Assembly: GCA_937952265.1 (NCBI GenBank)
Contig: CALFYW010000055.1
Coordinates: 1-56,477, forward strand
DNA length: 56,477 nucleotides
Reading direction: 5' to 3'
Origin: an uncultured bacterium
GTDB lineage: Bacteria; Patescibacteriota; Minisyncoccia; Phycocordibacterales; GCA-2401445
In this document: positions 1-56,477 of the stretch, piece by piece
Layout of the letters: each line of letters begins with the position of its first letter
How positions within the stretch are numbered: the first letter of the stretch is position 1
Position numbers and translations under genes: made by a program
The notes under the pieces: model-generated
What the model saw: only the letters and a program-made list of their open reading frames with translations
The model's database searches: none
Told to the model about the DNA's origin: nothing

Positions 1-57
1 GGACTTAACTTTCAAACACCAGAAGAGGTGTTGCGAAGGTCTTGATTATTTAACGGT

Positions 58-318
58 ATGCAAAAACTGCTGGCTCACCAAGTGGGACAATATCAGAACC
101 TACACACCCACCTGGAAGAAAAAACTCACCACACTACACACGTTCCTCATCAAACGCTTCTACCGAGGTGATAAAGACATCTCTGGAAGTATATAGCCTC
201 CCTCCCAAAACCACCATCACCATTACGCTCTCTATTCAATCCTTCCGCTTCCTTACAGCGTAATTGCTACCACCATCTCTTCAAAGGAGTAAAAGTTTGC
301 GGGTGGGGGCAAGGTTAG
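58..318. repeat. Copy 1 of a ~261-bp direct repeat (partner at 1871..2133)
   Basis: Aligned by eye against 1871..2133, roughly 85-90% identical. Both copies begin with atgcaaaaactgc and end with ggttag. Confidence 0.85.
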
Positions 319-514
319 GTGGTCAAGATGTTTAGTATGCGAAGTGCATACCGAAAAGAAGCTCAAAAAGAATTCACAAAGGAGAACAAGAACGGTCCAG
401 ATCCAACAAATACCCGCTTATCCAACACGAGTGACGTTTAACGGATAATATAAAAAAGAATCCACATTCTTGTGGATTCTTTGCGCTAACTCCCGTTCAC
501 CGTTACAGGTCGCA

Positions 515-802
515 TCACCAAACCTCTGGATCATCACCAATACGACAATCGGGAAGGCAGTAATACGCAACCTCGAAGAGAGTAAACCTTAGGTTACGAA
601 TTGGTAGATCCGTTCGTCCGGAGGTGTACCTCTGTAAATCAGCAAGCTCAAGAGCGATCTTATGTAAACGCCTCTCAACTTGCGTTAGAGGAATCCGAAA
701 CAACTCATCCAACTCATCCAATGAAGTTACGAACTTGAAGCCGAAGGAAACAGTTTTTGGTTCCTCAAGGCAATTTTCCCTAGGTAATGTAAGTGAGCTC
801 AT
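515..802 (-). CDS. Hypothetical small protein (95 aa), divergent from 874..1752
   Basis: ORF track only. AT-rich context and no recognisable motif. Confidence 0.3.
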   Translation of the reverse strand: MSSLTLPRENCLEEPKTVSFGFKFVTSLDELDELFRIPLTQVERRLHKIALELADLQRYTSGRTDLPIRNLRFTLFEVAYYCLPDCRIGDDPEVW

Positions 803-873
803 AGTAATTCGTGAAGTAAAAGAACAATTTTAGGTGAGGCACTATTATACAATATGGATTAGAAAACACAATA

Positions 874-1752
874 TTGACACACCGCATACATTATTGTTCT
901 ATAATCGCTATGGACACATTCGAAACTACAATGATGCTTCGCAAAACTTTAGAGAACGTAAATTGTGACGAGTATCGAAAGACAAAAGTGTTCGCCATAC
1001 TTTTGGGCGCGATCGTATCCCTAGTCAGGTCTCGTCCTAAGCCAAACATCCTTAGGTCGTTGCATTGGGAATCCGAAAAGGTCGCGAACTCTATTCTCTC
1101 TGAAATCGATGGGAATATCCATACCCTCGACAACGACACGGATTATCAATGCTGGAACCTGGGGTTTTGGATTAACTCTGCGCAACACCGCATACAAGTT
1201 GCATTTGAGCGATTGATCCTAGATGCGTTGATTAGGCTCGCATTCAGGAACAACCTAGCTGAGAATTTTATAGAAGGGCTTTTTAAACTATCAATGGAGT
1301 TCAGGATTCACTGGTTAAATTCTCTAATAATGAGTAAAGATTCACGGGCAACTACGTTATTGAAAGATATTCAATTAAGGATTGCGGAATTTCATCAATC
1401 ATCGAGAGCGATAACCGAATTGGAGAAACTACAGGACGAATTCGAAGAATATAGCAACGATTTGAATCTCTCATCTGATCCTGCTAATCTTGACGGAATG
1501 CTCGTGTTCCTCAGGCAGTCACGTAGCGGAGCATGGTGCCTTGCGTTCATTTCAGCGAGAATTCTCCGATTCTCCCAGACGGTAAGATATGAGACATCAA
1601 AACGTCGGGGCTACGGATATGAACTTGAGTGGTTAATCACACTTGTTGCAGCGGAACATTTAGCAAACATTGCAGTCGACTTGCGCTTCGCTTTTGAGTT
1701 AGACGAGTCGATCCGGACATACGGAAAAAAAGCCCGAGAAGAGACCGTATAA
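874..1752 (+). CDS. Hypothetical all-helical protein (292 aa; ATG at 910 is a likelier start than TTG at 874)
   Basis: Long ORF with plausible amino-acid composition and no competing ORF over most of its length. I recognise no family. Confidence 0.55.
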   Translation: MTHRIHYCSIIAMDTFETTMMLRKTLENVNCDEYRKTKVFAILLGAIVSLVRSRPKPNILRSLHWESEKVANSILSEIDGNIHTLDNDTDYQCWNLGFWINSAQHRIQVAFERLILDALIRLAFRNNLAENFIEGLFKLSMEFRIHWLNSLIMSKDSRATTLLKDIQLRIAEFHQSSRAITELEKLQDEFEEYSNDLNLSSDPANLDGMLVFLRQSRSGAWCLAFISARILRFSQTVRYETSKRRGYGYELEWLITLVAAEHLANIAVDLRFAFELDESIRTYGKKAREETV

Positions 1753-1870
1753 GTCAATTGCACATTCCCGCATACGTTGCACCCTTGCGATCCACCCTAC
1801 TTCCGAACACACAATAATACCGCTCTGTTGAGCGGTTCTTTTTGGACACGTTTTCTTACTTTTGACAAGG

Positions 1871-2133
1871 ATGCAAAAACTGCCGGCGGGCCAAGTGGGA
1901 CAATATCAGAACCTACACCCTCACCTGGAAGAAAAAACTCACCACACTACACACGTTCCTCGTCAAACGCTTCTACCGCGGTGATAGCGACATCTCGGGA
2001 AGTGTATAACCTTCCTCCCAGAACCACCATCAACCATTACGCTCTCTATTCAATCCTTCCGCTTCCTTACAGCGTAATCCTTACGATAATCTCCCAAAAG
2101 GAGGGAAGGTTTGCGCGTGGGGGCAAAGGTTAG
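1871..2133. repeat. Copy 2 of the ~261-bp direct repeat (partner at 58..318)
   Basis: Same as copy 1. The 118-aa ORF 1777..2133 is generated by this repeat and is probably not a gene. Confidence 0.85.
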
Positions 2134-2187
2134 CTCTCATCACCAAATGCTCTTGACCGTGCTTTTGAACCTCGCCATGATTCAATC

Positions 2188-2577
2188 ATGAAGACTCAGC
2201 TATCCCTTTGGGTTTCCGCCGGGTTGCTTTTCAGTTTATCACGCACTTCCTCAGAGACGCCCAATCCCGGGATTCCAGGTCCTGAGATCAATCAGATCCT
2301 TGAGCTAACGGTCGCTGATTTTCGCTATGGTGATGTGAAAATCAATCCGCCACATTCCTGGGAGGGAGTTTCTGTCATTTTTTGGCTCGAGGGAATAAAG
2401 CTACGGGAATTGGGTTTTCTCGCGGACATCCCTGTTAACATGGTTGCAATTCCGCTTGAAAGTTCGGGATCGATAGGTCCGCGTGAATCAGATATTAACG
2501 AGAATTCTCTAAGTTCAGAAATGATTCAGGATGGGCAATTTGATGGGTGGTACTTAGAAGATGGGACGCTGTTGTAG
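2188..2577 (+). CDS. Small secreted hypothetical protein (129 aa)
   Basis: N-terminal signal-peptide-like segment MKTQLSLWVSAGLLFSLSRTSS. Lies immediately upstream of the propeller gene on the same strand. Confidence 0.55.
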   Translation: MKTQLSLWVSAGLLFSLSRTSSETPNPGIPGPEINQILELTVADFRYGDVKINPPHSWEGVSVIFWLEGIKLRELGFLADIPVNMVAIPLESSGSIGPRESDINENSLSSEMIQDGQFDGWYLEDGTLL

Positions 2578-2652
2578 CAAGAACCGAATCTGAATCTTCT
2601 AAACCAACATTCCCTGGTCAAGATTGAGGCGCGCTTCTCAGCAGTTAGCCAT

Positions 2653-4590
2653 ATGTCGACACCTTGGGCTGAGGCCCTTCAATCCTGGAAACTAAAGTTC
2701 CCGCCATTGGGTCCTAATGATCTTAAACGCAGTCAATCACTTCTCGCTATCGCATTTGGGCGTGAGAAATATATTGCTGCTGGGTTTTGGGGCCGTCTTG
2801 AAGTCTCATCTGATGTAAATTCATGGACTGACCCAATATTCTTTAGCGAAGGATCTTTTTACGGAATCACACACGGATCCAATGGATGGACTCTCGTGGG
2901 TGGCCGACCGTTCGGTTTTGGCCCAATCGTCCTTCATTCTCCGGATGGCGTGGACTGGAAATCCTACAATGTACCGGCACCGTCCACTTTGCAGGCTGTC
3001 ACCGAACACGATGGACTCACCGTAGCTGTCGGGAACGTCGGCGCCATTATCACGTCACACGATGGGATCACCTGGACGACCCGTTCCTCAGGGTCAGCAA
3101 CCCTCCGTTCCGTTATCAGTTGGCCAAATGGAATTGTTGCGGTTGGCGACGAAGGCACGATTGTTACCTCCGAGGACGGAGTTTCGTGGACCCAAATGAG
3201 GGTCGAAGACCGCACGGACCTCAACGCGGTTGCTTTTGGGTCTGAAACATTCGTCGCTGTTGGGGAGTCAGGAACAATTCTCCGATCAACAGACGCAGCG
3301 AATTGGATTCCCTCGATTGTCGACCGTACTGCAAGTTATAACGGTATCGCGTTTGGTTATGGTTACTTCGTCGTTGTCGGAACTGACGGAAAAATTCTAA
3401 TATCGCACAATGGTAAGGATTGGGCTTCTCAAGAACCACAAACAAGCTCGGATTTGCATTCCGTCGCGTTTGGTGAAATGGCTTGCGTAGCGGTTGGCGA
3501 CAATAGTGTTATTCTGGTAGCCGAACCTAAGAATGAGGAACCACCTTACAAGCTCTCTGTAATTGATGATAAAGTCGCATTATCGGTTAAGACGAAACCA
3601 GGTCGCTGGTATCTAGTTGAATACAAGGATACGCTACAAGATTCATATTGGATTCCACTCAAACGAATCCAAGCAATTGATGCGGAATCAATTATTAATG
3701 ATGTTGCGAACAAACTACCTAAGTCTCGTTATTATCGAATTCGCGCTGAAAGCGACAAAAATGACTATCCACAAAATTTAACATACGAAAGAATTACACT
3801 AATTGGCGGTCAGCTGCACGAGCTTACAGGATTGAACTTATTTGAGTTGCCGGTTCGTGTAGAGATAGAAACTGACGGGAAAGCACAATCGGTTCTATTG
3901 GATTCATTGACAAAAGAGGTTGTTAATGGTTGGCGTTCTGAGTCGGAACTCACAGTCAAGGAGACATTGCTCTCGGGAACTCTGATCCGGCACTCACGTG
4001 AACACAATCAAATCTCCGAGAAAACAGTTGAGTCGATCGATTTCACCGCAAACACGGGCGACATTGCAAATCTCATCGTGGGAATTACAAGTGACTCGGA
4101 CGAGACGGTAGACGTTTATTATTCCGGTCTCTCATCGGATTTCTACTTCGGGTTCATCGACACGATACCCAACTATTCCTTAGATGATTCCGCCCGAGAC
4201 AGTGACAATTTTTTCCTTCGACAGATTGACGACCATAAAGCGCTGGACATCTATTACAAACTTCACGCTGACCCAAGTCGCATTACAGACGTTCGGATCG
4301 AGATCTATCGCGAATGGGAATCATTTCCGTTTGAGACAATTCGTGGACAAATTGATGCGAGTGATTTTGAAAGATTTGCTACGGGTGAGGATTTACATGT
4401 AGTTTGGTCGGCTCCAAGCGGCGAGGACACAGGAGACTCAAGCGTTGGTGGGTTCTATCGCGTTCAGCTAGTGATTGAGCTTTCAATTGGCGGTACAACC
4501 CGACAAATACGGACCCCGGCTCGTATCGCTCCTCCCGGGTGCACTCGTTGGTGGGCAACGGGGAACAGCCGCATGTCTCTGGGCTTTTGA
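2653..4590 (+). CDS. Beta-propeller repeat protein (BNR/Ycf48-like blades) with an unassigned C-terminal half
   Basis: About 7 tandem units of the pattern L.aVa.G....VAVG..G.I..S.DG..W, for example DGITWTTRSSG..LRSVISWPNGIVAVGDEGTIVTSEDGVSWTQ. Confidence 0.85.
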   Translation: MSTPWAEALQSWKLKFPPLGPNDLKRSQSLLAIAFGREKYIAAGFWGRLEVSSDVNSWTDPIFFSEGSFYGITHGSNGWTLVGGRPFGFGPIVLHSPDGVDWKSYNVPAPSTLQAVTEHDGLTVAVGNVGAIITSHDGITWTTRSSGSATLRSVISWPNGIVAVGDEGTIVTSEDGVSWTQMRVEDRTDLNAVAFGSETFVAVGESGTILRSTDAANWIPSIVDRTASYNGIAFGYGYFVVVGTDGKILISHNGKDWASQEPQTSSDLHSVAFGEMACVAVGDNSVILVAEPKNEEPPYKLSVIDDKVALSVKTKPGRWYLVEYKDTLQDSYWIPLKRIQAIDAESIINDVANKLPKSRYYRIRAESDKNDYPQNLTYERITLIGGQLHELTGLNLFELPVRVEIETDGKAQSVLLDSLTKEVVNGWRSESELTVKETLLSGTLIRHSREHNQISEKTVESIDFTANTGDIANLIVGITSDSDETVDVYYSGLSSDFYFGFIDTIPNYSLDDSARDSDNFFLRQIDDHKALDIYYKLHADPSRITDVRIEIYREWESFPFETIRGQIDASDFERFATGEDLHVVWSAPSGEDTGDSSVGGFYRVQLVIELSIGGTTRQIRTPARIAPPGCTRWWATGNSRMSLGF

Positions 4591-4731
4591 GAGTCATGGC
4601 GCCCTCATGAATCCAAACGCACTGGTAACCGACTCCAATGGCCACGTGTATATCGCCGGAACGTTTGGTCCTGCCTACGAAGCTTTGGTCGGAGTGTTTG
4701 GTCGAAGCTCTTACAGGAAGCATGGCAGCAC

Positions 4732-5661
4732 GTGCCGACGGGGCCGACGGAGGGGGCGAAGGCCAATACACAACACACAAGCGCAAAAGGATCACACCAG
4801 GATCGCCAAATTTTTGTTTCCGCCAAGCACTCGCCGAACTATACTGGCCATGTGAAGCGGGACACACTTGGCTGCTTGGAAAGTTGGTCCGAAGAGTTGC
4901 TTTCAAGAGCCGAACGGGTTCGACGGCTCATTGGAAATGCCCACTGGCTCAGCGACGGCCATCACAAAGAAGAACTTGTTCGGCAATTTCTGAGTAGGCA
5001 TTTGCCTCCGAGTTTGCGAATCAGCCGCGGCTTCATTTGTCCTCCGGAGAATGATTTGCGAGTATCGTCCGAAATTGACGTCTTGATTACCGACACCTGG
5101 ACGGAAATGCCTTGGTTCACCGAAGGAAATTTAATAATTGCCCCTCCTTCATGTGTTCTCGGTCAACTCCACGTGAAAACCGAGTTTGACGTTGATGGGC
5201 TCACCGACGTGCTCTCATCCGGTGCTCGAAATCAGAAGATCGTGACGGATTCGGTATCTCGACAAATACCATGGTTTGGCGCAATTTTCTTCACGCACAG
5301 CAAACCCAAAAAGCCGAAGCGTCTCAAAGAAGTATTCAGAAAGGCAATTTTGAAGGCCTCAAATGGCGGTTCTGATGTTCCTACGCGCGAGCGATTTCCG
5401 GATTGCGTTGCTGTCGTGGGTGGACCGGTGTTCTTGGCAGACAAGAGGACGACTGAAGGAGCTCCGCGCGATCAAATCCGGATTCGAGTATTCGACGGTG
5501 CCAATCTGTCACCAGCGGTAATGCTGGTCCATCTGTTCGATTCGATCCAGTTGCCAGGCCGCGACTTGGCTCGCCGTGGCGAATGGGTTCAGCTACTCGC
5601 GTCAGCGGAAATCCCGTCTTTGTTTTCTGAACCGTTTGACTTGACCCTCGGGACGAAATGA
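4732..5661 (+). CDS. DUF6602-like (PD-(D/E)xK-fold-like) protein; the true start may be the in-frame GTG at 4852
   Basis: Motif string GHHKEELVRQFLSRHLPPSLRISRGFI...SSEIDVLITD...IIAPPSCVLGQLHVKTEF matches my recollection of the DUF6602 pattern (G..E..lr.fL...LP....i..Gfi...S.qiDiiiyD....ip.esV.aviEVKt). The stop overlaps the next gene's start (ATGA at 5658..5661). Confidence 0.7.
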   Translation: MPTGPTEGAKANTQHTSAKGSHQDRQIFVSAKHSPNYTGHVKRDTLGCLESWSEELLSRAERVRRLIGNAHWLSDGHHKEELVRQFLSRHLPPSLRISRGFICPPENDLRVSSEIDVLITDTWTEMPWFTEGNLIIAPPSCVLGQLHVKTEFDVDGLTDVLSSGARNQKIVTDSVSRQIPWFGAIFFTHSKPKKPKRLKEVFRKAILKASNGGSDVPTRERFPDCVAVVGGPVFLADKRTTEGAPRDQIRIRVFDGANLSPAVMLVHLFDSIQLPGRDLARRGEWVQLLASAEIPSLFSEPFDLTLGTK

Positions 5662-8600
5662 AAATCTCCCTCAAAGAACTTCAACAGCATATTCGGAGAG
5701 GCCCGGCGCTCGTGTTTGGCCCAGGAATGAGCACCTCGCCCGCACGGGAGATCGAATGTCTCCGGCAGCTAAGATCGTCGTATCCTGATCTGGACAATGA
5801 TTCCCCCTGCCAGTCGTTTCTCGACTACGTTGACATTGTCCTGGCAGCAGGAATCGCTCCCGAGGCGAAAGTCCGAGCAGCAGTGGAATCCGCATTTCTG
5901 AACCCCATATTCGCTAACCCCCAGCTGAATGCGGTCGTCAGGCCCAATTGGACGGCAGTGGTTTCGCTGGCGTGTGATGATTTTTGCCGGAGCAGTTTGA
6001 ACGAGTCTCTTTATGCAGTCCCCAGCAAGTGGACACTGACTACCGTTGCCGAGCCAGACACGACCCCGGCGCTCACAACCATTCCATACTACTCATTGAT
6101 GGGCGATATCAGAGACAACCGCCAAACGTCTCGCCTCGCGATCAGCCGGTCGGAATATCTTCAGAGGCAGCGCTTGTGGTTCCCGATGCTCCAATCTCTT
6201 CCCCGGATCTTGAAGAGTGATCCGTTAATTTTCTTAGGAACAACATCTATTGTGGAGCGGGTTTGTGATTTTCTAAACGAGCTGTTAAAGTTGCAACCGC
6301 AAGTGCCCAAACGGCTAATATTCCTCGACGGCGATCCCACCGCCTCCAGTCCGACTTTGATGAACTTGGTTCGTGCTCACTGCCAGATTGAAGTTGCGAG
6401 CTGCAGTTTGTCGGACTTAGGAAACGCATTAAGCCGCTCGAATCTCGCTATCAGTTCCCTTCCCCTCTTCGCTGAACCGACAAGGTTTTTTATTGAGCCG
6501 AAGGTTTTCGGGGAACTTGAAGATCAAGTCGCTTACGTTCCTCGGAAGGAAGAGATTCGCACCAATCCGGCAGAGCGAAACCGACTTCTGGATTCCTTAT
6601 TCAGGCCAACGCATCTGGACTGGAGCCCGTATGCGCTATCATTAGAATTTCGGCGTGATATCTGCAACGAAGCCGAGAATCGAGTAAAGGAGCTGTTTTC
6701 GCGTAGTTGCAACTTCCCAATTCTCCAACTGAAGGGGGAAGCCGGAATCGGAAAAACAGTCATTCTGAGGGCAATTGCTTTTTCGTTGGCCCAGCAAGGA
6801 ATGCTCTGTCTCTGGGTTAGGAGATCTTATGGTGAACTGTCGGGCAGCCGGTTTGACACCGTGGTGACAACCCTAAACGATAGGCTGAAAAGGCTGGACA
6901 CTGAAATCGTCGTCTTCCTGGACGATCCAGCAGCAAGCCGCGCTTCTTTGGATGAGGTTGTTACTGGCCTGGGTAAGGCACGCTTTCGATGGGCGGTTGT
7001 CGTTGCCAGTCGAAAGACGGACGACTCCTTTTTGTCTCGAAATGGCGTAGCGGAACCTGTGCCCGAAGAAAGTACAGTGGAAGTACCCGCTGAGTTTTCT
7101 GCCGCTGAACTGGAAAGGCTTCCGGACTACCTCGTCACGATTGGAGCAGCTGATTCAGCCGACCGGGCAAAATCGATGATGTTTCCTGAAAGTGTTAAAC
7201 ACAGCAGAGATGTATTGTGCTCTCTCTGGTATCTGCTGCCCGGAACCCAATCAGCAATTGAGGAATCTCTGGTGGGGGAGTACCGACGCCTGGGCGAACC
7301 CGAGGCGCTCGTAACGAAGTTTGCTAATGCCGCTGGGAGAGCCAAGCCCGTTGCAAAGACCGCTTACGAATTTGTGACTACTACCTCTGGGTTTGATAGT
7401 GTTCCTCTGCCTGTCGAAGTTCTGGTGAGTGCGCTAGGCGTGTCTTACGGAGAATGGGCCGATAATTGTCACGAGAAAAGACCCCTGTGGGGACTACTTT
7501 ATGAGGAGCACTATGAAAGTGCGGAAACTTACGCATATCGTACCCGCAACCACATTGTTACCGAAGTCCTTCTGCGCACATTGAACCACGGGACTGCTGG
7601 GCACACCGGTGAATTCCGGTGCATGAAAAGGCTCTTGCGAGCCTGCACTTCCGCCAGCCCTCAGTACCGGAGCTTCATCATGGACATCCTAGTCAAACGG
7701 AGGCACCTGATTGAGAAGCGATTCAACTATCAGCAAGCAATGGAGCTTTACGAAGCGGCTCTTAGCGCGTATCCACGGGCGTTAGGAGTTGTGGAACATC
7801 ACAGGTGCTTGGTAAAACGGAATCTTGGAGGTGAGGCGCAGGACGTCTACGAAGAGTTGAGGCGACTGATTGCGAAAAGCTATGACCGGTCAATCCCAGA
7901 TCAGGACCAGCCAGATAACCTGCACACATCCGCCGCGGCCGCTCTGAACCAAATGATTCGGGAGAACACTATTGATGCCGCTGAGGGTGGAGAAGCGGTT
8001 TTTGAGCATATTTCCGCTGCGATTGCCATTGATCAGTTCTCGCTTCACTCATATCACGTTCACGCACAGACCTTGATCGCTATCGCAAGCGCTGTTCGGG
8101 AGACGAATCGAATCGCTTTCTGGACGAACGTCGAGCGCGCTGCTCGCATTGTCAGCCGTGCTCTTCTCCTTTTGGAACACACATCCCGCGAAGATCAGAT
8201 GAGCGAGCAGGCGCTCCGAAGCGCAAGGCTGTTCCAGGATCTGCGACAGGATATTATAATGGCTCAGCAAAACCTCGAAGCTGCAAGAGAGGAGGCGTTT
8301 CAAGTCTTCAGGCAAACCGGGGATCAAACGGCTCTTGCATTCGTGGGTAGAATATTGCTAGTGAAAGCAACAGAAGCTAGAAAGGGATCTCTCTTCAAGA
8401 AGGTTGACAAATTCCTACGTACAGCATTCGAGACGATTGCCGCGAGTGAAAAGGACCCGAGTGAAGAACTCCTGATTTGCCGTGTGGAATTAATCATCGA
8501 GTGGTTTCTCAACCAGGAAAAGGGTCCGGTCGTCTGGGAACAATTCGAAAGTGACTTGTTGCGCATTCTGCAAAATCCGCGGTATAGCCAGGATACGCTT

Positions 8601-8933
8601 TGGCTGTTCTATCTTGGTGTGACCCATTACCATTTGTCGAAATTCGTTGAGGCAGAAGCTTGCTTTCAAACCCTGCGCTCGCGCGGGCTCCCCTGGGAAG
8701 CGAGACAGAAAATTCGCTGTTTTTATCTGGGTGACAGTAGCGAACCAAAAGTGCTCGAAGGCAGGCTTAGTCCAGGGGCTCAGAATAATTGCTTTGTTTA
8801 TTCAGGGGAGTTGCAGAACGACATTTTGGTCCGGCGTGGAGATTTGAGCGGTAGGCGGGACGAGATTAAGCACTTTCGTATTGGTTTTTCATTGTACGGG
8901 CCTCTCGCCATCGATCGGGATGCGTCTACGTGA
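5658..8933 (+). CDS. SIR2-like N-domain / STAND-type P-loop NTPase / helical-TPR protein (1091 aa; Avs5-like architecture)
   Basis: N-terminus has SIR2_2-like spacing: ALVFGPGMST, VVSLACDDF, YYSLMGDIRD, LIFLGTTS. Walker A is GEAGIGKT (6735..6758) and Walker B is IVVFLDD (6906..6926). The ~600-aa C-terminus is helical and repeat-like. Confidence 0.9.
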   Translation: MKISLKELQQHIRRGPALVFGPGMSTSPAREIECLRQLRSSYPDLDNDSPCQSFLDYVDIVLAAGIAPEAKVRAAVESAFLNPIFANPQLNAVVRPNWTAVVSLACDDFCRSSLNESLYAVPSKWTLTTVAEPDTTPALTTIPYYSLMGDIRDNRQTSRLAISRSEYLQRQRLWFPMLQSLPRILKSDPLIFLGTTSIVERVCDFLNELLKLQPQVPKRLIFLDGDPTASSPTLMNLVRAHCQIEVASCSLSDLGNALSRSNLAISSLPLFAEPTRFFIEPKVFGELEDQVAYVPRKEEIRTNPAERNRLLDSLFRPTHLDWSPYALSLEFRRDICNEAENRVKELFSRSCNFPILQLKGEAGIGKTVILRAIAFSLAQQGMLCLWVRRSYGELSGSRFDTVVTTLNDRLKRLDTEIVVFLDDPAASRASLDEVVTGLGKARFRWAVVVASRKTDDSFLSRNGVAEPVPEESTVEVPAEFSAAELERLPDYLVTIGAADSADRAKSMMFPESVKHSRDVLCSLWYLLPGTQSAIEESLVGEYRRLGEPEALVTKFANAAGRAKPVAKTAYEFVTTTSGFDSVPLPVEVLVSALGVSYGEWADNCHEKRPLWGLLYEEHYESAETYAYRTRNHIVTEVLLRTLNHGTAGHTGEFRCMKRLLRACTSASPQYRSFIMDILVKRRHLIEKRFNYQQAMELYEAALSAYPRALGVVEHHRCLVKRNLGGEAQDVYEELRRLIAKSYDRSIPDQDQPDNLHTSAAAALNQMIRENTIDAAEGGEAVFEHISAAIAIDQFSLHSYHVHAQTLIAIASAVRETNRIAFWTNVERAARIVSRALLLLEHTSREDQMSEQALRSARLFQDLRQDIIMAQQNLEAAREEAFQVFRQTGDQTALAFVGRILLVKATEARKGSLFKKVDKFLRTAFETIAASEKDPSEELLICRVELIIEWFLNQEKGPVVWEQFESDLLRILQNPRYSQDTLWLFYLGVTHYHLSKFVEAEACFQTLRSRGLPWEARQKIRCFYLGDSSEPKVLEGRLSPGAQNNCFVYSGELQNDILVRRGDLSGRRDEIKHFRIGFSLYGPLAIDRDAST

Positions 8934-9348
8934 GGTTAACGCTTGTCACCGGTCACTTCAAAATGACCCACCTAGGGTCGGATCAAAATGACCCACCCTG
9001 GACGGTTGAGATTTAGGGTTTTCGGGTTGGCGATTTCAACGAATTTCGACAGGTTGAGGTTGCGTTTGGGGGGGATAGGGTTCTGCCCAAATTGTGGCCG
9101 TTTCCCACGCCCTGGCTAGACAGCCTCCGGGGAAAGGGAAACGGGAAACGAACTCGCGCCGTTGATTCTCGTGGGCCAGCGAGCGGCGGCGACGGCTTTC
9201 GAGCCCCAGCTCGCGTCGCCGCCGGTCGCCACGCGTAACGGACTCGCTTGGCCCACGAGAATAGGCGCGCCTAGGGGTGTCGATTGCCAGCGCGAATTCT
9301 TTCTCTTTGAAAGGGTGCCAACGCAATCCATGGAAAACTGCGGAAAGC

Positions 9349-10128
9349 TCATTCCTTTTCTGCGGCCGGCAGGCCGCTGGATTTGGATTTGGTTTTGGCT
9401 GCGGCGGCCTCGCGAAGCCGGTAACTTTTTCCGCGCATCTCGATGATTTGGCAGTGGTGGAGGAATCGATCGAGAATGGCCGTGGCGGCGGGCACATCGT
9501 TGAGGAGTTTTCCCCAGTCCTCGATCGGACGATTGGAGGTCATGAGAGTTGAACGGGTTTCGTAACGGCGCATGATGATTTCCAGCAGAACTTCCCCGGA
9601 TCTGGGTGGCAGGACCTTCAGCCCCATATCGTCGATGATGAGCAAGTCTGGCTTGAGGTAAGCGGCCAGGGTGCGGTCCAACTCGCGAGGGGATTGGTCG
9701 AGTTGCAGTGCGTGGACCAGGTCGAAGATCGAAGTGTAGAAGGCCTGGAAGCCGGCCTTGATGGCGTGATAGCCGATAGCCTGAATCAGGTGGCTCTTTC
9801 CCAGTCCCGGCGGGCCGATCAAGAGCAGGTCGGTGCGCTGGCGGATGAAATTTCCAGTGGCCAACTCGTAGAACTGCTGCCGTTTGATGGAGGGATTGAA
9901 ACTCCAGTCGAAGTCCTCGAGTGTTTTGCGATCCCGAAAACACGCGGCTTTGACGCGTCGATCGATCTGGCGCTGATGGCGGACGTTGATTTCGTCCTGG
10001 AAGACAAGTTCCAGGAATTGTTCGTGGGGCAATTGATGGGTGGCGGCCTCCTGGAGGCGCAGCTCCAGGCTGGCTAGCAGACCGGAGAGGCGAAGGCGAC
10101 GGGCGTATTCAGTGAGGGTTCTATTCAT
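9349..10128 (-). CDS. istB: IS21 helper ATPase IstB
   Basis: Walker A LLLIGPPGLGKSHL and Walker B DLLIIDDMG. Typical 259-aa length. Overlaps the istA stop. Confidence 0.95.
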   Translation of the reverse strand: MNRTLTEYARRLRLSGLLASLELRLQEAATHQLPHEQFLELVFQDEINVRHQRQIDRRVKAACFRDRKTLEDFDWSFNPSIKRQQFYELATGNFIRQRTDLLLIGPPGLGKSHLIQAIGYHAIKAGFQAFYTSIFDLVHALQLDQSPRELDRTLAAYLKPDLLIIDDMGLKVLPPRSGEVLLEIIMRRYETRSTLMTSNRPIEDWGKLLNDVPAATAILDRFLHHCQIIEMRGKSYRLREAAAAKTKSKSSGLPAAEKE

Positions 10129-11692
10129 GGTCTTGTGATTGGTTTTTGTTGTGAACGAACACTCCGTATTCGCTGAGATTGCGGATGAGCGGGTGATGTT
10201 CGGCGAAAGTCAGTTGGGTTGGAGCCGAGGGGTTCTGCAGGAGGTTCTTAAGGTGACAAAGGCGCTGTTGACCGTGTTTTTGAGCTTGTTGACAGGCCCG
10301 ATTGAGAGCGGGGAAGGAATGATCCTCGCTGAGATTGACCAGACCCATGAGAGTGCGAATGGCGGTGATACCCCGCTGGTGGACCAGCGAACGGGCCCAA
10401 GTTTCGCAGTCGCTGCCCAGTTCGCAGGCACGCCCAAGCCAGTAATCCAAATTGGCCTGCAGGGTTGCGTGGCCGCCGCCGATGCCCACAGCGTTGGTGA
10501 ATTTGCCCGCTTCCAGGCGCCGATGGACCTGGACCTGGGTGAGTATTCCGTATTTGTCCTGGGAGAACAGACGAACCAATCGGCTGTCATATCGGACCCA
10601 CAGATGGCGCCCCACGAACTCGGGTGGCGCGTGGTAGAAGGCCTTTTGGACCTCGACGTAACCGTCGCGGTGAACGGTGCGGCGCCCTTCCTGAAAGTAG
10701 GGAAAAAGCGAAGGGGGCAGAGGCTTGAGCAGGGGCTTTTCGGCGGCGAAATGCTGGAGGACCTGCCGTTTGGTGGTTCCGTGGATGCGTAAGTCGGCGA
10801 CGGTGCGTTCCCAATGGCGTAGGAACTGATTCAGAGCCGACAGGGACGGGAACTTGCGGCCGGCCAACGCGTTGGATTTGACGTATTTCACGCTGTTTTC
10901 GACTTTTCCTTTGTGTTCGGGCGTTCTTGGAAGACAGGGAAAGATCGCCGTTTGGTAGTGCTTGGCGAAATCGACCAACTTGGGATTGAGCTGCGGGTCG
11001 GCCCAGTCGGCCTTGAGAACCGCCGCCTTGAGATTGTCGAGGTTGATGGTGAGGGTCACGCCGCCGAAACTGCGGAAGGCATTCTCCAAGCAACGTAGAA
11101 ACGTCTCGGTGTCCTGCCGGCGAACCGCCTCACTGTAAGCCTTGCGTGAGTGGCTGAGGATGACGCGAAAGATCCAGGTCTTGGCTCTCTTGCCCTCGGA
11201 GCCGAGGAGCATGGGGCCCGAACCGAAATCGACCTGGATTTCTTCGCCAGGAGCAACCTCGACGCGTTGCACCAACTTCGGATCGATCTGACGAAGCTTT
11301 CGAACGAAGCGTTTGACCGCCTGATATGAACCGCAGAAATCGGTTTGCGCCCTGAGATCCTGGAAGATCCGTTGAGCGCTCAGACCGTCTTCTAGTTTGC
11401 CTGCGATCAGGTCGCGGTGAGCGGTGCACAGGCTATTTCGCCCGCTTTTGCCGGGGGTCGAAAGTGGGTCAGTTTCAACGGCCTCACTTCCGGAGCCGGG
11501 GGTCGAAAGTGGGTCAATTTGCGAGTCGCCCGGACGATCACTCGGCTCTTCTATCCGACGCCAACCGCGCAAATACCTGCGCACCGTGACGCGACTGAGC
11601 CGCAATTCGCGGGAAATTCGACGAATTCCCCACCCCTGCCGCGCCAATTGCCTGATCGCTTCCTGTTGATGCACCTTGAGTATGTTGGCCAT
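10121..11692 (-). CDS. istA: IS21 transposase IstA (start taken at MANILKVHQQEAIRQL; the ORF track extends to 11737)
   Basis: N-terminal HTH (ISRELRLSRVTVRRYL) and integrase-core region (EIQVDFG...ILSHSRKAYSE). Position is upstream of istB. Confidence 0.9.
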   Translation of the reverse strand: MANILKVHQQEAIRQLARQGWGIRRISRELRLSRVTVRRYLRGWRRIEEPSDRPGDSQIDPLSTPGSGSEAVETDPLSTPGKSGRNSLCTAHRDLIAGKLEDGLSAQRIFQDLRAQTDFCGSYQAVKRFVRKLRQIDPKLVQRVEVAPGEEIQVDFGSGPMLLGSEGKRAKTWIFRVILSHSRKAYSEAVRRQDTETFLRCLENAFRSFGGVTLTINLDNLKAAVLKADWADPQLNPKLVDFAKHYQTAIFPCLPRTPEHKGKVENSVKYVKSNALAGRKFPSLSALNQFLRHWERTVADLRIHGTTKRQVLQHFAAEKPLLKPLPPSLFPYFQEGRRTVHRDGYVEVQKAFYHAPPEFVGRHLWVRYDSRLVRLFSQDKYGILTQVQVHRRLEAGKFTNAVGIGGGHATLQANLDYWLGRACELGSDCETWARSLVHQRGITAIRTLMGLVNLSEDHSFPALNRACQQAQKHGQQRLCHLKNLLQNPSAPTQLTFAEHHPLIRNLSEYGVFVHNKNQSQDHE

Positions 11693-11966
11693 AGGTGCTG
11701 CGAATCCTCCGCCCAGCCGCGGAGATTGGCAGCCCACCAGACCTTCTCAAGGTGGGTCATTTTGAAGCCGTTCATTTCGACCCGAGGTGGGTCAGTTTGA
11801 GTGACCGCTGACACGCTCGAACACGTGTCGCCTGACTTTCAAAGCCACCAAAAGTATGCCTAGCTAGTTAGGGCTTCTTCCAACGGCCCGGATTTTCGAG
11901 GGGGCATTAGCGACGCTTTTGCTGTTTCCACATCCGTAATGAATCGGAGAAACGAAGAGAAGCAAA

Positions 11967-11995
11967 GAGTGTCTGAAAAAAGGGGTTAGACACTC
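11967..11995 (-). terminator. Possible intrinsic terminator of the sensor gene (hairpin gagtgtct/agacactc)
   Basis: 8-bp stem with a 13-nt loop overlapping the stop codon, followed on the minus strand by a T-rich tract. The loop is long for a canonical terminator. Confidence 0.3.
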
Positions 11996-14523
11996 AGAGG
12001 GCACCAGAACTCAAGGACAGGTCCGTGATTTGTCATTGACCTCTGAATCTCACCTCCGCAAAGCGTAGCGACACGTAGCGCAATTTGAAGGCCCATACAT
12101 TTGCCCTCTTGACAGTTTTCAAAACATTGCGACAGCTCCAACGGACTGAACGCACTTTGTTCTTCGTTCGAGTAGTCGCTCACGGAGACACAAAGCTCGC
12201 GCCTTCCATTTCGACTAGTGACAAACAACGTACAATATATCGGGGCTGTATTCTTTTGTGCGACCGACAGCGATGCACTATAAAACCACAGACCGGCAAC
12301 ACCCACCTGGAACCAACGCAGATCAATCCACTGAGTAGTTTCTGCATCCCAAACTCCCGGATCTATTATGATGTTTGGAAACCAAATTCGAAAAAGAGGA
12401 ATTAGTTCGTTAATCGCTTCCATTGGATTCGATTCCGCCGGAGTCCATGGCATAGATTGGTAGAGAATAAAAAGATCAGCAACGTCTCGGATGGAAATTT
12501 TTGTTAACTCATACTCTCCAATGCACAGCAGGCGTACGCAGCTTTGAAGAAGAGTCATTCCTCGCAAATAAATAAGTTCCTCCAACATGGGGTCAATACA
12601 CATCCCCGTTCGATGCTCGTTTATCAACTCTGCCTCGGCAAGATGCCAGCATTGCTCCGAGGTTAGGTCGTTGGCTCTACCGATCTCTTTAGAAATAAAA
12701 TATGCGCGCAGCTGAATTTCACTATACGATGGAATATACGACTGAAAGGAGGCCTTGTTAAGCGTCTTCCGCCATCCAAAAATGAGCTTCCCCATGTAAC
12801 AGAGAGCCGTTTCAATGCTTATTCGCTGGGTATAGAGCGAATGGACATCGTAAAAAACGCCTCTGATCCCATCAGGCTTTCCATGTGAGTCGAACACAGG
12901 GATCTTTATGACCGAAACCCTCCTGCGGTGCTTCTGACGAAGAGGTTCGTGCCATTCGTCTCGCTCCACCGAACCGTTGCTGGTGACAGTTCGGTCATCT
13001 TGTTCATACAATAATGCACAATCTTCATGATAAAGGTCACGGTCACGCAGACCGATGAGAGCTTCTGAAGTTGAGTACCCTGCGTCGATTGCAAAATTGT
13101 GATTCACCCACACGAATCGCCCGTTCCTTTTGCGGAAGAAGCAAATTGGCGGATTACGAGCGCCCAAGATATTCTGGAAAAACCAAAGGTCTGTTTCTGT
13201 TAAAGGATCGCGGCAGAGACCCAAGATGTAGGCGACGGAGCTGTGTCGGTCGAAAATCGGAACCTTTATGGTTTCGATTTTGTCGTTTGACCCATGCGCG
13301 TATGAAACCTCGAATTCTTGATAGAATTCGATCTCGCCATCCAGAATCTTACGATCAATTTCTCGATACTTTTTAACTTTGTCGAGTTCAAGATGCAATT
13401 CCTCGTCCTTTTTTCCCTGAATGGACGAGAGGTCCATCTCTTGATTCCCGGGAATCTGCTTTAGCTTCGTCAACAATTTCTTGTTCACAAAAACGAACTG
13501 ACATGATCTGTCCTTTACAAACACTTCGAATGGTAAAGCTTCGGCTAAAGTGTGAAAGAAGCCTGCCTGTTCCTCTGCATTTCTGCGCACGGCCCTCATT
13601 ACCATCATTAAACTGCAAACCAGAAACCAAAACAGAATCCGAGGTAGTGTATTTCCAACAAAGACGATTCCCCACTCGAACAACACCGGAGTCGACTCTG
13701 GTAAAGTGGTCCACCAATGTACGCCAGTGATTAAATAGCCCGTCCAATGCCATTGAATATAGAGCGCGATAGCGATGGAGAGCCAGATAATGATTGCCCG
13801 CCCTTCCGCCCGAAAGAGCCATGCAGCCGCTACGGGGACAAAGAAACCAAGGTGGGTTTCGCTGATACCTGGCAAGCAACAGCTGGCGACAAGCACATAA
13901 AATACGTCGATAGTGGCGGGAAAGAAAAAGACATCCGGGTACCGATTGCTCCACACGCCCCCCCCTGCGAAACGGGATTCGTCCGATTCCTCATTCGCGA
14001 GAGTTTTCTGGGAATGCTCGGCCATTCGTCTGGAAAAATGTGCGACGAATATGTAAGCGGAAGTCAGCGTGAGTAAGCAAAGCGTGAGCCAAGGTTCAAG
14101 GTCGCGACCAATATCCGGAGTCCAAGGCGGGTCCAAGACTCGTAGCCTAATCCAACGCCAGAGTACTGCGATGATCAGGGCGAGACGGAAAACCGTAAGC
14201 CATTGGGCTGAAGTGGAAACGAGAGAAGTGCTCAATCGCGTGTGCAAGGCGCGACGAGCGATCTTCGCGGCTTCTTGATGGCGCAACGGGTTCAGCAGTA
14301 TTTTCAGCCAACTCTGCAGTGCGACCTTCCGACGAATGATGGCTCTGATAAACCAAAAAACATAGTAAAGTGCAGCGAGAACCGCGACTATCCCCGATAT
14401 ATATTTAAGGAGGTCTTCGAGAAGTTTCGTCGTATGGATTGTCGAAAGTATATCAAAGTGTGCGCTAGGAAAAGTGGCCGCAAAGAGTCGTACAGATCGC
14501 ATAATCAAATACATTACTGCCAA
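11986..14523 (-). CDS. Polytopic membrane sensor protein with two PAS-like modules and a degenerate HATPase_c-like C-terminus (845 aa)
   Basis: The N-terminal ~330 aa hold multiple hydrophobic helices. PAS-like segments are FEVFVKDRSCQFVFVNKKL and FFRKRNGRFVWVNHNFAIDAGYSTSEALIG. The C-terminus has GKCMGLQIALRVATLCGGEI. I found no canonical H-box. Confidence 0.8.
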   Translation of the reverse strand: MAVMYLIMRSVRLFAATFPSAHFDILSTIHTTKLLEDLLKYISGIVAVLAALYYVFWFIRAIIRRKVALQSWLKILLNPLRHQEAAKIARRALHTRLSTSLVSTSAQWLTVFRLALIIAVLWRWIRLRVLDPPWTPDIGRDLEPWLTLCLLTLTSAYIFVAHFSRRMAEHSQKTLANEESDESRFAGGGVWSNRYPDVFFFPATIDVFYVLVASCCLPGISETHLGFFVPVAAAWLFRAEGRAIIIWLSIAIALYIQWHWTGYLITGVHWWTTLPESTPVLFEWGIVFVGNTLPRILFWFLVCSLMMVMRAVRRNAEEQAGFFHTLAEALPFEVFVKDRSCQFVFVNKKLLTKLKQIPGNQEMDLSSIQGKKDEELHLELDKVKKYREIDRKILDGEIEFYQEFEVSYAHGSNDKIETIKVPIFDRHSSVAYILGLCRDPLTETDLWFFQNILGARNPPICFFRKRNGRFVWVNHNFAIDAGYSTSEALIGLRDRDLYHEDCALLYEQDDRTVTSNGSVERDEWHEPLRQKHRRRVSVIKIPVFDSHGKPDGIRGVFYDVHSLYTQRISIETALCYMGKLIFGWRKTLNKASFQSYIPSYSEIQLRAYFISKEIGRANDLTSEQCWHLAEAELINEHRTGMCIDPMLEELIYLRGMTLLQSCVRLLCIGEYELTKISIRDVADLFILYQSMPWTPAESNPMEAINELIPLFRIWFPNIIIDPGVWDAETTQWIDLRWFQVGVAGLWFYSASLSVAQKNTAPIYCTLFVTSRNGRRELCVSVSDYSNEEQSAFSPLELSQCFENCQEGKCMGLQIALRVATLCGGEIQRSMTNHGPVLEFWCPLSV

Positions 14524-14603
14524 TCAAGCTCCTGGTGGTAAGGTGATCATTGTATCTCGTAGAGAAGAGAGGGCAAGTTAATTCGCGAGACCGGCGTGGT
14601 GCA

Positions 14604-14916
14604 GGGCGCCTCTCCGAATGAGGACAGATTTTGCGGTACTACAGTGTTTTGGTCGTGTATTGGTCGCTGGAAATGGGTTCAGCGTTTGACGCGTGTGCCT
14701 GCGCTGCGATAGGCGCAACGAGCAGGGGAGGTTGAAGGATTTTGCGGCGCGTAGTTTCCTTTTGAAGTTGGAAGCCGGTGGTTGGATTGAGCTGCCTGCG
14801 CTCCGCGAGCACCAGAGGCGCAGACCCACGGTGGCCGAATGGGAAGAGTGGCGGGAGCCGACGCCATGGGAAGGCTCACTAAGGCAGTTGAAGCCGGTGG
14901 CTTTGGAGACTCCGCA
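14604..14916 (+). pseudogene. Truncated left end of an ISKra4-like element, including a 5' fragment of its DUF4338 gene (internally deleted)
   Basis: Aligns to 25481..~25900. It shares the same IR (gggcgc.tctccgaatgaggacagattttgc) and the same coding stretch (RNEQGRLKDFAARSFLLKLEAGGWIELPALRE). About 100 bp is deleted between two gcgtttg repeats, and similarity ends near 14916. Confidence 0.8.
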
Positions 14917-15315
14917 TTGAACGTCATCAGTGATTTGAGAGTTGTGGTGACATTCGATCTTTGACTGGGATTGCGTGTCGGGCCCCGATCATTTATCGGT
15001 GAGTGGTGCCCACACTGAAGGCGAGGTAAGGTATCCGAACGCTTTTTGATTCCGGTTCGGGTCGAGGAGCGTAACAACGGATGGGTCTACTGGTAAGTAT
15101 TGCCGATATGATTTCTCGCCGTTGCACAATTTGGAGCGCATCTTAAATAAGTTTTCTCGCACACATGGTGTCATATTTAATTAAAGCGTGTAGTGCGGCG
15201 CAAAGAATTGCATCGAGGGAACTGTTCTTGTCCTCGACTTCACTGCTAAATTCTTTCGCTGACGTGGATGATCCTGATTTGATTGACTTAACGACCTTCT
15301 TGACCGCTTGATGTG

Positions 15316-15672
15316 TTATCGCTTTTCCGTTGCACTCCTTAATGACGAGACTCCACGCTTGAGGCGAACTTGAAACTCGTGGTTAGGCAACTTGTCGGAA
15401 TTCTGCGACAATTGGTCAATTGTTTCCGCCGCGCCAATCAGTCGATACGCGTGCGCGCGCCCGATATCCCAACGCTTTTGGCAATATGACGGGAATTCTT
15501 CGCGATAGAGACGCTTCGCTTCTATTTCGCTGAGGGCCTTGCCAACCCTTACGAACGCCGCCCACCCATGCTCAACGATTGTCTCGAACTCGCGGAGTTT
15601 CTCGCGGTCGACGGATGATAGGGGTGATATCAGCTTGCGTGGCTGGTGTTCCGATTTCATCCTTCCCATCAA
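15316..15672 (-). CDS. Hypothetical protein, possibly DNA-binding (118 aa)
   Basis: The segment FVRVGKALSEIEAKRLYREEFPSYCQKRWDIGRAHAYRLIGAAE resembles a motif common in phage/plasmid-borne HTH proteins. The family is not assigned. Confidence 0.45.
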   Translation of the reverse strand: MMGRMKSEHQPRKLISPLSSVDREKLREFETIVEHGWAAFVRVGKALSEIEAKRLYREEFPSYCQKRWDIGRAHAYRLIGAAETIDQLSQNSDKLPNHEFQVRLKRGVSSLRSATEKR

Positions 15673-16237
15673 GGTCTTCGTCCATCGAGTCAGAAACTGA
15701 TTTCAACCATTGAATACGTTGAGAACACCTGAGTTCTTTCAGCTCGTTCGAATATTCTTTCCTTGATTTTTTCAAACGATAGGACCTCCGGATCTCGAGG
15801 TGAGGTCGCAACTTAGGCTGATCGGTTCTGGGTAATTGGCTACGCAAGTAATGCCAGCACAGCGGGTTATAAACATTTCGCGGTGTTTTAAGCAAAGATC
15901 TCCTTTGCGTCGAGATCTGTCTCATTTTAGGATCGGCGCTACATATAAAGTCGGGTACGTCCAAAGGAACTATGAGCCTGTGGGGGGAGAAACACAGCTC
16001 TTCTCCCGAAACAGAGGTGGCCCCCCCAGTGCATTGCGAAGCTAGCACACCGAAAATGCACCCTGGCGATCCATGATAAATCGTGTCCCCGGCTTGGTGG
16101 CGATTGAGAATTCGCGCGATTACGCGATAAAGCGCTGCCGCCGTCCTGCCCTTCACCTGTCACGGTTTGTTACGAATCACGGGGAATTGAGGCTCCCCAA
16201 GAGTTTGAATATCTCCAATTGGAGACCTTCTTACTTG

Positions 16238-17511
16238 GGGTTTGTTACGCAATAAATGTCGCAATTGAGCCAAGTTCAGTGTAGACTGTCTAGATGGAAA
16301 TTGACCAGGCAATTTCAGAAAGGTTCGCGTTACTTGGTGGTTTGTTGAATGAACGCATGCGCCAACTCGTTGCTGCGGCCGAAGCTATGTCCATCGGGCG
16401 CGGTGGAGTTTCTAAAGTAGCGCGGCTTACTGGAGTATCTCGGGTTGGTCAAACCGAGTCAGTCGACTCACCCGATGAGCGAATCCGCAAGCCTGGCGGC
16501 GGGCGCAAGCGCGCGGTCGATCAGGATAAGACCCTGTTGAGGGATTTGGAGGCACTGATTGATCCGGTGACGCGCGGCGACCCTGAATCACCATTGCGCT
16601 GGACTTGTAAGAGTCTTCGGACCTTATCGTCGGAACTGGAGCAACGCGGACATCAGATCAGTCACCGATTGGTAAGTCAGTTGCTCGGAAATATGGGATA
16701 CAGCCTTCAAGCCAATAGCAAAACCCACGAAGGGCAAAGCCATCCAGATCGAAACGCACAGTTCGAGTTTATCAATCGGCGAACCAAGCAAGAGTTGAGG
16801 GCCGGCAATCCAGTCATCTCGGTCGACACAAAAAAGAAGGAATTGGTCGGAAACTTCAAGAATTCTGGCCGTGAGTATCGTCCCAAGGGGCAACCACAGG
16901 AAGTCCGTGTTCACGATTTTGTCATTCCCGGATTGGGCCGAGCCAACCCCTATGGCGTCTACGATCTGGCCAACGACATGGGGTGGGTGAGTGTCGGTGT
17001 TGATCATGATACTGCGGCTTTCGCGGTCGAATCGATTCGCCGTTGGTGGCGCACGATGGGAGCACCGCTTTTTCCCGGTGCGCGGAGGCTTCAAATCTTC
17101 GCCGACGGCGGGGGTAGCAATGGCGTGCGGGTGCGGTTATGGAAGGTAGAACTACAAAAGCTAAGCGAAGACTTGGGCTTTCCCATTCGGGTATGTCACC
17201 TTCGTCCGGCGACCAGCAAATGGAACAAGATCGAACATCGTCTCTTTAGTTTTATCAGCATGAATTCGAAAGGGCAGCCGCTGGTGAGTCACGAAGTGAT
17301 CGTGAACCTAATCAAAGCAACCACGACGGCTGAAGGATTGACCGTCGACGCGCAGGTGGATGACTCAATCTATCCGTCCGGGATCAAGGTATCCGACGAA
17401 GAGATGGAACAGCTCAACCTGAAAAGAGAAACCTTCCACGGCGATTGGAACTACACGCTCTCTCCGCGGCAGAGAATGCTTAATTTGTAACACTTATTCC
17501 GTAACGGGCCC
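16238..17511 (+). mobile_element. ISAzo13-type (IS630-family) insertion sequence
   Basis: Imperfect IRs gggtttgttacgcaataaatgt (16238) and acacttattccgtaacgggccc (ends at 17511). There is a single transposase ORF. The exact ends and TSD were not resolved. Confidence 0.8.
16294..17490 (+). CDS. ISAzo13-like DDE transposase (398 aa)
   Basis: Hallmark strings RKPGGGRKR, RGDPESPLRWTCKS, ISVDTKKKELVGNFKN.GREYRP, NPYGVYD, FADGGGSNG, TSKWNKIEHRLFSFIS and FHGDWNYT. Confidence 0.95.
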   Translation: MEIDQAISERFALLGGLLNERMRQLVAAAEAMSIGRGGVSKVARLTGVSRVGQTESVDSPDERIRKPGGGRKRAVDQDKTLLRDLEALIDPVTRGDPESPLRWTCKSLRTLSSELEQRGHQISHRLVSQLLGNMGYSLQANSKTHEGQSHPDRNAQFEFINRRTKQELRAGNPVISVDTKKKELVGNFKNSGREYRPKGQPQEVRVHDFVIPGLGRANPYGVYDLANDMGWVSVGVDHDTAAFAVESIRRWWRTMGAPLFPGARRLQIFADGGGSNGVRVRLWKVELQKLSEDLGFPIRVCHLRPATSKWNKIEHRLFSFISMNSKGQPLVSHEVIVNLIKATTTAEGLTVDAQVDDSIYPSGIKVSDEEMEQLNLKRETFHGDWNYTLSPRQRMLNL

Positions 17512-17997
17512 TTAGGGATTCAACACAAGTATTGGGAAATTGCATCAGCGAGTAATGCGTATCTCTTATAGAAGACTACTAGATACTGTAACTAGAATAC
17601 GCATTCCCCACCTTACATTAGAGATCGCTCGATTGACACCAGAACTATGTATTGATACATTCTATTCTAGAATATCGGTAACAGTCGCTAAGACAGCATA
17701 ACCCAACACTACTTTGTTCATTACATACTTAAGCCATTTACTTTCCTCAGAGTGCTGAAAAGAATATCTCAAACATCAACACCAATACCATTAAATCCCC
17801 GACCGAAACAGGCAGAGTCATCTATGAGTAGGGAATTCTCTTTACTCCGAAAAGCACGATAAGAACCACGATTCCAATCAAGTATGAGACGCCTTTCTCA
17901 GCCTTCTGAGTGGAAGGTTTGAAGTCCCCACAATACTCGCACTGAGTATGTGGGGAGTCATGTGGCTACTATTCACCAAAGCGGGAAAGGTGTGCTA

Positions 17998-18231
17998 ATG
18001 ACTACGGAAGATGTAGAGCATATTGTCAAATTGCTGCAAGGTATCCAGCAGAATCTTGACGGGATTGTAAACGGGGAAGTATCTTGGATTAGTATCGTTC
18101 TTTGTATACTGCTTGTGGGTGGGATTCTTACAATGTGGACTGGAGAGCGGGAACGAAAGCAGATGAAGGAGCAACTTGAGCGGATAGAACAGAAGCTTGA
18201 TCAAACTAGGCAATGCAATAGTACCCATTAA
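17998..18231 (+). CDS. Small single-TM protein (77 aa from the ATG at 17998; the ORF track starts at 17950)
   Basis: ggaaagg sits 8 nt upstream of ATG 17998. One hydrophobic helix (WISIVLCILLVGGILTMW) is followed by a charged coiled tail and then a clear terminator. Confidence 0.45.
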   Translation: MTTEDVEHIVKLLQGIQQNLDGIVNGEVSWISIVLCILLVGGILTMWTGERERKQMKEQLERIEQKLDQTRQCNSTH

Positions 18232-18255
18232 TGGTGTGTTTAAGAAGCGTGCATT

Positions 18256-18283
18256 AAAACTCGACCATAAGGTCGAGTTTTTC
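18256..18283 (+). terminator. Rho-independent terminator
   Basis: aaaactcgacc-ataa-ggtcgagttttt: a 7-bp GC-containing stem, a 4-nt loop and a T5 tail, 25 nt after the stop at 18231. Confidence 0.6.
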
Positions 18284-18508
18284 TAAGGGTTTCGCTGCAT
18301 TTGATTATGAGTGCGATCTTCTGGAATTGTCGGGGGGTTGATTGGCCGAAGCGCGATCCTTTTCGTGAATCTTACGCCGGTGGACCTGTTGTCCTGCGTT
18401 TCACCCACTAGGCGCGCGCCTTTTGTCGTGGGCGAGACCGAGTCAATTCCGCGTGCCGACCGGCGGTGATTATTCCGTCAAGATCCGTCATCAAACTGAA
18501 TCGCGCGT

Positions 18509-18854
18509 CTAACTCGCCAAATGGTTGATGCTATACGACCTTCTTCCGGAATCGTGTATTTGGCCTACTGTCGGCATGCTTCTCTTGAAAGCGGCATGCT
18601 GACGGGCGTCCTTTTCGACTGAATCGGCCGTTTCGACCTCCAAGACGATTTTCTCGCTATTCTTGGCCGCGATCACATCCGGGCGCTTTCCCGAGATGGT
18701 CTCGGACTTTGGATAACCAGCAATGTCGGCCGCCACCTTGAAGCCTCGTGACTCGTAATAGGCAGCCGAGCCGGCCACCCCTTACGTTTTGCCATGCGAT
18801 TAGATGTTTTGATTCCTTGTCGGCGATGACGGCCAGGGCTTTACCGCAAGCCAT
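18509..18854 (-). pseudogene. Frameshifted small PD-(D/E)xK-like gene
   Basis: ORFs 18657..18854 and 18509..18778 join into one reading frame if 1 nt is removed from the cccc run at 18777..18780 (...IAWQNVR|VAGSAAYYESRGF...). The downstream part has GKRPDVIAAKNSEKIVLEVET, which is D...E-V-E/nuclease-fold-like. Confidence 0.4.
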
Positions 18855-19353
18855 TGCGTAGCCGTCTAACGGTCATACAATATCTTGCTGTTAAAAGCAT
18901 GTCAATGAAACTGGGGCGATCACAGCGGTTCCGCGCAATCGTCGGGATTCCGGGCGTTGCGAGTGTCGCGGGCATCTTTTTCGGCGGATTCGAGCCCGCC
19001 GTGTAGGCCAGCGACCGAATCCGCCGTGAGTCGAGACGACAACTCACCTGTGGGTTGCTTGGTCGGAGTTCTTGAATGTCAAGGAACAGGAGTGGTTGGG
19101 GTCGACCCAACCCGAAGCGAAGCTCATGGGTGATGTCGAGTCCAGATCGGTTCAGTGGCGATTATCGCCTGGTTGCTTATCCTCGTGCTGGCGTTCAATC
19201 TCTTTTGAGCTGTTCGTTCGAGTAAACGGTAAGTTGTGGCGCCAGGGCAAAAGAACCCTGGTAGAAGCGGGTGAATTCGTTGAAGGAATGATTTTCGATC
19301 CCCCATCGGTGGTGACCGATCCTCCAGATCGTCTTGGCGCCATAGCCTTCAAA

Positions 19354-19452
19354 CTCCTATGGCTTGGGCACGCAAACATCTCCACAACAAGGCTTTATGA
19401 CCGCCGTAAATCGCGTCCAGAAGACAGTCCAACATTCAAGGTTGTGTATTGA
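19354..19452 (+). pseudogene. C-terminal remnant of a tyrosine integrase
   Basis: [32 protein letters not shown] is a typical integrase C-terminus (LGH...T..Y). Upstream sequence in this frame has no integrase features. Confidence 0.55.
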
Positions 19453-19501
19453 TCGTACCGAACCCGGTCTAGTAGCCAATACTGGAAGAAAATCGTGCTA
19501 C

Positions 19502-19822
19502 TCAATATCTGCTCAAAGATAATAAAAAGGGAGTAAGCAAAAGGAAAGCAACGGGTGAAATAAGTCCCAAAGTCATTGCATCCTTAATATGGCGAATATC
19601 CTCTCCCTTTTTTGCAGTTCGTGAAAGGAGGTTGGATCCAGTAACTCCAATGACCACACAAACCGGCACCAAGATGAACAGCACAGCAGGCATTACAGCA
19701 AATGCTAGCCCTAACGTATATCCTTCCACTCCGGCCAGCGAACGATATGTTGCAATCGCGCCGAAAATGGTCAGAATAAATACAGTATATGAGAATACGA
19801 TAAATGCTTGTTTTCCTGACAT
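19502..19822 (-). CDS. Small integral membrane protein (106 aa, ~3 TM)
   Basis: Three long hydrophobic stretches in the ORF translation. Confidence 0.5.
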   Translation of the reverse strand: MSGKQAFIVFSYTVFILTIFGAIATYRSLAGVEGYTLGLAFAVMPAVLFILVPVCVVIGVTGSNLLSRTAKKGEDIRHIKDAMTLGLISPVAFLLLTPFLLSLSRY

Positions 19823-19883
19823 TCCTTCATGATACAGTATTTGTTTTCCAATAGCACTGTTGATAACTATTTACACAAATACC

Positions 19884-21095
19884 ATGAACACTTCTGCCTC
19901 TAGAATTTCTGTTCTCGTTGCGTCGAGTATTCTCGTCAATCTTTGTGTTCAGGCTGATCCACCACTTGTAACAAACGTGCGCGCAAGCCAACGCGCTGGA
20001 ACACAGATTGTCGACATCCGTTACGATGTTACCGACCCGGACAGCCCGATTGTTACAGTGTTTCTGGCCATTTCTGCGGATGCTGGAGCCAAATACAATG
20101 TTCCGGTGCACTCGTTAAGCGGTGATCACGGTCCAGGCGTTGCCGTTGGTCTAGATCGTCACATTATTTGGGACGCTGGTGTGGATTGGGCCGGCAACTT
20201 TTCGGATCAATGCCGCGCTCGGGTGATTGCAGACGATGGGTCGGGGCCTCCCGCGCCATCCGACATGGTGCTTATTCCATACGGCCCATTCAACATGGGT
20301 GATCCATTTTTCGAAGGTGATCTGCAGGAGCTCCCGGTTCATACCGTAGAAATCAACTCATTTTTTATCGATCGCTACGAAGTCGACCGTGAGCTTTGGC
20401 TTGACGTTTTTACGTGGGCTATTGGACGTGAGTATAATTTCTCAACAGGTGGCACATATTCCGGAGTGGGTCATCCTGTTCGGCAAATGACTTGGTATGA
20501 CGCGGTAAAGTGGTGCAATGCACGGTCCGAGAAGGCTGGCCTAACCCCTGTCTATTATACAGACGTTGCGCACACTACGGTCTACCGGTCTGGGAACTCC
20601 TCTCTATCAAACGAACAGGTTGACTGGACAGCGAACGGCTACCGTTTGCCGACTGAGGCTGAGTGGGAAAAGGCCGCTCGTGGAGGGGTTCCCGGTCTGC
20701 GATATCCGTGGGGTGATGATTTGGATGGCAAGAACGCTAACTTCTTCGGTAGCGGTGATGCATTTGAACAGGGGGGCTCCACTACTCCAGTTGGCTATTT
20801 TGATGGAACCCAAACTCCTGAGGGAGATGATATGGCAAATGGCTATGGGCTCTACGATATGATTGGGAATGTGGCCGAGTGGTGCTGGGACAGATTCGCA
20901 TCCACCTCGTATAGCCAACCGTGGGCTTCAGAACCAGATCCGCGCGGTCCAACTTCTGGGGATCGACGCGTTCTACGCGGCGGAGCGTTTAATAACGCTC
21001 CCTCGACAATGTCTCTTCGCATCTCTGCCCGCGGGTCATTTTCACCCGTTAACAGCGTCTCAACGGCTGGCTTTCGCTGTGTTCGAGGATTTTAG
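19884..21095 (+). CDS. Secreted FGE-sulfatase (SUMF1-like) domain protein
   Basis: Signal-like N-terminus MNTSASRISVLVASSILVNLCVQA. Motifs MVLIPYGPFNMGD, VRQMTWYDAVKWCNARS, GYRLPTEAEWEKAARGG, YDMIGNVAEWCWD, RVLRGGAF and GFRCV. Confidence 0.9.
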   Translation: MNTSASRISVLVASSILVNLCVQADPPLVTNVRASQRAGTQIVDIRYDVTDPDSPIVTVFLAISADAGAKYNVPVHSLSGDHGPGVAVGLDRHIIWDAGVDWAGNFSDQCRARVIADDGSGPPAPSDMVLIPYGPFNMGDPFFEGDLQELPVHTVEINSFFIDRYEVDRELWLDVFTWAIGREYNFSTGGTYSGVGHPVRQMTWYDAVKWCNARSEKAGLTPVYYTDVAHTTVYRSGNSSLSNEQVDWTANGYRLPTEAEWEKAARGGVPGLRYPWGDDLDGKNANFFGSGDAFEQGGSTTPVGYFDGTQTPEGDDMANGYGLYDMIGNVAEWCWDRFASTSYSQPWASEPDPRGPTSGDRRVLRGGAFNNAPSTMSLRISARGSFSPVNSVSTAGFRCVRGF

Positions 21096-21109
21096 ATCGA
21101 GCGCGCATC

Positions 21110-23383
21110 ATGCACTGTTTCGTTCAAAAACTGCTTTTCGTCGTCGCTGGATGGATAATTCTCTGCGTCGACCTTTATGCAAGTATTAGCATCAGTGAGT
21201 CTGAACCGTTCACTTTAGACACTCGGTTTTACGGCAACCTAGGCGTCTCAGATTCGCTCGCCACATTTACGCTCGATACTCGGTTTGGGCGTAACTCAAT
21301 CCGCCGGAACGATTCGCACCTGTTCATTCTCGACACCCGATTCACGAGCAGCAGGGCATTAGTCATCTCGGACACATTCACGGTTAATACCAGATCTGTT
21401 TCATCTCCAATGATTCAGCTCAGCGGTTTTGTCCGCGACACTCATGGCACTCCCCTGGCTGCGGACATCTTTGCATTGCGCGACGGCATCACACGCGCTG
21501 TTGCTCAAAGCCGTGGTGATGGCCGCTACAATCTCGCTTTACCCACAGGGACATACGAACTTCTTGCTTTTAAGGCCGGATGGCTCAGGGAGGAATTAAA
21601 GATTACGCTTCATGATTCAATCACAGAATCTTTGAATTTGTTTCTTGAACCAATGCCGCCGCTTCCAGAAATCCGCGTCTCCAATCGAGAATATGAAGAA
21701 GGTCAAGTCCCGGTAATTCAACCAATCTCGTCTCAGCTCAATGTTTTTGTAAGCTCCGAAAACGGGTTCCGGTTTGGTGTTCCCAGCGATCCCTCAAAAA
21801 TGACTATCGTAATGACCCACGGATGGATCCCCGAGGGCCCCGAATCCCCTTACGGAATTGATGGATGGCCAACGCTCATGGCTCGCGCATTCTTTGATAG
21901 CGGGGGGTCAAACGTTGCAAACTTGGTTGCCTGGCAGTGGCATTCTGAAGCTGAAGATTGTTTGTTTTGGGCAGCTGGTCGCACCCGTAATCAGGGCACC
22001 GCACTTGGTAATGCCCTAATCCAAGCCCTCGGGAGCGAATACGAGAAGCCAATTCACTTTATTGGTCACAGCCTCGGCACATTGGTAAACGCAGTTGCCG
22101 CTAACTATATCCATGGTGATTCCAAGGAAAAACCCACACGTCCTCTAAAGCCATTTAGAACCCATTTGACATTATTTGACGATGCGGAACTTACCGAGAA
22201 CAATCTATACACCTATATTCTCGGAATAGCAGACCTCAGGATTGACTGCACGCTCGGAAGATCTCAGGATTTCACACCGATTCCACATCGATTTCATTGG
22301 ATTGATAACTACATTACTGCAGTCGGGCAGCTTCGGCATCGTCCCAATCTAGTGAACGTTCTCCTTACAAGCGGACGACTTGGATATTCGTATGATACGG
22401 TTCCCGAACTTGTTGACGCCTTGATCGATTATCATGGTGACGCACAAAAGTGGTATCAATCGACCATCGAAGATCCGACCAGCAGTGCGATGGGGAATGC
22501 CAACTCGTTCGAACGTGACGGATTCGGAGTACGATTCGGTCAGAGCTCAGCGTATTTCGTTCAAGTTGGTGATGGTGCTACCGTTTCAGAAATCAGCCGA
22601 GATGAAGCTGAAAAGATTTCATCCTCACGGGTAGCGGTATACACGCTCATAATCGATGATGGAAAAGCACGATATTTGGCGGATTTTGCCAATGGCGCAA
22701 TTGAAAAGGTCGGTGATGTTGGCGTTTGGTGGGTGGAAACCCTTAATCGCTCATTTGATCGAGGTGAGGAATCGATCGCTCGTTGGTCATTGCGGCTTAG
22801 GTTGGGTGGTAAACGAGGTCAAATTGAAATGAACAAGCGAACGACGAATGCAACGGAGTCAATACCCACATCGCTGTCGAGTTACTTATGGATTCCCGTG
22901 CTTATTCCGACCGAAGCAACGTTTATGTCATTTGACTTTAGTTTTGATGGAGTCTCTCGCGACCACAATCTCGTCTGTGGAATCAACGGAATAAACGTTT
23001 CATCGATTGAATCATTGCTTTTTTCTGACAAAGAAAAGTTCAATAGTGGGCAGATCAATATTTCGGAATGGAGCGGTCAGTCCACAGACCTTTTCTTTGG
23101 GTTGCTTGGTGACGATTCTCATAACGGAACCGTCACTGTCGACAACATTCAATTTTTTTCGTCTGCTTCGAGATCACGTCTCGAGGTATTCAAAACCGAA
23201 GGGAGGATACGCATTTCTTGGCCGATTTCCCCCTCCGAATATACTCTTGAAACTGCAACAATTTTCAATCCGATGATGTGGGAAGCTGTAAGCGGCACCC
23301 CCACGGTGGACGATTTCAGGTTCACTGTTCAACAGTCGATCGATTCTGGGACAACTCGATTTTACCGTCTACGAAAGAATTGA
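21110..23383 (+). CDS. Secreted multidomain protein: FTLDTRF repeats, carboxypeptidase-regulatory-like domain, lipase-type alpha/beta hydrolase (757 aa)
   Basis: Hydrophobic N-terminus. 4x F(T/I)(L/V)(D/N)TR motif. LSGFVRDTHGTPL...GDGRYNL.LPTGTYEL. Nucleophile elbow IHFIGHSLGT preceded by IVMTHGW. Confidence 0.85.
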   Translation: MHCFVQKLLFVVAGWIILCVDLYASISISESEPFTLDTRFYGNLGVSDSLATFTLDTRFGRNSIRRNDSHLFILDTRFTSSRALVISDTFTVNTRSVSSPMIQLSGFVRDTHGTPLAADIFALRDGITRAVAQSRGDGRYNLALPTGTYELLAFKAGWLREELKITLHDSITESLNLFLEPMPPLPEIRVSNREYEEGQVPVIQPISSQLNVFVSSENGFRFGVPSDPSKMTIVMTHGWIPEGPESPYGIDGWPTLMARAFFDSGGSNVANLVAWQWHSEAEDCLFWAAGRTRNQGTALGNALIQALGSEYEKPIHFIGHSLGTLVNAVAANYIHGDSKEKPTRPLKPFRTHLTLFDDAELTENNLYTYILGIADLRIDCTLGRSQDFTPIPHRFHWIDNYITAVGQLRHRPNLVNVLLTSGRLGYSYDTVPELVDALIDYHGDAQKWYQSTIEDPTSSAMGNANSFERDGFGVRFGQSSAYFVQVGDGATVSEISRDEAEKISSSRVAVYTLIIDDGKARYLADFANGAIEKVGDVGVWWVETLNRSFDRGEESIARWSLRLRLGGKRGQIEMNKRTTNATESIPTSLSSYLWIPVLIPTEATFMSFDFSFDGVSRDHNLVCGINGINVSSIESLLFSDKEKFNSGQINISEWSGQSTDLFFGLLGDDSHNGTVTVDNIQFFSSASRSRLEVFKTEGRIRISWPISPSEYTLETATIFNPMMWEAVSGTPTVDDFRFTVQQSIDSGTTRFYRLRKN

Positions 23384-23785
23384 TTTAATATTCCTCGCCG
23401 ACCTGGCGGACACGGATGTGTTTTTTGAAATTGCGGTGCCGCCACGCTCATTCCGGAAACCTGTTTCGGAGAAAGCGAATCTCACGTGTCATAATGCTGA
23501 CTTGTGTCTCAATTCTCTTTAGCTGCTTCAGGGATTAGGCTTTATCACGTTCGGGCAATTTGGCGCAAAGTGCCCTAAGCTTTATTAACGACTGACACAC
23601 CGCTAAGTATTCCTGTACGCATCGACCGTGGAGGGTGTCATAGAAGTTCCTTTTAATCTGCTCAAGCTCCAAGAATCCGCGAACTGATGGGATCTCAGAA
23701 CTTATTTGCACGTGGACTTTTCGTTTCCGCATTTCGTGGCGAGTTTGATTTTCGAGCGCTGATCGACGAGATTATTTTTGAGAGG

Positions 23786-23908
23786 TGTCACCGGTCGCTT
23801 CAAAATGACCCACCCTGGACGGTTGAGATTTAGGGTTTCGGGTTGGCGATTTCAACGAATTTCGACAGGTTGAGGGTTGAGGTTGCATTTGGGAGGATTG
23901 GGTTCTGC
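23786..23908. mobile_element. Solo left-end fragment of the same IS21 family member
   Basis: tgtcaccggtcgcttcaaaatgacccaccctggacggttgagatttagggtt... aligns to 8944..~9090 of the complete copy, minus one 24-bp subterminal repeat unit. No istAB follows. Confidence 0.85.
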
Positions 23909-24260
23909 GGGAGGGCAACTCGAGCGCCAAAGCGGCCGTGGAATATACTTATGAGTTTTTCATCAACATTTTCCAGTTTGTAGTTTTCGACAGATCCTGT
24001 TCGCACACTCGAGATCAATTTCGAGGAGGATGAGGGAATCCAGCAGGCAGCCTGTCGCCAGTGAGGATTACCAAGCTATTTACGCTTACACCGCACGGAA
24101 TCTTTCAGACTTTCAGAAAGGTTTTCGTGCCTTCCATAGCGCTTGAGGATCCGAGAGGGTGAGCTTTGCGAGGTCGCTCCTCCGCGAGCTCGCGGGCGCT
24201 TTTCTCAATCTACGTGTCTGACAATTATCCACAGAGTCAGGGCGGTTTGCAGGGTATACT

Positions 24261-24743
24261 GTGACTATGGAGACAATCGCTTCTTGGCTCGCTACCAATT
24301 GGTTTGGCTTGGTTCAAACCGGGGCAATTTTCGCGGTCGTTCTCCTTCTTCGGCAGGCCATCCTCCGAGATGCCCGCATTCGTCAGATTGGGAATTCAAT
24401 TCAGCTGACCGAGCAACACCGAACCCTTTGGGAACGATTGATTTCCGAAAAGGAGCTTTCGCGGGTGCTTGCCGAGAAGGTCAACCTGTCGAGGCAACCG
24501 ATCACGCAAACCGAGGAAATGTTCGTCGTGTTTCTAATCCTCCACCTGAGCGATTCTTTCTACGCAATCGAAACGGGATTCTATCCGCGTCCGGAGGGCA
24601 TTGCCAAAGACGTCAAACAACTTTTCTCGCTCCCGATTCCCAAACGGGTTTGGAAGAAGGTCAGGGGATTTCAAGATGCAGCGTTCGTGCAGTTTGTCGA
24701 TCGCTGTCTGGATGCTCAAGAATCAGATTCCCGGGCCACGTGA
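24261..24743 (+). CDS. Hypothetical N-terminally membrane-anchored protein (160 aa)
   Basis: TM-like WFGLVQTGAIFAVVLLL followed by a soluble domain. Preferred over the overlapping Arg-rich 203-aa frame. Confidence 0.5.
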   Translation: MTMETIASWLATNWFGLVQTGAIFAVVLLLRQAILRDARIRQIGNSIQLTEQHRTLWERLISEKELSRVLAEKVNLSRQPITQTEEMFVVFLILHLSDSFYAIETGFYPRPEGIAKDVKQLFSLPIPKRVWKKVRGFQDAAFVQFVDRCLDAQESDSRAT

Positions 24744-24861
24744 GGGTTGGATAGGTAATCGTCGATCGCGAGCGTGACGATTCACCAGCCCCGCACGTTG
24801 AATCGGCAATACCATGAGCCAATGGCTGCCCGGATCGTTTTGGAACCCGGTCTCCCCCCAG

Positions 24862-25083
24862 CTATTTCTTCGCCTTCGCCCAGCGTTTGCGGGCCGCCGC
24901 GGCAATCTTGGAGCGCGTTGCTTGGCTCATCGAACGCTTCGCCGCCGCTTTCCGGGGGCGTCCAACCTTCCGTGTCCCGCCCAACACCGCATCAATCTCG
25001 GTGAGCCGTTGTTTGATTCGATCCCGTTCTGCGATCAATGAGTTCCGCGCATCGATAAACTGTTGAAGATGACCAATGTTCAT
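24862..25083 (-). CDS. Small basic coiled-coil protein (74 aa from MNIGHLQQF; the ORF track extends to 25236)
   Basis: Coiled N-half and a Lys/Arg-rich tail GRPRKAAAKRSMSQATRSKIAAAARKRWAKAKK. This is nucleoid-protein-like in composition only. Confidence 0.45.
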   Translation of the reverse strand: MNIGHLQQFIDARNSLIAERDRIKQRLTEIDAVLGGTRKVGRPRKAAAKRSMSQATRSKIAAAARKRWAKAKK

Positions 25084-25253
25084 GAGCGTGGATTGTATGA
25101 GGCCGAAAGTGATCTTTGTCAATTTGATAGATCGAATGTCAAAATTGTAGTGGAACGTAGAGGAGGGAACTGCTTTAGTGTAGAAATCATCCCCCGATAT
25201 AGATACCGGCGAAGCACGGATGGACTCTCCCGACACGATAATCAGCGCAGATC

Positions 25254-25469
25254 ATGCATACCTATGATTTTACCATACGGTGTTCGGAATGCGGTTTCAG
25301 TATCATTGGAATGCTTGCCCTCGGTCGCACGATTTCCCAGCAACAACAGGAACTGTCAATTCGATGCCCTGAATGCACGAGCTGGATCACCGGGCAAGCA
25401 TATGCGAGTGTTCCGATCCCGGAGGTCACGGATTGGCGGCCTGGAGATCCGCAAAATGCGCTGAGTTAG
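25254..25469 (+). CDS. Small zinc-ribbon protein (71 aa), paralog of 39080..39295 and 38438..38691
   Basis: Two CxxC knuckles (RCSECGF ... RCPECTS). Shares the N-terminal pattern M.T.(D/E)F.(I/F)RC..C with the other two copies. Confidence 0.5.
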   Translation: MHTYDFTIRCSECGFSIIGMLALGRTISQQQQELSIRCPECTSWITGQAYASVPIPEVTDWRPGDPQNALS

Positions 25470-25549
25470 CCGATGGCGCTGGGCGCATCTCCGAATGAGG
25501 ACAGATTTTGCTGGGCTACCGAGTTTGGATCGTGTATTGGTCGGTGGAA

Positions 25550-26398
25550 ATGGGTTCAGCGTTTGTCGTGCAGGGGATGTCGGTGGATGCCGATCGACTG
25601 GATTGGCTTCGAGGGTTGATCGAACAAAACGGCGAGTGGAGCCGCAAGCGTTTGGCGCGTGAATTGTGCCTGCGCTGGGATTGGCGCAACGAGCAGGGCA
25701 GGTTGAAGGACTTCGCGGCGCGTAGTTTCCTTTTGAAGTTAGAAGCCGGTGGTTGGATTGAGCTGCCTGCGCTCCGGGAGGACCAGAGGCGCAGGCCCAG
25801 GTCGGTGGCCGAATGGGAAGGGTGGCGCGAGCCCGCGCCATGGGAGGGCTGCCTGAGGCAGTTGAAGCCAGTGGTTTTGGAGGTAGTCAGGGCCGGCACC
25901 GAGGCGGCACGACGCTGGGCCTTTTTGCTCGACCGTTATCACTATTTGGGGTTTCGGGTGGTCGGGGAGAACCTGGGGTATTTGGCCTATGATGGCCGTG
26001 GCCGTGAATTGGCGTGCCTGTTGTTCGGAGCGGCCGCCTGGCGGTGTCGGGCACGAGACATCCATCTGGGTTGGACCAGCGAACAACGAACGATTGGATT
26101 GTCGCGTTTGGCCAACAACACGCGCTTTTTGATTCTGCCGTGGATCCAGGCGCCGCATCTGGCCAGTCATCTTCTGAGCCGAATCGCTCGGCGGATCAGC
26201 GAGGATTGGCAATCCAAATACGGCCATGGATTGAAGTGGCTGGAAACCTTCGTGGATACCACGCGATACGCCGGCACGTGTTATCGAGCCGCCAATTGGG
26301 AGTACGTCGGACAGACAACCGGACGCGGCCGCCAAGATCGTGAGCATCGCTTGGCGGTCCCGCCAAAAGCGGTCTACCTCTTACACCTGCACGCATGA
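25550..26398 (+). CDS. DUF4338 (Druantia DruA-like) domain protein, first gene of the ISKra4-like element
   Basis: YHYLGFRVVGENLGY, LFGAAAWRCRARDIHLGW, NNTRFLILPWIQAPHLAS, LETFVDTTRYAGTCYRAANWEYVGQTTGRGRQDR. The start was chosen at MGSAF by comparison with the paralog at 34888. The stop overlaps the transposase start (ATGA at 26395..26398). Confidence 0.85.
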   Translation: MGSAFVVQGMSVDADRLDWLRGLIEQNGEWSRKRLARELCLRWDWRNEQGRLKDFAARSFLLKLEAGGWIELPALREDQRRRPRSVAEWEGWREPAPWEGCLRQLKPVVLEVVRAGTEAARRWAFLLDRYHYLGFRVVGENLGYLAYDGRGRELACLLFGAAAWRCRARDIHLGWTSEQRTIGLSRLANNTRFLILPWIQAPHLASHLLSRIARRISEDWQSKYGHGLKWLETFVDTTRYAGTCYRAANWEYVGQTTGRGRQDREHRLAVPPKAVYLLHLHA

Positions 26399-27639
26399 AT
26401 GAGCTTCTGAGTTTGGAACAATCGGTCCTAGCCGAAGGCCAAGAGTGGACGCGTCGGCGATTGGAAGCTCAGGCGCAGAGCGAAGTAAACCTTTGGGGGG
26501 CGATCTGCCCGCTCAGCGGGACGGTGTTGAAATATCGCAAGCGGCAGAGGCTCAAAATCATCACCTGCGCGGGAGTGATCGTCTTGAAATCAATCCGAGG
26601 CTTTTCATCGGCCCTGGGCCGATGGGTCAATCCGGCGCGCGAACGCTGGGGACTCAAACCGAAGCAGCGGATTAGCCCCGAACTTCAGTCTCGTCTGGTT
26701 TTCAACGCAACGGCCACCGGCTCCTTTGAAAAAGCCGCCGCCACCGCACGCCGCTGGGGCACAACCATCAGCGATGATGCCGTGCATGCGGTGGTGCAGC
26801 GATTGGGTGAAGCGGCGCAAGTTTTAGCGTTGCCCGCCATAGCGTCAGTGACGGTCGAGCCGGAGTTCTCAATGGTGATTATGATGGATGGATGGATGGT
26901 GCGGCGGCGGGGACCGGATTGGGGTGCCGAGCTGGGCAAGAAACCAGCCGACCGGATTGAGTACAAAGAGGTTAAAAGCGCGGTGATCTACCGCTTGGAA
27001 CAAAACGTCAAGAACGCCTCTGGCCGAGGCTTGTTGTTACAAAAGTATGTGGTGGCGGCTCCACCCGAAACCGAGCCGCTGGAGTTCGGGGCTGCCGTCC
27101 AAGCCCAGGCGCTACGCCACGGCTTGGGTCGGGCTAAGAAAACCTATGTTGTGATCGATGGGGCTGTCTGGCTATGGCATTTGGCACAAGACCGGTTCGG
27201 CGGCGCTATTCACGTCCTGGATTTTCATCATGCAAGCGAGCATCTCTGGGCGGTGGCCCATGCTGTTCATGGCCAGGGCAGCGACGCAGCCCGCGCCTGG
27301 GCCGAAGGGCTACTCCACCAACTACGTCATGGCCAAGAGGCCAACGTGGTTCGAAGCCTGGAAGAGTTGATCGCCCCAGATACCGGGCTATCGCAGAGCG
27401 TTCGCGAGGCCATACGACAACCTGTGACGTATTTTCAAACCCACCGAAACCACATCCAATACGGGGAAATCGCCACTCAAGGCGGCCCGATCGGAAGCGG
27501 CTCGGTCGAGTCACTTTGCAGCCAGCTTCAGGACCGTTTCAAGCGCACGGGCCAGTTTTGGAAGCCTGCCGGTCTCCGCAACCTCCTTAGCTTGCACGTT
27601 CTCCTCCGCAACGACGACTTCGACGCAATCTGGAACTGA
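26395..27639 (+). CDS. ISKra4-family-like DDE transposase (414 aa)
   Basis: MVIMMDGWMV, YVVIDGAVWLWH...HVLDFHHASEHLW, GGPIGSGSVESLCSQLQDRFKRTGQFWKPAGLRNLLSLHVLLRNDDFDAIW. The family was assigned from memory of ISKra4 signatures. Confidence 0.8.
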   Translation: MNELLSLEQSVLAEGQEWTRRRLEAQAQSEVNLWGAICPLSGTVLKYRKRQRLKIITCAGVIVLKSIRGFSSALGRWVNPARERWGLKPKQRISPELQSRLVFNATATGSFEKAAATARRWGTTISDDAVHAVVQRLGEAAQVLALPAIASVTVEPEFSMVIMMDGWMVRRRGPDWGAELGKKPADRIEYKEVKSAVIYRLEQNVKNASGRGLLLQKYVVAAPPETEPLEFGAAVQAQALRHGLGRAKKTYVVIDGAVWLWHLAQDRFGGAIHVLDFHHASEHLWAVAHAVHGQGSDAARAWAEGLLHQLRHGQEANVVRSLEELIAPDTGLSQSVREAIRQPVTYFQTHRNHIQYGEIATQGGPIGSGSVESLCSQLQDRFKRTGQFWKPAGLRNLLSLHVLLRNDDFDAIWN

Positions 27640-27941
27640 CTCCAACCGGCGTCCGACCTCAATCGGAGATGCACCCGATGGCGCTCGACCCAATCGATTT
27701 TTCTTCCTTACGCTTGGAGATTCAGCTTCCATGCAGCAAGCGGGTCTGGGTAGATCGATCCCCTTCTGTCCGCCCGTTATTCGGATGGTGGGAAATACCC
27801 ACCATCCGATGTGTCCCCGCGGCTTGGCGCCCACTGGGCTACGGCAGGACCCAGCGGAGGAGGTCGAGCATCCTCCACTGCAGCTGATCTATATATACTT
27901 CGACTGAACCGAACCAACCGAACACTCCCTTAGTCACGGAG

Positions 27942-28187
27942 TCACGAGTTACCCACGGTGAGGCAGCCGTAGCTTCCGCAGGACGGGCAGTGGAACGTGA
28001 ACCCGATGAACTGATCACGATGCACGGACTTGGCAAGCAGGGCAGAGCAATTGCCACAGATCAGATTGGTGCGCCCGCCACCAATGAAACAAACGGATTC
28101 GGTCGTTCCAGCTTCGTAGTCGAGCAGACGCCCGCTGAATTCGTCGGGTTTCGGAACTACTGTCAAACGCACCTCCTGGAACTGCAT
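27942..28187 (-). CDS. Possible small zinc-ribbon protein (81 aa)
   Basis: CGNC ... CPSC pair. Several overlapping ORFs make the call weak. Confidence 0.35.
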   Translation of the reverse strand: MQFQEVRLTVVPKPDEFSGRLLDYEAGTTESVCFIGGGRTNLICGNCSALLAKSVHRDQFIGFTFHCPSCGSYGCLTVGNS

Positions 28188-28473
28188 GGATTAACACTGT
28201 ATTCGGAATATGATTTCGTCCAGGGAAAACTAACAAATCCATCGCGGAAAGATGACGCTTCCGTTTCGCATGGAAAACCCCTGCGTCGCCAAGAAATGAT
28301 GCGAATTCGTGAAAGGATTTGGCGATCAGCAGCGTATACGTATACGGCGAGAACTGTGGGGAAGTTCCCGTGACCGTGCGCCGTCGAAGAAGTCGGGCCG
28401 AGGATTGTGTTCTCGTGACGGGGAGCGTTAAGCTTTCGCCGTCGCGTATGAAAGGGCAATGTGACGCGTCAGG

Positions 28474-28790
28474 CTACTGAGTTGGCGCCGGTGCGAGCGT
28501 CAGATAGAAGGTCGCCCCCTTTTCAACAGCGCCCTCAGCCCATGTTCGCCCACCATGGCGAAGAACGATCCGCCGAACGGTGGCAAGCCCGATTCCCGTT
28601 CCCTCGAATTCCTCCGCGCGGTGGAGACGCTGAAAGACGCCAAAGAGCTTTCCTGCATACCTCATGTCAAATCCGGCGCCGTTGTCGCGCACAAACACGG
28701 TGAGTCGATTCCCGTCCATACCGGTGGTTCCAATCTCAATCTCAGCTGAAGTCTTTCGCTTCGTATACTTGATCGCGTTGCCGATCAAAT
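28474..28790 (-). pseudogene. 3' part (HATPase_c) of a sensor histidine kinase gene split by IS66
   Basis: (L)IGNAIKYT...VRDNGAGFD...FQRLH...[17 protein letters not shown]. It continues ...EQVFTNLI, which ends at 35676 on the other side of the IS. Confidence 0.85.
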
Positions 28791-28913
28791 GTAAGCGTCA
28801 ACGGAGGTGCGTGGGGTCGGTTGGGCGGGGAGCGGCGGCGGCCGGCGGCGACACGCCGGGCAGGCCCAGGTAAAGCCACGCGCGGCCGCCGATGTTGGCA
28901 GCCGACGGGCCGG

Positions 28914-29183
28914 TTATCCGCGTTGTTCGAGGCCGCTGGACGAATCGGAACTCGGCGCGGGCGGCTTCCAGCGGCTGGGCGTCAGGGTTTTCGCCTCTTG
29001 GGCCGTGATCGCAGGCAGTCGGCCGAGCACGTCGGTCAGATAATCCTGTGGATTGATATCCCGACGTCGACAGCTTTGGATGATGGTGTAGATAACGGCG
29101 CTGCGCCAGCCGGCGTCCGGGTGGCCGATAAAGAGCCAGCGGCGGCGACCGACAGCCGAAGGGCGGACATCGTTTTCCACGAG
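28914..29183 (-). pseudogene. tnpC: 3' fragment of IS66 tnpC
   Basis: (NLV)ENDVRPSAVGRRRWLFIGHPDAGWRSAVIYTIIQSCRRRDINPQDYLTDVLGRLP is the canonical IS66 transposase C-terminus. It continues from ...RFEIDNNLV at 32640. Confidence 0.85.
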
Positions 29184-29280
29184 GTTATGCCGAATGCAGG
29201 ATTATGCCGCGTGAAGTTCTGGAACTTGGATTCTTCATGGAGAACGGAGATTTTGGTGTCGGCGCACGCGGCATAATCAT
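29184..29280. repeat. RIT left terminal inverted repeat
   Basis: The reverse complement matches 32513..32609 with about 3 mismatches by eye. Contains 2 copies of the TTATGCCG motif. Confidence 0.85.
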
Positions 29281-30272
29281 AGGCTCTCAAGGAACGCTAG
29301 CAGTCGGTCTTTGGGGCGGTAGCGTTTGATTGAGGTTTTGTTTGGGCTCGCACGATCCAAGGCTCTTTCCTTCATGGCCATGTCCGCATGCACGTAGGCC
29401 TGGGTGGATTGGATGGACTCATGTCCCAGCCAGAGCGCGATGACAGTGATGTCGACCCCGCGTTGCAGCATGTCCATGGCAGTCGTGTGGCGGAGCGTAT
29501 GTGGAGTCACGCGCTTGCGCCGCAGGGATCGACACGATTCACCAGCGATTTTCGCGTACCGAGCGACCAAGCTTTGGAGAGCGTCAGCACTCAATGCCTT
29601 GCCGCCGGCGGTCGGAAAGACCGGCCTTGTTGGATCGGGCGGTTCGTGAGCGAGCCACCGTGTGAGGCTTTTGGCAGTGTCCGAACGCAACGGTGTACTG
29701 CGTGCCTTGCGCCCCTTGCCAAGACAGCGGACGTGCGGCCCGGGTCCGAGGTGGAGGTCCTGCTGACACAATGTGGTTAACTCCGTGTTCCGTAACCCAG
29801 TCTGCAACGCCACCTCCAGCAAGAGGCGATCTCTGCCTCCCCGCCAAGTTGTGGTGTCGGGCGCATTCAGGAGCGCTTTGATCTCCTCCGTACGTAGGAA
29901 TTCCACCGGGCCTCGCTCGAAACGCTTAAACGGGATCGCCAGCACTTGCTGACAGTGATGGGCAAGTCCGGGTTCCTGTAGACATACCTGCCGGAAGAAG
30001 GAGTGAATGGCACTGAGCCGATTGTTGCGGGAGCGTGCCCTGTTACCGCGATTCTGCTCGAGATGACGAAGGAACGTCGCGACGAGTTTCGCGTCCAGAT
30101 CCTCGACCTTCAGATCACTCACCGGGCAGCGCCGATGCTTGGAAGCGAACATCAGCAGGAGTCGGAAGGTGTCACGATAGCTGGAAACGGTGTGTGGGCT
30201 CGCGCCCAGTTGTCCCAACAGTCGTTCGGTGAAGAAGCGCTGGATGTGGCCGGACAGGTTCGCCGTGATCAT
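29277..30272 (-). CDS. ritC: Tyrosine recombinase, third gene of the trio (331 aa)
   Basis: C-terminal catalytic region HTLRHTTAMDMLQRGVDITVIALWLGHESIQSTQAYVHA. 4-bp overlap with the preceding gene. Confidence 0.9.
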   Translation of the reverse strand: MITANLSGHIQRFFTERLLGQLGASPHTVSSYRDTFRLLLMFASKHRRCPVSDLKVEDLDAKLVATFLRHLEQNRGNRARSRNNRLSAIHSFFRQVCLQEPGLAHHCQQVLAIPFKRFERGPVEFLRTEEIKALLNAPDTTTWRGGRDRLLLEVALQTGLRNTELTTLCQQDLHLGPGPHVRCLGKGRKARSTPLRSDTAKSLTRWLAHEPPDPTRPVFPTAGGKALSADALQSLVARYAKIAGESCRSLRRKRVTPHTLRHTTAMDMLQRGVDITVIALWLGHESIQSTQAYVHADMAMKERALDRASPNKTSIKRYRPKDRLLAFLESL

Positions 30273-31216
30273 GGTCGTCCTCCCTGTTCCGACATGAGCC
30301 GCCGATTGGCGGCCAGTTCAAGCAACTCAGGGACCGCCTCGATGTACCAATAGGTGCATTCCACCGACGAATGCCCCAGGTAGGTGGCCAGTTTCGGCAT
30401 CTGGGAATTGACGTCGCATCCGGACTGATACCACTCAATCAAGCACCGGGTGGCGAATGTGTGGCGCAGGTCCTGCAAGCGGGGTCCTCGTCCGGAACGT
30501 TTTCCCTCGGTGCCGCTCCTCAAACCGCAGGACCGCGAGATCTTGCAATACCAGCAATGAACGGTACCCAGATCAAGCGCGTCTCCTCGGCCCGAGACGA
30601 AGAACGTTCTGTTGATCGAATGACCGAAGAGCCGGTCCCGCTCCTGTGCGTAATTCTTCAAGGCCGCGACCGTCGAGGAATGGATCGGTACCTGCCGCGA
30701 CTTTCCGAACTTCGACATTCGCACGATGAGCAATCCGGCCAGGAGATCAACGTCGCCGACCTTCAGAGCGGCAGCCTCGCCGGGACGCAGTCCGGTGGCG
30801 GCAAGCAAGCCAATGAGGGTTTTCAGCGTCATCGCGTTAATCCTGTGACGCGATCTCAATCTCGAGGCTTCCGCCATCAGACGAACGATCTCTTGATTGC
30901 TGTAGATGTATGGCGTTGGGCGGCGGCGCCGGACGTTCAGCAAGCGGGATGGTGGCACCTGATGACGAGGTTCGCTGACACTGAGCCACCGGGCAAACTG
31001 GCGCACCATGGACAGTTTTCGAGCCCAGGTGGCCCGTTGCACGTCCGGGGATTGTTGGGACCACTCCAACGCCAGTGCGACGGTGATAAATCGGGCCTTC
31101 TTCCGTTTCAGGAACTGGACGAACTGGCGAAGGGTCTTAGCCGGTTCCTCCAGTCGTGTCCCCAAGGCGCGTCGAGCCGCCACATACGCCGTCAACTGGG
31201 CTTGAAGGGATTTCAT
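30269..31216 (-). CDS. ritB: Tyrosine recombinase, second gene of the trio (315 aa)
   Basis: GLRPGEAAALKVGDVD, LQDLRHTFATRCL, LATYLGHSSVECTYWYIE. 4-bp overlaps on both sides. Confidence 0.9.
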   Translation of the reverse strand: MKSLQAQLTAYVAARRALGTRLEEPAKTLRQFVQFLKRKKARFITVALALEWSQQSPDVQRATWARKLSMVRQFARWLSVSEPRHQVPPSRLLNVRRRRPTPYIYSNQEIVRLMAEASRLRSRHRINAMTLKTLIGLLAATGLRPGEAAALKVGDVDLLAGLLIVRMSKFGKSRQVPIHSSTVAALKNYAQERDRLFGHSINRTFFVSGRGDALDLGTVHCWYCKISRSCGLRSGTEGKRSGRGPRLQDLRHTFATRCLIEWYQSGCDVNSQMPKLATYLGHSSVECTYWYIEAVPELLELAANRRLMSEQGGRP

Positions 31217-32388
31217 CGCGCACCTCCCGCAACGGGCCAGGGGTGGACGACTTCCTGTAGCGAACGCAGATCGATCTTGGCGTAGATCTCAGTGCTGCTG
31301 GGAGCATGGTGTCGAAGCACTTGCCCAATGTCGTGCAGGCGGGCTCCTTGTCTGAGCATCCCACTTGCCAAGGAGTGACGGAACAAATGGGCGGCGGTTC
31401 GGTGGGGTCGTCGGATCCCCGCTTGCGCCATGGCTCGACGCACAACATGACCAATACTAGCCGGTCCGCTCAGTGGTATCCGGGGAGCAATTGTGCGCAG
31501 GAAGACGCGTTTGGTCGTGGAGCGAACTCCTCGGTCCAGCCGCAGGTAGCGCGCCAAGGCGGTTCCGACCTCATGAGGCAAAGGGAGGAAATCCTGTCGG
31601 CGACCTTTGCCGCGGATCAGGATCTCGCCAGTCCTCCAGCGGATGTCACCCACTTCAAGCAGGAGGACTTCACTCGCCCGAAGTCCCAACTTCGCCAATA
31701 AGAGCAGGATCGCATAATCGCGTCGCCCGGTGCCACAGGTCCGATCAGGGGCCGCCAGCACCCGGCTCACTTCTTCCGGCGAAAGCACTTTGGGGATGTC
31801 GGGCTGGGCCGTTCGACGAACAGAGGGGATCGCCGCGACGAGATCGCGCCGGATATATCCTCGCACGTGGAGAAAGCGCAAGAATGAACGGAGGCTTGCG
31901 CATAGCAAGCGCACATACGCTGAGGAGCGGTCTCGGGAACGATCGAAGAGAAACGCTCGCAGAATACGACTATTGAGCCGGCGAACCGAAGAAACGCCAT
32001 GTTCTTTTGTCAAGTAGCTGATCAAGTCGGGAATTAGCGGCAGGTAGGCCAGGAGGGATCTCTCTGCCAACCCTTTCTCGTGTCGGAGAAAATCGGAATA
32101 CTCATCTTGAAGCCGCGAAACGCGTGTGTTCAAAGGTCTCCGAGCGGGTGTGGCGATCAATCCCTGCAGCCGTAAGTGTTGCAGGAATCCCGACAGAGCC
32201 GTAACCGCGAGGCTGCGGTGCTTTGGTCCGAGGAGACAAGCACGCCGAAGAAACAAGGCCACCTCCGATTCGTTCGTTCCGCGCCTGAAATTTCTTCGCC
32301 GTCGCCGCCAGTTCAAGAACTCCTTCAGTGCTTTCCGCTTTGTATGGAGGGCGCTGTCGGAATAACCCGCGGCCGTCAATTGGGTCAC
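31213..32388 (-). CDS. ritA: Tyrosine recombinase, first gene of the trio (391 aa)
   Basis: GLRASEVLLLEVGDIRW, HLFRHSLASGMLRQGARLHDIGQVLRHHAPSSTEIYAKID. Confidence 0.9.
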   Translation of the reverse strand: MTQLTAAGYSDSALHTKRKALKEFLNWRRRRRNFRRGTNESEVALFLRRACLLGPKHRSLAVTALSGFLQHLRLQGLIATPARRPLNTRVSRLQDEYSDFLRHEKGLAERSLLAYLPLIPDLISYLTKEHGVSSVRRLNSRILRAFLFDRSRDRSSAYVRLLCASLRSFLRFLHVRGYIRRDLVAAIPSVRRTAQPDIPKVLSPEEVSRVLAAPDRTCGTGRRDYAILLLLAKLGLRASEVLLLEVGDIRWRTGEILIRGKGRRQDFLPLPHEVGTALARYLRLDRGVRSTTKRVFLRTIAPRIPLSGPASIGHVVRRAMAQAGIRRPHRTAAHLFRHSLASGMLRQGARLHDIGQVLRHHAPSSTEIYAKIDLRSLQEVVHPWPVAGGAR

Positions 32389-32512
32389 GAAAGGGGTGAT
32401 TTGCTCTTCGAAAATGTCAGAGATGGAAGAACACCGTAGACGAGAATGATTGCTACACGTCGACGATCTCGACCCCTCTTGTCATCAAACGCGAGCCGAA
32501 GATTCCCACCGT

Positions 32513-32609
32513 ATGATTATGCCGCGTGCGCCGACACCAAAATCTCCGTTTTCCATGAAGAATCCAAGTTCCAGAACTTCACGCGGCATAATCCTGGATT
32601 CGGCATAAC
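32513..32609. repeat. RIT right terminal inverted repeat
   Basis: Partner of 29184..29280. Confidence 0.85.
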
Positions 32610-32639
32610 CTCGTTTATGCCGCCCGCGGCATAAACGAG

Positions 32640-34007
32640 ATTGTTATCAATCTCGAAGCGACCGTCGCGAAGATATCCGACCATCGCGGTGTATTCGTTG
32701 ATGAAGTAGCGCACCGCTTTGCCCAGCGTGCTTTTGGGCAACACACGCGGATCCTTCTTCAATTGTTCGGCGCGTTTTTTCATCTCCCGCCAAAGCCCTG
32801 GTGCATGGGCCAGACGTTCCCGGCGGCGCTCTTCAAAGGACGTTTCCCGGATCCGATCTTCGATTCGATAGAGTTCTCGTATTTTCTGAATGAACCAAAG
32901 TCCATCTGGAAGCGATTCCTTGAGCGCCTGAAAAAATCCGCGTCTGGCGTGGCCCAGGCAGCCGATGCGTTTGAGGCGTCCGCCGCCACCACGCCGCAAC
33001 GATTCGTAGACTTGGTAGCCGTCGCTCTGGATGGTGCCCTCAAAGCCCTCGAGCCGGGATGCTGGTCCCGCGCGGCCCCGTCCATCGCAGAACTCCAGGA
33101 GAACATCGCCGCCTGGGTTCGCGTAGAACCATAGGTAACCGGATCCCGCTTTGCCTTTGACTTCCGGATCGAGGACTTTGACGGGAGTCTCGTCGACTTG
33201 GAGGTAAGAGGTGGCTTTGAGCTCCTCCCAGATCGCCCAGTAGATCGCCAAAAGCAGATGGGCGATCTTTTCGACCCACTGCACAATCTGCTGACGGGGG
33301 ATCACGACTCCAAAGCGTTCGCGAAAGTTGCGCTCCAGCGTGTAGTAAGCGACGTGGTCGTCGAAACGGCTGAGCAACAGGAACACCGCCAACCCCAGAC
33401 CCAGCTTGCTTTGCGGCAGCAAGCGCGGCGGCAGCTGAGCAATCGCCACACCGCTGCAACAGTCCCGGCCGCACTCTCCGTATTTGGGCCGGATGATTTC
33501 CTTGATGATGAGCTTGGCCGGCTCGAACTCGTACTCGGTGGTGCGTTCCTGACCCATTCGCGGCCGCAGTTCTCCGGTGATCGGGCAGTGATTGTTCTCC
33601 GGTTCCAAGACCTCGGTGCGCCGGACCAGTTCAACCGGTGGCAGGTGACGGCGTTTCTTTCGATGCTTTCGCCGTTTACCCTGTTGGTCGCGCTCCTTTT
33701 TCTTCTCGTCCTCGACCACGTCCTGGCTCAGCGGCGGTGGGCCCTCGTCAGCCTCCTGGAGCTCGGTGACGAGTTTTCCAAGTTGATCTTCCTCTTCGGC
33801 GGTGAGCTTCTCGGATTTGGAGCCGTAAAGTTGTTGCTTCAAGTCGGCAATGAGGGCCTGCGCCTCGGCCAACTTTTGCTTGTGTTCCTGGGCTTGCTGG
33901 AGGGCTTGATCGAGTTGTTCGTGTACGGCTCGCAACTCCTGCCGAGTGGAGGCCAACTCCCGTTGGGCCTCTTGAAGTTGGTCAACCAAGTCGTGCGGGT
34001 TCTTCAT
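32640..34007 (-). pseudogene. tnpC: 5' part of IS66 tnpC (DDE transposase), truncated by the RIT insertion
   Basis: Starts MKNPHDLVDQLQEAQ. Contains LYGSKSEKL, a Cys-rich zinc region and the DDE_Tnp_IS66 core (YLQVDETPVKVLD...GYLWFY...IQSDGYQVY). It ends at EIDNNLV and then reads into the RIT IR. The ATG overlaps the DUF4338 stop (ATGA at 34004..34007). Confidence 0.9.
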
Positions 34008-34888
34008 GCGCACAGGACCTTTCGAAAATTGGTTTGCAGGGGATAAACATAGATCGCCTTGAGCGGCACCTGGATGGAACCTTGGCGGTCTTGGCGCGTG
34101 CGTCCTTTGGTCAGGCCCACGTTGCGCCAATTGGCGGCCTGATACACCGTGCCCCGGAAGCGGTCCTGCTCGACGAAGGTTTCCAACACCCTCACCGGAT
34201 GTCCGTATTTGCGCTGCCAATCCCCTGCGATCCGTCGGCTGATCCGGCTCAGAAACCAACTTCCTAAACCGGGCGCCTTGATCCAAGGCAAGATCAGGTA
34301 TCGGGTGTTATTGGCGATGAGTCCCAGATTGCGTGCTCGCTGCTCAGCGTTCCACCCGATGAATCGGTCGCGGTCCTGACACTTCCACGCTGGCGCCCCA
34401 AACAACGCGAAGGCCAGCGCACGACCTGTGCGGTCTTGGAGGCAGTATCGAAGGTTTTCGCCGACGCTCCCGCCAAAACCCAAGAAGTGAAACTCTCTAA
34501 GCGCCTGGTCCATGAGCCGGCGTGCCGCGGGCGTTTGACTGATTTCCTCCACGCTCAGGGGCTGCAGCTGCCGCAAGGCCACCACCTCCGTGGGACGCTC
34601 CAACGACGCGGCCGCGCAAGGTTGCGAGCGCCTTCGCGCAACCGGTGCTCGGCGCCGAGGCGGCAGGTTCACCAGACCGCGTGCCTCCAGCTTGAGCAGA
34701 AGCGTGCGCGCGGCCATGTCCTTGAGCCGGCCCGAGCCGTTGCGCCAGTTCCACCGTTGGGCCACTTCCTTGGAAATCCGACACCGATGCCAGTCAGGGT
34801 GGGTGGCGATCAGTTCTCGAATCTGCTCGAGATCCTCGCGCGTCCACGACCGGCCCTGTAGATGGAAGATTTGCGCCACGACCCCCAT
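34004..34888 (-). CDS. DUF4338 (DruA-like) domain protein located between IS66 tnpB and tnpC
   Basis: FHFLGFGGSVGENLRY, LFGAPAWKCQDRDRFIGW, NNTRYLILPWIKAPGLGS, LETFVEQDRFRGTVYQAANWRNVGLTKGRTRQDR. Roughly 45-50% identical by eye to 25550..26398. Confidence 0.85.
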   Translation of the reverse strand: MGVVAQIFHLQGRSWTREDLEQIRELIATHPDWHRCRISKEVAQRWNWRNGSGRLKDMAARTLLLKLEARGLVNLPPRRRAPVARRRSQPCAAASLERPTEVVALRQLQPLSVEEISQTPAARRLMDQALREFHFLGFGGSVGENLRYCLQDRTGRALAFALFGAPAWKCQDRDRFIGWNAEQRARNLGLIANNTRYLILPWIKAPGLGSWFLSRISRRIAGDWQRKYGHPVRVLETFVEQDRFRGTVYQAANWRNVGLTKGRTRQDRQGSIQVPLKAIYVYPLQTNFRKVLCA

Positions 34889-34945
34889 GGTGGCGGAAAA
34901 GTTTTTGCGAGTCCAGAGAAACCGGAGCTCCGAACCAAAAAAAAA

Positions 34946-35281
34946 TTACAACCGATGCCAGTGGCGCCGGCTTACGCCCTCCAGACCGTGGAGGAGCAGG
35001 CTCAACTCTTCGGCCCGCAACAAACGACTGACGCCTTCGCCGTTGGGCCAGCCGAAGCTTCCGCGATCCAGGCGTTTGGCACAGACCCACAAACCCGAAC
35101 CGTCATAGCAAAGAATTTTCAGCCGGTTGCGGTGTTTGTTGGTGAAAACAAAAAAGTGGCCCGATGTCGGATCCTCCTTTAACACCGCCTGAACTCGGGC
35201 GAAGAGACCATTGAAACTCTGGCGCATGTCCACCGGCTCCAGCGCCACGAAGATCCGGGTGGCCGCGTTGACACTCAGCAT
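34946..35281 (-). CDS. tnpB: IS66 accessory protein TnpB (start at MLSVNAATRIF)
   Basis: EPVDMRQSFNGLFARVQ...DPTSGHFFVFTNKHRNRLKILCYDGSGLWVCAKRLDRGSFGWP. Confidence 0.9.
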   Translation of the reverse strand: MLSVNAATRIFVALEPVDMRQSFNGLFARVQAVLKEDPTSGHFFVFTNKHRNRLKILCYDGSGLWVCAKRLDRGSFGWPNGEGVSRLLRAEELSLLLHGLEGVSRRHWHRL

Positions 35282-35616
35282 GGCTGGCGAAGTGGCTGAA
35301 GAATCGCCCGCACCCATTGCGGATCGGCGCCGGCTTGGAGCCGCACCACAGTCCCGCCCGCCAGGGCTATTTCCGCACCCCAATCGGCCGTCGACTTCAC
35401 CCCTGCTATCCGGATCTCCTGGAAGTCAGCTGCTGCCACTGCTCCCGGCGTCCGCCGCCTTCTCGGCCCGTAGAGCCAGTTGCGAAATGTCGTCCACTTG
35501 ACGCCGTGACGCCGCGCGAACGCCCGCTGCGTCTCGTTGCCGGACCGGAACTCCTTGACCAAGGCCGCGCGCCTCTGCGCCGAATACTGAGCGCGTCGGG
35601 TCGATGCTCGATTCAT
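35275..35616 (-). CDS. tnpA: IS66 orfA/TnpA-like HTH protein (113 aa)
   Basis: YSAQRRAALVKEFRSGNETQRAFARRHGVKWTTFRNWLY. Position is upstream of and overlapping tnpB. Confidence 0.85.
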   Translation of the reverse strand: MNRASTRRAQYSAQRRAALVKEFRSGNETQRAFARRHGVKWTTFRNWLYGPRRRRTPGAVAAADFQEIRIAGVKSTADWGAEIALAGGTVVRLQAGADPQWVRAILQPLRQPC

Positions 35617-35675
35617 CCCGCCAGCCTAACCGACGTCGCCCGCCCGCCGCTAGGCGCGCTCGCCTTGACGCTTAC

Positions 35676-37967
35676 GATCAAATTGGTGAATACTTGTTCA
35701 AGGAGGGCTTGATCTCCCATCACGGTGGGAAGTGGTGCAATCGACCAGGAAATCGCGCGATCGCAGGTTGCCATCTCCAGATCGCTCACGACCGAGTCTA
35801 TTAGGGGATTCAATTCAATTGGAACTTCCCGAAGTGGTCCGCGGGCGGTTTGGGAAAACGACAACAGATCGTCAATGAGCTGTCCCATCCGGATGCTCGC
35901 ACGCGAAATCGTCTCAATATGGCTTTGAGCCCGCTCGGAAAACTGATCCTCAAGCTCCCGCGACAAGAGCGCGGCATACCCATGAATGTGACGCAATGGA
36001 GCACGCAAGTCGTGCGACACTGAGTAGGAGAACGCCTCCAGTTCCTTGTTCGCTGCTTCGAGATCACGTGCGCGGGTCCTGAGATCCGCGTGCAACCGCG
36101 AAATCCGCGCTTCATCTTCTTGGCGCTGCGTAATGTCGTTAAAGAGGACCGCAACCTGTCGGTCACCGAGTTGGCCGAAACGAAACGCATAAACGTCATA
36201 GGTGCGACCCAATGGGTCGGCTCGGTTTTGAAAACGCGCCGGCATGCCCGTGATCGCGACCTTACCCAGATTCTCAATCCAGTGCGCTTCAAGCGCTGGG
36301 AGAAGTTCACGGATGCGCTTGCCGACGACCGAGGAAAGTCCCGTGTGCTTCTCGAATGAGGGATTCACCTCCAGGAACCGGAAGTCTGCCGGTTTACCGT
36401 CGTCGTCGAAGATCATTTCAATGATACAAAAACCTTCATCAATCGACGTAAACAAACCCCGATAGCGCGCCTCACTAGAACGGAGCGCTTTCTGGGCGTT
36501 TCGCTCGGGTGTCACGTCGCGGAATATGAGGACGACGCCAATGACGGCACCATCCCGATCATGGATGGGCGCGGCACTGTCGGCAATCGAACGTTCCGTC
36601 CCGTCACGAGCCAACAAGGCAGTGTGGTTTGCAAGACCCTGAATCGCACCCGTCTCAAGCACCCGATCCACCGGATTCGGAACGGCGAGTCGTGTATCCT
36701 CGTTGATCGTACAGAAGACGTCGGCAACCGCTTGACCGGCGGCGTCACGCATTTTCCAACCGGTCAATTGCTCGGCGATGGGGTTCATTCTCGTTACACG
36801 CGAATCCGTGTCAGTGACCAATACGGCGTCGCCGATCGAGTTGAGGGTGACCGCCAGCCGCTCCTCGCTTTCGCGCAGCGACGCAAACGCCTTGAGCCGT
36901 GAACGGAAGAGTCGAGCGGCAATTACGGCGGTAATGGAAAGCAGCGCCGATAGAATCCCAAACACGGTTCGTAATCCACCAAGGATCGCCGAAAGCTCGC
37001 GGTTCGAAATCTCCGAAGCCATGACCAAAAAGGCGTCTTCGGCAGTGACATATCCGGGCTGGTCCGCGAGGTGGTGACGGGTGTCAACCCGACGCCACGT
37101 GAGAATTCCGCGAGCGCTTCGCTGGTGACCGGTCGCACGCGTCATGACGCGGGCCCAGAGCGCTGGTTCCGATTGCGCGAGGGTCGTGTTTTGACGCTCG
37201 GGGAACATAAAGCCCCATTCGGTGGCGGGATCATCACCCTTGAGCACGAAACCACTCGCATTGAACACTCGAAGACGGTGGTACACGTTTGGCCAGAGCC
37301 TTTGAAACTGAGTGAATAGATGCTGTCCCCGGTAATTGATAACGTAAATACCACGACGTCGGCCGGATTGGTCGAAGATCGGTGTAGCCAAACGTACGAC
37401 AGGTTTGCGGGGCTCCTCCACACGGCCGTCTTCCATATTGAGGCTGAAGGCCGAAACGAAAATCTGGTTGGGCGCCAACTCATTGGCGCGTGCGACGTAT
37501 GACCGATCGGACTTGTCCTTGAGGTCGTTCTCGGGGACGATACGTCCACCTTGATTAACGCGGAACACCTCCAGGCCGCTCGAGTCCAGGAAGCGAAGTT
37601 GGTCAAATTTCGGTTGCTGGCGGCTGATAAACGCCGCACGCGCGACGCTGCGCTCGAGATCAGTCGAACGGCCCGTCTCAAGATAGGCGCGTAGACTGTC
37701 ACCGGTTGAAAGCCTGCGCACGTCATCGGCCAAGACGCGCAACTCCTGCTCGAAAAGCCGGGCGAACATGTCGACGCGGGTACGCTCACGAAGAAGGGCC
37801 GACCGCTCAATTTGACCCGCCTCACGCAAATACGTTCCTCCGCAGAAGACGAGCGCAGTGCCGACAAGGATCCCGGGCAGCAGGAGCGTGGTGCTCCAAA
37901 ACTCTCGCTTCCGTTTCAGTGAACTGCCCATGAGGAATACCGATCTCGATGCGGCGCGTATTCCCAA
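35676..37967 (-). pseudogene. 5' part of the sensor histidine kinase (periplasmic Cache-like sensor, TM, 2 PAS, HisKA), interrupted by IS66
   Basis: PAS segments RESEERLAVTLNSIGDAVLVTD and SEARYRGLFTSIDEGFCIIEM. H-box FSYSVSHDLRAPLRHIHGY. The frame ends at ...EQVFTNLI at the IS66 TSD. The ORF-track tail 35613..35675 is IS sequence. Confidence 0.85.
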
Positions 37968-38180
37968 CGCCTCGCTTCAAATGGTCTCTGATTTGGCGTG
38001 CCCGGTCAATGCCTTGAGGTCGGGCGGAATTCAGCGCACCAGAGTGGTTCCTCAGATCCTCTTACGCACTGTGTGGGGAATAGGGGAACTCCCTGCTTGG
38101 CACCGAGACGAGACCCCATCACCAGCACTGGTGGGATACATTGCGGCTACCGATCGCCCTGCGCCGCTCAACTTGGAATA

Positions 38181-38387
38181 TTACGAGGCACGAAAGAAGT
38201 CCTCGAGAAATCGTCGGGCGCAGGTAGGGCAATACCCATGACTCAGTTGCTGCTTCGACAGGGGAGCGATTCCGAGTGGACCCCACGAACCGTCCTCTTT
38301 CTTGACACGCCCACAAACGCAACAAATCAAATGGAGCCCGGATTTCCCCGGTTTCCTCTCCCGCTGTGCTCCAGGTTCCATGGGCAT
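38181..38387 (-). CDS. Small Cys-rich protein with a CxxC...SHGYCPxC motif (~68 aa from MPMEP)
   Basis: LHLICCVCGRVKKEDGSWGP...LSHGYCPTCARRFLE resembles the C.yCkkiRdd.G.W...fSHGiCP.C tail seen on some PAS/sensor proteins. Confidence 0.4.
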   Translation of the reverse strand: MPMEPGAQRERKPGKSGLHLICCVCGRVKKEDGSWGPLGIAPLSKQQLSHGYCPTCARRFLEDFFRAS

Positions 38388-38437
38388 TCGAGCACGAGCA
38401 CAGACGATGCCACGCGCCGCGCCCGTCCATGGGGCGC

Positions 38438-38691
38438 TCAAGCATGGTTGTGTCGTTTCTCGACGGGATCGATCTCAACGTCATGGGTCGGCATCGCTTG
38501 AATCGTGATTGATCCTTCGTCAAGACTCGTCCGCAAAAACTCGGCACCGTGAAGCGCCGAATCGCAGAATGGACAATTGGACGATTGACCTGCATGCGCG
38601 GCGCGGATTCAAGCTGCCGCCCGAGAATCGCCATCCCCGCAAAGGTAAACCGGCACTTATCGCAACGGAATTCAAACTCGAGTGTGTTCAT
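38438..38691 (-). pseudogene. Frameshifted paralog of the small zinc-ribbon family
   Basis: MNTLEFEFRCDKCRFTFAGMAILGRQLESAPRMQ in one frame. The second knuckle (SSNCPFCDSAL...HNHA*) lies in the +1 frame. The shift is near 38580..38595. Confidence 0.4.
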
Positions 38692-38791
38692 AGGTGGTTT
38701 CGGGCAATCGATCATCCGTTCCGGGCCGCAACGGTGCGCCTCAGGCGCCAGATATCGTGTGGCCACATGGGGGGGCGAATCGGAGACGGTG

Positions 38792-39001
38792 TCACCGGGG
38801 TTCTTCTCGTTTCTCAAATAATGCGGCGTCATGCACCTTCGTCCACCGGTATCCAAACTCGTCGGCAAGTTCTTTCCACTGGGGATCCCACTCCGAATAC
38901 ACATCCTGGACGACAACGAACCGTTTCCCAGCCTCCATGAGGATCCGTGCCTTGGTCAAGGCATCGGGCTCCAAACCGTTCAAGTAGTCATGCAGTTCCA
39001 T
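38792..39001 (-). CDS. Hypothetical small protein (69 aa from MELHDYLNG)
   Basis: Protein-like composition (MELHDYLNGLEPDALTKARILMEAGKRFVVVQDVYSEWDPQWKELADEFGYRW). No family recognised. Confidence 0.4.
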   Translation of the reverse strand: MELHDYLNGLEPDALTKARILMEAGKRFVVVQDVYSEWDPQWKELADEFGYRWTKVHDAALFEKREEPR

Positions 39002-39079
39002 GGGAACGAAGAACGCCGCCCCCCGAGGTACACGTGAGAGGCGGCGGTTGGATGCTTCCACAGGACACCGCTGTCCTTG

Positions 39080-39295
39080 TCACGGGTTGAATCGACCGAA
39101 TTCCTGAATGTCTGAAGTTCCACCGTTCGTAGGGCCGTTGCCCGTGCCGCGGATGAGTTCGCCAGGCAACGTCTTTCCGCAACCTGGGCATTTGATCTGC
39201 ACGGACGGGGTACTCCGCAGATCGTCGGGAACCAGGAATGCGCCCCCAACCACCGAGACGCAATCCCAACAGCGAAATTCATACTCCAAGGTCAT
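39080..39295 (-). CDS. Small zinc-ribbon protein (71 aa), paralog of 25254..25469
   Basis: MTLEYEFRCWDC...IKCPGCGKTL. Lies 113 nt downstream of the serine recombinase on the same strand. Confidence 0.5.
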   Translation of the reverse strand: MTLEYEFRCWDCVSVVGGAFLVPDDLRSTPSVQIKCPGCGKTLPGELIRGTGNGPTNGGTSDIQEFGRFNP

Positions 39296-39408
39296 AGCCT
39301 ACCAAGACATATTCCCGTTCGTTTAGCGTGTCACTTCCATTACGCTTTGGTGACACGACTGCGGTCCCCCAGACGCCCCGGCCCGTTCAACCGAACACCG
39401 CACCTTAG

Positions 39409-41460
39409 TCAATATATCCCATCCATCGGCGGCCCGCTCTCCGATGATCCGCCATTGAAAGGGTCAAACCCGATGACCGCGGACAGCCGCTTCCGCATCG
39501 CGTGTCCCGGCCGGCGCCGACCGAGCTCCCACCCGATCATCGTCTTATCCGAGACCCCCACCGCTTCCGCGAACTCCTTCACCGTCAGCCGCTGGTGCAT
39601 TCGATAGGCTCGAAGACGCCCTCCACCGTCGGTCTCAGACGTGGATAACAAGGCCACGTCATGGGGTTTGGTGCTCCGGGGTGCACCAGCCGCCGGATCC
39701 GTAAACGGATCAAACCCCAGAAAAGCGGCGATCGCTGGTTGATGAACCCAGGCAGGGAAGACTTTTCCGCACTCCCAGCGACTGAGTGTTACCGTGCTAA
39801 CCTTGAGCAAATGCGCTACTTGCGCTTGCCGCAAACGCTTTTCCGCACGCCGCTTGATGAGGAATTCGCCCACGGTATTGGGCTGCGTTGGAACGAGCGC
39901 TCCTCGGACCCGGACGGGCAAAAACGCTGCTCGATCCGCACGAATCACTCGGTAGCAACAAGGCAACGTCGCCAACAGGTTTCGTTGCCTTTTTGTGAGC
40001 GCTTCAGAAGAAGGTGATGCACAAAGTGTTATCGTTACGGTCTGGTTTGATACTTCGATCGATTCCACAATGCTTTCAATTAGGCCGCGCTTGTCCTCCG
40101 GTGACAAGCGCGGCCAAGAAGCATGCAGGTTCATGGCTTCGCCCACGACTTCTTCCGCTGAAAGCTCGTGGATCTTGAGTGCATCGAGCTCGCCTTGGAG
40201 CTTGGGCAACTCCGACGCGAGGGTGCGTTCCTGCGCTTCGAGGGGGCTGTTGAGGGATCCGAATCCCTCGGTCGAGATCTGATCGTCTTGGTAAAGCCGG
40301 TAGACCTTACGCTTTTCTTCCCGAACGCGATCCAACCGGCGTTCATGGGCGGTCACCCGACTCTCGAGATCCCGAACATGCTCGCTTGCATGCTCCAGGT
40401 GCTCGCGCACAGCGTCTTCGGAGACCAGGAATGCCTTAAGGCGTTCCCGAAAGATCGCTTCCAAATCCTCGGCCGGGATCTTGGTTCGACATTGCGAACA
40501 GACATATTTCGGCGAGCGGGAGAACACGTACATTTTTCGGCCACACCCGCACCGGAGGAGACCGGCAAACAGATGCACCGGTTTTGGGCCGGGCGCCTGA
40601 CCGTTGCTGCGCCGATCACGTAGGATCTCGTTGCACTGCTCCCAGAGCGTCTCCGAGACCAACGCATCAACGGGGGTATGGACCCACTCCGACTCGGGCT
40701 TGGTCTGAAGCTTTCCCCGAGCATCCCGAAAGGTATGATTGGACCGATACCGGCCCTTGGCGGTTGGATCCCGAATGAGCCGATCAATCGTGGTATCCGT
40801 GAATGCGGCTCCCTTTCGCGTCCGATATCCTGCGTCGTTTACCACGCGCACCACGGTCTTGATGCGGCGGTGTTCGAGAAACAATTCGTAGATCCACTTG
40901 CGGATCGGCCCCTCAGACGGGTCGATTTCCAAGCGGTTGTCCACCCAACGGTAGCCAAACGGAGCCGCCCCGCCCAAGTTCTTACCCAATTCGGCCCGCA
41001 CCCGTATCGATGCCCGGACCCGATCGGTGATCTCCTCACGCTCCCACTGCGCCATGGCAGCGATAATGGTGAAGAAGAGCCTTCCCGCCGGTGAGGATGT
41101 GTCGATCGACTCTTGCAGTGAGATTAAATCAGCGCCGAGGTCCCGGAACTGGTCGGCAAAATCAAGCAACTCACGGGTATTTCGAGCGAGGCGGGCGAGT
41201 TTGGAGAAAATCAGGGCGGAAATATGTCCGCGCGTGATATCGCGAATCATCCGGACCGCTTCCGGGTGGTCCTTGACGGATTTCCCGCTCACTGCCTCCA
41301 AATGGTAAATCTCGCGGACCGCCCACCCTTGAGATTCGGCGTAGGCACGCGCGCGGCGTTCGTGGTGATCGGGGCTGTCGCCTCGGGCTTGGTCCTCCGT
41401 CGATACGCGGATCCAAATCCCCACTGAACGGGGTGATGAACGGGCCGACCGCGCCTTCAT
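39409..41460 (-). CDS. Large serine recombinase with two C-terminal XRE-type HTH modules (683 aa)
   Basis: Resolvase catalytic N-terminus VGIWIRVSTEDQ...ALIFSKLARLARN...LQESIDTSSPAGRLFFTIIAAMAQWERE. Recombinase domain, Cys-rich zinc ribbon (LLRCGCG...YVCSQC) and a coiled coil. Then VGEFLIKRRAEKRLRQAQVAHLLKVSTVTLSRWECGK and LRAYRMHQRLTVKEFAEAVGVSDKTMIGWELGR. Confidence 0.95.
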   Translation of the reverse strand: MKARSARSSPRSVGIWIRVSTEDQARGDSPDHHERRARAYAESQGWAVREIYHLEAVSGKSVKDHPEAVRMIRDITRGHISALIFSKLARLARNTRELLDFADQFRDLGADLISLQESIDTSSPAGRLFFTIIAAMAQWEREEITDRVRASIRVRAELGKNLGGAAPFGYRWVDNRLEIDPSEGPIRKWIYELFLEHRRIKTVVRVVNDAGYRTRKGAAFTDTTIDRLIRDPTAKGRYRSNHTFRDARGKLQTKPESEWVHTPVDALVSETLWEQCNEILRDRRSNGQAPGPKPVHLFAGLLRCGCGRKMYVFSRSPKYVCSQCRTKIPAEDLEAIFRERLKAFLVSEDAVREHLEHASEHVRDLESRVTAHERRLDRVREEKRKVYRLYQDDQISTEGFGSLNSPLEAQERTLASELPKLQGELDALKIHELSAEEVVGEAMNLHASWPRLSPEDKRGLIESIVESIEVSNQTVTITLCASPSSEALTKRQRNLLATLPCCYRVIRADRAAFLPVRVRGALVPTQPNTVGEFLIKRRAEKRLRQAQVAHLLKVSTVTLSRWECGKVFPAWVHQPAIAAFLGFDPFTDPAAGAPRSTKPHDVALLSTSETDGGGRLRAYRMHQRLTVKEFAEAVGVSDKTMIGWELGRRRPGHAMRKRLSAVIGFDPFNGGSSESGPPMDGIY

Positions 41461-41525
41461 AGATGCTTAAGACGGTAGCAACCACGACTTTCTCGGGCAA
41501 GTCACCAACCCCCAGCTCCCCCCAG

Positions 41526-44500
41526 CTATTTCCCCCGTTTCTTGCGCTTCTTGCGTGCTTCTCGCGCCGCGATATCGATCAGTTTGGAAGGTAGAGGAGG
41601 CTTCTTCGGGCCACTTGCTGGCGGGGCAACGGAAACCTTCCATCCATTGACCACCGGCGTATCATCATGCGTGGGACACGCATCTTTGATTTCCTGTAGG
41701 AGGTGCCAGACATCCTCCACGAGACAGAACCGAACGTTCGTGAGGACTCCAGGCGGAAACTGCTGTCGCGCTGCATGTTCGAGGGCGTCTAGTGCAGTCC
41801 GGTCGGTTGCAACCATGACCACCCAGAATATGCCGTGGGCGAGGAGTTGTCCCAGGCCGCGGAGCTCATGCTCGACTGAGGTGGTTTGCGAAATCTCGAC
41901 CGCGATTCGCTGCTCCCCTCTGGTCAAGAGCACATCAATCCTCCGGTCACCCAACGGCACCTCTTTGTGCGCGGTGAATCGCAGCCCACTGGCAATTTCA
42001 ACGATGCGGTCTTGGTAAAAGGTGTGTGTGGGGCCCGGACAGGCTGCTCCCGGTTTTGCCTTGGCTGGCTCCGGGGGCGGCGACGCGGGCAGGTCGTGGG
42101 CAGGAATCGAGGAGGAATTGTCGGTGGCACTCGGTGTATGAGCCGGTGGAACTGCGGCAGGGCCCGACGCTGCAGCCGGAGCGGGCGGTGGCGTAATCGG
42201 GGGCGTTGGCGCGGGTGGTTCTCCAAGTGATTCCTCCGGAGGCGGTGAATCCGGCGGCTCATGAGCCCTCTCCTTGCGCGATGGCTGAGCGCCTCCCGCC
42301 AAACGCTCGGTGCGTCGCGTGGCAAGCAGTTCTTCAACACTCGCTCGACTTCGGGCAAAGCGCACACGCGAGTTCGCTCGAATCCGCGCGCGCCGGGATG
42401 CCGCTATGTCGGCAGCGGGGAAATCAGGGAGCACTGTGCTGAGATTGAAGTCAGCATCCGCTCGCTCAACCCGCATAATCGCTTCTCCGCGGGAGAGATT
42501 CTGCAGGTCGTTGGCCTCGAACGATTCGAAACCCTCAGCAATGCGCCGGGCGTCATGGTCTCCAACGCGAAAACAAATGCGCGTCAGCGGGTGCGAGAGG
42601 ACGGCACTCAGTACCTCCGGGCTTCGCGCGAGCTGCTCGAGTTCATGGTGAGCGAGGGTGAGCCCTAACTTGTATTTGCGCACCCCAGAGAGAATCGTTG
42701 CAAGAGACGGTGTGACGAAATGGTGGAATTCATCAATATACAAAAAGAACGGACGCCGCTCGGTTTCCGCCACCTCCTGGCGGGCAATGGTGATCTCGTA
42801 GAATTTTGCCACCAAGAGTGTGCCCAAGAGATACGCATCGTCCGGATTGATGAGCCCATGCGATAGCTTGGCGAGGAAGATCTTCCCCTCATTCATGATC
42901 CGAGCGACGTCGATCTTGTTGTCGGGCTGACCCACCATGTGCCGGATGATCTTCGGCATGAGGAACGTGTTAAGGCGGGTAAGAAGCGGTCCGATGGAGT
43001 TCGATTTGAGAATGGGGAACTCGTGCGTCCAGTAGTATATGACTTCAGGGTCAGAAACAGACTCAAGGAACTGCTTTCGAACCGTGCGATCAACGAGAAA
43101 GCGCCGCAGATCATCCAGGGTCCCGCCCCGCGCGCTCTCGACAAACGCGAGGATCGCATTGCCGAGCACCACGTTCATTTGGTCACCCCAGGATGTCGAC
43201 AGACGACGGAAAACCGCCACCAGATCCGCCGCCAGGAGCTCCTTCTCAGTTTCGTTGTGTGCGGAGAGGACGTTGAATCCGATTGGATACTCACGGTCAG
43301 AGGGATCGAAGAGGATAACGTCGTCAATGCGATCTTCGGGGATTGCGCCGGCAATCTGGTCGACGAGATCCCCGTGGGGTTCGATGAGGGCAATTCCGCG
43401 ACCGGCGGCGATGTCCTGCAGGATCATGTTTGCCAAGAGCGTGGATTTCCCGGATCCGGAGCTTCCGATACAATACGTGTGCTGAATGCGTTGGTCGACC
43501 GAGAGCGCGACCGGCATCGCAATACCCTCATGCAGGTTAGCGCCCAGAACCACGCCATCCCCGAGCACCGCTTCCGGAGCCCGTTTGGTTCGCTTCGCTC
43601 CGCGCTTTAGCTTCTTCACCTCAACCGCGGCAGTGGGCAGGTGCGCGATGGACGCCAGTTCGGTGCCGTTGAGAATCATTCCGCTGCGGTTTGAGCAACG
43701 CATCAGAAGTTCGAACTCGCGTTGCGGTGGATCTGCGTTCTCATCCTCAAGCGCGATCAGCGAGTTTGTCTGCGGCGTTCCAAAGAGCTCGAGAGCCCCA
43801 GCCAGTCCGGCAAAGACCTCCCACGCACGTGCAGGATTCGCTGCCGCTGCCGCGACGCGAACCACCACCGCGAACAACGAGCGCGACAGCTTCTCACGCG
43901 CCTTTGGAAGCATCTCAGGCGCATTCACAAAGAAGCAATCACCACGCTCGGTGGTGACCGCGCGCACCGTACTTTCCGCCCATCGGTGGCGGACGGGCTG
44001 AAAGAGAATCTGAAATACGCCAGCTTCATGCTTCCCGAGCCGACTAAGCGCGGCGCAAACGGCAACCATCGGATCAATCGCCAGCTGTCGGAGTGTCGAC
44101 AAGGGAATCATGAACTCCTGATCAAGGCCAAACTCGCGGATAACCTGATAGGTATCATCACTCTCGGCGTGTTGCCTCCAGCATTTCGCAAGCGCGCCGC
44201 TCGTGCGGATAATTGCAGCCTCGGGAAAGTGCGCGCCAAGTTGTGCATTGACAACCTCCGCATCGTTCGGGTGTGTTGCGATCTGGGTTGCGATGGTATC
44301 CGCATCCCCAAAGACTTCGAAAGCAAGTGATCCCTCGGTATGGGCAAGGCTTGCGATGCATTGCTCGAACACTGCCGGCCGCGGTTCATACTCGTGCGGG
44401 AGGGTGACCGACAATTCCACGGGATCGGGAAACGCCTCCCGGTAATTTACCGGAGGATCGAGAATTTCGGGATTGTGCGTTCTGCTGGACTCGTCGTCGA

Positions 44501-44723
44501 TCGACTTCGTGAGGACTCGGCATACCGCATCCGCCAGACGCGACCACATGGTCGGAACCTGTCCATCGTCAAGGATGACGCGACGGGGAAGTGAATGACC
44601 GGGGAACGGAATGAAAGGAGGTTCAAGGTCAACGGGCGCCTCCCAGGTCATCCATCCCCTCCCGCGCAGCTCCCAGCGATAAAACTGCTCGGTTAAGAGC
44701 TCCGATGCGGTGGAAACGCTCAT
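41526..44723 (-). CDS. FtsK/HerA/TraD-superfamily P-loop ATPase with unassigned N-domain, Pro-rich linker and C-terminal PD-(D/E)xK-like domain (1065 aa)
   Basis: Walker A IGSSGSGKST (43440..43469). IALIEPHGDLVDQ, ILFDPSD..YPIGFNVL. Walker B FFLYIDEFHHF (~42717..42749). Linker PPDSPPPEESLGEPPAPTPPITPPPAPAAASGP. C-terminus GDRRIDVLLTRGEQRIAVEISQTT. Confidence 0.9.
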   Translation of the reverse strand: MSVSTASELLTEQFYRWELRGRGWMTWEAPVDLEPPFIPFPGHSLPRRVILDDGQVPTMWSRLADAVCRVLTKSIDDESSRTHNPEILDPPVNYREAFPDPVELSVTLPHEYEPRPAVFEQCIASLAHTEGSLAFEVFGDADTIATQIATHPNDAEVVNAQLGAHFPEAAIIRTSGALAKCWRQHAESDDTYQVIREFGLDQEFMIPLSTLRQLAIDPMVAVCAALSRLGKHEAGVFQILFQPVRHRWAESTVRAVTTERGDCFFVNAPEMLPKAREKLSRSLFAVVVRVAAAAANPARAWEVFAGLAGALELFGTPQTNSLIALEDENADPPQREFELLMRCSNRSGMILNGTELASIAHLPTAAVEVKKLKRGAKRTKRAPEAVLGDGVVLGANLHEGIAMPVALSVDQRIQHTYCIGSSGSGKSTLLANMILQDIAAGRGIALIEPHGDLVDQIAGAIPEDRIDDVILFDPSDREYPIGFNVLSAHNETEKELLAADLVAVFRRLSTSWGDQMNVVLGNAILAFVESARGGTLDDLRRFLVDRTVRKQFLESVSDPEVIYYWTHEFPILKSNSIGPLLTRLNTFLMPKIIRHMVGQPDNKIDVARIMNEGKIFLAKLSHGLINPDDAYLLGTLLVAKFYEITIARQEVAETERRPFFLYIDEFHHFVTPSLATILSGVRKYKLGLTLAHHELEQLARSPEVLSAVLSHPLTRICFRVGDHDARRIAEGFESFEANDLQNLSRGEAIMRVERADADFNLSTVLPDFPAADIAASRRARIRANSRVRFARSRASVEELLATRRTERLAGGAQPSRKERAHEPPDSPPPEESLGEPPAPTPPITPPPAPAAASGPAAVPPAHTPSATDNSSSIPAHDLPASPPPEPAKAKPGAACPGPTHTFYQDRIVEIASGLRFTAHKEVPLGDRRIDVLLTRGEQRIAVEISQTTSVEHELRGLGQLLAHGIFWVVMVATDRTALDALEHAARQQFPPGVLTNVRFCLVEDVWHLLQEIKDACPTHDDTPVVNGWKVSVAPPASGPKKPPLPSKLIDIAAREARKKRKKRGK

Positions 44724-45460
44724 CGCGTCGGACGCGCAGAACCACCAAAGTGCGGTCGCATCTCCTCATCCGAGAGCGCTCGAACGCCGCTCTCGACGGT
44801 CATGGTCGCAACCGACTCCATCACCGCGCGGTGTACAGCTTCGCGATACATTTCCCGTTGGTCTTGTCGGTAATAGGTATCGGGATGGAACAGGGTCTCG
44901 AAAATGGGGCCGATCCAAGGAACAATGCAAAGGGTCTCGTCGAGCCACACCGCGAAACCCGCGACCGCAAGACGCATCAATGACCAGATCGTGGTAATCA
45001 AGAGACCGGTCACGATAATACCAACCATTCCGCCGAACTCGTTCCACACGCCGGCGGCGATGAGAATGAGCATGCCGAGGACGATGACATAGTCCATAAA
45101 GCGTGCATCCCGGCGCCGGTCAAAGAGCCGGGACGAGACGAAATATCCCGTACCGAAGGGAGCGGCACAGACTTCAAAGACCAGCCGTTCCCGTCGCAAT
45201 TGGAGATAAATCCGTTCTCGAGAGAAAATAGTTCCCTCACGCAACTTGACTGCACCGACGAGGAGCCCTGGAACCTCGCGCTTGGCAAGGTTCTCCGTGA
45301 CCAGGGAATAGAAGTCGCGGGGTGAATAGCTGAAGCTCTCAAGGAGCGTGCACCAGTAGGAGAGGAGAGTGTTGCGGCGCGCCAGTGCTGCTTTAGCCTT
45401 CCTCCGAGCCGCCTCCCAGGATTCGAGCGTCTCTGACGTGTGCTCGGAAGTATCGGCCAT
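44720..45460 (-). CDS. Membrane protein (246 aa; cytoplasmic N-domain plus 2-3 TM helices)
   Basis: Hydrophobic helices FMDYVIVLGMLILIAAGVW, MVGIIVTGLLITTIWSLMRL and AVAGFAVWL. ATGA overlap with the ATPase gene (44720..44723). Confidence 0.8.
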   Translation of the reverse strand: MADTSEHTSETLESWEAARRKAKAALARRNTLLSYWCTLLESFSYSPRDFYSLVTENLAKREVPGLLVGAVKLREGTIFSRERIYLQLRRERLVFEVCAAPFGTGYFVSSRLFDRRRDARFMDYVIVLGMLILIAAGVWNEFGGMVGIIVTGLLITTIWSLMRLAVAGFAVWLDETLCIVPWIGPIFETLFHPDTYYRQDQREMYREAVHRAVMESVATMTVESGVRALSDEEMRPHFGGSARPTR

Positions 45461-45462
45461 AG

Positions 45463-47121
45463 TTAGCGCAACTCGTGGCGGAGCTTTGCGACGAATTCCT
45501 CCGCGATTTCGCGCCGGCGCCCGTCGGCAATCGCGGGATTCTCCGGCTTATACTTCCGCGGATGAATCGGAATCAAACTCTCTGGCTTGATACCTTGAAA
45601 AATGGAGAGCGTAACCTTCTCTCCAAGTGCGTAATCCCAAAACTTCGCGTAACACGCTACCTCATTCGGTAGGACTTCACTGAGAAGCAACACTGCCCGC
45701 CGGCCCACGGAGCCAAAGCCCTTGCCGGTGCAATGAATGAGGATGGTATCGGCTCGGACTCGGGTCTCATTCACCAACTCCCAACGAATCGGGCGGGCAT
45801 TAAGCGAGCGAACGAGTGCTTCGCGCACCTCACCCAGTGGGTGATTGAAATCCCATCGGTGCGTGTCAAAAAGGTCTGCATGGGTAAGGGAGTCCGTCGC
45901 ACCCGAGAACGCTTGTGCGGGGAACTGCCGCTTGGCTGCCTCCTCCGCTTGACGCGCCGCCGCCTGTCGAGCCTCTTGTTCCGCCCCCAATCGAGCCAAT
46001 GCCTCGGCCTTGATTGACTCGGCTTCAGGATCACCCGGCCGCTCGGCCAGGGCAGCATTCGCGGCATCAAGAATCCGCTCATAATCAGGCGAGCGCAACC
46101 TCGCGAGGCGACGAGCGTCATCCATGGCGCTCCCGTAGGCTCGACTTACCAGGTTGGTGGCGATCGAGACCACCTCATCCGCCGCAAGCGTCACGTTTAG
46201 CGTGAGCGGCAGAAACCCCTCAGCACGAACTTGGTATCGATAAGCCCCAGGCAGGAGCTCCTTTCTTGATAGGGGGGTGGCTCCCATCTCTAATCCATTC
46301 TCAGTGACTGTTGCATTCGGCGGATCGGTAGTGAGCTCAAAGGTCCCGTAGGAGAAGGCCGCATGCGCCCGATTCGTTGATCCCGCTCCAACGATCGCCG
46401 ACACCTCCTTGCGGTGCTTCCCACGGATCACATGAACCTCATAGATTCCCTCGGGCAAATTAACCAGGGTCGCGGGAGTTTCCCCTGAACGCGCGATCCG
46501 CTTCCGAGCGCGAGACAGCAGTTCAAACACTGCATCCGGCGGGTCGCTGGTAATGGTGAGGTTTCCGACCGGTGGTGTGACCGCGACCCGCGATACACCG
46601 AGTCGAGTCACCTCAACTTCCCGCACCTCGCTAAAGTGCTCGAAGCGAACCACAATCTCGTATCGACCAACCGGGAGGGAAATTGGGTCGGAGGGCCGCT
46701 CAGATAAGGTTAACTCCTTATGGGGCCCCTGAATCTCGATTTCGAGAGGATCAGGTTCGACGAGCATCTCCAGGCTCCCGCGGCTCCACTCCAGTTCAAC
46801 TGTTCCGAGATCATTCACCCCATACCAAAGGAAACGCCGCTCTGAATACGGCTCCGTGTCCTCTCCAGCAACCGTGATGGTGCGCCAACCCAACGGAAGC
46901 CGACCATCGCCCACGGCCGTGCTTCCAACCGTAACCGTCACCGGAACTCGATTTGAAACGTGCCCCTCAATCTCTACGGTGAAGGTAAGCGTGGATCCCT
47001 TTGCTCGTGCAACATGATACTCCCGGACGAGGAGTAGCGCACTGATCGCGATCCACACGAGCAGTGGCCGGAAGGCGATCACCCATGTTCCCCCGTTCAA
47101 ATGAAGTTGAGACACTCCCAT
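45463..47121 (-). CDS. N-terminally membrane-anchored PEGA-repeat protein with helical and unassigned C-terminal domains (552 aa)
   Basis: TM WVIAFRPLLVWIAISALLLV. PEGA-like units LTITSDPPDAVFEL..GETPATLVNLPEGIYEVHV and FELTTDPPNATVTENGLEMGATPLSRKELLPGAYRYQVRAEGF. The stop is 2 nt before the next start. Confidence 0.85.
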   Translation of the reverse strand: MGVSQLHLNGGTWVIAFRPLLVWIAISALLLVREYHVARAKGSTLTFTVEIEGHVSNRVPVTVTVGSTAVGDGRLPLGWRTITVAGEDTEPYSERRFLWYGVNDLGTVELEWSRGSLEMLVEPDPLEIEIQGPHKELTLSERPSDPISLPVGRYEIVVRFEHFSEVREVEVTRLGVSRVAVTPPVGNLTITSDPPDAVFELLSRARKRIARSGETPATLVNLPEGIYEVHVIRGKHRKEVSAIVGAGSTNRAHAAFSYGTFELTTDPPNATVTENGLEMGATPLSRKELLPGAYRYQVRAEGFLPLTLNVTLAADEVVSIATNLVSRAYGSAMDDARRLARLRSPDYERILDAANAALAERPGDPEAESIKAEALARLGAEQEARQAAARQAEEAAKRQFPAQAFSGATDSLTHADLFDTHRWDFNHPLGEVREALVRSLNARPIRWELVNETRVRADTILIHCTGKGFGSVGRRAVLLLSEVLPNEVACYAKFWDYALGEKVTLSIFQGIKPESLIPIHPRKYKPENPAIADGRRREIAEEFVAKLRHELR

Positions 47122-47901
47122 CGATCTCGCAGGTGTGCCAAAAAGAATTCGTCGATGCGAGAGCGGCCTTACGATTTCGGGAGCTTCCGCAAAATGACCG
47201 CGGATTCAGGCACCCGGAACCGCATGGTCCAACAGCGTTGAAGACCATGCGGTTTCGTTAGAGCGCTTACCACGGAAACGCCGCCGTTATCGGAATCCCA
47301 CATTTAGTTAGTTCCGTTCGCACGAACCGTTCCGCTCCTTCGCCTGACACTCATTGTCAAGTTCGCCGCTGGTCGGTTTAGTATGCCGAACGTCGTAGTC
47401 CACCGTGGGCCATTTGGAACAATTCTTGCACCAATGCCATGTGTCTGATCCCTTCTTTCGTCGATACTCAGCCATTATTCTCACCCCCGATTCCGCTTTG
47501 TTACTGTAATTGTGAAACTGAAGCTCCGCTCAAGGCACAAGGCATCCCATAATCAGTCTTGGACGATGTCCGGCCTTCAAAAGCGAACCGATTCAATGTG
47601 GGCTGCGGGCCGGAGAAGCCCCTTTTCTGGTGCCGCGATGTAACGCGACCCTCCTATCGTCGCAGGCGATTTGAGGTCATCGTGCTGCCAGACCCGATTT
47701 TTGCGCCTCCGACCCGCAGCCACCTGTACGGATAACCCAATCGTTTGAAATACGCTGCCGATACCTCCGTTCTTTCAATGAATATCCTCGATTAAACTTC
47801 TGATCGGGTTAGCCCCTCAAGGCGAACGGGTTGCACCACGAAAAACCTGATACTTTCAGAAAAATTCTTGAAAGAACCGAGCCGTTCCAGTCGTATACAG
47901 G

Positions 47902-48510
47902 GTGATGCATGTTGTAACCCGTCAGCTCCCAACCCGGCAGTCGTTATTAAGCCGCCTTAGGGATTGGAATGACAGCGACAGCTGGCAGGAGTTTTTCGAT
48001 CGCTATTGGAAGCTAATATATAACTGGGCGATCAAATCGGGATTGAGCGACGCCGAGGCTCAGGATGTCGTCCAAGAGACCGTCCTCAACGTGGCGAAGA
48101 AAATGCCCGATTTCAAATACCGTCCGGACGGCTCGTTCAAGCGATGGCTCTACACGTGCACGCAATGGCGCGTTGCGGACCAATTGCGTGCGCGTGGCCG
48201 TGCCCCGAGCACACCGGGTAGGAGCGAAACCGATATTTTGAATTGTATCGCAGACCCACAACACGACCAGGAGACCGAGTGGGATGAGGAATGGAACAAG
48301 AACTTGGTCGATTCCGCGATCGAACGGGTAAAACGGCGCGTGGATTTAAAGGTCTTTCAGATTTACGACCTCTATGTGCTTAAGGAGTGGCAGGTTGCGC
48401 GGATCGTTGCAACGCTCAAGGTAAGTGCCATGCGCGTTTACCTGGCGAAACATCGCGTTGGGGCTTTGATGCGTCAGGAGATTGAATATTTACAGAGGAA
48501 TTCGTTGTGA
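47902..48510 (+). CDS. ECF-type sigma-70 family RNA polymerase sigma factor (ATG at 47905 is possible)
   Basis: Region 2: SWQEFFDRYWKLIYNWAIKSGLSDAEAQDVVQETVLNVAKKMPDFKY...FKRWLY. Region 4: HTH IVATLKVSAMRVYLAKHRV. Confidence 0.9.
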   Translation: MMHVVTRQLPTRQSLLSRLRDWNDSDSWQEFFDRYWKLIYNWAIKSGLSDAEAQDVVQETVLNVAKKMPDFKYRPDGSFKRWLYTCTQWRVADQLRARGRAPSTPGRSETDILNCIADPQHDQETEWDEEWNKNLVDSAIERVKRRVDLKVFQIYDLYVLKEWQVARIVATLKVSAMRVYLAKHRVGALMRQEIEYLQRNSL

Positions 48511-48889
48511 AGCACGTGAATTTGGCCTGTTGTCTTTGGGTCAACCCGTTTGGTGCCTTGCGTCTGGATCATCGGCACGTCGCCGTGTATCCAGTGCGCG
48601 GGCCCCATTCCATGTCTGCACTTCGCCGTTTGCTCATGTCCAAAATCAATGCTGGCCTTAAACCCGGGCCTGATTCCAACCACACCTATGAAACCAACCG
48701 ATCCAAAGACGATAGAACCCCAATTCAGCCCAAAGCCTAAGAACCGCCCCAAAGTATTACGCCCGGTCTGGGGAGATTCGAGTCCGAGTCCAAGCCCCAG
48801 TCACGCGCCTGAGAGCCCGGATCCGGAGGAGAATCTGGCCCAATCGAGCCGTTACCGCGAACTCGTGAGCTAAACCGCCCCGGGGTTGC

Positions 48890-51478
48890 ATGGGAGGGCC
48901 GCGGAAACTCATCCTCAAGTGCGTCTACTCACTTGGGGACATTGTGATGCTCACCGCAGCAGTGCGGGATCTCCACCGCTCGTACCCGGGTGCATTCCTC
49001 ACTGACGTCCACACCCCCTATCCGGAAATTTGGGAACATAATCCCTACCTCACGTCACTCGAAGCGAGTGACGCCGAGGTCATTGACTGCTGTTACCCGC
49101 TGATTAATCGATCGAATGTTGCGCCGAGCCACTGCTTAGCCGGTTTTGTCGACTTCTTGAACCAGACGCTCGGCCTTTCGATCGAAATCAGCGATTTTCG
49201 CGGTGATATTCATCTCTCGCCCCTCGAGAAAAGTTGGTACTCCCAGGTCCACGAGTTGACGCGCGCTGACACGCCGTTTTGGATTGTTGCGGGTGGGGGG
49301 AAGTTCGATATTACCCTTAAATGGTGGCCGACGGAGCGTTACCAACAGGTTATCGACCATTTCGAAGGGCGCCTGCTTTTCGTTCAAGTCGGTTCGGCTG
49401 GTCACCATCACCCGAAGCTGTCGGGCGCCATTGATCTGCGGGGCCAAACGAGCGTTCGCGAGCTCATCCGGTTGGTCTACCACTCCCAAGGCGTGCTCTG
49501 CCCGGTGACTGGAATCATGCACCTAGCAGCCGCCGTTGAGACGCGGTCAGAGCGACCGCCCCGGCGGCCATGCGTGGTGGTCGCGGGTGGGCGCGAACCA
49601 CCTCACTGGGAGGCGTATCCGTGGCATCAATTCATGCACACGGTGGGAAGCCTCTCCTGCTGTGCGGAAGGAGGGTGCTGGCGAGATCGGGCTATACCGC
49701 TGGGAGATGGCGATCATCGGGACGAACCGGAAAACCTCTGTCTGTCGCTTACTGGTCGCGTTCCGAGGTGCATGGATTTGATTCGCGCACCGGATGTCAT
49801 TGAGCGGATTGAAATGTTTTTCCGTAGCCAGGAATTCGGGTATCTCGAGGCGCGTCAGTGGAGCGCAGCCCGGCGCGGTATTCGCGCGGCTTCCGACAAC
49901 GAATTTGACGACGAACCCCTCAATCTCTCAAGCGCGCGGGCCGCATGTGAAGCATTCATTGCTTCCATGCCGAGCCCGCCGACGATTGCGGACCGGCGGG
50001 GAATTGTAATTTGCGCCGGCAATATCAGATACTTCACGTGTGCGTGGGTCTGCATCAATATGCTTCGCCAGTTGGGTTGCACGCTTCCGATCGAGTTGTG
50101 GCACCGGGGTCCCGCCGAACTCGACCACCGGATGCGGCAGTTGGTGGAACCACTTGATGTTCGCTGCATCGATGCCCTCACCGTAGCACGGGAACATCCG
50201 GTGCGCCGCCTTAATGGGTGGGGCTTGAAAGCCTTTGCCTTGGTTCACTCATCCTTTGGGCAGGTCCTCTTTCTTGATGCCGATAATGTGCCGGTCAGAG
50301 ATCCGACGTATCTTTTCGACACCATCGCCTATCACGAGAGCGGTGCGATCTTCTGGCCTGATTTCGGTCGCACCCATGAAAGCGCCCCGGTTTGGCACAG
50401 CTGCGGTATCCCTGAACCGAAGACTCCTGAGTTTGAAAGCGGTCAGATCGTGGTCGATCGACGGCGATGCTGGAGGGCACTTCGGCTCGCGCTGTGGTTT
50501 AACGAACACGACGACTTCTATTACCGCTACGTCTACGGCGACAAGGAGACCTTCCACTTGGCATTCAAGAAGCTCGGGATGCCGTTTACCCTCGTGCCCC
50601 ACGCAATTCATCGGCTCCAATCGACGATGTGTCAGCACGATCTCGATGGAAGGCGTCTATTCCAACATCGCAACACGGACAAGTGGGATGTATTCGGGCG
50701 AAATATGGTGGTGGAAGACTTCTGGTTTGAGGACGAATGTCGCCAGTTCGTCAAGGACCTGACCCGCCAGTGGGACGCCCACGCCTCGGAGTATGCCTTT
50801 GAAATTGGTGAAGCCACGCGGAAAGCCCCGTCCGTGGTGGCGGTGATGATTACCTGTCCCGAGAGAGAAGTGATCCGTGAGCGGACGCTGGCATCGTTGC
50901 GCGAGTCGGATTGGGAGGGAGACCTTGCGCTGATCCATGACGAGGCAGCCGATTCCAATCGGGAACTCCGCCAAACGGAGGCGGCGCGGAAGGCGCTCTT
51001 GGCGGGCCTGGAGGCCAGGACCCCATTTATTCTATTTCTTGAAGATGACCTCATCTTCAACCGCCATCTTTTCCACAACCTCACGACCTGGGCCCCGGTC
51101 CGAGAGCGTGCCCTTACCTTGGGGAGCCTCTACAATCCCGGTGTGGGAGCACTTGCCTGCCATGTGTCCCAGCATTGGATCGCCACACGAGGCGATTGGG
51201 TTTACGGAAGCCAAGCCTTCGTCGTGAGTCGCCGAACTGCCAAATACTTCCTCAATCATTGGGAGTCAGTTGAGGGCATGCAGGATATCCGGATGTCGCG
51301 ACTCGCCGGTCGTTTGAATCGCCCGATATATTACCACGCGCCGTCATTGGTGCAGCACGTGGGCGAGACGAGCACGTGGGGAGGGGGTTTTCATCGGGCA
51401 CGCGATTTTGATGCCGAGTGGCATACCGGCCGTGAAGAACCACGATTCGAGGTATTAGAAATGGACCCTCGGTCGTAA
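48890..51478 (+). CDS. Multi-domain glycosyltransferase (GT9 heptosyltransferase-like N-domain, mannosyltransferase-like middle domain, third GT-like domain; 862 aa)
   Basis: GT9-like: FWIVAGGGKFDITLKWWP...LFVQVGSAGH...IDLRGQTSVRELIRLV..SQGVLCPVTGIMHLAAAV. Middle domain: GIVICAGNIRYF...LPIELWH and LFLDADNVPVRDPTYLFD...IFWPDF. Domain family names are from memory. Confidence 0.85.
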   Translation: MGGPRKLILKCVYSLGDIVMLTAAVRDLHRSYPGAFLTDVHTPYPEIWEHNPYLTSLEASDAEVIDCCYPLINRSNVAPSHCLAGFVDFLNQTLGLSIEISDFRGDIHLSPLEKSWYSQVHELTRADTPFWIVAGGGKFDITLKWWPTERYQQVIDHFEGRLLFVQVGSAGHHHPKLSGAIDLRGQTSVRELIRLVYHSQGVLCPVTGIMHLAAAVETRSERPPRRPCVVVAGGREPPHWEAYPWHQFMHTVGSLSCCAEGGCWRDRAIPLGDGDHRDEPENLCLSLTGRVPRCMDLIRAPDVIERIEMFFRSQEFGYLEARQWSAARRGIRAASDNEFDDEPLNLSSARAACEAFIASMPSPPTIADRRGIVICAGNIRYFTCAWVCINMLRQLGCTLPIELWHRGPAELDHRMRQLVEPLDVRCIDALTVAREHPVRRLNGWGLKAFALVHSSFGQVLFLDADNVPVRDPTYLFDTIAYHESGAIFWPDFGRTHESAPVWHSCGIPEPKTPEFESGQIVVDRRRCWRALRLALWFNEHDDFYYRYVYGDKETFHLAFKKLGMPFTLVPHAIHRLQSTMCQHDLDGRRLFQHRNTDKWDVFGRNMVVEDFWFEDECRQFVKDLTRQWDAHASEYAFEIGEATRKAPSVVAVMITCPEREVIRERTLASLRESDWEGDLALIHDEAADSNRELRQTEAARKALLAGLEARTPFILFLEDDLIFNRHLFHNLTTWAPVRERALTLGSLYNPGVGALACHVSQHWIATRGDWVYGSQAFVVSRRTAKYFLNHWESVEGMQDIRMSRLAGRLNRPIYYHAPSLVQHVGETSTWGGGFHRARDFDAEWHTGREEPRFEVLEMDPRS

Positions 51479-51509
51479 TGCATGAACACCTCTGGGTTAT
51501 TGGGACACC

Positions 51510-54500
51510 ATGGCTTCAGCGCAGTCACCACCGCCAATTTCGATTCCTGATCATGAGCTTCTCGTTCGGATCGGCGAGGGAAGCTATGGCGAGGTGTGGC
51601 TGGGTCGGACGGCACTCGGAACCTATCGGGCAATCAAGATCGTCCGTCGTGCGACGTTCAACCGCGAAGAGCCGTTTCTCCGAGAGCTCAAGGGATTGCG
51701 GCTGTACGAACCGGTCTCGCGAGCTCACCCGTCGCTCATTGACATCCTTCAGATTGGCCCCCCGAGTCCGAGCGAATACTTCTACTACATCATGGAAATT
51801 GGGGATGATGTCGCGGGCTCGCACCCCATCGACCCCACACGCTATGAGCCACGAACGCTCGCCCATGATCTCTCAGAAAGACCACGCCTTTCGGTTGCCG
51901 AATGCACGCGCATTGGTCTTGCGTTGAGTGAGGCGCTCGCGCACTTGCACGATCAGAAGCTGCTTCACCGTGATATCAAACCCGCCAACATTCTCTTTGT
52001 CGAAGGAGTGCCAAAACTGGCCGACATCGGCATGGTGGCCGATGCAGGAGCGACCGCTTCGATTGTCGGGACGGCCGGGTTCATCCCACCTGAGGGACCG
52101 TCAAGCGTCCAATCGGATATTTTCAGTTTGGGTAAGGTGCTCTACGAAGCGAGCACGGGCAATGACCGGTGCAGTTTTCCCACCCTGCCCGATAACTTGG
52201 ATCAATGGAGCGATGCGGGAGCGTTTCGCGAGTTCAACGAGATCCTGATCAAAGCGTGCGACAATCATCCACAGCATCGCTACAAGAGCGCCCACGACAT
52301 GAACGCCGACTTGGTCGTGCTGCGCTCCGGTCATTCCGTGAAGCGCTTGCGTGTCTTGGAGCGCTACTTGACACGCGCGCGACGAATCGCTCCGGCAGCG
52401 GCCGTCCTGTTGATTCTCGTCGCATCCCTCATTTGGACCTATCTTCGTGACCAAAGTCGCGAACACCTCCATCGGCAGCGGCAAGTGGGTTCCGCCGTTG
52501 CGCTCGGAATGCAGCGCGTGGATCAGCATGATTTCCTCGGTGCATTACCCCCCTTGGTGAGTGCCTTGGTGCAAGATGATCCATCTCGCAAATCAACACA
52601 TCGCGTGCGGATTGCCGCGGTCCTCGATCGTTGTCCGCGTATCGTCTCGATGTTCTTTCATTCGAATGTCGTGGCCCATGTTGAATTCTCTCACGATGGA
52701 GATCGCCTCCTAACCGTCGAACGCGATGGTAAGGCTCGGATCTGGGATTTTCGGAGGGAAGTGCTCGCCGCGCCCATCATCGCCCCACCCTACGGCATGA
52801 CCCACGCATCGTTTCACCCCGATGGGAGCACGGTGGTGACCGGCGGATTGAATCAACCGGTGATCGTGTGGGCCGTCGAATCCGGCGAGCGGATTGCTGA
52901 GTTTCCCCATCCAAGCGAGGTGTTCAGCGTTCGATTCAGTCGGGACGGTCGGAGGATTCTCACCGCAGCGCACGATGGATTGGTGCGGGTTTTTGACCTC
53001 GCCGGTGAAGAAATGGTCGCCTCGCTTTCGGCACCCGAAACACAATCAGTCCGCTATGCCACCTTTTCGCGTGACGATTCGCTCGTTGCCATGGCTGGTG
53101 AGGATCGGGCCGTTTGGATTTGGAATGCACTCGGATGGCAATTGGCATCCGAGGCGCTCCAGCACGGTCAATGGGTGATTTGCAGCGCATTTGACGGAAC
53201 CGGACGTCTGGTCGCGACTGGAGGATTCGATCGTCATGTCAGGGTTTGGGATTGGGAAAACGGCCGTGAACTTCTGCCACGCATGGTGCATCAAGAATGC
53301 GTCGCGAGCGTTTCCTTTTCACCTGATGACCGCTTTATTCTAAGTGGCAGCTGGGACGGCACCGCGCGCCTGTGGAATGCGTCGGACCATCAGCCGGTAT
53401 CCTTTGCGAATACCCTCCATCATTCGAGGGCCGTGCGTAGTGCGGGCTTCCACCCCTCGGGCGGCTTCATTGCAACCGCGTGTGCGGATGGCTCCGTTCG
53501 CGTCTGGGATATGGCCGCGTCGGCCGCGACCGTTGAGTCGCCCGACGCAAGCCTCTTGGTTTTGGATGAACACCTCATCACCAAGCAGGCGGGAGGATTC
53601 TCCATCGCGTCAGCACGCGGAAAGACGACCGTGATCAAAAGCAGTGCAGCACCGGGAGCGTGGGCGCTCGGCAACGGTGTCTTAGCCGCCCTTTGCCAAC
53701 GCTCTGAACCGGCAATTCTCGTGTGGGAACTCGCCGACGGAAACCTTCGATTCGGTCCCATCCCGGTCTCAGTCGATTTTACGGTTGCGCTCGCTTGTAG
53801 TGCAACTGGTGCCTATGTCGCTCTCGCCGAAAGCGACCGAATTCGCGTCCTGAATACCTCTAACGGGAAAGTGATCTCCCTCGATTCAATCGCCAATCCA
53901 GCCGCTGTTTCTGCGATGCGTTTCGCGCCGCAACGGCCGATCCTCTTCGTCGCTGCCGGTGAATCCCTCTACGCGTGGAATTGTGCCGAATCGGCTCCGG
54001 TCTTCTCCCCGGTCGCTCATCCTGCACCGATTAAGGCGCTCGCAATCAGCCCAAACGGGCGGTTCCTGGCTACCGGCGCACAAGACAATCAATTGCGCGA
54101 ACTCCATGCCCAGCTTTGGGATGCAGCGACCGGAATCCCAATCGGGCCACGACTGCGGCATCTTGACGGGGTGCTTGACGTAGCGTTTTGTCCGAATAGC
54201 GAGATGCTTGCGACCGGAGGGGAAGACGGCGTTGCAATCCTCTGGGACGTCCCAACCGGAACACCGCGTTTCCGCTTCCGCCATGCCGGCCAAGTGCGCT
54301 CCGTCGCTTTCTCGGGAAACGGAAAATGGCTCGCAACCGCCTCCACTGACCGAACCGCCCGAATCTGGGAAACCGAAACGGGAGAAGCAATTACTCCCGC
54401 GCTTACGCATCCAAATCCAGTGGCCGACGCACACTTTATCCACCAAGATTCCGCGCTCCTTACCATTGACCGGAAAGGAAATCAGTTGAAATGGCCCGTT

Positions 54501-54632
54501 CAGCCCGAACTTCGGAGCACCGCTGACCTCACCAAGCTCTCAATCCTACTTTCGAGTGACCGCGAAGGGTTCTTGGGCGATTCCGAACGCGATTGGCAGA
54601 AGCTTTGGAAATCGGTCTCGCAACTTGATTGA
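51510..54632 (+). CDS. Ser/Thr protein kinase with TM segment and WD40 repeat array (1040 aa)
   Basis: IGEGSYGEVWLG, YRAIKIV, HRDIKPANILF, LADIGMV. TM AAAVLLILVASLIWTYL. At least 8 WD-type blades (DGKARIWD, DGLVRVFD, DRHVRVWD, DGTARLWN, DGSVRVWD, DGVAILWD, DRTARIWE). Confidence 0.95.
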   Translation: MASAQSPPPISIPDHELLVRIGEGSYGEVWLGRTALGTYRAIKIVRRATFNREEPFLRELKGLRLYEPVSRAHPSLIDILQIGPPSPSEYFYYIMEIGDDVAGSHPIDPTRYEPRTLAHDLSERPRLSVAECTRIGLALSEALAHLHDQKLLHRDIKPANILFVEGVPKLADIGMVADAGATASIVGTAGFIPPEGPSSVQSDIFSLGKVLYEASTGNDRCSFPTLPDNLDQWSDAGAFREFNEILIKACDNHPQHRYKSAHDMNADLVVLRSGHSVKRLRVLERYLTRARRIAPAAAVLLILVASLIWTYLRDQSREHLHRQRQVGSAVALGMQRVDQHDFLGALPPLVSALVQDDPSRKSTHRVRIAAVLDRCPRIVSMFFHSNVVAHVEFSHDGDRLLTVERDGKARIWDFRREVLAAPIIAPPYGMTHASFHPDGSTVVTGGLNQPVIVWAVESGERIAEFPHPSEVFSVRFSRDGRRILTAAHDGLVRVFDLAGEEMVASLSAPETQSVRYATFSRDDSLVAMAGEDRAVWIWNALGWQLASEALQHGQWVICSAFDGTGRLVATGGFDRHVRVWDWENGRELLPRMVHQECVASVSFSPDDRFILSGSWDGTARLWNASDHQPVSFANTLHHSRAVRSAGFHPSGGFIATACADGSVRVWDMAASAATVESPDASLLVLDEHLITKQAGGFSIASARGKTTVIKSSAAPGAWALGNGVLAALCQRSEPAILVWELADGNLRFGPIPVSVDFTVALACSATGAYVALAESDRIRVLNTSNGKVISLDSIANPAAVSAMRFAPQRPILFVAAGESLYAWNCAESAPVFSPVAHPAPIKALAISPNGRFLATGAQDNQLRELHAQLWDAATGIPIGPRLRHLDGVLDVAFCPNSEMLATGGEDGVAILWDVPTGTPRFRFRHAGQVRSVAFSGNGKWLATASTDRTARIWETETGEAITPALTHPNPVADAHFIHQDSALLTIDRKGNQLKWPVQPELRSTADLTKLSILLSSDREGFLGDSERDWQKLWKSVSQLD

Positions 54633-54906
54633 CCAATCTAAAACGGAGAACGGAGGAGACAATGAGTGTAACGAATACGAACACCTTTGCTTTGCGGTTC
54701 TGCAGTTCAAAATACAAGCGCCGTGAGCTGTATTATTTAACGAAACATAATTGGTCAAAAATGGCTTAAACGGCTTCGATACGAGGCTGAAAGCGATTCC
54801 CACACATTTCGTTCTCGAAAGTACTCCATGTTGCTTGACATTTGAACTTTAATTTCTGGGCACTCGCCGTAATCGGCGACTGTAATGGACGGAATCCTAA
54901 AACAAT

Positions 54907-55062
54907 ATGTTCTATGAGATTGGTATGCTCACAGATATTGCAAGCCAATCTGTTGATAAAACGGCAGAAAGAATCACGTTAAAACAAATCGCTAAACTGG
55001 AGCGGCTGCGGGGCACGCGGTCTGTGTGTTGGAAGTCGATCGCCGCCGCCCCAGTTTTATAG
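54907..55062 (+). CDS. Possible 51-aa ORF just upstream of the 2-TM gene (below the ORF-track cutoff)
   Basis: My own translation: MFYEIGMLTDIASQSVDKTAERITLKQIAKLERLRGTRSVCWKSIAAAPVL*. It ends 21 nt before 55084. There is no other support. Confidence 0.2.
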   Translation: MFYEIGMLTDIASQSVDKTAERITLKQIAKLERLRGTRSVCWKSIAAAPVL

Positions 55063-55083
55063 CTCAGGCGTTAGCCCAAATCT

Positions 55084-55608
55084 ATGTCGAACGGTAAGAG
55101 TCATTTGGTATGGGAAGTGTATGATCTGCAAAGGACCTGCAGATTGAATTTCAAGTACTGGTCGTCCAAGCTTGTCGTGTGTCGTCGCTTTAATTTCTGG
55201 CTCGAGTATTCTCTGCTGGTTACCGCTCCCGGGTCTGCAGTTGCCGGTTTCGTTTTCTGGAAAACAGAAAGCGGCGAAATTGTCTGGACAATCCTGACTC
55301 TTACAACCGCTTTTTTGGGAATCGCGAAGCCGTTATTGCGACTTACTGACCGGATAGAGCGACTCCAGAAAGTTGCCACCGCGTACAGGGCTATTGAGTA
55401 TCAGATTGAGGAACTCGCATCAGATATTCGGAGAGATGACAAGTACTCGGCCGAAATGGTGACCACATTCAAACGTATCCAGAAGCAGGTGCAAGAGGCG
55501 TCGAGAGACGAGCCAGTGGAGAATGCTAATGAGAACCTTCGCCGACAGTGTTTCGAGGTAGTGAAACAAGAATTGCCAGACACTTCATTCCACATTCCAT
55601 CAATATGA
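55084..55608 (+). CDS. Small 2-TM protein with SLATT-like organisation (174 aa)
   Basis: N-terminal helix, then two TM helices (FWLEYSLLVTAPGSAVAGFVFW; IVWTILTLTTAFLGIAKPLL), then a charged helical tail. The SLATT assignment is tentative and based on layout. Confidence 0.6.
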   Translation: MSNGKSHLVWEVYDLQRTCRLNFKYWSSKLVVCRRFNFWLEYSLLVTAPGSAVAGFVFWKTESGEIVWTILTLTTAFLGIAKPLLRLTDRIERLQKVATAYRAIEYQIEELASDIRRDDKYSAEMVTTFKRIQKQVQEASRDEPVENANENLRRQCFEVVKQELPDTSFHIPSI

Positions 55609-55874
55609 GTCAACCAGCCCCAAAACCGACAAGACCAATTGCTCCGCCAAAACCCCAGCCATCGAGGTCTCCGAAACCGGAACGGCCTCGTCCACTGCCC
55701 GAGCGGAGAGAGGCTCCGGCACATGAGCCACCGCAGCCAATACCTGCACCTAAGATTGATCCGCCTGAGCCCTGGCCAAGAAGGGGGAGGCTAATACAGA
55801 AGAGGTTGGCGACGGTGAGTGATCCTGGATCTCAAGATCCTCAAGTAATGACGCCCCGAATCTGTGCAAAGTAG
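55605..55874 (+). CDS. Proline-rich small protein (89 aa), translationally coupled to 55084..55608
   Basis: ATGA overlap at 55605..55608. MSQPAPKPTRPIAPPKPQPSRSPKPERPRPLP.... Its low complexity makes the coding status uncertain. Confidence 0.4.
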   Translation: MSQPAPKPTRPIAPPKPQPSRSPKPERPRPLPERREAPAHEPPQPIPAPKIDPPEPWPRRGRLIQKRLATVSDPGSQDPQVMTPRICAK

Positions 55875-56477
55875 TCGCGAAGTTCGTCCTCGGAAGATTT
55901 TTCGATTCCCTTTGGAACTGTTCGTGGGTCAAGCGTACGCATCGGTGGTTGGGTGTGGCGAGTGCGCGTGACGACGTAACGTAGCGCCAGCAGCTTTGCA
56001 TGTGTTCGTTGGACCGGTAGGAATGGTTCTACAGCAGGGGTTCGCTGTAGGACCGACGTGTCAGTAGACCGCCGCCGCGCCCTACGATTTCGGCGTGCAA
56101 ACCGCAGTAGTCGGGAGGGCCGCGAGGATTGCGCGGTGCGAGTCGAACGGGGTTGCGAGTGTTTCGTGCGGAACGAATCAAAGAATGATGAAGAACGATG
56201 CTTGGAAGCTTGTCCCTGCCGCTCCATGCCCGGAAAGGGATTGACGGCAGAGGACATAAGCAAGAGTCGAGTGAACTCGGAGGTCTATGCTTTGTGTTTG
56301 TCCGAAGGTGAGACAAGCGACGGGCACATCGAAGGTGGGGCAAGTCGCCACAGCTGCCGCGGAATGACAGTTTCGCGGTGGTTGCAAAGGGGCCGCGAGC
56401 GGTCGGAGGAAGACCGGAAGGAGTGCTCGGGCGAACCGTCGGGCACCGCTAAACCCAAGGGGACGCATCACTCGAGG

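Follow-up and report, generated by a model that had tools for sequence, protein, structure and literature searches.

DUF4338 (PF14236) as a probable GNAT-fold partner of DDE transposases in unrelated insertion sequence families

Two DUF4338 genes in the window (the whole stretch of 56,477 nucleotides that was analysed) lie in insertion sequences (IS) of two unrelated families, as the first-pass annotation had claimed: both products match PF14236 (E~1e-29) and both genes are enclosed by terminal inverted repeats (IRs) and target site duplications (TSDs). We consider it fairly probable (about 0.65) that both encode an IS-borne accessory protein, as opposed to cargo, which acts jointly with the DDE transposase. 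DUF4338 looks like a portable module, which has been retained across deep divergence, moved between IS families and merged into transposases. At the level of fold and sequence, its N-terminal domain is small, basic and HTH-like, and its C-terminal part has a GNAT (acyl-CoA N-acyltransferase) fold. It is best read as a portable, non-essential accessory enzyme of transposases, with several candidate substrates. No description of DUF4338 as an IS accessory gene or transposase partner was found in the searchable literature.

The ISKra4-type and IS66 elements

The ISKra4-type element and a related fragment have the following features:

25481..27676, plus strand: complete ISKra4-type IS, 2196 bp, containing DUF4338-A and a transposase
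25481-25505 and 27652-27676: IRs, 25 nt
25472-25480 and 27677-27685: 9-bp TSD GATGGCGCT
25550..26398, plus strand: DUF4338-A (ORF-A), 282 aa, PF14236
26395..27639, plus strand: ISKra4-type (Mutator-like) DDE transposase, 414 aa (NCBIfam ISKra4; Pfam UPF0236)
14604..~14912, plus strand: decayed ISKra4-type/DUF4338 fragment (third copy), with the left IR and the 5' third of DUF4338

The transposase scored 198.7 bits with NF033572 (cut-off 205), the match covering residues 6-406 of 414. The terminal IRs and 9-bp direct target repeats of the element are a trait of the ISKra4 group, for which 9-bp direct repeats are given in a supplement (PMC3942029). A related ISKra4-type element of 2217 bp, whose IRs are near-identical, is flanked by 9-bp TSDs at three separate sites, and the boundaries defined by these independent copies include the DUF4338 gene. 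The truncated third copy with the same IS end, noted earlier, is indeed present; it is ~90 % identical in nucleotide sequence to 25481-25885 and has internal deletions of 94 nt and 3 nt.

The IS66 element, with a second element nested in it, is organised as follows:

28792..35675, minus strand: IS66-family element, ~3.43 kb without the nested element, ends GTAAGCGTCAA
28784-91 and 35676-83: 8-bp TSD GATCAAAT
35275..35616, minus strand: tnpA (HTH), 113 aa, upstream of tnpB, weak HTH_Tnp_1 and HTH_28 matches
34946..35281, minus strand: tnpB, 111 aa, ATG at 35281, PF05717 (E=3.5e-31)
34004..34888, minus strand: DUF4338-B (ORF-B), 294 aa, PF14236, between tnpB and tnpC
32635..34007, minus strand: N-terminal part of tnpC (LZ, zinc finger, DDE), PF03050 (E=5e-56), NF033517 (249.6 bits), last residues ...EIDNNLV
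29179..32634, minus strand: nested "recombinase in trio"-type element with three tyrosine recombinases, interrupting tnpC
28914..29178, minus strand: C-terminal part of tnpC (ENDVRPSAVGRRRWLF...), PF13817 DDE_Tnp_IS66_C (E=1.5e-9)

The element was inserted into a histidine-kinase gene, the halves of which are found at 35613..37967 and 28474..28788. It has the IS66 family traits, i.e. tnpA-tnpB-tnpC, GTAAGCG-type ends and an 8-bp target duplication, but departs from canonical IS66 by its split tnpC and by the extra DUF4338 ORF, which gives the gene order tnpA, tnpB, DUF4338, tnpC. The start of tnpB overlaps the tnpA stop by 7 nt, and tnpB homologues are likewise 111 aa long. The nested element has IRs of 103 nt (29179-29281 and 32512-32614, 98 % complementary), three Phage_integrase ORFs and CTCGT flanks on both sides. 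As tnpC is split by this three-integrase element, an intact transposase cannot be encoded by the IS66 copy of the window. In an independent IS66 element with GTAAGCG ends and the 8-bp TSD GGTTAATT, the DUF4338 gene is again within the boundaries.

The profile search, on which the assignment to DUF4338 depended, placed both proteins in PF14236 (DruA/DUF4338), with E=7e-29 and 101.3 bits for ORF-A and E=3e-29 and 102.6 bits for ORF-B (gathering cut-off 27). Their computed identity is 48 % (283 aa), within the 45-50 % estimated beforehand.

Coupling and fusion of DUF4338 to transposases

At both junctions, the overlap reported by the first-pass annotation was read directly, stop and start sharing ATGA: gcATGAatg at 26395-26398 for DUF4338-A and, on the minus strand, gcgcATGAaga at 34007-34004 for DUF4338-B, which is separated from tnpB by a 57-nt spacer. 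In the ~20 nt preceding each window transposase ATG, no strong Shine-Dalgarno (SD, GGAGG-type) motif is present; the sole SD-like trace is a weak AAAGG that precedes the tnpC ATG by ~11 nt. From the 4-nt overlap we infer that translation of the transposase is probably coupled to that of DUF4338. One mRNA would yield both proteins, and the coupling would let them arise together near the element. The arrangement resembles OrfA/OrfAB of IS1 and IS3, with an HTH-like upstream ORF overlapping the transposase in the -1 frame and with fused and unfused versions, but DUF4338 adopts an enzyme fold, and its HTH-like domain stays conserved where the IS ends differ; no slippery heptamer was found at either of the two window junctions.

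Thousands of DUF4338 homologues occur on IS-sized contigs in the database survey. The loci considered below were picked by similarity to the window proteins, while the whole PF14236 family comprises 11,076 clusters. Of 118 distinct DUF4338 genes, 90 (76 %) overlap an open downstream ORF by NTGA, and the DUF4338 gene was always directly upstream of the transposase and on the same strand. In IS66 homologues it lies between tnpB and tnpC, and it adjoins tnpC even where tnpA and tnpB are inverted. When loci were picked by DUF4338 similarity, the downstream transposase was ISKra4-type in 47 and IS66-type in 39, the latter in three architectures, one of them the DUF6444 single-ORF type. For a Tn5-like transposase of Thiodictyon (Tnp_DNA_bind E=5e-20), the start lies at the ATGA overlap.

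Among 80 loci picked by the transposase, DUF4338 was upstream in 55, and it was retained in every locus with transposase identity of at least 60 %; copies without DUF4338 are thus not the rule. It was absent only in the outgroup and in one nested clade, corresponding to one nested loss. An IS66-linked subclade nests within the ISKra4-linked DUF4338 clade, i.e. the module has been swapped. With dN/dS values of 0.08-0.17 among the closest pairs, the DUF4338 gene evolves under purifying selection. Related ISKra4-type elements without DUF4338 exist in multiple copies, and canonical IS66 elements (e.g. L016) do not have it either, and thus DUF4338 is not required for the chemistry of transposition.

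DUF4338 is also found fused to transposases. For an "ISAs1 family transposase" of Thiodictyon, the best 120 homologues (58-91 % identity) all join the DUF4338 GNAT domain to DDE_Tnp_1_assoc (PF13808), and most of them also match DDE_Tnp_1 (PF01609); the ISAs1-type fusion is followed by an overlapping ORF with the remainder of the DDE domain. Full-length DUF4338 is fused to Tn5-like or other DDE_Tnp_1 transposases in at least 10 separate 50 %-identity clusters (~750-785 aa), and in single clusters to IS630 (DDE_3) and to ISAzo13 transposases. One-nucleotide errors at the overlap could account for some of the single-cluster fusions. Fusions without a transposase involve adenylate/guanylate cyclase and MORN. 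A domain similar to DUF4338 is also present in phage "endonuclease-like" proteins.

As DUF4338 is coupled or fused to transposases from four to six families at least, it looks like a portable transposition helper and not like random cargo. It is quite unlikely that DUF4338 is a passenger, i.e. a host-beneficial or selfish gene of defence or anti-defence that rides on the IS and has no role in transposition. The family does include Druantia type I DruA and DndF fusions in restriction systems (PMC10853773), IS elements without DUF4338 transpose, and the cyclase and MORN fusions lack a transposase, all of which would suit a passenger. However, neither a constant location and orientation, with a 4-nt overlap in most distinct genes, nor a place between tnpB and tnpC, nor large conserved families of transposase fusions would be expected of cargo; in addition, DUF4338-A is not seen by the PADLOC DruA model and druB-E are not adjacent. 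That the GNAT domain forms conserved fusions with transposases from several families favours an accessory protein over a passenger, in support of the transposition-accessory interpretation offered earlier.

Accessory genes of IS include tnpB of IS66, istB of IS21, orf121 of IS91 and TnpB/IscB of IS200/IS605/IS607. DUF4338 is like these in being an extra conserved ORF inside the IS ends, presumably co-expressed with the transposase and non-catalytic, and like TnpB in accompanying unrelated transposase types. In contrast to them, it is a GNAT and not AAA+ or RuvC-like, it occurs with more DDE families, and it is sometimes fused to the transposase.

Fold of DUF4338 and its possible activity

In DUF4338-A, an HTH-like N-domain (residues ~1-70) is connected by a linker to the GNAT-fold domain (~106-282). 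Both proteins are strongly basic, with pI values of 9.9 (A) and 11.2 (B). The structure prediction and fold search that had been proposed gave an AF2 model of DUF4338-A with pLDDT 85, for which Foldseek returned the GNAT fold (SpeG, FeeM, GCN5 and HP0935; E 2e-5 to 1e-4, TMt ~0.64), in agreement with Aravind's GNAT assignment (PMC10853773). The similarity to SpeG, GCN5 and FeeM extends over ~190 residues (TM 0.6-0.65) and includes part of the motif-A loop, whereas sequence identity is 10-13 % and DUF4338 adds two helices inserted between strands 3 and 4, the N-terminal domain and the IS context. The motif-A loop, expected as Q/R-x-x-G-x-G/A after strand 4, reads Q-A-P-H-L-A-S in A and K-A-P-G-L-G-S in B; the first Gly is variable and L-A/G-S is more than 90 % conserved. 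An alignment of 50 sequences has 48 invariant columns, and the core residues common to free and ISAs1-fused forms are H131, Y144, R169, D170, W175, R192, LAS204-206, E232, Y245 and K273. The invariant His, Glu, Tyr and Arg set in the GNAT fold provides candidate catalytic residues. The HTH-like N-domain is near-identical across IS families with differing ends and therefore cannot be the factor recognising the ends.

DUF4338 would act at or with the transposition complex, its GNAT domain passing an acyl group, or an aminoacyl group as in Mom, to a substrate that is independent of the IS family. Candidates for this substrate are DNA, a host protein bound to DNA and the transposase itself, and the outcome would be that transposition is tuned, not catalysed. 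It is possible, although we consider it doubtful, that DUF4338 is a protein acetyltransferase that targets the transposase, a nucleoid protein or a repair protein, or a ligand sensor (for acyl-CoA or charged tRNA) gating its partner enzyme. The protein acetyltransferase HP0935 is among the closest folds, together with SpeG and GCN5, the adenylate/guanylate cyclase fusion suggests a regulatory input domain, and the HTH-like domain is dispensable in ISAs1 fusions once the GNAT domain is tethered. However, the very basic surface and the many invariant Arg residues suit nucleic acid at least equally well.

A form of the accessory model that we regard as unlikely is DNA modification, in which a Mom-like GNAT would mark bases and thereby affect end use, timing or target immunity. 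Epigenetic control of IS has an analogy in IS10 and IS50, which are controlled by Dam methylation. Mom of phage Mu, a phage that transposes by a DDE enzyme, is a GNAT that hypermodifies adenine in double-stranded DNA with Gly-tRNA (PMC13219725, PMC7261163). DUF4338 has in common with Mom the GNAT fold, a basic character, the origin from a DDE-transposing element and a weak profile similarity, seen for ORF-A (PF25680, E=1e-4) and for many homologues and fusions. The GNAT domain of DUF4338 is itself strongly basic. The similar domain of the phage "endonuclease-like" proteins also fits, as does an m6A-like signal from Druantia type I, which has no methylase domain (preprint 10.1101/2024.04.14.589459). 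On the other hand, mom is a late phage gene uncoupled from the transposase, the ORF-A score of 22.4 bits is under the Pfam gathering cut-off of 27.1, and ORF-B had no Mom match in the Pfam profile search. No PDB chain matched profile A1, hence there was no Mom match by sequence; the best Foldseek matches are ordinary small-molecule and protein GNATs, and the CoA-binding motif-A loop is partly retained (K-A-P-G-L-G in B).

Mobile elements commonly carry GNAT toxins, which act by acetylating aminoacyl-tRNA, and a toxin of the TacT/AtaT type could stabilise an IS in the genome by addiction. Such a role is very improbable for DUF4338, as neither element has a small antitoxin gene adjacent, the protein is ~100 aa longer than these toxins and has a different N-domain, and fusion to a transposase is ill-suited to a toxin.

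Relation to DruA and significance

The earlier label "DruA-like" holds at the level of the Pfam family (PF14236) but not with the PADLOC DruA model (PDLC00002, 407 positions), which gave no match to DUF4338-A and, for DUF4338-B, 18 bits (E=2.8e-4) over residues 143-189 only (47 residues). No druB-E genes are beside the window DUF4338 genes, the neighbours being IS genes within the IR/TSD boundaries, and no Druantia-like genes were detected by Pfam in 10 of the 29 window ORFs of at least 230 aa, a scan that several ORFs of more than 800 aa fall outside. Orthology with Druantia DruA was rejected because the model barely matches and the druB-E context is absent. The core YHYLG...VGEN...FGA.AW.C..RD is common to DruA and the window proteins, but the latter have ~280-295 aa, are encoded within IS ends and are paired with a transposase. 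Judged by sequence, they are best regarded as remote paralogues of DruA and not as orthologues. Annotation pipelines in which any PF14236 protein counts as anti-phage "DruA" will report too many Druantia systems where genomes are rich in IS.

We also regard as improbable the broader view of DUF4338 as a Mom-like GNAT that modifies nucleic acids, in which IS of many DDE families carry an epigenetic writer of their own and DruA shares this chemistry. A DNA mark, e.g. N6-acylation or aminoacylation of adenine, would then time or direct transposition. If this were true, the same chemistry in DruA would be the missing self-marking of Druantia type I, and would explain the m6A-like signal of this methyltransferase-free system.

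IstB, TnpB of IS66 and TnpB/IscB are accessory proteins of IS, each of which opened new mechanisms. A GNAT partner shared or fused across four to six unrelated families of DDE transposases would make up a new class of transposition factors. Thousands of environmental genomes contain it, annotated only as "DUF4338" or buried in "ISAs1/IS4 family transposase" calls. The IS pair provides a simple two-gene system for the biochemistry of the DruA domain of Druantia type I, with the conserved residues H131, R169, R192, E232 and Y245 as obvious targets.

DUF4338 genes within two insertion sequences

Both DUF4338 genes of the window lie inside insertion sequences of different families, as the first-pass annotation had claimed. 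Pfam PF14236 (DruA/DUF4338) matched ORF-A with E=7e-29 and ORF-B with E=3e-29 (about 101-103 bits, cut-off 27), and the inverted repeats and target duplications enclose both genes. The two proteins are 48% identical across their whole length, which agrees with the 45-50% estimated earlier by eye.

Features of the two elements and of the decayed third copy
25481-27676, +: ISKra4-type element, 2196 bp
25550..26398, +: ORF-A, 282 aa, PF14236
26395..27639, +: transposase, 414 aa, matching the ISKra4 model of NCBIfam at 198.7 bits, slightly below its cut-off of 205
14604-~14912: decayed third copy, ISKra4-type left end and 5' third of DUF4338, from nucleotide comparison
28792-35675, -: IS66-family element with ends GTAAGCGTCAA... 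and an 8-bp duplication, GATCAAAT, on its flanks
35275-35616, -: IS66 tnpA, first in the minus-strand gene order
34946-35281, -: IS66 tnpB, its ATG overlapping the tnpA stop by 7 nt
34004..34888, -: ORF-B, 294 aa, PF14236, between tnpB and tnpC
29179-32634: nested element, 3.46 kb, interrupting tnpC, encoding three tyrosine recombinases and having inverted repeats of 103 nt
31213-32388, 30269-31216 and 29277-30272, all -: the three consecutive tyrosine-recombinase genes

The ends of the ISKra4-type element are marked by inverted repeats of 25 nt each (25481-25505 and 27652-27676) and by a 9-bp duplication, GATGGCGCT, on both flanks. A scan of this element for promoters and terminators gave no signal exceeding that of shuffled sequences. 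The truncated third copy noticed at 14604 is real: it has about 90% nucleotide identity and carries deletions of 94 nt and 3 nt.

In the IS66 element, a spacer of 57 nt separates tnpB from ORF-B. This copy has a broken transposase: tnpC is interrupted after ...EIDNNLV and its C-terminal piece (ENDVRPSAVGRRRWLF...) restarts at 29178. The interrupting element is of the 'recombinase in trio' type and sits precisely within tnpC, with inverted repeats that are 98% complementary and a CTCGT on either flank; at its inner end it forms a hairpin with the adjoining tnpC sequence (32607-32623 / 32626-32642). The IS66 insertion itself split a PAS/histidine-kinase gene on the minus strand, so that 28474-28788 now encodes the HATPase end and 35613-37967 the sensor and DHp portion. 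The window is an IS-rich region, probably from a Verrucomicrobiota genome, and also contains IS21 istA (10121-11737) and istB (9349-10128), an ISAzo13-family transposase lacking an upstream DUF4338 gene (16294-17490) and, at 39409-41460, a large serine recombinase that bears HTH domains.

Both DUF4338 genes had been described as translationally coupled to the transposase. The ATGA stop/start overlap is present at both junctions (gcATGAatg after ORF-A, gcgcATGAaga between ORF-B and tnpC), and it is from this overlap that we infer coupling itself. The stretches of about 20 nt preceding the two transposase start codons hold no strong Shine-Dalgarno motif of the GGAGG type; a weak AAAGG precedes the tnpC ATG by about 11 nt.

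Distribution, inheritance and exchange of the DUF4338 gene

DUF4338 is part of mobile units elsewhere, as several lines of evidence indicate. At E<=1e-5, ORF-A retrieved 7995 of 8000 candidate homologues and ORF-B 4916. The best 120, of about 280-295 aa, showed 56-76% identity, and their contigs nearly all measured about 2.2 kb for the A type and about 3.4-3.6 kb for the B type, sizes that match the two elements and are expected since repeats break assemblies. One homologue, P0077 (64% identity to A), recurs without change at numerous places in genomes; each time a 414-aa transposase comes next, its gene sharing 4 nt with that of P0077. Comparison of these sites delimits a unit of 2217 bp, with inverted repeats (GGGCGCATCTGCGAATGAGG...) almost identical to those in the window and 9-bp duplications on the flanks at three sites. 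Relatives of the IS66 element have the order tnpA-tnpB-DUF4338-tnpC with the same overlap as in the window. In one of them, L014, GTAAGCG ends and an 8-bp duplication, GGTTAATT, enclose all four genes; these ends were found by searching for the GTAAGCG motif and reading the ends, a repeat search for IS66 inverted repeats in L014 and L080 having returned none. Boundaries drawn from other copies of both element types thus still include the DUF4338 gene.

When one genome per GTDB species was scanned with two strict peptide patterns, 398 relatives were obtained. The best 80 of these were mostly from Verrucomicrobiota, the others from Acidobacteriota, Planctomycetota, Chloroflexota, Proteobacteria and Kiritimatiellia. 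Among these 80 loci and those fetched earlier, all picked for their resemblance to proteins of the window, the ORF downstream of DUF4338 was an ISKra4-type transposase in 47 loci and an IS66-type transposase in 39. The IS66-type partners showed three architectures: the canonical one, a single-ORF DUF6444 type, and one with tnpB and tnpA inverted downstream. In this last variant (L037, L038, L047-L049, L063), DUF4338 and tnpC are on one strand with tnpB-tnpA convergent on the other, an arrangement kept in several MAGs. All fetched loci together held 118 distinct DUF4338 coding sequences, and in 90 of these the end overlaps the next open ORF as NTGA (79 ATGA, 8 GTGA and 3 TTGA). Additional partner families may be represented by a 437-aa ORF with no Pfam match (L082, 1009-2322) and a 398-aa DDE_Tnp_1 transposase (L066, 1409-2605), each starting at the ATGA overlap. 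A Tn5 association at L059, where a Tn5-like transposase lies 87 nt downstream, was rejected since the ISKra4-type start MSATL persists after the ATGA; judging from this sequence, the Tn5-like gene is probably a nested insertion.

A second survey, unbiased for DUF4338, consisted of 80 metagenome loci fetched with the window's ISKra4-type transposase. A full DUF4338 gene was found upstream in 45 and a partial one in 10 (at a contig edge or truncated), while 16 had none although 300 nt or more of sequence preceded the transposase, and 9 were uninformative. Copies without the gene are not the rule: no locus with a transposase identity of 60% or more lacked it. In the transposase tree, the loci without DUF4338 form the outgroup and a single clade nested among DUF4338-bearing loci (L119, L122-L124, L128, L134, L135, L149, L155, L156). 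In place of DUF4338 this clade has a small, divergent but conserved ORF of about 110-136 aa (MQDKKI..WQKQL..QLGPMRPGTLSQQFKRPGQKNGPYWQLSYTFRQR), which lies ahead of the transposase gene on the other strand. From this survey and tree, the association is old and inherited with the transposase, was lost once in this sample, and DUF4338 is dispensable for these elements.

The least diverged DUF4338 pairs gave dN/dS of 0.08-0.17, pairs with one visibly decaying copy being the exception, and 48 columns were invariant in an alignment of 50 sequences with a mean identity of 57%. The DUF4338 tree, built without any true DruA sequence, broadly tracks transposase type. One IS66-linked subclade, however, is nested in the ISKra4-linked clade; the gene has therefore been exchanged, as a module, among IS families.

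Fusions to transposases and other domains

A tblastn search against plasmids gave two records, both from Thiodictyon. One encodes an 'ISAs1 family transposase' in which the GNAT part of DUF4338, minus its N-terminal domain, precedes DDE_Tnp_1_assoc and DDE_Tnp_1. Its best 120 homologues (58-91% identity, about 440 aa, on contigs of roughly 2 kb) all combine the DUF4338 GNAT domain with DDE_Tnp_1_assoc (PF13808), and most also match DDE_Tnp_1 (PF01609). The remainder of the DDE domain in ISAs1-type elements is in an overlapping downstream ORF, a layout which suggests a frameshift-type or split transposase. At L016 (3908-5669) and L177 (2501-4256), the fusion is about 443 aa and the last third of the DDE domain lies in a second ORF, which follows the first or overlaps it (29 nt of overlap in L177). 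In the second plasmid, the N-terminal DNA-binding domain of a Tn5-like transposase (Tnp_DNA_bind, E=5e-20) begins at the DUF4338 ATGA overlap; an IS91-type element has since split this transposase.

Searching 1.84 billion representatives with a profile gave 11,076 clusters at E<=1e-3, and the long proteins among the best 150 were read. Full-length DUF4338 was fused to Tn5-like transposases in at least 5 full-length clusters and in partial ones, and to another DDE_Tnp_1 type in 5 clusters. There were also one IS630-type DDE_3 fusion, one ISAzo13 transposase fusion and two proteins that join DUF4338 to an IS66 transposase in reverse order. One-nucleotide assembly errors were rejected as the source of the ISAs1, Tn5-like and DDE_Tnp_1 fusions, which occur in many independent clusters; the single IS630, ISAzo13 and reverse-order IS66 cases could be such overlap errors. 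Two further proteins among the best 150, P0437 and P0449, carry full-length DUF4338 fused to an adenylate/guanylate cyclase domain in one case and MORN repeats in the other, so the domain also serves outside transposons, possibly for sensing or regulation.

Predicted fold and possible function

The analysis was computational throughout, and the structures are predictions. The AlphaFold2 model (mean pLDDT 85) begins with a β-hairpin and three helices (residues 1-66), which a linker joins to a GNAT fold spanning about 106 to 282, in agreement with a published remark naming DUF4338 a GNAT domain (PMC10853773). Foldseek against the PDB returned SpeG, FeeM, GCN5 and HP0935 (E 2e-5 to 1e-4, TM about 0.64); PDB sequence searches with ORF-A and with the DUF4338 profile A1 gave noise only. 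In BFVD, many phage proteins of 500-700 aa named 'endonuclease-like' or 'homing endonuclease' hold a domain that matches the GNAT model (E 1e-6 to 1e-4).

The N-terminal domain modelled alone had a pLDDT of 88 and no significant structural match in the PDB; as the best hits, none of them significant, were HTH-type DNA-binding domains (E=1 for the top one), we call it HTH-like. Its motif W.R.R....W.WRN..G.LKD.AAR..LLKL is nearly identical across elements with unrelated ends, so it is unlikely to recognise IS ends. Both proteins are strongly basic (pI 9.9 and 11.2).

The free and ISAs1-fused forms both conserve H131, G139, Y144, R169, D170, G174, W175, R192, L204-A-S206, D219, W220, E232, Y245, N249, W250, G254, G258 and K273. 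The invariant E232 and Y245, which the model would place at β5/α4, are candidate catalytic residues, and the motif-A loop, K-A-P-G-L-G in B and Q-A-P-H-L-A in A, retains part of the canonical pattern.

The window proteins share PF14236 with DruA of Druantia, but are not DruA orthologues. The PADLOC DruA model (407 positions) did not match A and gave 18 bits over 47 residues in B, no NCBIfam model matched either ORF, and the neighbours are IS genes whereas Druantia has druB-E. The Mom family matched A and several relatives weakly (E=1e-4, below cut-off). Mom is a GNAT protein that modifies adenine in dsDNA with Gly-tRNA (PMC13219725), and Druantia type I is reported to give an m6A-like signal though it has no methylase domain (preprint 10.1101/2024.04.14.589459). 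DNA modification by DUF4338 is on these grounds a lead, not a result.

We consider DUF4338 to be a transposase accessory enzyme, with a probability of roughly 0.65. This reading starts from its directly observed position inside the IS, the stop/start overlap, co-inheritance, exchange between IS families, fusions and conserved residues, together with the predicted GNAT fold. The protein would be co-translated with the transposase and act in complex with it, transferring an acyl or aminoacyl group to a substrate independent of IS family, which may be DNA, the transposase or a host protein bound to DNA; its role would be modulatory rather than essential. Within the accessory model, protein acetylation or sensing is a tentative possibility and DNA modification an unlikely one. 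Pure cargo seems quite unlikely and a toxin highly improbable.

Literature searches on DUF4338 and DruA and on the ISKra4, ISAs1 and IS66 families returned no description of the DUF4338-transposase association. A survey of ISKra4 elements mentions four that carry extra genes of unknown function, and nothing further (PMC3942029). Accessory genes in IS elements are already known; a GNAT accessory that occurs across many DDE families and is fused to some of their transposases appears to be new.

Follow-up and report, generated by a model that had tools for sequence, protein, structure and literature searches.

Four genes packed on one strand of the window (the whole stretch of 56,477 nucleotides that was analyzed) code for a PEGA protein, a small membrane protein, a large ATPase and a large serine recombinase (LSR), and raise the question of whether such an islet defends its host or moves DNA. 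The earlier note had left two answers side by side, an ATPase-nuclease defense system riding on a recombinase-mobilized islet and a minimal FtsK/TraB-like module for transfer of double-stranded DNA. We found that the module is a minimal (about 8 kb) member of a large uncharacterized family of integrative elements, and we tentatively propose, with confidence somewhat short of even, that it encodes a putative membrane-tethered DNA translocase serving the element's own horizontal transfer or mobilization.

The gene coordinates given in the earlier note coincided exactly with the ORF list, in which the ATPase gene as a whole occupies 41526..44723 (Table 1). Read on the minus strand, the TAA-CT-ATG junction of genes 1 and 2, the ATGA overlap of gene 2 with the ATPase gene and the gap between the ATPase stop codon and the recombinase ATG were all as described. 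The ORF-free DNA of about 640 bp reported upstream of gene 1 corresponds to 47262..47901, where there is no ORF of at least 60 aa; the full intergenic stretch measures 780 bp and has a GC content of 0.53, compared to 0.58-0.60 in its surroundings. Presumably it includes the promoter of the islet, and possibly the other boundary of the element. Promoter and terminator scans of this stretch stayed at chance level and did not locate the promoter, and the boundary was not located there either. A search for the att-like direct repeats suggested in the earlier note gave no repeat shared with the recombinase-side flank above chance; for serine integrases, long repeats of this kind are not to be expected.

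Table 1. Features of the four-gene islet, in window coordinates.
Feature	Position	Strand	Basis
LSR, 683 aa	39409..41460	-	Pfam
Spacer, ATPase to recombinase	41461..41525	-	65 nt, sequence
ATPase residues 892-1065 and stop, PD-(D/E)xK-fold domain	41526..42050	-	AF2, Foldseek, residue table
ATPase residues 801-891, Pro/Ala-rich linker	42051..42323	-	conservation profile
ATPase residues 401-800, P-loop motor	42324..43523	-	Pfam, PDB profile search, PADLOC
ATPase residues 1-400, N-terminal motif and DUF8128	43524..44723	-	conservation, Pfam, AF2, Foldseek
Gene 2, partner protein, 246 aa	44720..45460	-	ORF, ATGA overlap, family alignment
Gene 1, membrane protein, 552 aa	45463..47121	-	ORF, Pfam PEGA, TM helix
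ORF-poor, lower-GC region upstream of gene 1	47122..47901	.	ORF list, GC

The recombinase has a catalytic domain at aa 15-160 with the serine motif RVSTEDQ, the Pfam domains Resolvase, Recombinase (181-283) and Zn_ribbon_recom (297-336), and two C-terminal HTH domains (531-585 and 616-655, Pfam), as expected for the HTH-fused large serine recombinase recognized earlier. Its NCBIfam matches, CcrB, XisF and CcrC, do not reach the equivalog cut-offs, and a fusion identical in kind is found in locus L092. An LSR follows the ATPase on the same strand in 28 of the 38 loci whose downstream sequence extends for 5 kb or more; in relatives it marks the extreme outer end of the element, and in 14 loci a truncated comM ORF overlaps it at the 3′ end. 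ATPase and LSR are correlated in pairwise identity (r 0.52, a value reached in 0 of 2000 permutations), as are the ATPase and its TM partner (r 0.78); the ATPase-LSR covariation could stem in part from shared host phylogeny. LSR linkage, element-end position and identity correlation support the view that the ATPase system sits on a serine-recombinase-mobilized islet.

More than 824 full-length homologues of the ATPase and 516 confirmed metagenome loci make up the family, which is widespread in bacteria of soil and freshwater (Verrucomicrobiota, Acidobacteriota, Desulfobacterota and their relatives); no published description of it was found in the literature searched. Its core is a 2-TM protein, the coupled ATPase and, usually, an LSR of one clade at the element end. 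Among 91 related loci, the TM-ATPase pair recurs in every one that has upstream sequence: gene 2 homologues lie directly upstream of the ATPase in 85, and the 6 exceptions are contig ends. Since, in addition, L004, L007 and L093 show the complete PEGA-TM-ATPase-recombinase series with proteins 45-50% identical, the four-gene arrangement is beyond chance. Of the trio whose conservation the earlier note proposed to test, the TM-ATPase pair (plus the recombinase) is conserved, while PEGA orthologues adjoin the pair in only 21 of the 91 loci, 5 times on the same strand and 16 times divergently; the family thus has the PEGA protein as a recurrent accessory, in either orientation. The slot between ATPase and LSR, 65 nt in the window, holds 0-7 kb of variable cargo in relatives (TIR/ThsB, SLATT, DUF6788, HTH, methyltransferase, QueC/TGT), and the genes upstream of the pair are also variable cargo. 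Such a constant core amid variable cargo is what one would expect of genes that serve the life cycle of the element itself, rather than of cargo. Larger relatives carry ArdC, primase, RadC, DUF932, Replic_Relax and a second, small coupling-type ATPase; among the 37 loci whose upstream sequence extends for 8 kb or more, 19 have at least one of these conjugation-associated genes (the primase being of the Toprim type).

As claimed earlier, gene 1 is TM-anchored and carries PEGA-type repeats. A single N-terminal TM helix (aa 14-36) precedes two PEGA-type beta-sandwich units (aa 186-257 and 258-327), the latter matched by Pfam PEGA at residues 260-325 (E 1.4e-16) and the former scoring z 4.8 against shuffles. 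Beyond these lie a charged stretch that is probably coiled (about aa 330-400) and a C-terminal alpha/beta region. In gene 2, for which two or three TM helices had been counted, two hydrophobic helices (about 121-143 and 148-171) were detected, forming a TM hairpin at about aa 121-171. The preceding 115 aa or so are soluble and include the motifs REYLR and CAAPFGTGFFVS, and the family alignment shows a conserved C-terminal segment, IPxIGxIYExLFxPxTYYRxDT. In this 2-TM family (about 220-245 aa), all of the more than 950 homologues are unnamed and lack Pfam domains, and gene 2 itself had no match in Pfam, PADLOC or NCBIfam. We infer that it is a membrane anchor or adaptor for the ATPase.

The ATPase is soluble and consists of an N-terminal domain like that of VirB4, a motor of the TrwB/VirD4 type, a presumably flexible linker and a PD-(D/E)xK-fold domain; family members have about 1,030-1,065 aa and are translationally coupled to the 2-TM protein. 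An automatic gene call (P0001) starts the window protein at a position giving 1041 aa; the conserved LTEQFYxWExRGRGW motif lies upstream of that start and supports the 1065-aa form. The N-terminal motif FYxWExRGRGW...EPPFxPF is invariant in the family conservation profile. Residues 1-400, left unassigned in the earlier note, are an alpha/beta domain that corresponds to Pfam DUF8128 (precomputed PF26449 on homologues), a type common to the window ATPase and to ATPases of Bacillus phages and plasmids; its profile matched 3,211 cluster representatives. The AF2 model (pLDDT 84.3, pTM 0.83) had as best Foldseek matches in the PDB the TrwK/VirB4 chains 8rtd, 8rtb and 7o43 (E 3.6e-5, prob 1.0, TMq 0.35-0.39), and in BFVD proteins of the Bacillus phages Slash, G (gp156) and JL (E 1e-14 to 3.5e-19, TMq about 0.54); in predicted fold, the domain is similar to the VirB4/TrwK N-terminal domain.

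Residues 401-800 are the best-conserved part of the protein. The motifs listed in the earlier note were confirmed. Of these, GSSGSGKS (Walker A, 420-427) and YIDEF (Walker B, 662-666) are conserved in 81 family members, and the core, previously described as that of a DNA translocase or coupling protein, is TrwB/VirD4-like: Pfam TrwB_AAD_bind matched above its curated cut-off (E 2.6e-7), NCBIfam TraD families matched weakly, and the PDB profile search returned TrwB (E 3.6e-6), then DotL and HerA. PADLOC mad8 matched over 412-750 (E 3e-18). Pfam FtsK_SpoIIIE did not match, and neither Pfam nor NCBIfam gave a replication initiator or helicase signature. The Pro/Ala-rich linker, at around 800-890, is the sole unconserved stretch (column identity 0.16-0.34, gaps 24-56%) and varies in length and sequence across the family.

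For the C-terminal domain, the PD-(D/E)xK-like core suspected from the sequence was borne out at the level of the predicted fold. The AF2 model (pLDDT 86.6) has alpha-beta-beta-beta-alpha-beta topology followed by a basic C-terminal helix, and its Foldseek matches in the PDB were Can2, AF1548, Bax1, BspD6I, EcoT38I and Cdn1 (E 3e-4 and weaker; best prob 1.0); searches against Pfam and PDB sequences gave no match. Family-conserved residues are H900, Q904, E921, D930, E943, E953, N956 and K959. The canonical (D/E)xK lysine is missing from the third strand family-wide (E-I-S), and K959 is likely a catalytic residue in the family. The window copy has G956, Q959 and L960; of 14 positions with at least 90% conservation it deviates at 5 (median 0 in other members). 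Because near-invariant residues are lost, its predicted domain may have a degenerate or inactive active site, or may only bind DNA.

Remote homologues of the ATPase were found on Bacillaceae plasmids (25% identity over 600 aa, E 6e-27), the alignment spanning the whole motor and half of the N-terminal domain. In two of these plasmids the gene is flanked by genes for a primase and for Replic_Relax, of the relaxase family, followed in one by TcpC, TcpE and an AAA_10 VirB4 and accompanied in the other by one annotated conjugal transfer protein, which places the homologues in the coupling-protein slot. Bacillus and Geobacillus phages carry membrane-protein and ATPase pairs homologous to that of the islet, and in phage Staley the pair adjoins the integrase, a position typical of exclusion genes expressed in lysogeny. 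A full-length homologue was found neither among 72,556 plasmids nor on phages. The phage pairs, the lack of full-length plasmid homologues and the abundance of defense-type domains in the adjoining cargo are observations that run against a transfer role.

The main rival, which we consider rather unlikely, is that the putative membrane-tethered ATPase-nuclease degrades incoming phage, plasmid, transforming or competing-element DNA at the inner membrane, protecting host and element. A translocase joined to a PD-(D/E)xK nuclease is a common defense architecture; Can2 and Cdn1, which are CRISPR-ancillary nucleases, and restriction enzymes are among the best fold matches; mad8 matches the core; TIR/ThsB, SLATT, R-M and Schlafen-type genes abound in neighboring cargo; prophages often keep exclusion genes where the Staley pair lies; and the disruption of comM by many elements is consistent with conflict between element and incoming DNA. 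However, mad8 was the only PADLOC match, with no model for genes 1 and 2, no complete known system and no other MADS genes, in agreement with the earlier failure to name a system of this composition. The pair stays constant while its surroundings vary, and over an identity range of 37-80% it covaries with a single integrase clade, whereas defense cargo moves between element types; plasmids and phages lack full-length copies; and the window copy has lost the near-invariant N956/K959 while the remaining protein is conserved. The conjugation-associated genes of larger members and the plasmid homologues in the coupling-protein slot make DNA transfer the better fit. Of the alternative (b) in the earlier note, this part is favored far more than TraB-like autonomy: that the TM protein and ATPase (with PEGA where present) form a whole apparatus independent of a T4SS is very improbable, even if minimal elements hold only an integrase besides these genes, the layout of membrane anchor, motor, flexible linker and C-terminal DNA-recognition-type domain parallels FtsK/TraB, and the recurrent, membrane-anchored beta-sandwich PEGA protein is probably periplasmic. 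FtsK_SpoIIIE does not match, about three quarters of the loci lack PEGA, a search for a clt-like repeat array found none, and the hosts are diderm with no outer-membrane component evident; to our knowledge, TraB-type transfer occurs solely in mycelial actinomycetes.

It is also unlikely that the motor-nuclease merely aids replication, resolution or segregation of the excised circle, or is an addiction module. The core genes adjoin the integrase, SCC elements (serine-recombinase islands) keep helicase and replication genes beside ccr, and some relatives have RuvC-like and primase genes, but the ATPase lacks an initiator or helicase signature, membrane tethering would go unexplained and the closest contextual homologues sit in conjugation modules. 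Similarly unlikely is that the window islet is a largely inert, no longer self-mobile remnant of a larger element. The ArdC, primase, relaxase-family and small-ATPase genes of larger relatives are missing from it, its nuclease-like domain is unusually divergent, and all five assemblies that carry it share an identical insertion context. Against this, none of its four ORFs is disrupted, family-invariant residues are preserved in the N-terminal motif and domain, the Walker motifs and the recombinase catalytic motif, and the four-gene layout kept in L004, L007 and L093 argues for selection on the minimal form.

Under the preferred reading of a transfer role, the recombinase would excise the element as a circle and later reintegrate it. 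The 2-TM protein would tether the ATPase to the inner membrane through its N-terminal domain, and the ATPase would oligomerize and move element DNA towards a mating channel, probably that of a co-resident conjugative system, in which case the islet would be an integrative mobilizable element with its own coupling-type motor. As a precedent, mobilizable elements with serine integrases insert inside genes, and some have their own non-canonical coupling protein (PMC5704250). Against a transfer role, no relaxase, oriT or mating-pore gene was recognizable in the window islet or in the minimal members L004, L007, L093 and L094. The tethered C-terminal domain would recognize DNA and, in most family members, probably cut or nick it. 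We know of no coupling protein with a nuclease domain, which counts against this reading, and the larger elements with Replic_Relax also have the small coupling-type ATPase, so that the large one is not needed there as coupling protein. Canonical coupling proteins carry their own TM anchor, unlike the soluble islet ATPase, whose anchor would come from the 2-TM protein much as VirB3 tethers VirB4, and the C-terminal domain occupies the same position as FtsK gamma and the TraB wHTH domain.

The four-gene module is one member of a very large integrative-element family. Three components are constant in this family: a 2-TM protein, an ATPase of coupling-protein/VirB4 ancestry that is translationally coupled to it and ends in a nuclease-fold tail, and a terminal large serine recombinase (LSR) of one clade; the remaining genes vary. 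In the window, the ORF list placed the four genes at exactly the positions and on the strand reported in the earlier note, and the junctions described there (TAA-CT-ATG, an ATGA overlap and a 65-nt spacer) are all present when the minus strand is read. The upstream DNA, reported as free of ORFs, indeed contains no ORF of 60 aa or more between 47262 and 47901, and the GC content drops in this ORF-poor stretch. A 15-nt inverted repeat (93% complementary, 13-nt spacer), located about 95-135 nt 5′ of the start codon of gene 1, could be an operator or a hairpin. Scans for promoters and terminators gave results at chance level only. No tRNA genes or Rfam families were found in the window; therefore, a tRNA-linked integration site is not supported.

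Coordinates of the islet, its flanks and features of related loci (L-numbers)
Sequence	Feature	Position	Strand	Description
Window	IS66-family transposase	32517-34286	-	just past the kinase 3′ end
Window	DruA-like (Druantia) ORF	34004-34888	-	just past the kinase 3′ end
Window	Sensor histidine kinase adjoining the islet	35613-37967	-	Cache, PAS, HisKA; no HATPase_c; abrupt end
Window	Kinase-recombinase interval	37968-39408		several small ORFs, none with a Pfam match
Window	Cys-rich, zinc-ribbon-like protein (N-terminus MNTLEFEFRCDKC)	within 38119-38916		N-terminus similar to that of the protein at 39295
Window	CxxC protein	38181-38441		86 aa
Window	Cys-rich, zinc-ribbon-like protein (N-terminus MTLEYEFRCWDC)	39295		
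Window	Recombinase	39409..41460	-	683 aa; ORF, Resolvase + Recombinase + Zn_ribbon_recom + two HTH domains
Window	ATPase	41526..44723	-	1065 aa; ORF, TrwB_AAD_bind match
Window	TM protein (gene 2)	44720..45460	-	246 aa; ORF
Window	PEGA protein (gene 1)	45463..47121	-	552 aa; ORF, Pfam PEGA
Window	Inverted repeat	47215-47257		
Window	ORF-poor stretch upstream of gene 1	47262-47901		
L008	ATPase-LSR slot	13106-14311		
L044	ATPase-LSR slot	13357-17990		
L090	ATPase-LSR slot	4288-10777		
L094	Two serine recombinases within 15 kb	1934-7553, 9458-19009		
L004	Two serine recombinases within 15 kb	13144-14595, 20208-23141		
L100 (Bacillus phage Staley)	Membrane protein + ATPase homologue pair, next to a tyrosine integrase	66656-69755		
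L103 (Geobacillus phage TP-84)	Membrane protein + ATPase homologue pair	30267-32806		

The conservation profile of the ATPase, built from an alignment of 117 full-length homologues, revealed three conserved blocks and one variable Pro-rich linker. Residues 1-75 include the invariant motif FYxWExRGRGW ... EPPFxPF. Since FYxWExRGRGW lies 5′ of the start called automatically for an identical protein, the start that yields 1065 aa is correct. In the homologues, residues 100-400 are annotated as DUF8128 (PF26449), which gives a family to the N-terminal ~400 aa left unassigned in the earlier note. A model of residues 1-405 built from a 24-sequence alignment (pLDDT 84.3, pTM 0.83) had its best PDB matches by Foldseek in the TrwK/VirB4 chains of the R388 type IV secretion system (T4SS; E 3.6e-5, probability 1.0). 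These matches, which have modest TM-scores of 0.35-0.39 and an rmsd of about 8 Å over ~370 aligned columns, suggest a VirB4-type fold. The same model found far stronger matches among Bacillus phage proteins in a viral structure library, at TM-scores of about 0.54 (E 3.5e-19 for Slash, 1e-16 for phage G gp156 and 2e-14 for JL). The Pfam search of the ATPase sequence gave no match to PF03135 (CagE_TrbE_VirB) or AAA_10. Both terminal domains were assigned solely by structure prediction and Foldseek, the PDB profile and relaxed Pfam scans being uninformative for them.

Residues 401-800 constitute the P-loop motor, a TrwB/VirD4-type nucleotide-binding domain with conserved Walker A and B motifs. 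The score against PF10412 (TrwB_AAD_bind) was 30.3 bits, with a cut-off of 20.5, and a PDB profile search ranked TrwB (1e9r, E 3.6e-6) ahead of DotL and then HerA. The NCBIfam TraD models matched weakly, far under their equivalog cut-offs, and the PADLOC model mad8, a 314-aa core-only ATPase model, matched the motor stretch with E 3e-18. PF01580 (FtsK_SpoIIIE) does not match the window ATPase, and a precomputed match to it exists in 1 of the 120 homologues listed. No hydrophobic (TM) segment is present anywhere in the 1065 aa, and the same is true of the recombinase.

The C-terminal residues 892-1065 gave no Pfam or PDB sequence match. Their AF2 model (pLDDT 86.6) has an alpha-beta-beta-beta-alpha-beta topology and matched Can2, AF1548, Bax1, BspD6I, EcoT38I and Cdn1 in Foldseek searches. 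Topology and matches agree with the resemblance to a PD-(D/E)xK core pointed out in the earlier note, and the domain is modeled as having this fold. Three residues of this domain never vary in the family (E921, D930 and E943), and five others hardly do (H900, Q904, E953, N956 and K959). Family-wide, E-I-S on the third strand leaves no lysine at the usual +2 position, which makes K959, on the next helix, the likely substitute for the catalytic lysine. The window protein carries G956, Q959 and L960. In its C-terminal domain, 5 of the 14 positions conserved in at least 90% of members are changed (the median in other members is 0), while conserved positions are kept in the N-terminal motif (18/18), the N-terminal domain (50/54) and the motor (142/153). 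This distribution suggests that the nuclease-like domain of the window copy is probably catalytically compromised and that the rest of the protein is under normal constraint.

To place the module in context, 91 related loci were drawn from annotated contigs, reference genomes, metagenomes and IMG/VR, and further annotated contexts were added later. A single-sequence scan of the reference genomes returned two loci, the metagenome scan at least 516 confirmed loci, and the profile of the N-terminal domain alone thousands of cluster representatives. The product of gene 2, which contains a two-helix TM hairpin, has no Pfam match and belongs to a family of more than 950 members, none with a Pfam domain or a name. 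Of the 91 loci, 85 encode a homologue of it directly 5′ of the ATPase, and the other 6 begin at a contig end. Gene 1 codes for a protein with a single TM helix at the N-terminus, a PEGA beta-sandwich (PF08308) at aa 260-325 (E 1.4e-16) and a second PEGA-like unit at aa 186-257. Its orthologues adjoin the pair formed by gene 2 and the ATPase in 21 of the 91 loci, in the same strand in 5 and divergently in 16. The PEGA protein is a recurrent accessory, outside the core. An obligatory PEGA/TM/ATPase trio, expected in the earlier note to be conserved as a unit, was rejected: most loci lack the PEGA protein, and the protein 5′ of the pair in the related locus L006 is unrelated to it. The complete four-gene order recurs in three other loci (L004, L007 and L093) amid unrelated housekeeping genes, indicating that the minimal form of ~8-9 kb is a conserved state.

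Apart from an unusual but recurrent C-terminal double-HTH fusion, the recombinase of the window is an ordinary large serine integrase, with Pfam matches to Resolvase (E 3e-32), Recombinase (E 2e-17) and Zn_ribbon_recom (E 4e-5) and an RVSTEDQ motif at aa 17-23; this agrees with its first description as an HTH-fused large serine recombinase. Of the 38 loci whose downstream sequence extends for 5 kb or more, 28 have a homologous LSR 3′ of the ATPase, on the same strand and usually 0-3 kb away. The LSRs of the related loci form one clade, with pairwise identities of 32-93%. Pairwise identities of the ATPases correlate with those of the LSRs (r 0.52, a value reached by 0 of 2,000 permutations) and with those of the TM partners (r 0.78). 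At 14 loci (L003, L005, L010-L012, L017, L020, L022, L037, L041, L044, L079, L088 and L091) the 3′ end of the LSR gene convergently overlaps a truncated comM (Mg-chelatase-like) ORF by 28-100 bp. The LSR gene is therefore at the extreme end of the element, and these members integrate within comM. The members that target comM represent a specific integrase clade, and their insertion would inactivate this gene, which encodes a competence helicase.

The opposite ends were less evident. No C-terminal comM fragment was detected up to 10 kb upstream in the comM-type elements, where the only clusters of matches were antisense shadows of the conserved genes. A search for att-like direct repeats around the window islet, suggested by the earlier note, found none above shuffle level: between 38.9-39.4 and 47.1-47.95 kb the best direct or inverted match was 15/22, equal to the shuffle mean, and repeats inside each flank were short and chance-like. 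No empty site was found, every other contig with an identical gene 2 showing the same context, and no locus had the terminal overlaps of a circular contig. Two independent assemblies of the same organism (L097 and L098) end within the ATPase gene, roughly 1.9 kb after its start, and in a further assembly (L099) the ATPase start is called differently; both may reflect strain heterogeneity inside this gene. The two serine recombinases found within 15 kb in each of L094 and L004, accompanied in L094 by a second small DUF87/TrwB ATPase, suggest tandem accretion of related elements at neighboring sites.

The interval between the ATPase and LSR genes is a variable slot. It may contain TIR/ThsB, SLATT, DUF6788, small HTH proteins, a methyltransferase, QueC/TGT, Schlafen-type genes (AlbA_2) or ThiF, and in the window it is empty (65 nt). 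DUF6788 and small HTH proteins recur immediately 5′ of the recombinase, where they could act in regulation or as directionality factors. The genes of this slot and those on the other side of the pair were compared using a simple ORF caller and the 25 most frequent Pfam families. At least one gene typical of conjugative or mobilizable elements was present in 19 of the 37 loci with 8 kb or more of upstream sequence. These genes code for a coupling-type ATPase of ~400-500 aa (TrwB_AAD_bind, TraG-D_C, DUF87; 9 of 37 loci), ArdC and a Toprim primase (7 loci each), DUF932 (5 loci), RadC (3 loci) and Replic_Relax (3 loci, paired there with a separate small ATPase). Two of the larger members, L020 and L035, share the order small ATPase, Replic_Relax, primase, ArdC (followed by RadC in L020 only), variable genes, TM partner, large ATPase, in some cases cargo, and recombinase, after which L020 has a truncated comM. 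VirB6/8/9/10/11-type proteins and the classical MOB relaxase families were absent among the frequent Pfam families of the scanned neighbors, and Pfam detected no relaxase or mating-pore family in the window.

Searches of 72,556 plasmids and 50,697 phage genomes found no full-length homologue of the ATPase, solely relatives consisting of the core or of the N-terminal domain plus the core. Plasmids of Bacillus sp. CMF21 and Metabacillus encode a protein of 774-870 aa whose alignment to the window ATPase (25% identity, E 6e-27) spans residues 204-753 of the latter, that is, half of the N-terminal domain and the entire motor. In both plasmids, its gene has a primase gene on one side and a Replic_Relax gene on the other. 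Further genes of the cluster code for TcpC, TcpE and an AAA_10 VirB4-type ATPase in the CMF21 plasmid, and for one annotated conjugal transfer protein in that of Metabacillus. This is the position of the coupling protein in a Firmicute-type conjugation module. Temperate phages encode relatives as well. In Bacillus phage Staley, a homologue of 829 aa (BLASTP E 3e-19, with 22% identity over 623 aa) is encoded between a small membrane protein and a phage tyrosine integrase, and Geobacillus phage TP-84 has the same pair of membrane protein and ATPase.

In the window, the islet is flanked by genes for glycosyltransferases, an ECF-type sigma factor and a Ser/Thr kinase-WD40 protein; the closest named homologues are verrucomicrobial. 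The GC content of the window steps from ~0.42-0.53 over 1-24000 to ~0.55-0.61 over 25000-56477; its left part may be of foreign origin or belong to another compartment of the genome. The sensor histidine kinase adjoining the islet may have been truncated by another insertion. The small ORFs between the kinase and the recombinase may be islet genes, e.g., for a directionality factor, or host genes.

The pair remains fixed amid the turnover of cargo and co-varies with the integrase, and so it more likely serves the life cycle of the element than constitutes cargo. Its homologies and conjugation-associated company make DNA handling for horizontal transfer the most likely role. We propose, tentatively and with somewhat less than even confidence, that the pair acts in this manner together with a helper T4SS. 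In such a mechanism the TM protein would tether the motor to the membrane, as suggested by the upstream position of its coupled gene and the VirB4-like N-terminal domain, which parallel VirB3-VirB4. The motor would translocate DNA, and the tethered C-terminal domain would recognize or cut the substrate. The absence of mating-pore genes from minimal members implies that transfer would rely on the helper T4SS, as it does for integrative mobilizable elements. This reading is weakened by the lack of a recognizable relaxase or oriT, the second small coupling-type ATPase of larger relatives, the phage homologues that adjoin an integrase and the fact that coupling proteins, as far as we know, have no nuclease domains.

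The main rival, a membrane-associated nuclease-motor for defence or exclusion, is considered somewhat less likely. Such a system would account for the ATPase-nuclease architecture, the mad8 match on the ATPase core and a neighborhood rich in defence genes, but not as easily for the fixed linkage of the pair to one integrase clade, for partner proteins without any PADLOC match or for a degenerate active site in a window copy that is otherwise conserved. An inert remnant and a role in maintenance of the element were considered less likely than either of these two readings. The same applies to autonomous transfer of the TraB type. We also regard as quite improbable a bolder reading, in which the ATPase-nuclease, its 2-TM partner and the serine integrase, joined by the PEGA protein in some lineages, would be a self-sufficient, T4SS-independent mover of ~8 kb islets between diderms. 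The excised circle would be exported or imported by the membrane-tethered motor, and the tethered PD-(D/E)xK domain would be the DNA-processing enzyme equivalent to a relaxase. This would amount to a new, very small conjugation-like apparatus.

If transfer with a helper is the correct reading, the family would be a new class of integrative mobilizable element in which the membrane anchor of the motor was outsourced and a nuclease-fold domain was gained. It would then bear on the diversification of coupling proteins, VirB4 and FtsK-type pumps, and on the spread of genes in uncultured soil phyla. The family spans several phyla that are dominant in soils and freshwater and have poorly known mobile elements. 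A defence function would instead define a new membrane-associated defence or exclusion system unusually fixed to one integrase clade. On either reading, the recombinase clade, including those that target comM, provides defined site-specific integrases with natural cargo slots, which may interest genome engineering, and the slot between ATPase and integrase is a likely source of new defence genes.

Among known systems, the type IV coupling proteins (TrwB/VirD4/TraD; TcpA) share the P-loop core and gave the best Pfam, NCBIfam and PDB sequence matches to the ATPase, although similarity to the family models is mainly limited to the Walker A region. They can likewise be encoded on an integrative element, and remote homologues of the ATPase are found beside Replic_Relax and Tcp-type transfer genes. 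Unlike them, the ATPase has a separate 2-TM partner in place of an N-terminal TM segment of its own, adds the 400-aa VirB4-like N-terminal and the PD-(D/E)xK-fold C-terminal domains, and occurs in minimal elements without relaxase or T4SS. We know of no coupling protein with a nuclease domain. In VirB3-VirB4 (TrwM-TrwK), a gene for a small TM protein is also immediately 5′ of, and coupled to, that for a large ATPase, and the N-terminal domain of VirB4 is the best PDB match to the predicted N-terminal fold, at the TM-scores of 0.35-0.39. The structural role of VirB3 on VirB4 is known in part from the R388 structures. However, the TM partner is about twice as long as VirB3, and the neighborhoods scanned hold it but no other MPF families.

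The serine-integrase elements of the Tn4451 type and the streptococcal ones with TcpA are alike in small size, terminal LSR, intragenic integration (comM in 14 relatives), lack of long flanking repeats and possession of a coupling-type ATPase (PMC5704250). Some integrative mobilizable elements integrate within genes by means of serine recombinases and bring their own noncanonical coupling protein (PMC5704250). The present family differs in its hosts, which are diderm soil phyla and not Firmicutes, in a minimal form without recognizable relaxase and in an ATPase of a different family fused to a nuclease-fold domain. A search of the literature on combinations of serine recombinase, comM and coupling protein found no description of this element type.

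The FtsK/SpoIIIE/TraB pumps, including those of actinomycete AICEs, follow the same logic of membrane anchor, hexameric-type motor, Pro-rich linker and C-terminal DNA-handling domain, and are also tied to an integrating element; in the ATPase, however, FtsK_SpoIIIE does not match, the anchor is on a separate protein and a nuclease fold replaces the winged helix. HerA-nuclease systems and mad8 of MADS combine an FtsK-HerA superfamily translocase with a PD-(D/E)xK domain, as the ATPase does. In contrast to HerA, no HAS-barrel was identified, and the N-terminal structural matches are VirB4-type with none to HerA; the PADLOC HerA matches (E 0.002-0.0075) cover the Walker A region only. MADS comprises mad1-mad8 with a methyltransferase, whereas the module matches only mad8, on the ATPase core, and has no methyltransferase; a weak mad1 match corresponds to the HTH of the recombinase. 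As a candidate, a named defence system was rejected, since beyond mad8 and weak HerA matches on the ATPase core PADLOC gave HTH/coiled-coil noise on the recombinase, in line with the first reading, which had recognized no matching system. A further difference from defence modules is the fixed tie of the pair to a single integrase clade. The phage pairs (Staley gp96-98, TP-84, phage G gp155/156 and Slash) share the N-terminal domain, the motor and a small membrane protein just 5′, but their ATPases are of 750-830 aa, without linker or nuclease-fold domain.

By membership tests, then, the ATPase is outside the canonical coupling proteins, VirB4, FtsK/TraB, the HerA systems and MADS, and in its working it would most resemble a coupling-type DNA motor. 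Pfam lists its N-terminal domain merely as a DUF, its NCBI protein name is generic and no paper mentioning DUF8128 was found in the literature search. On these grounds the islet, while not categorically new, is probably best described as an integrative, probably mobilizable, element with a noncanonical coupling-type ATPase.
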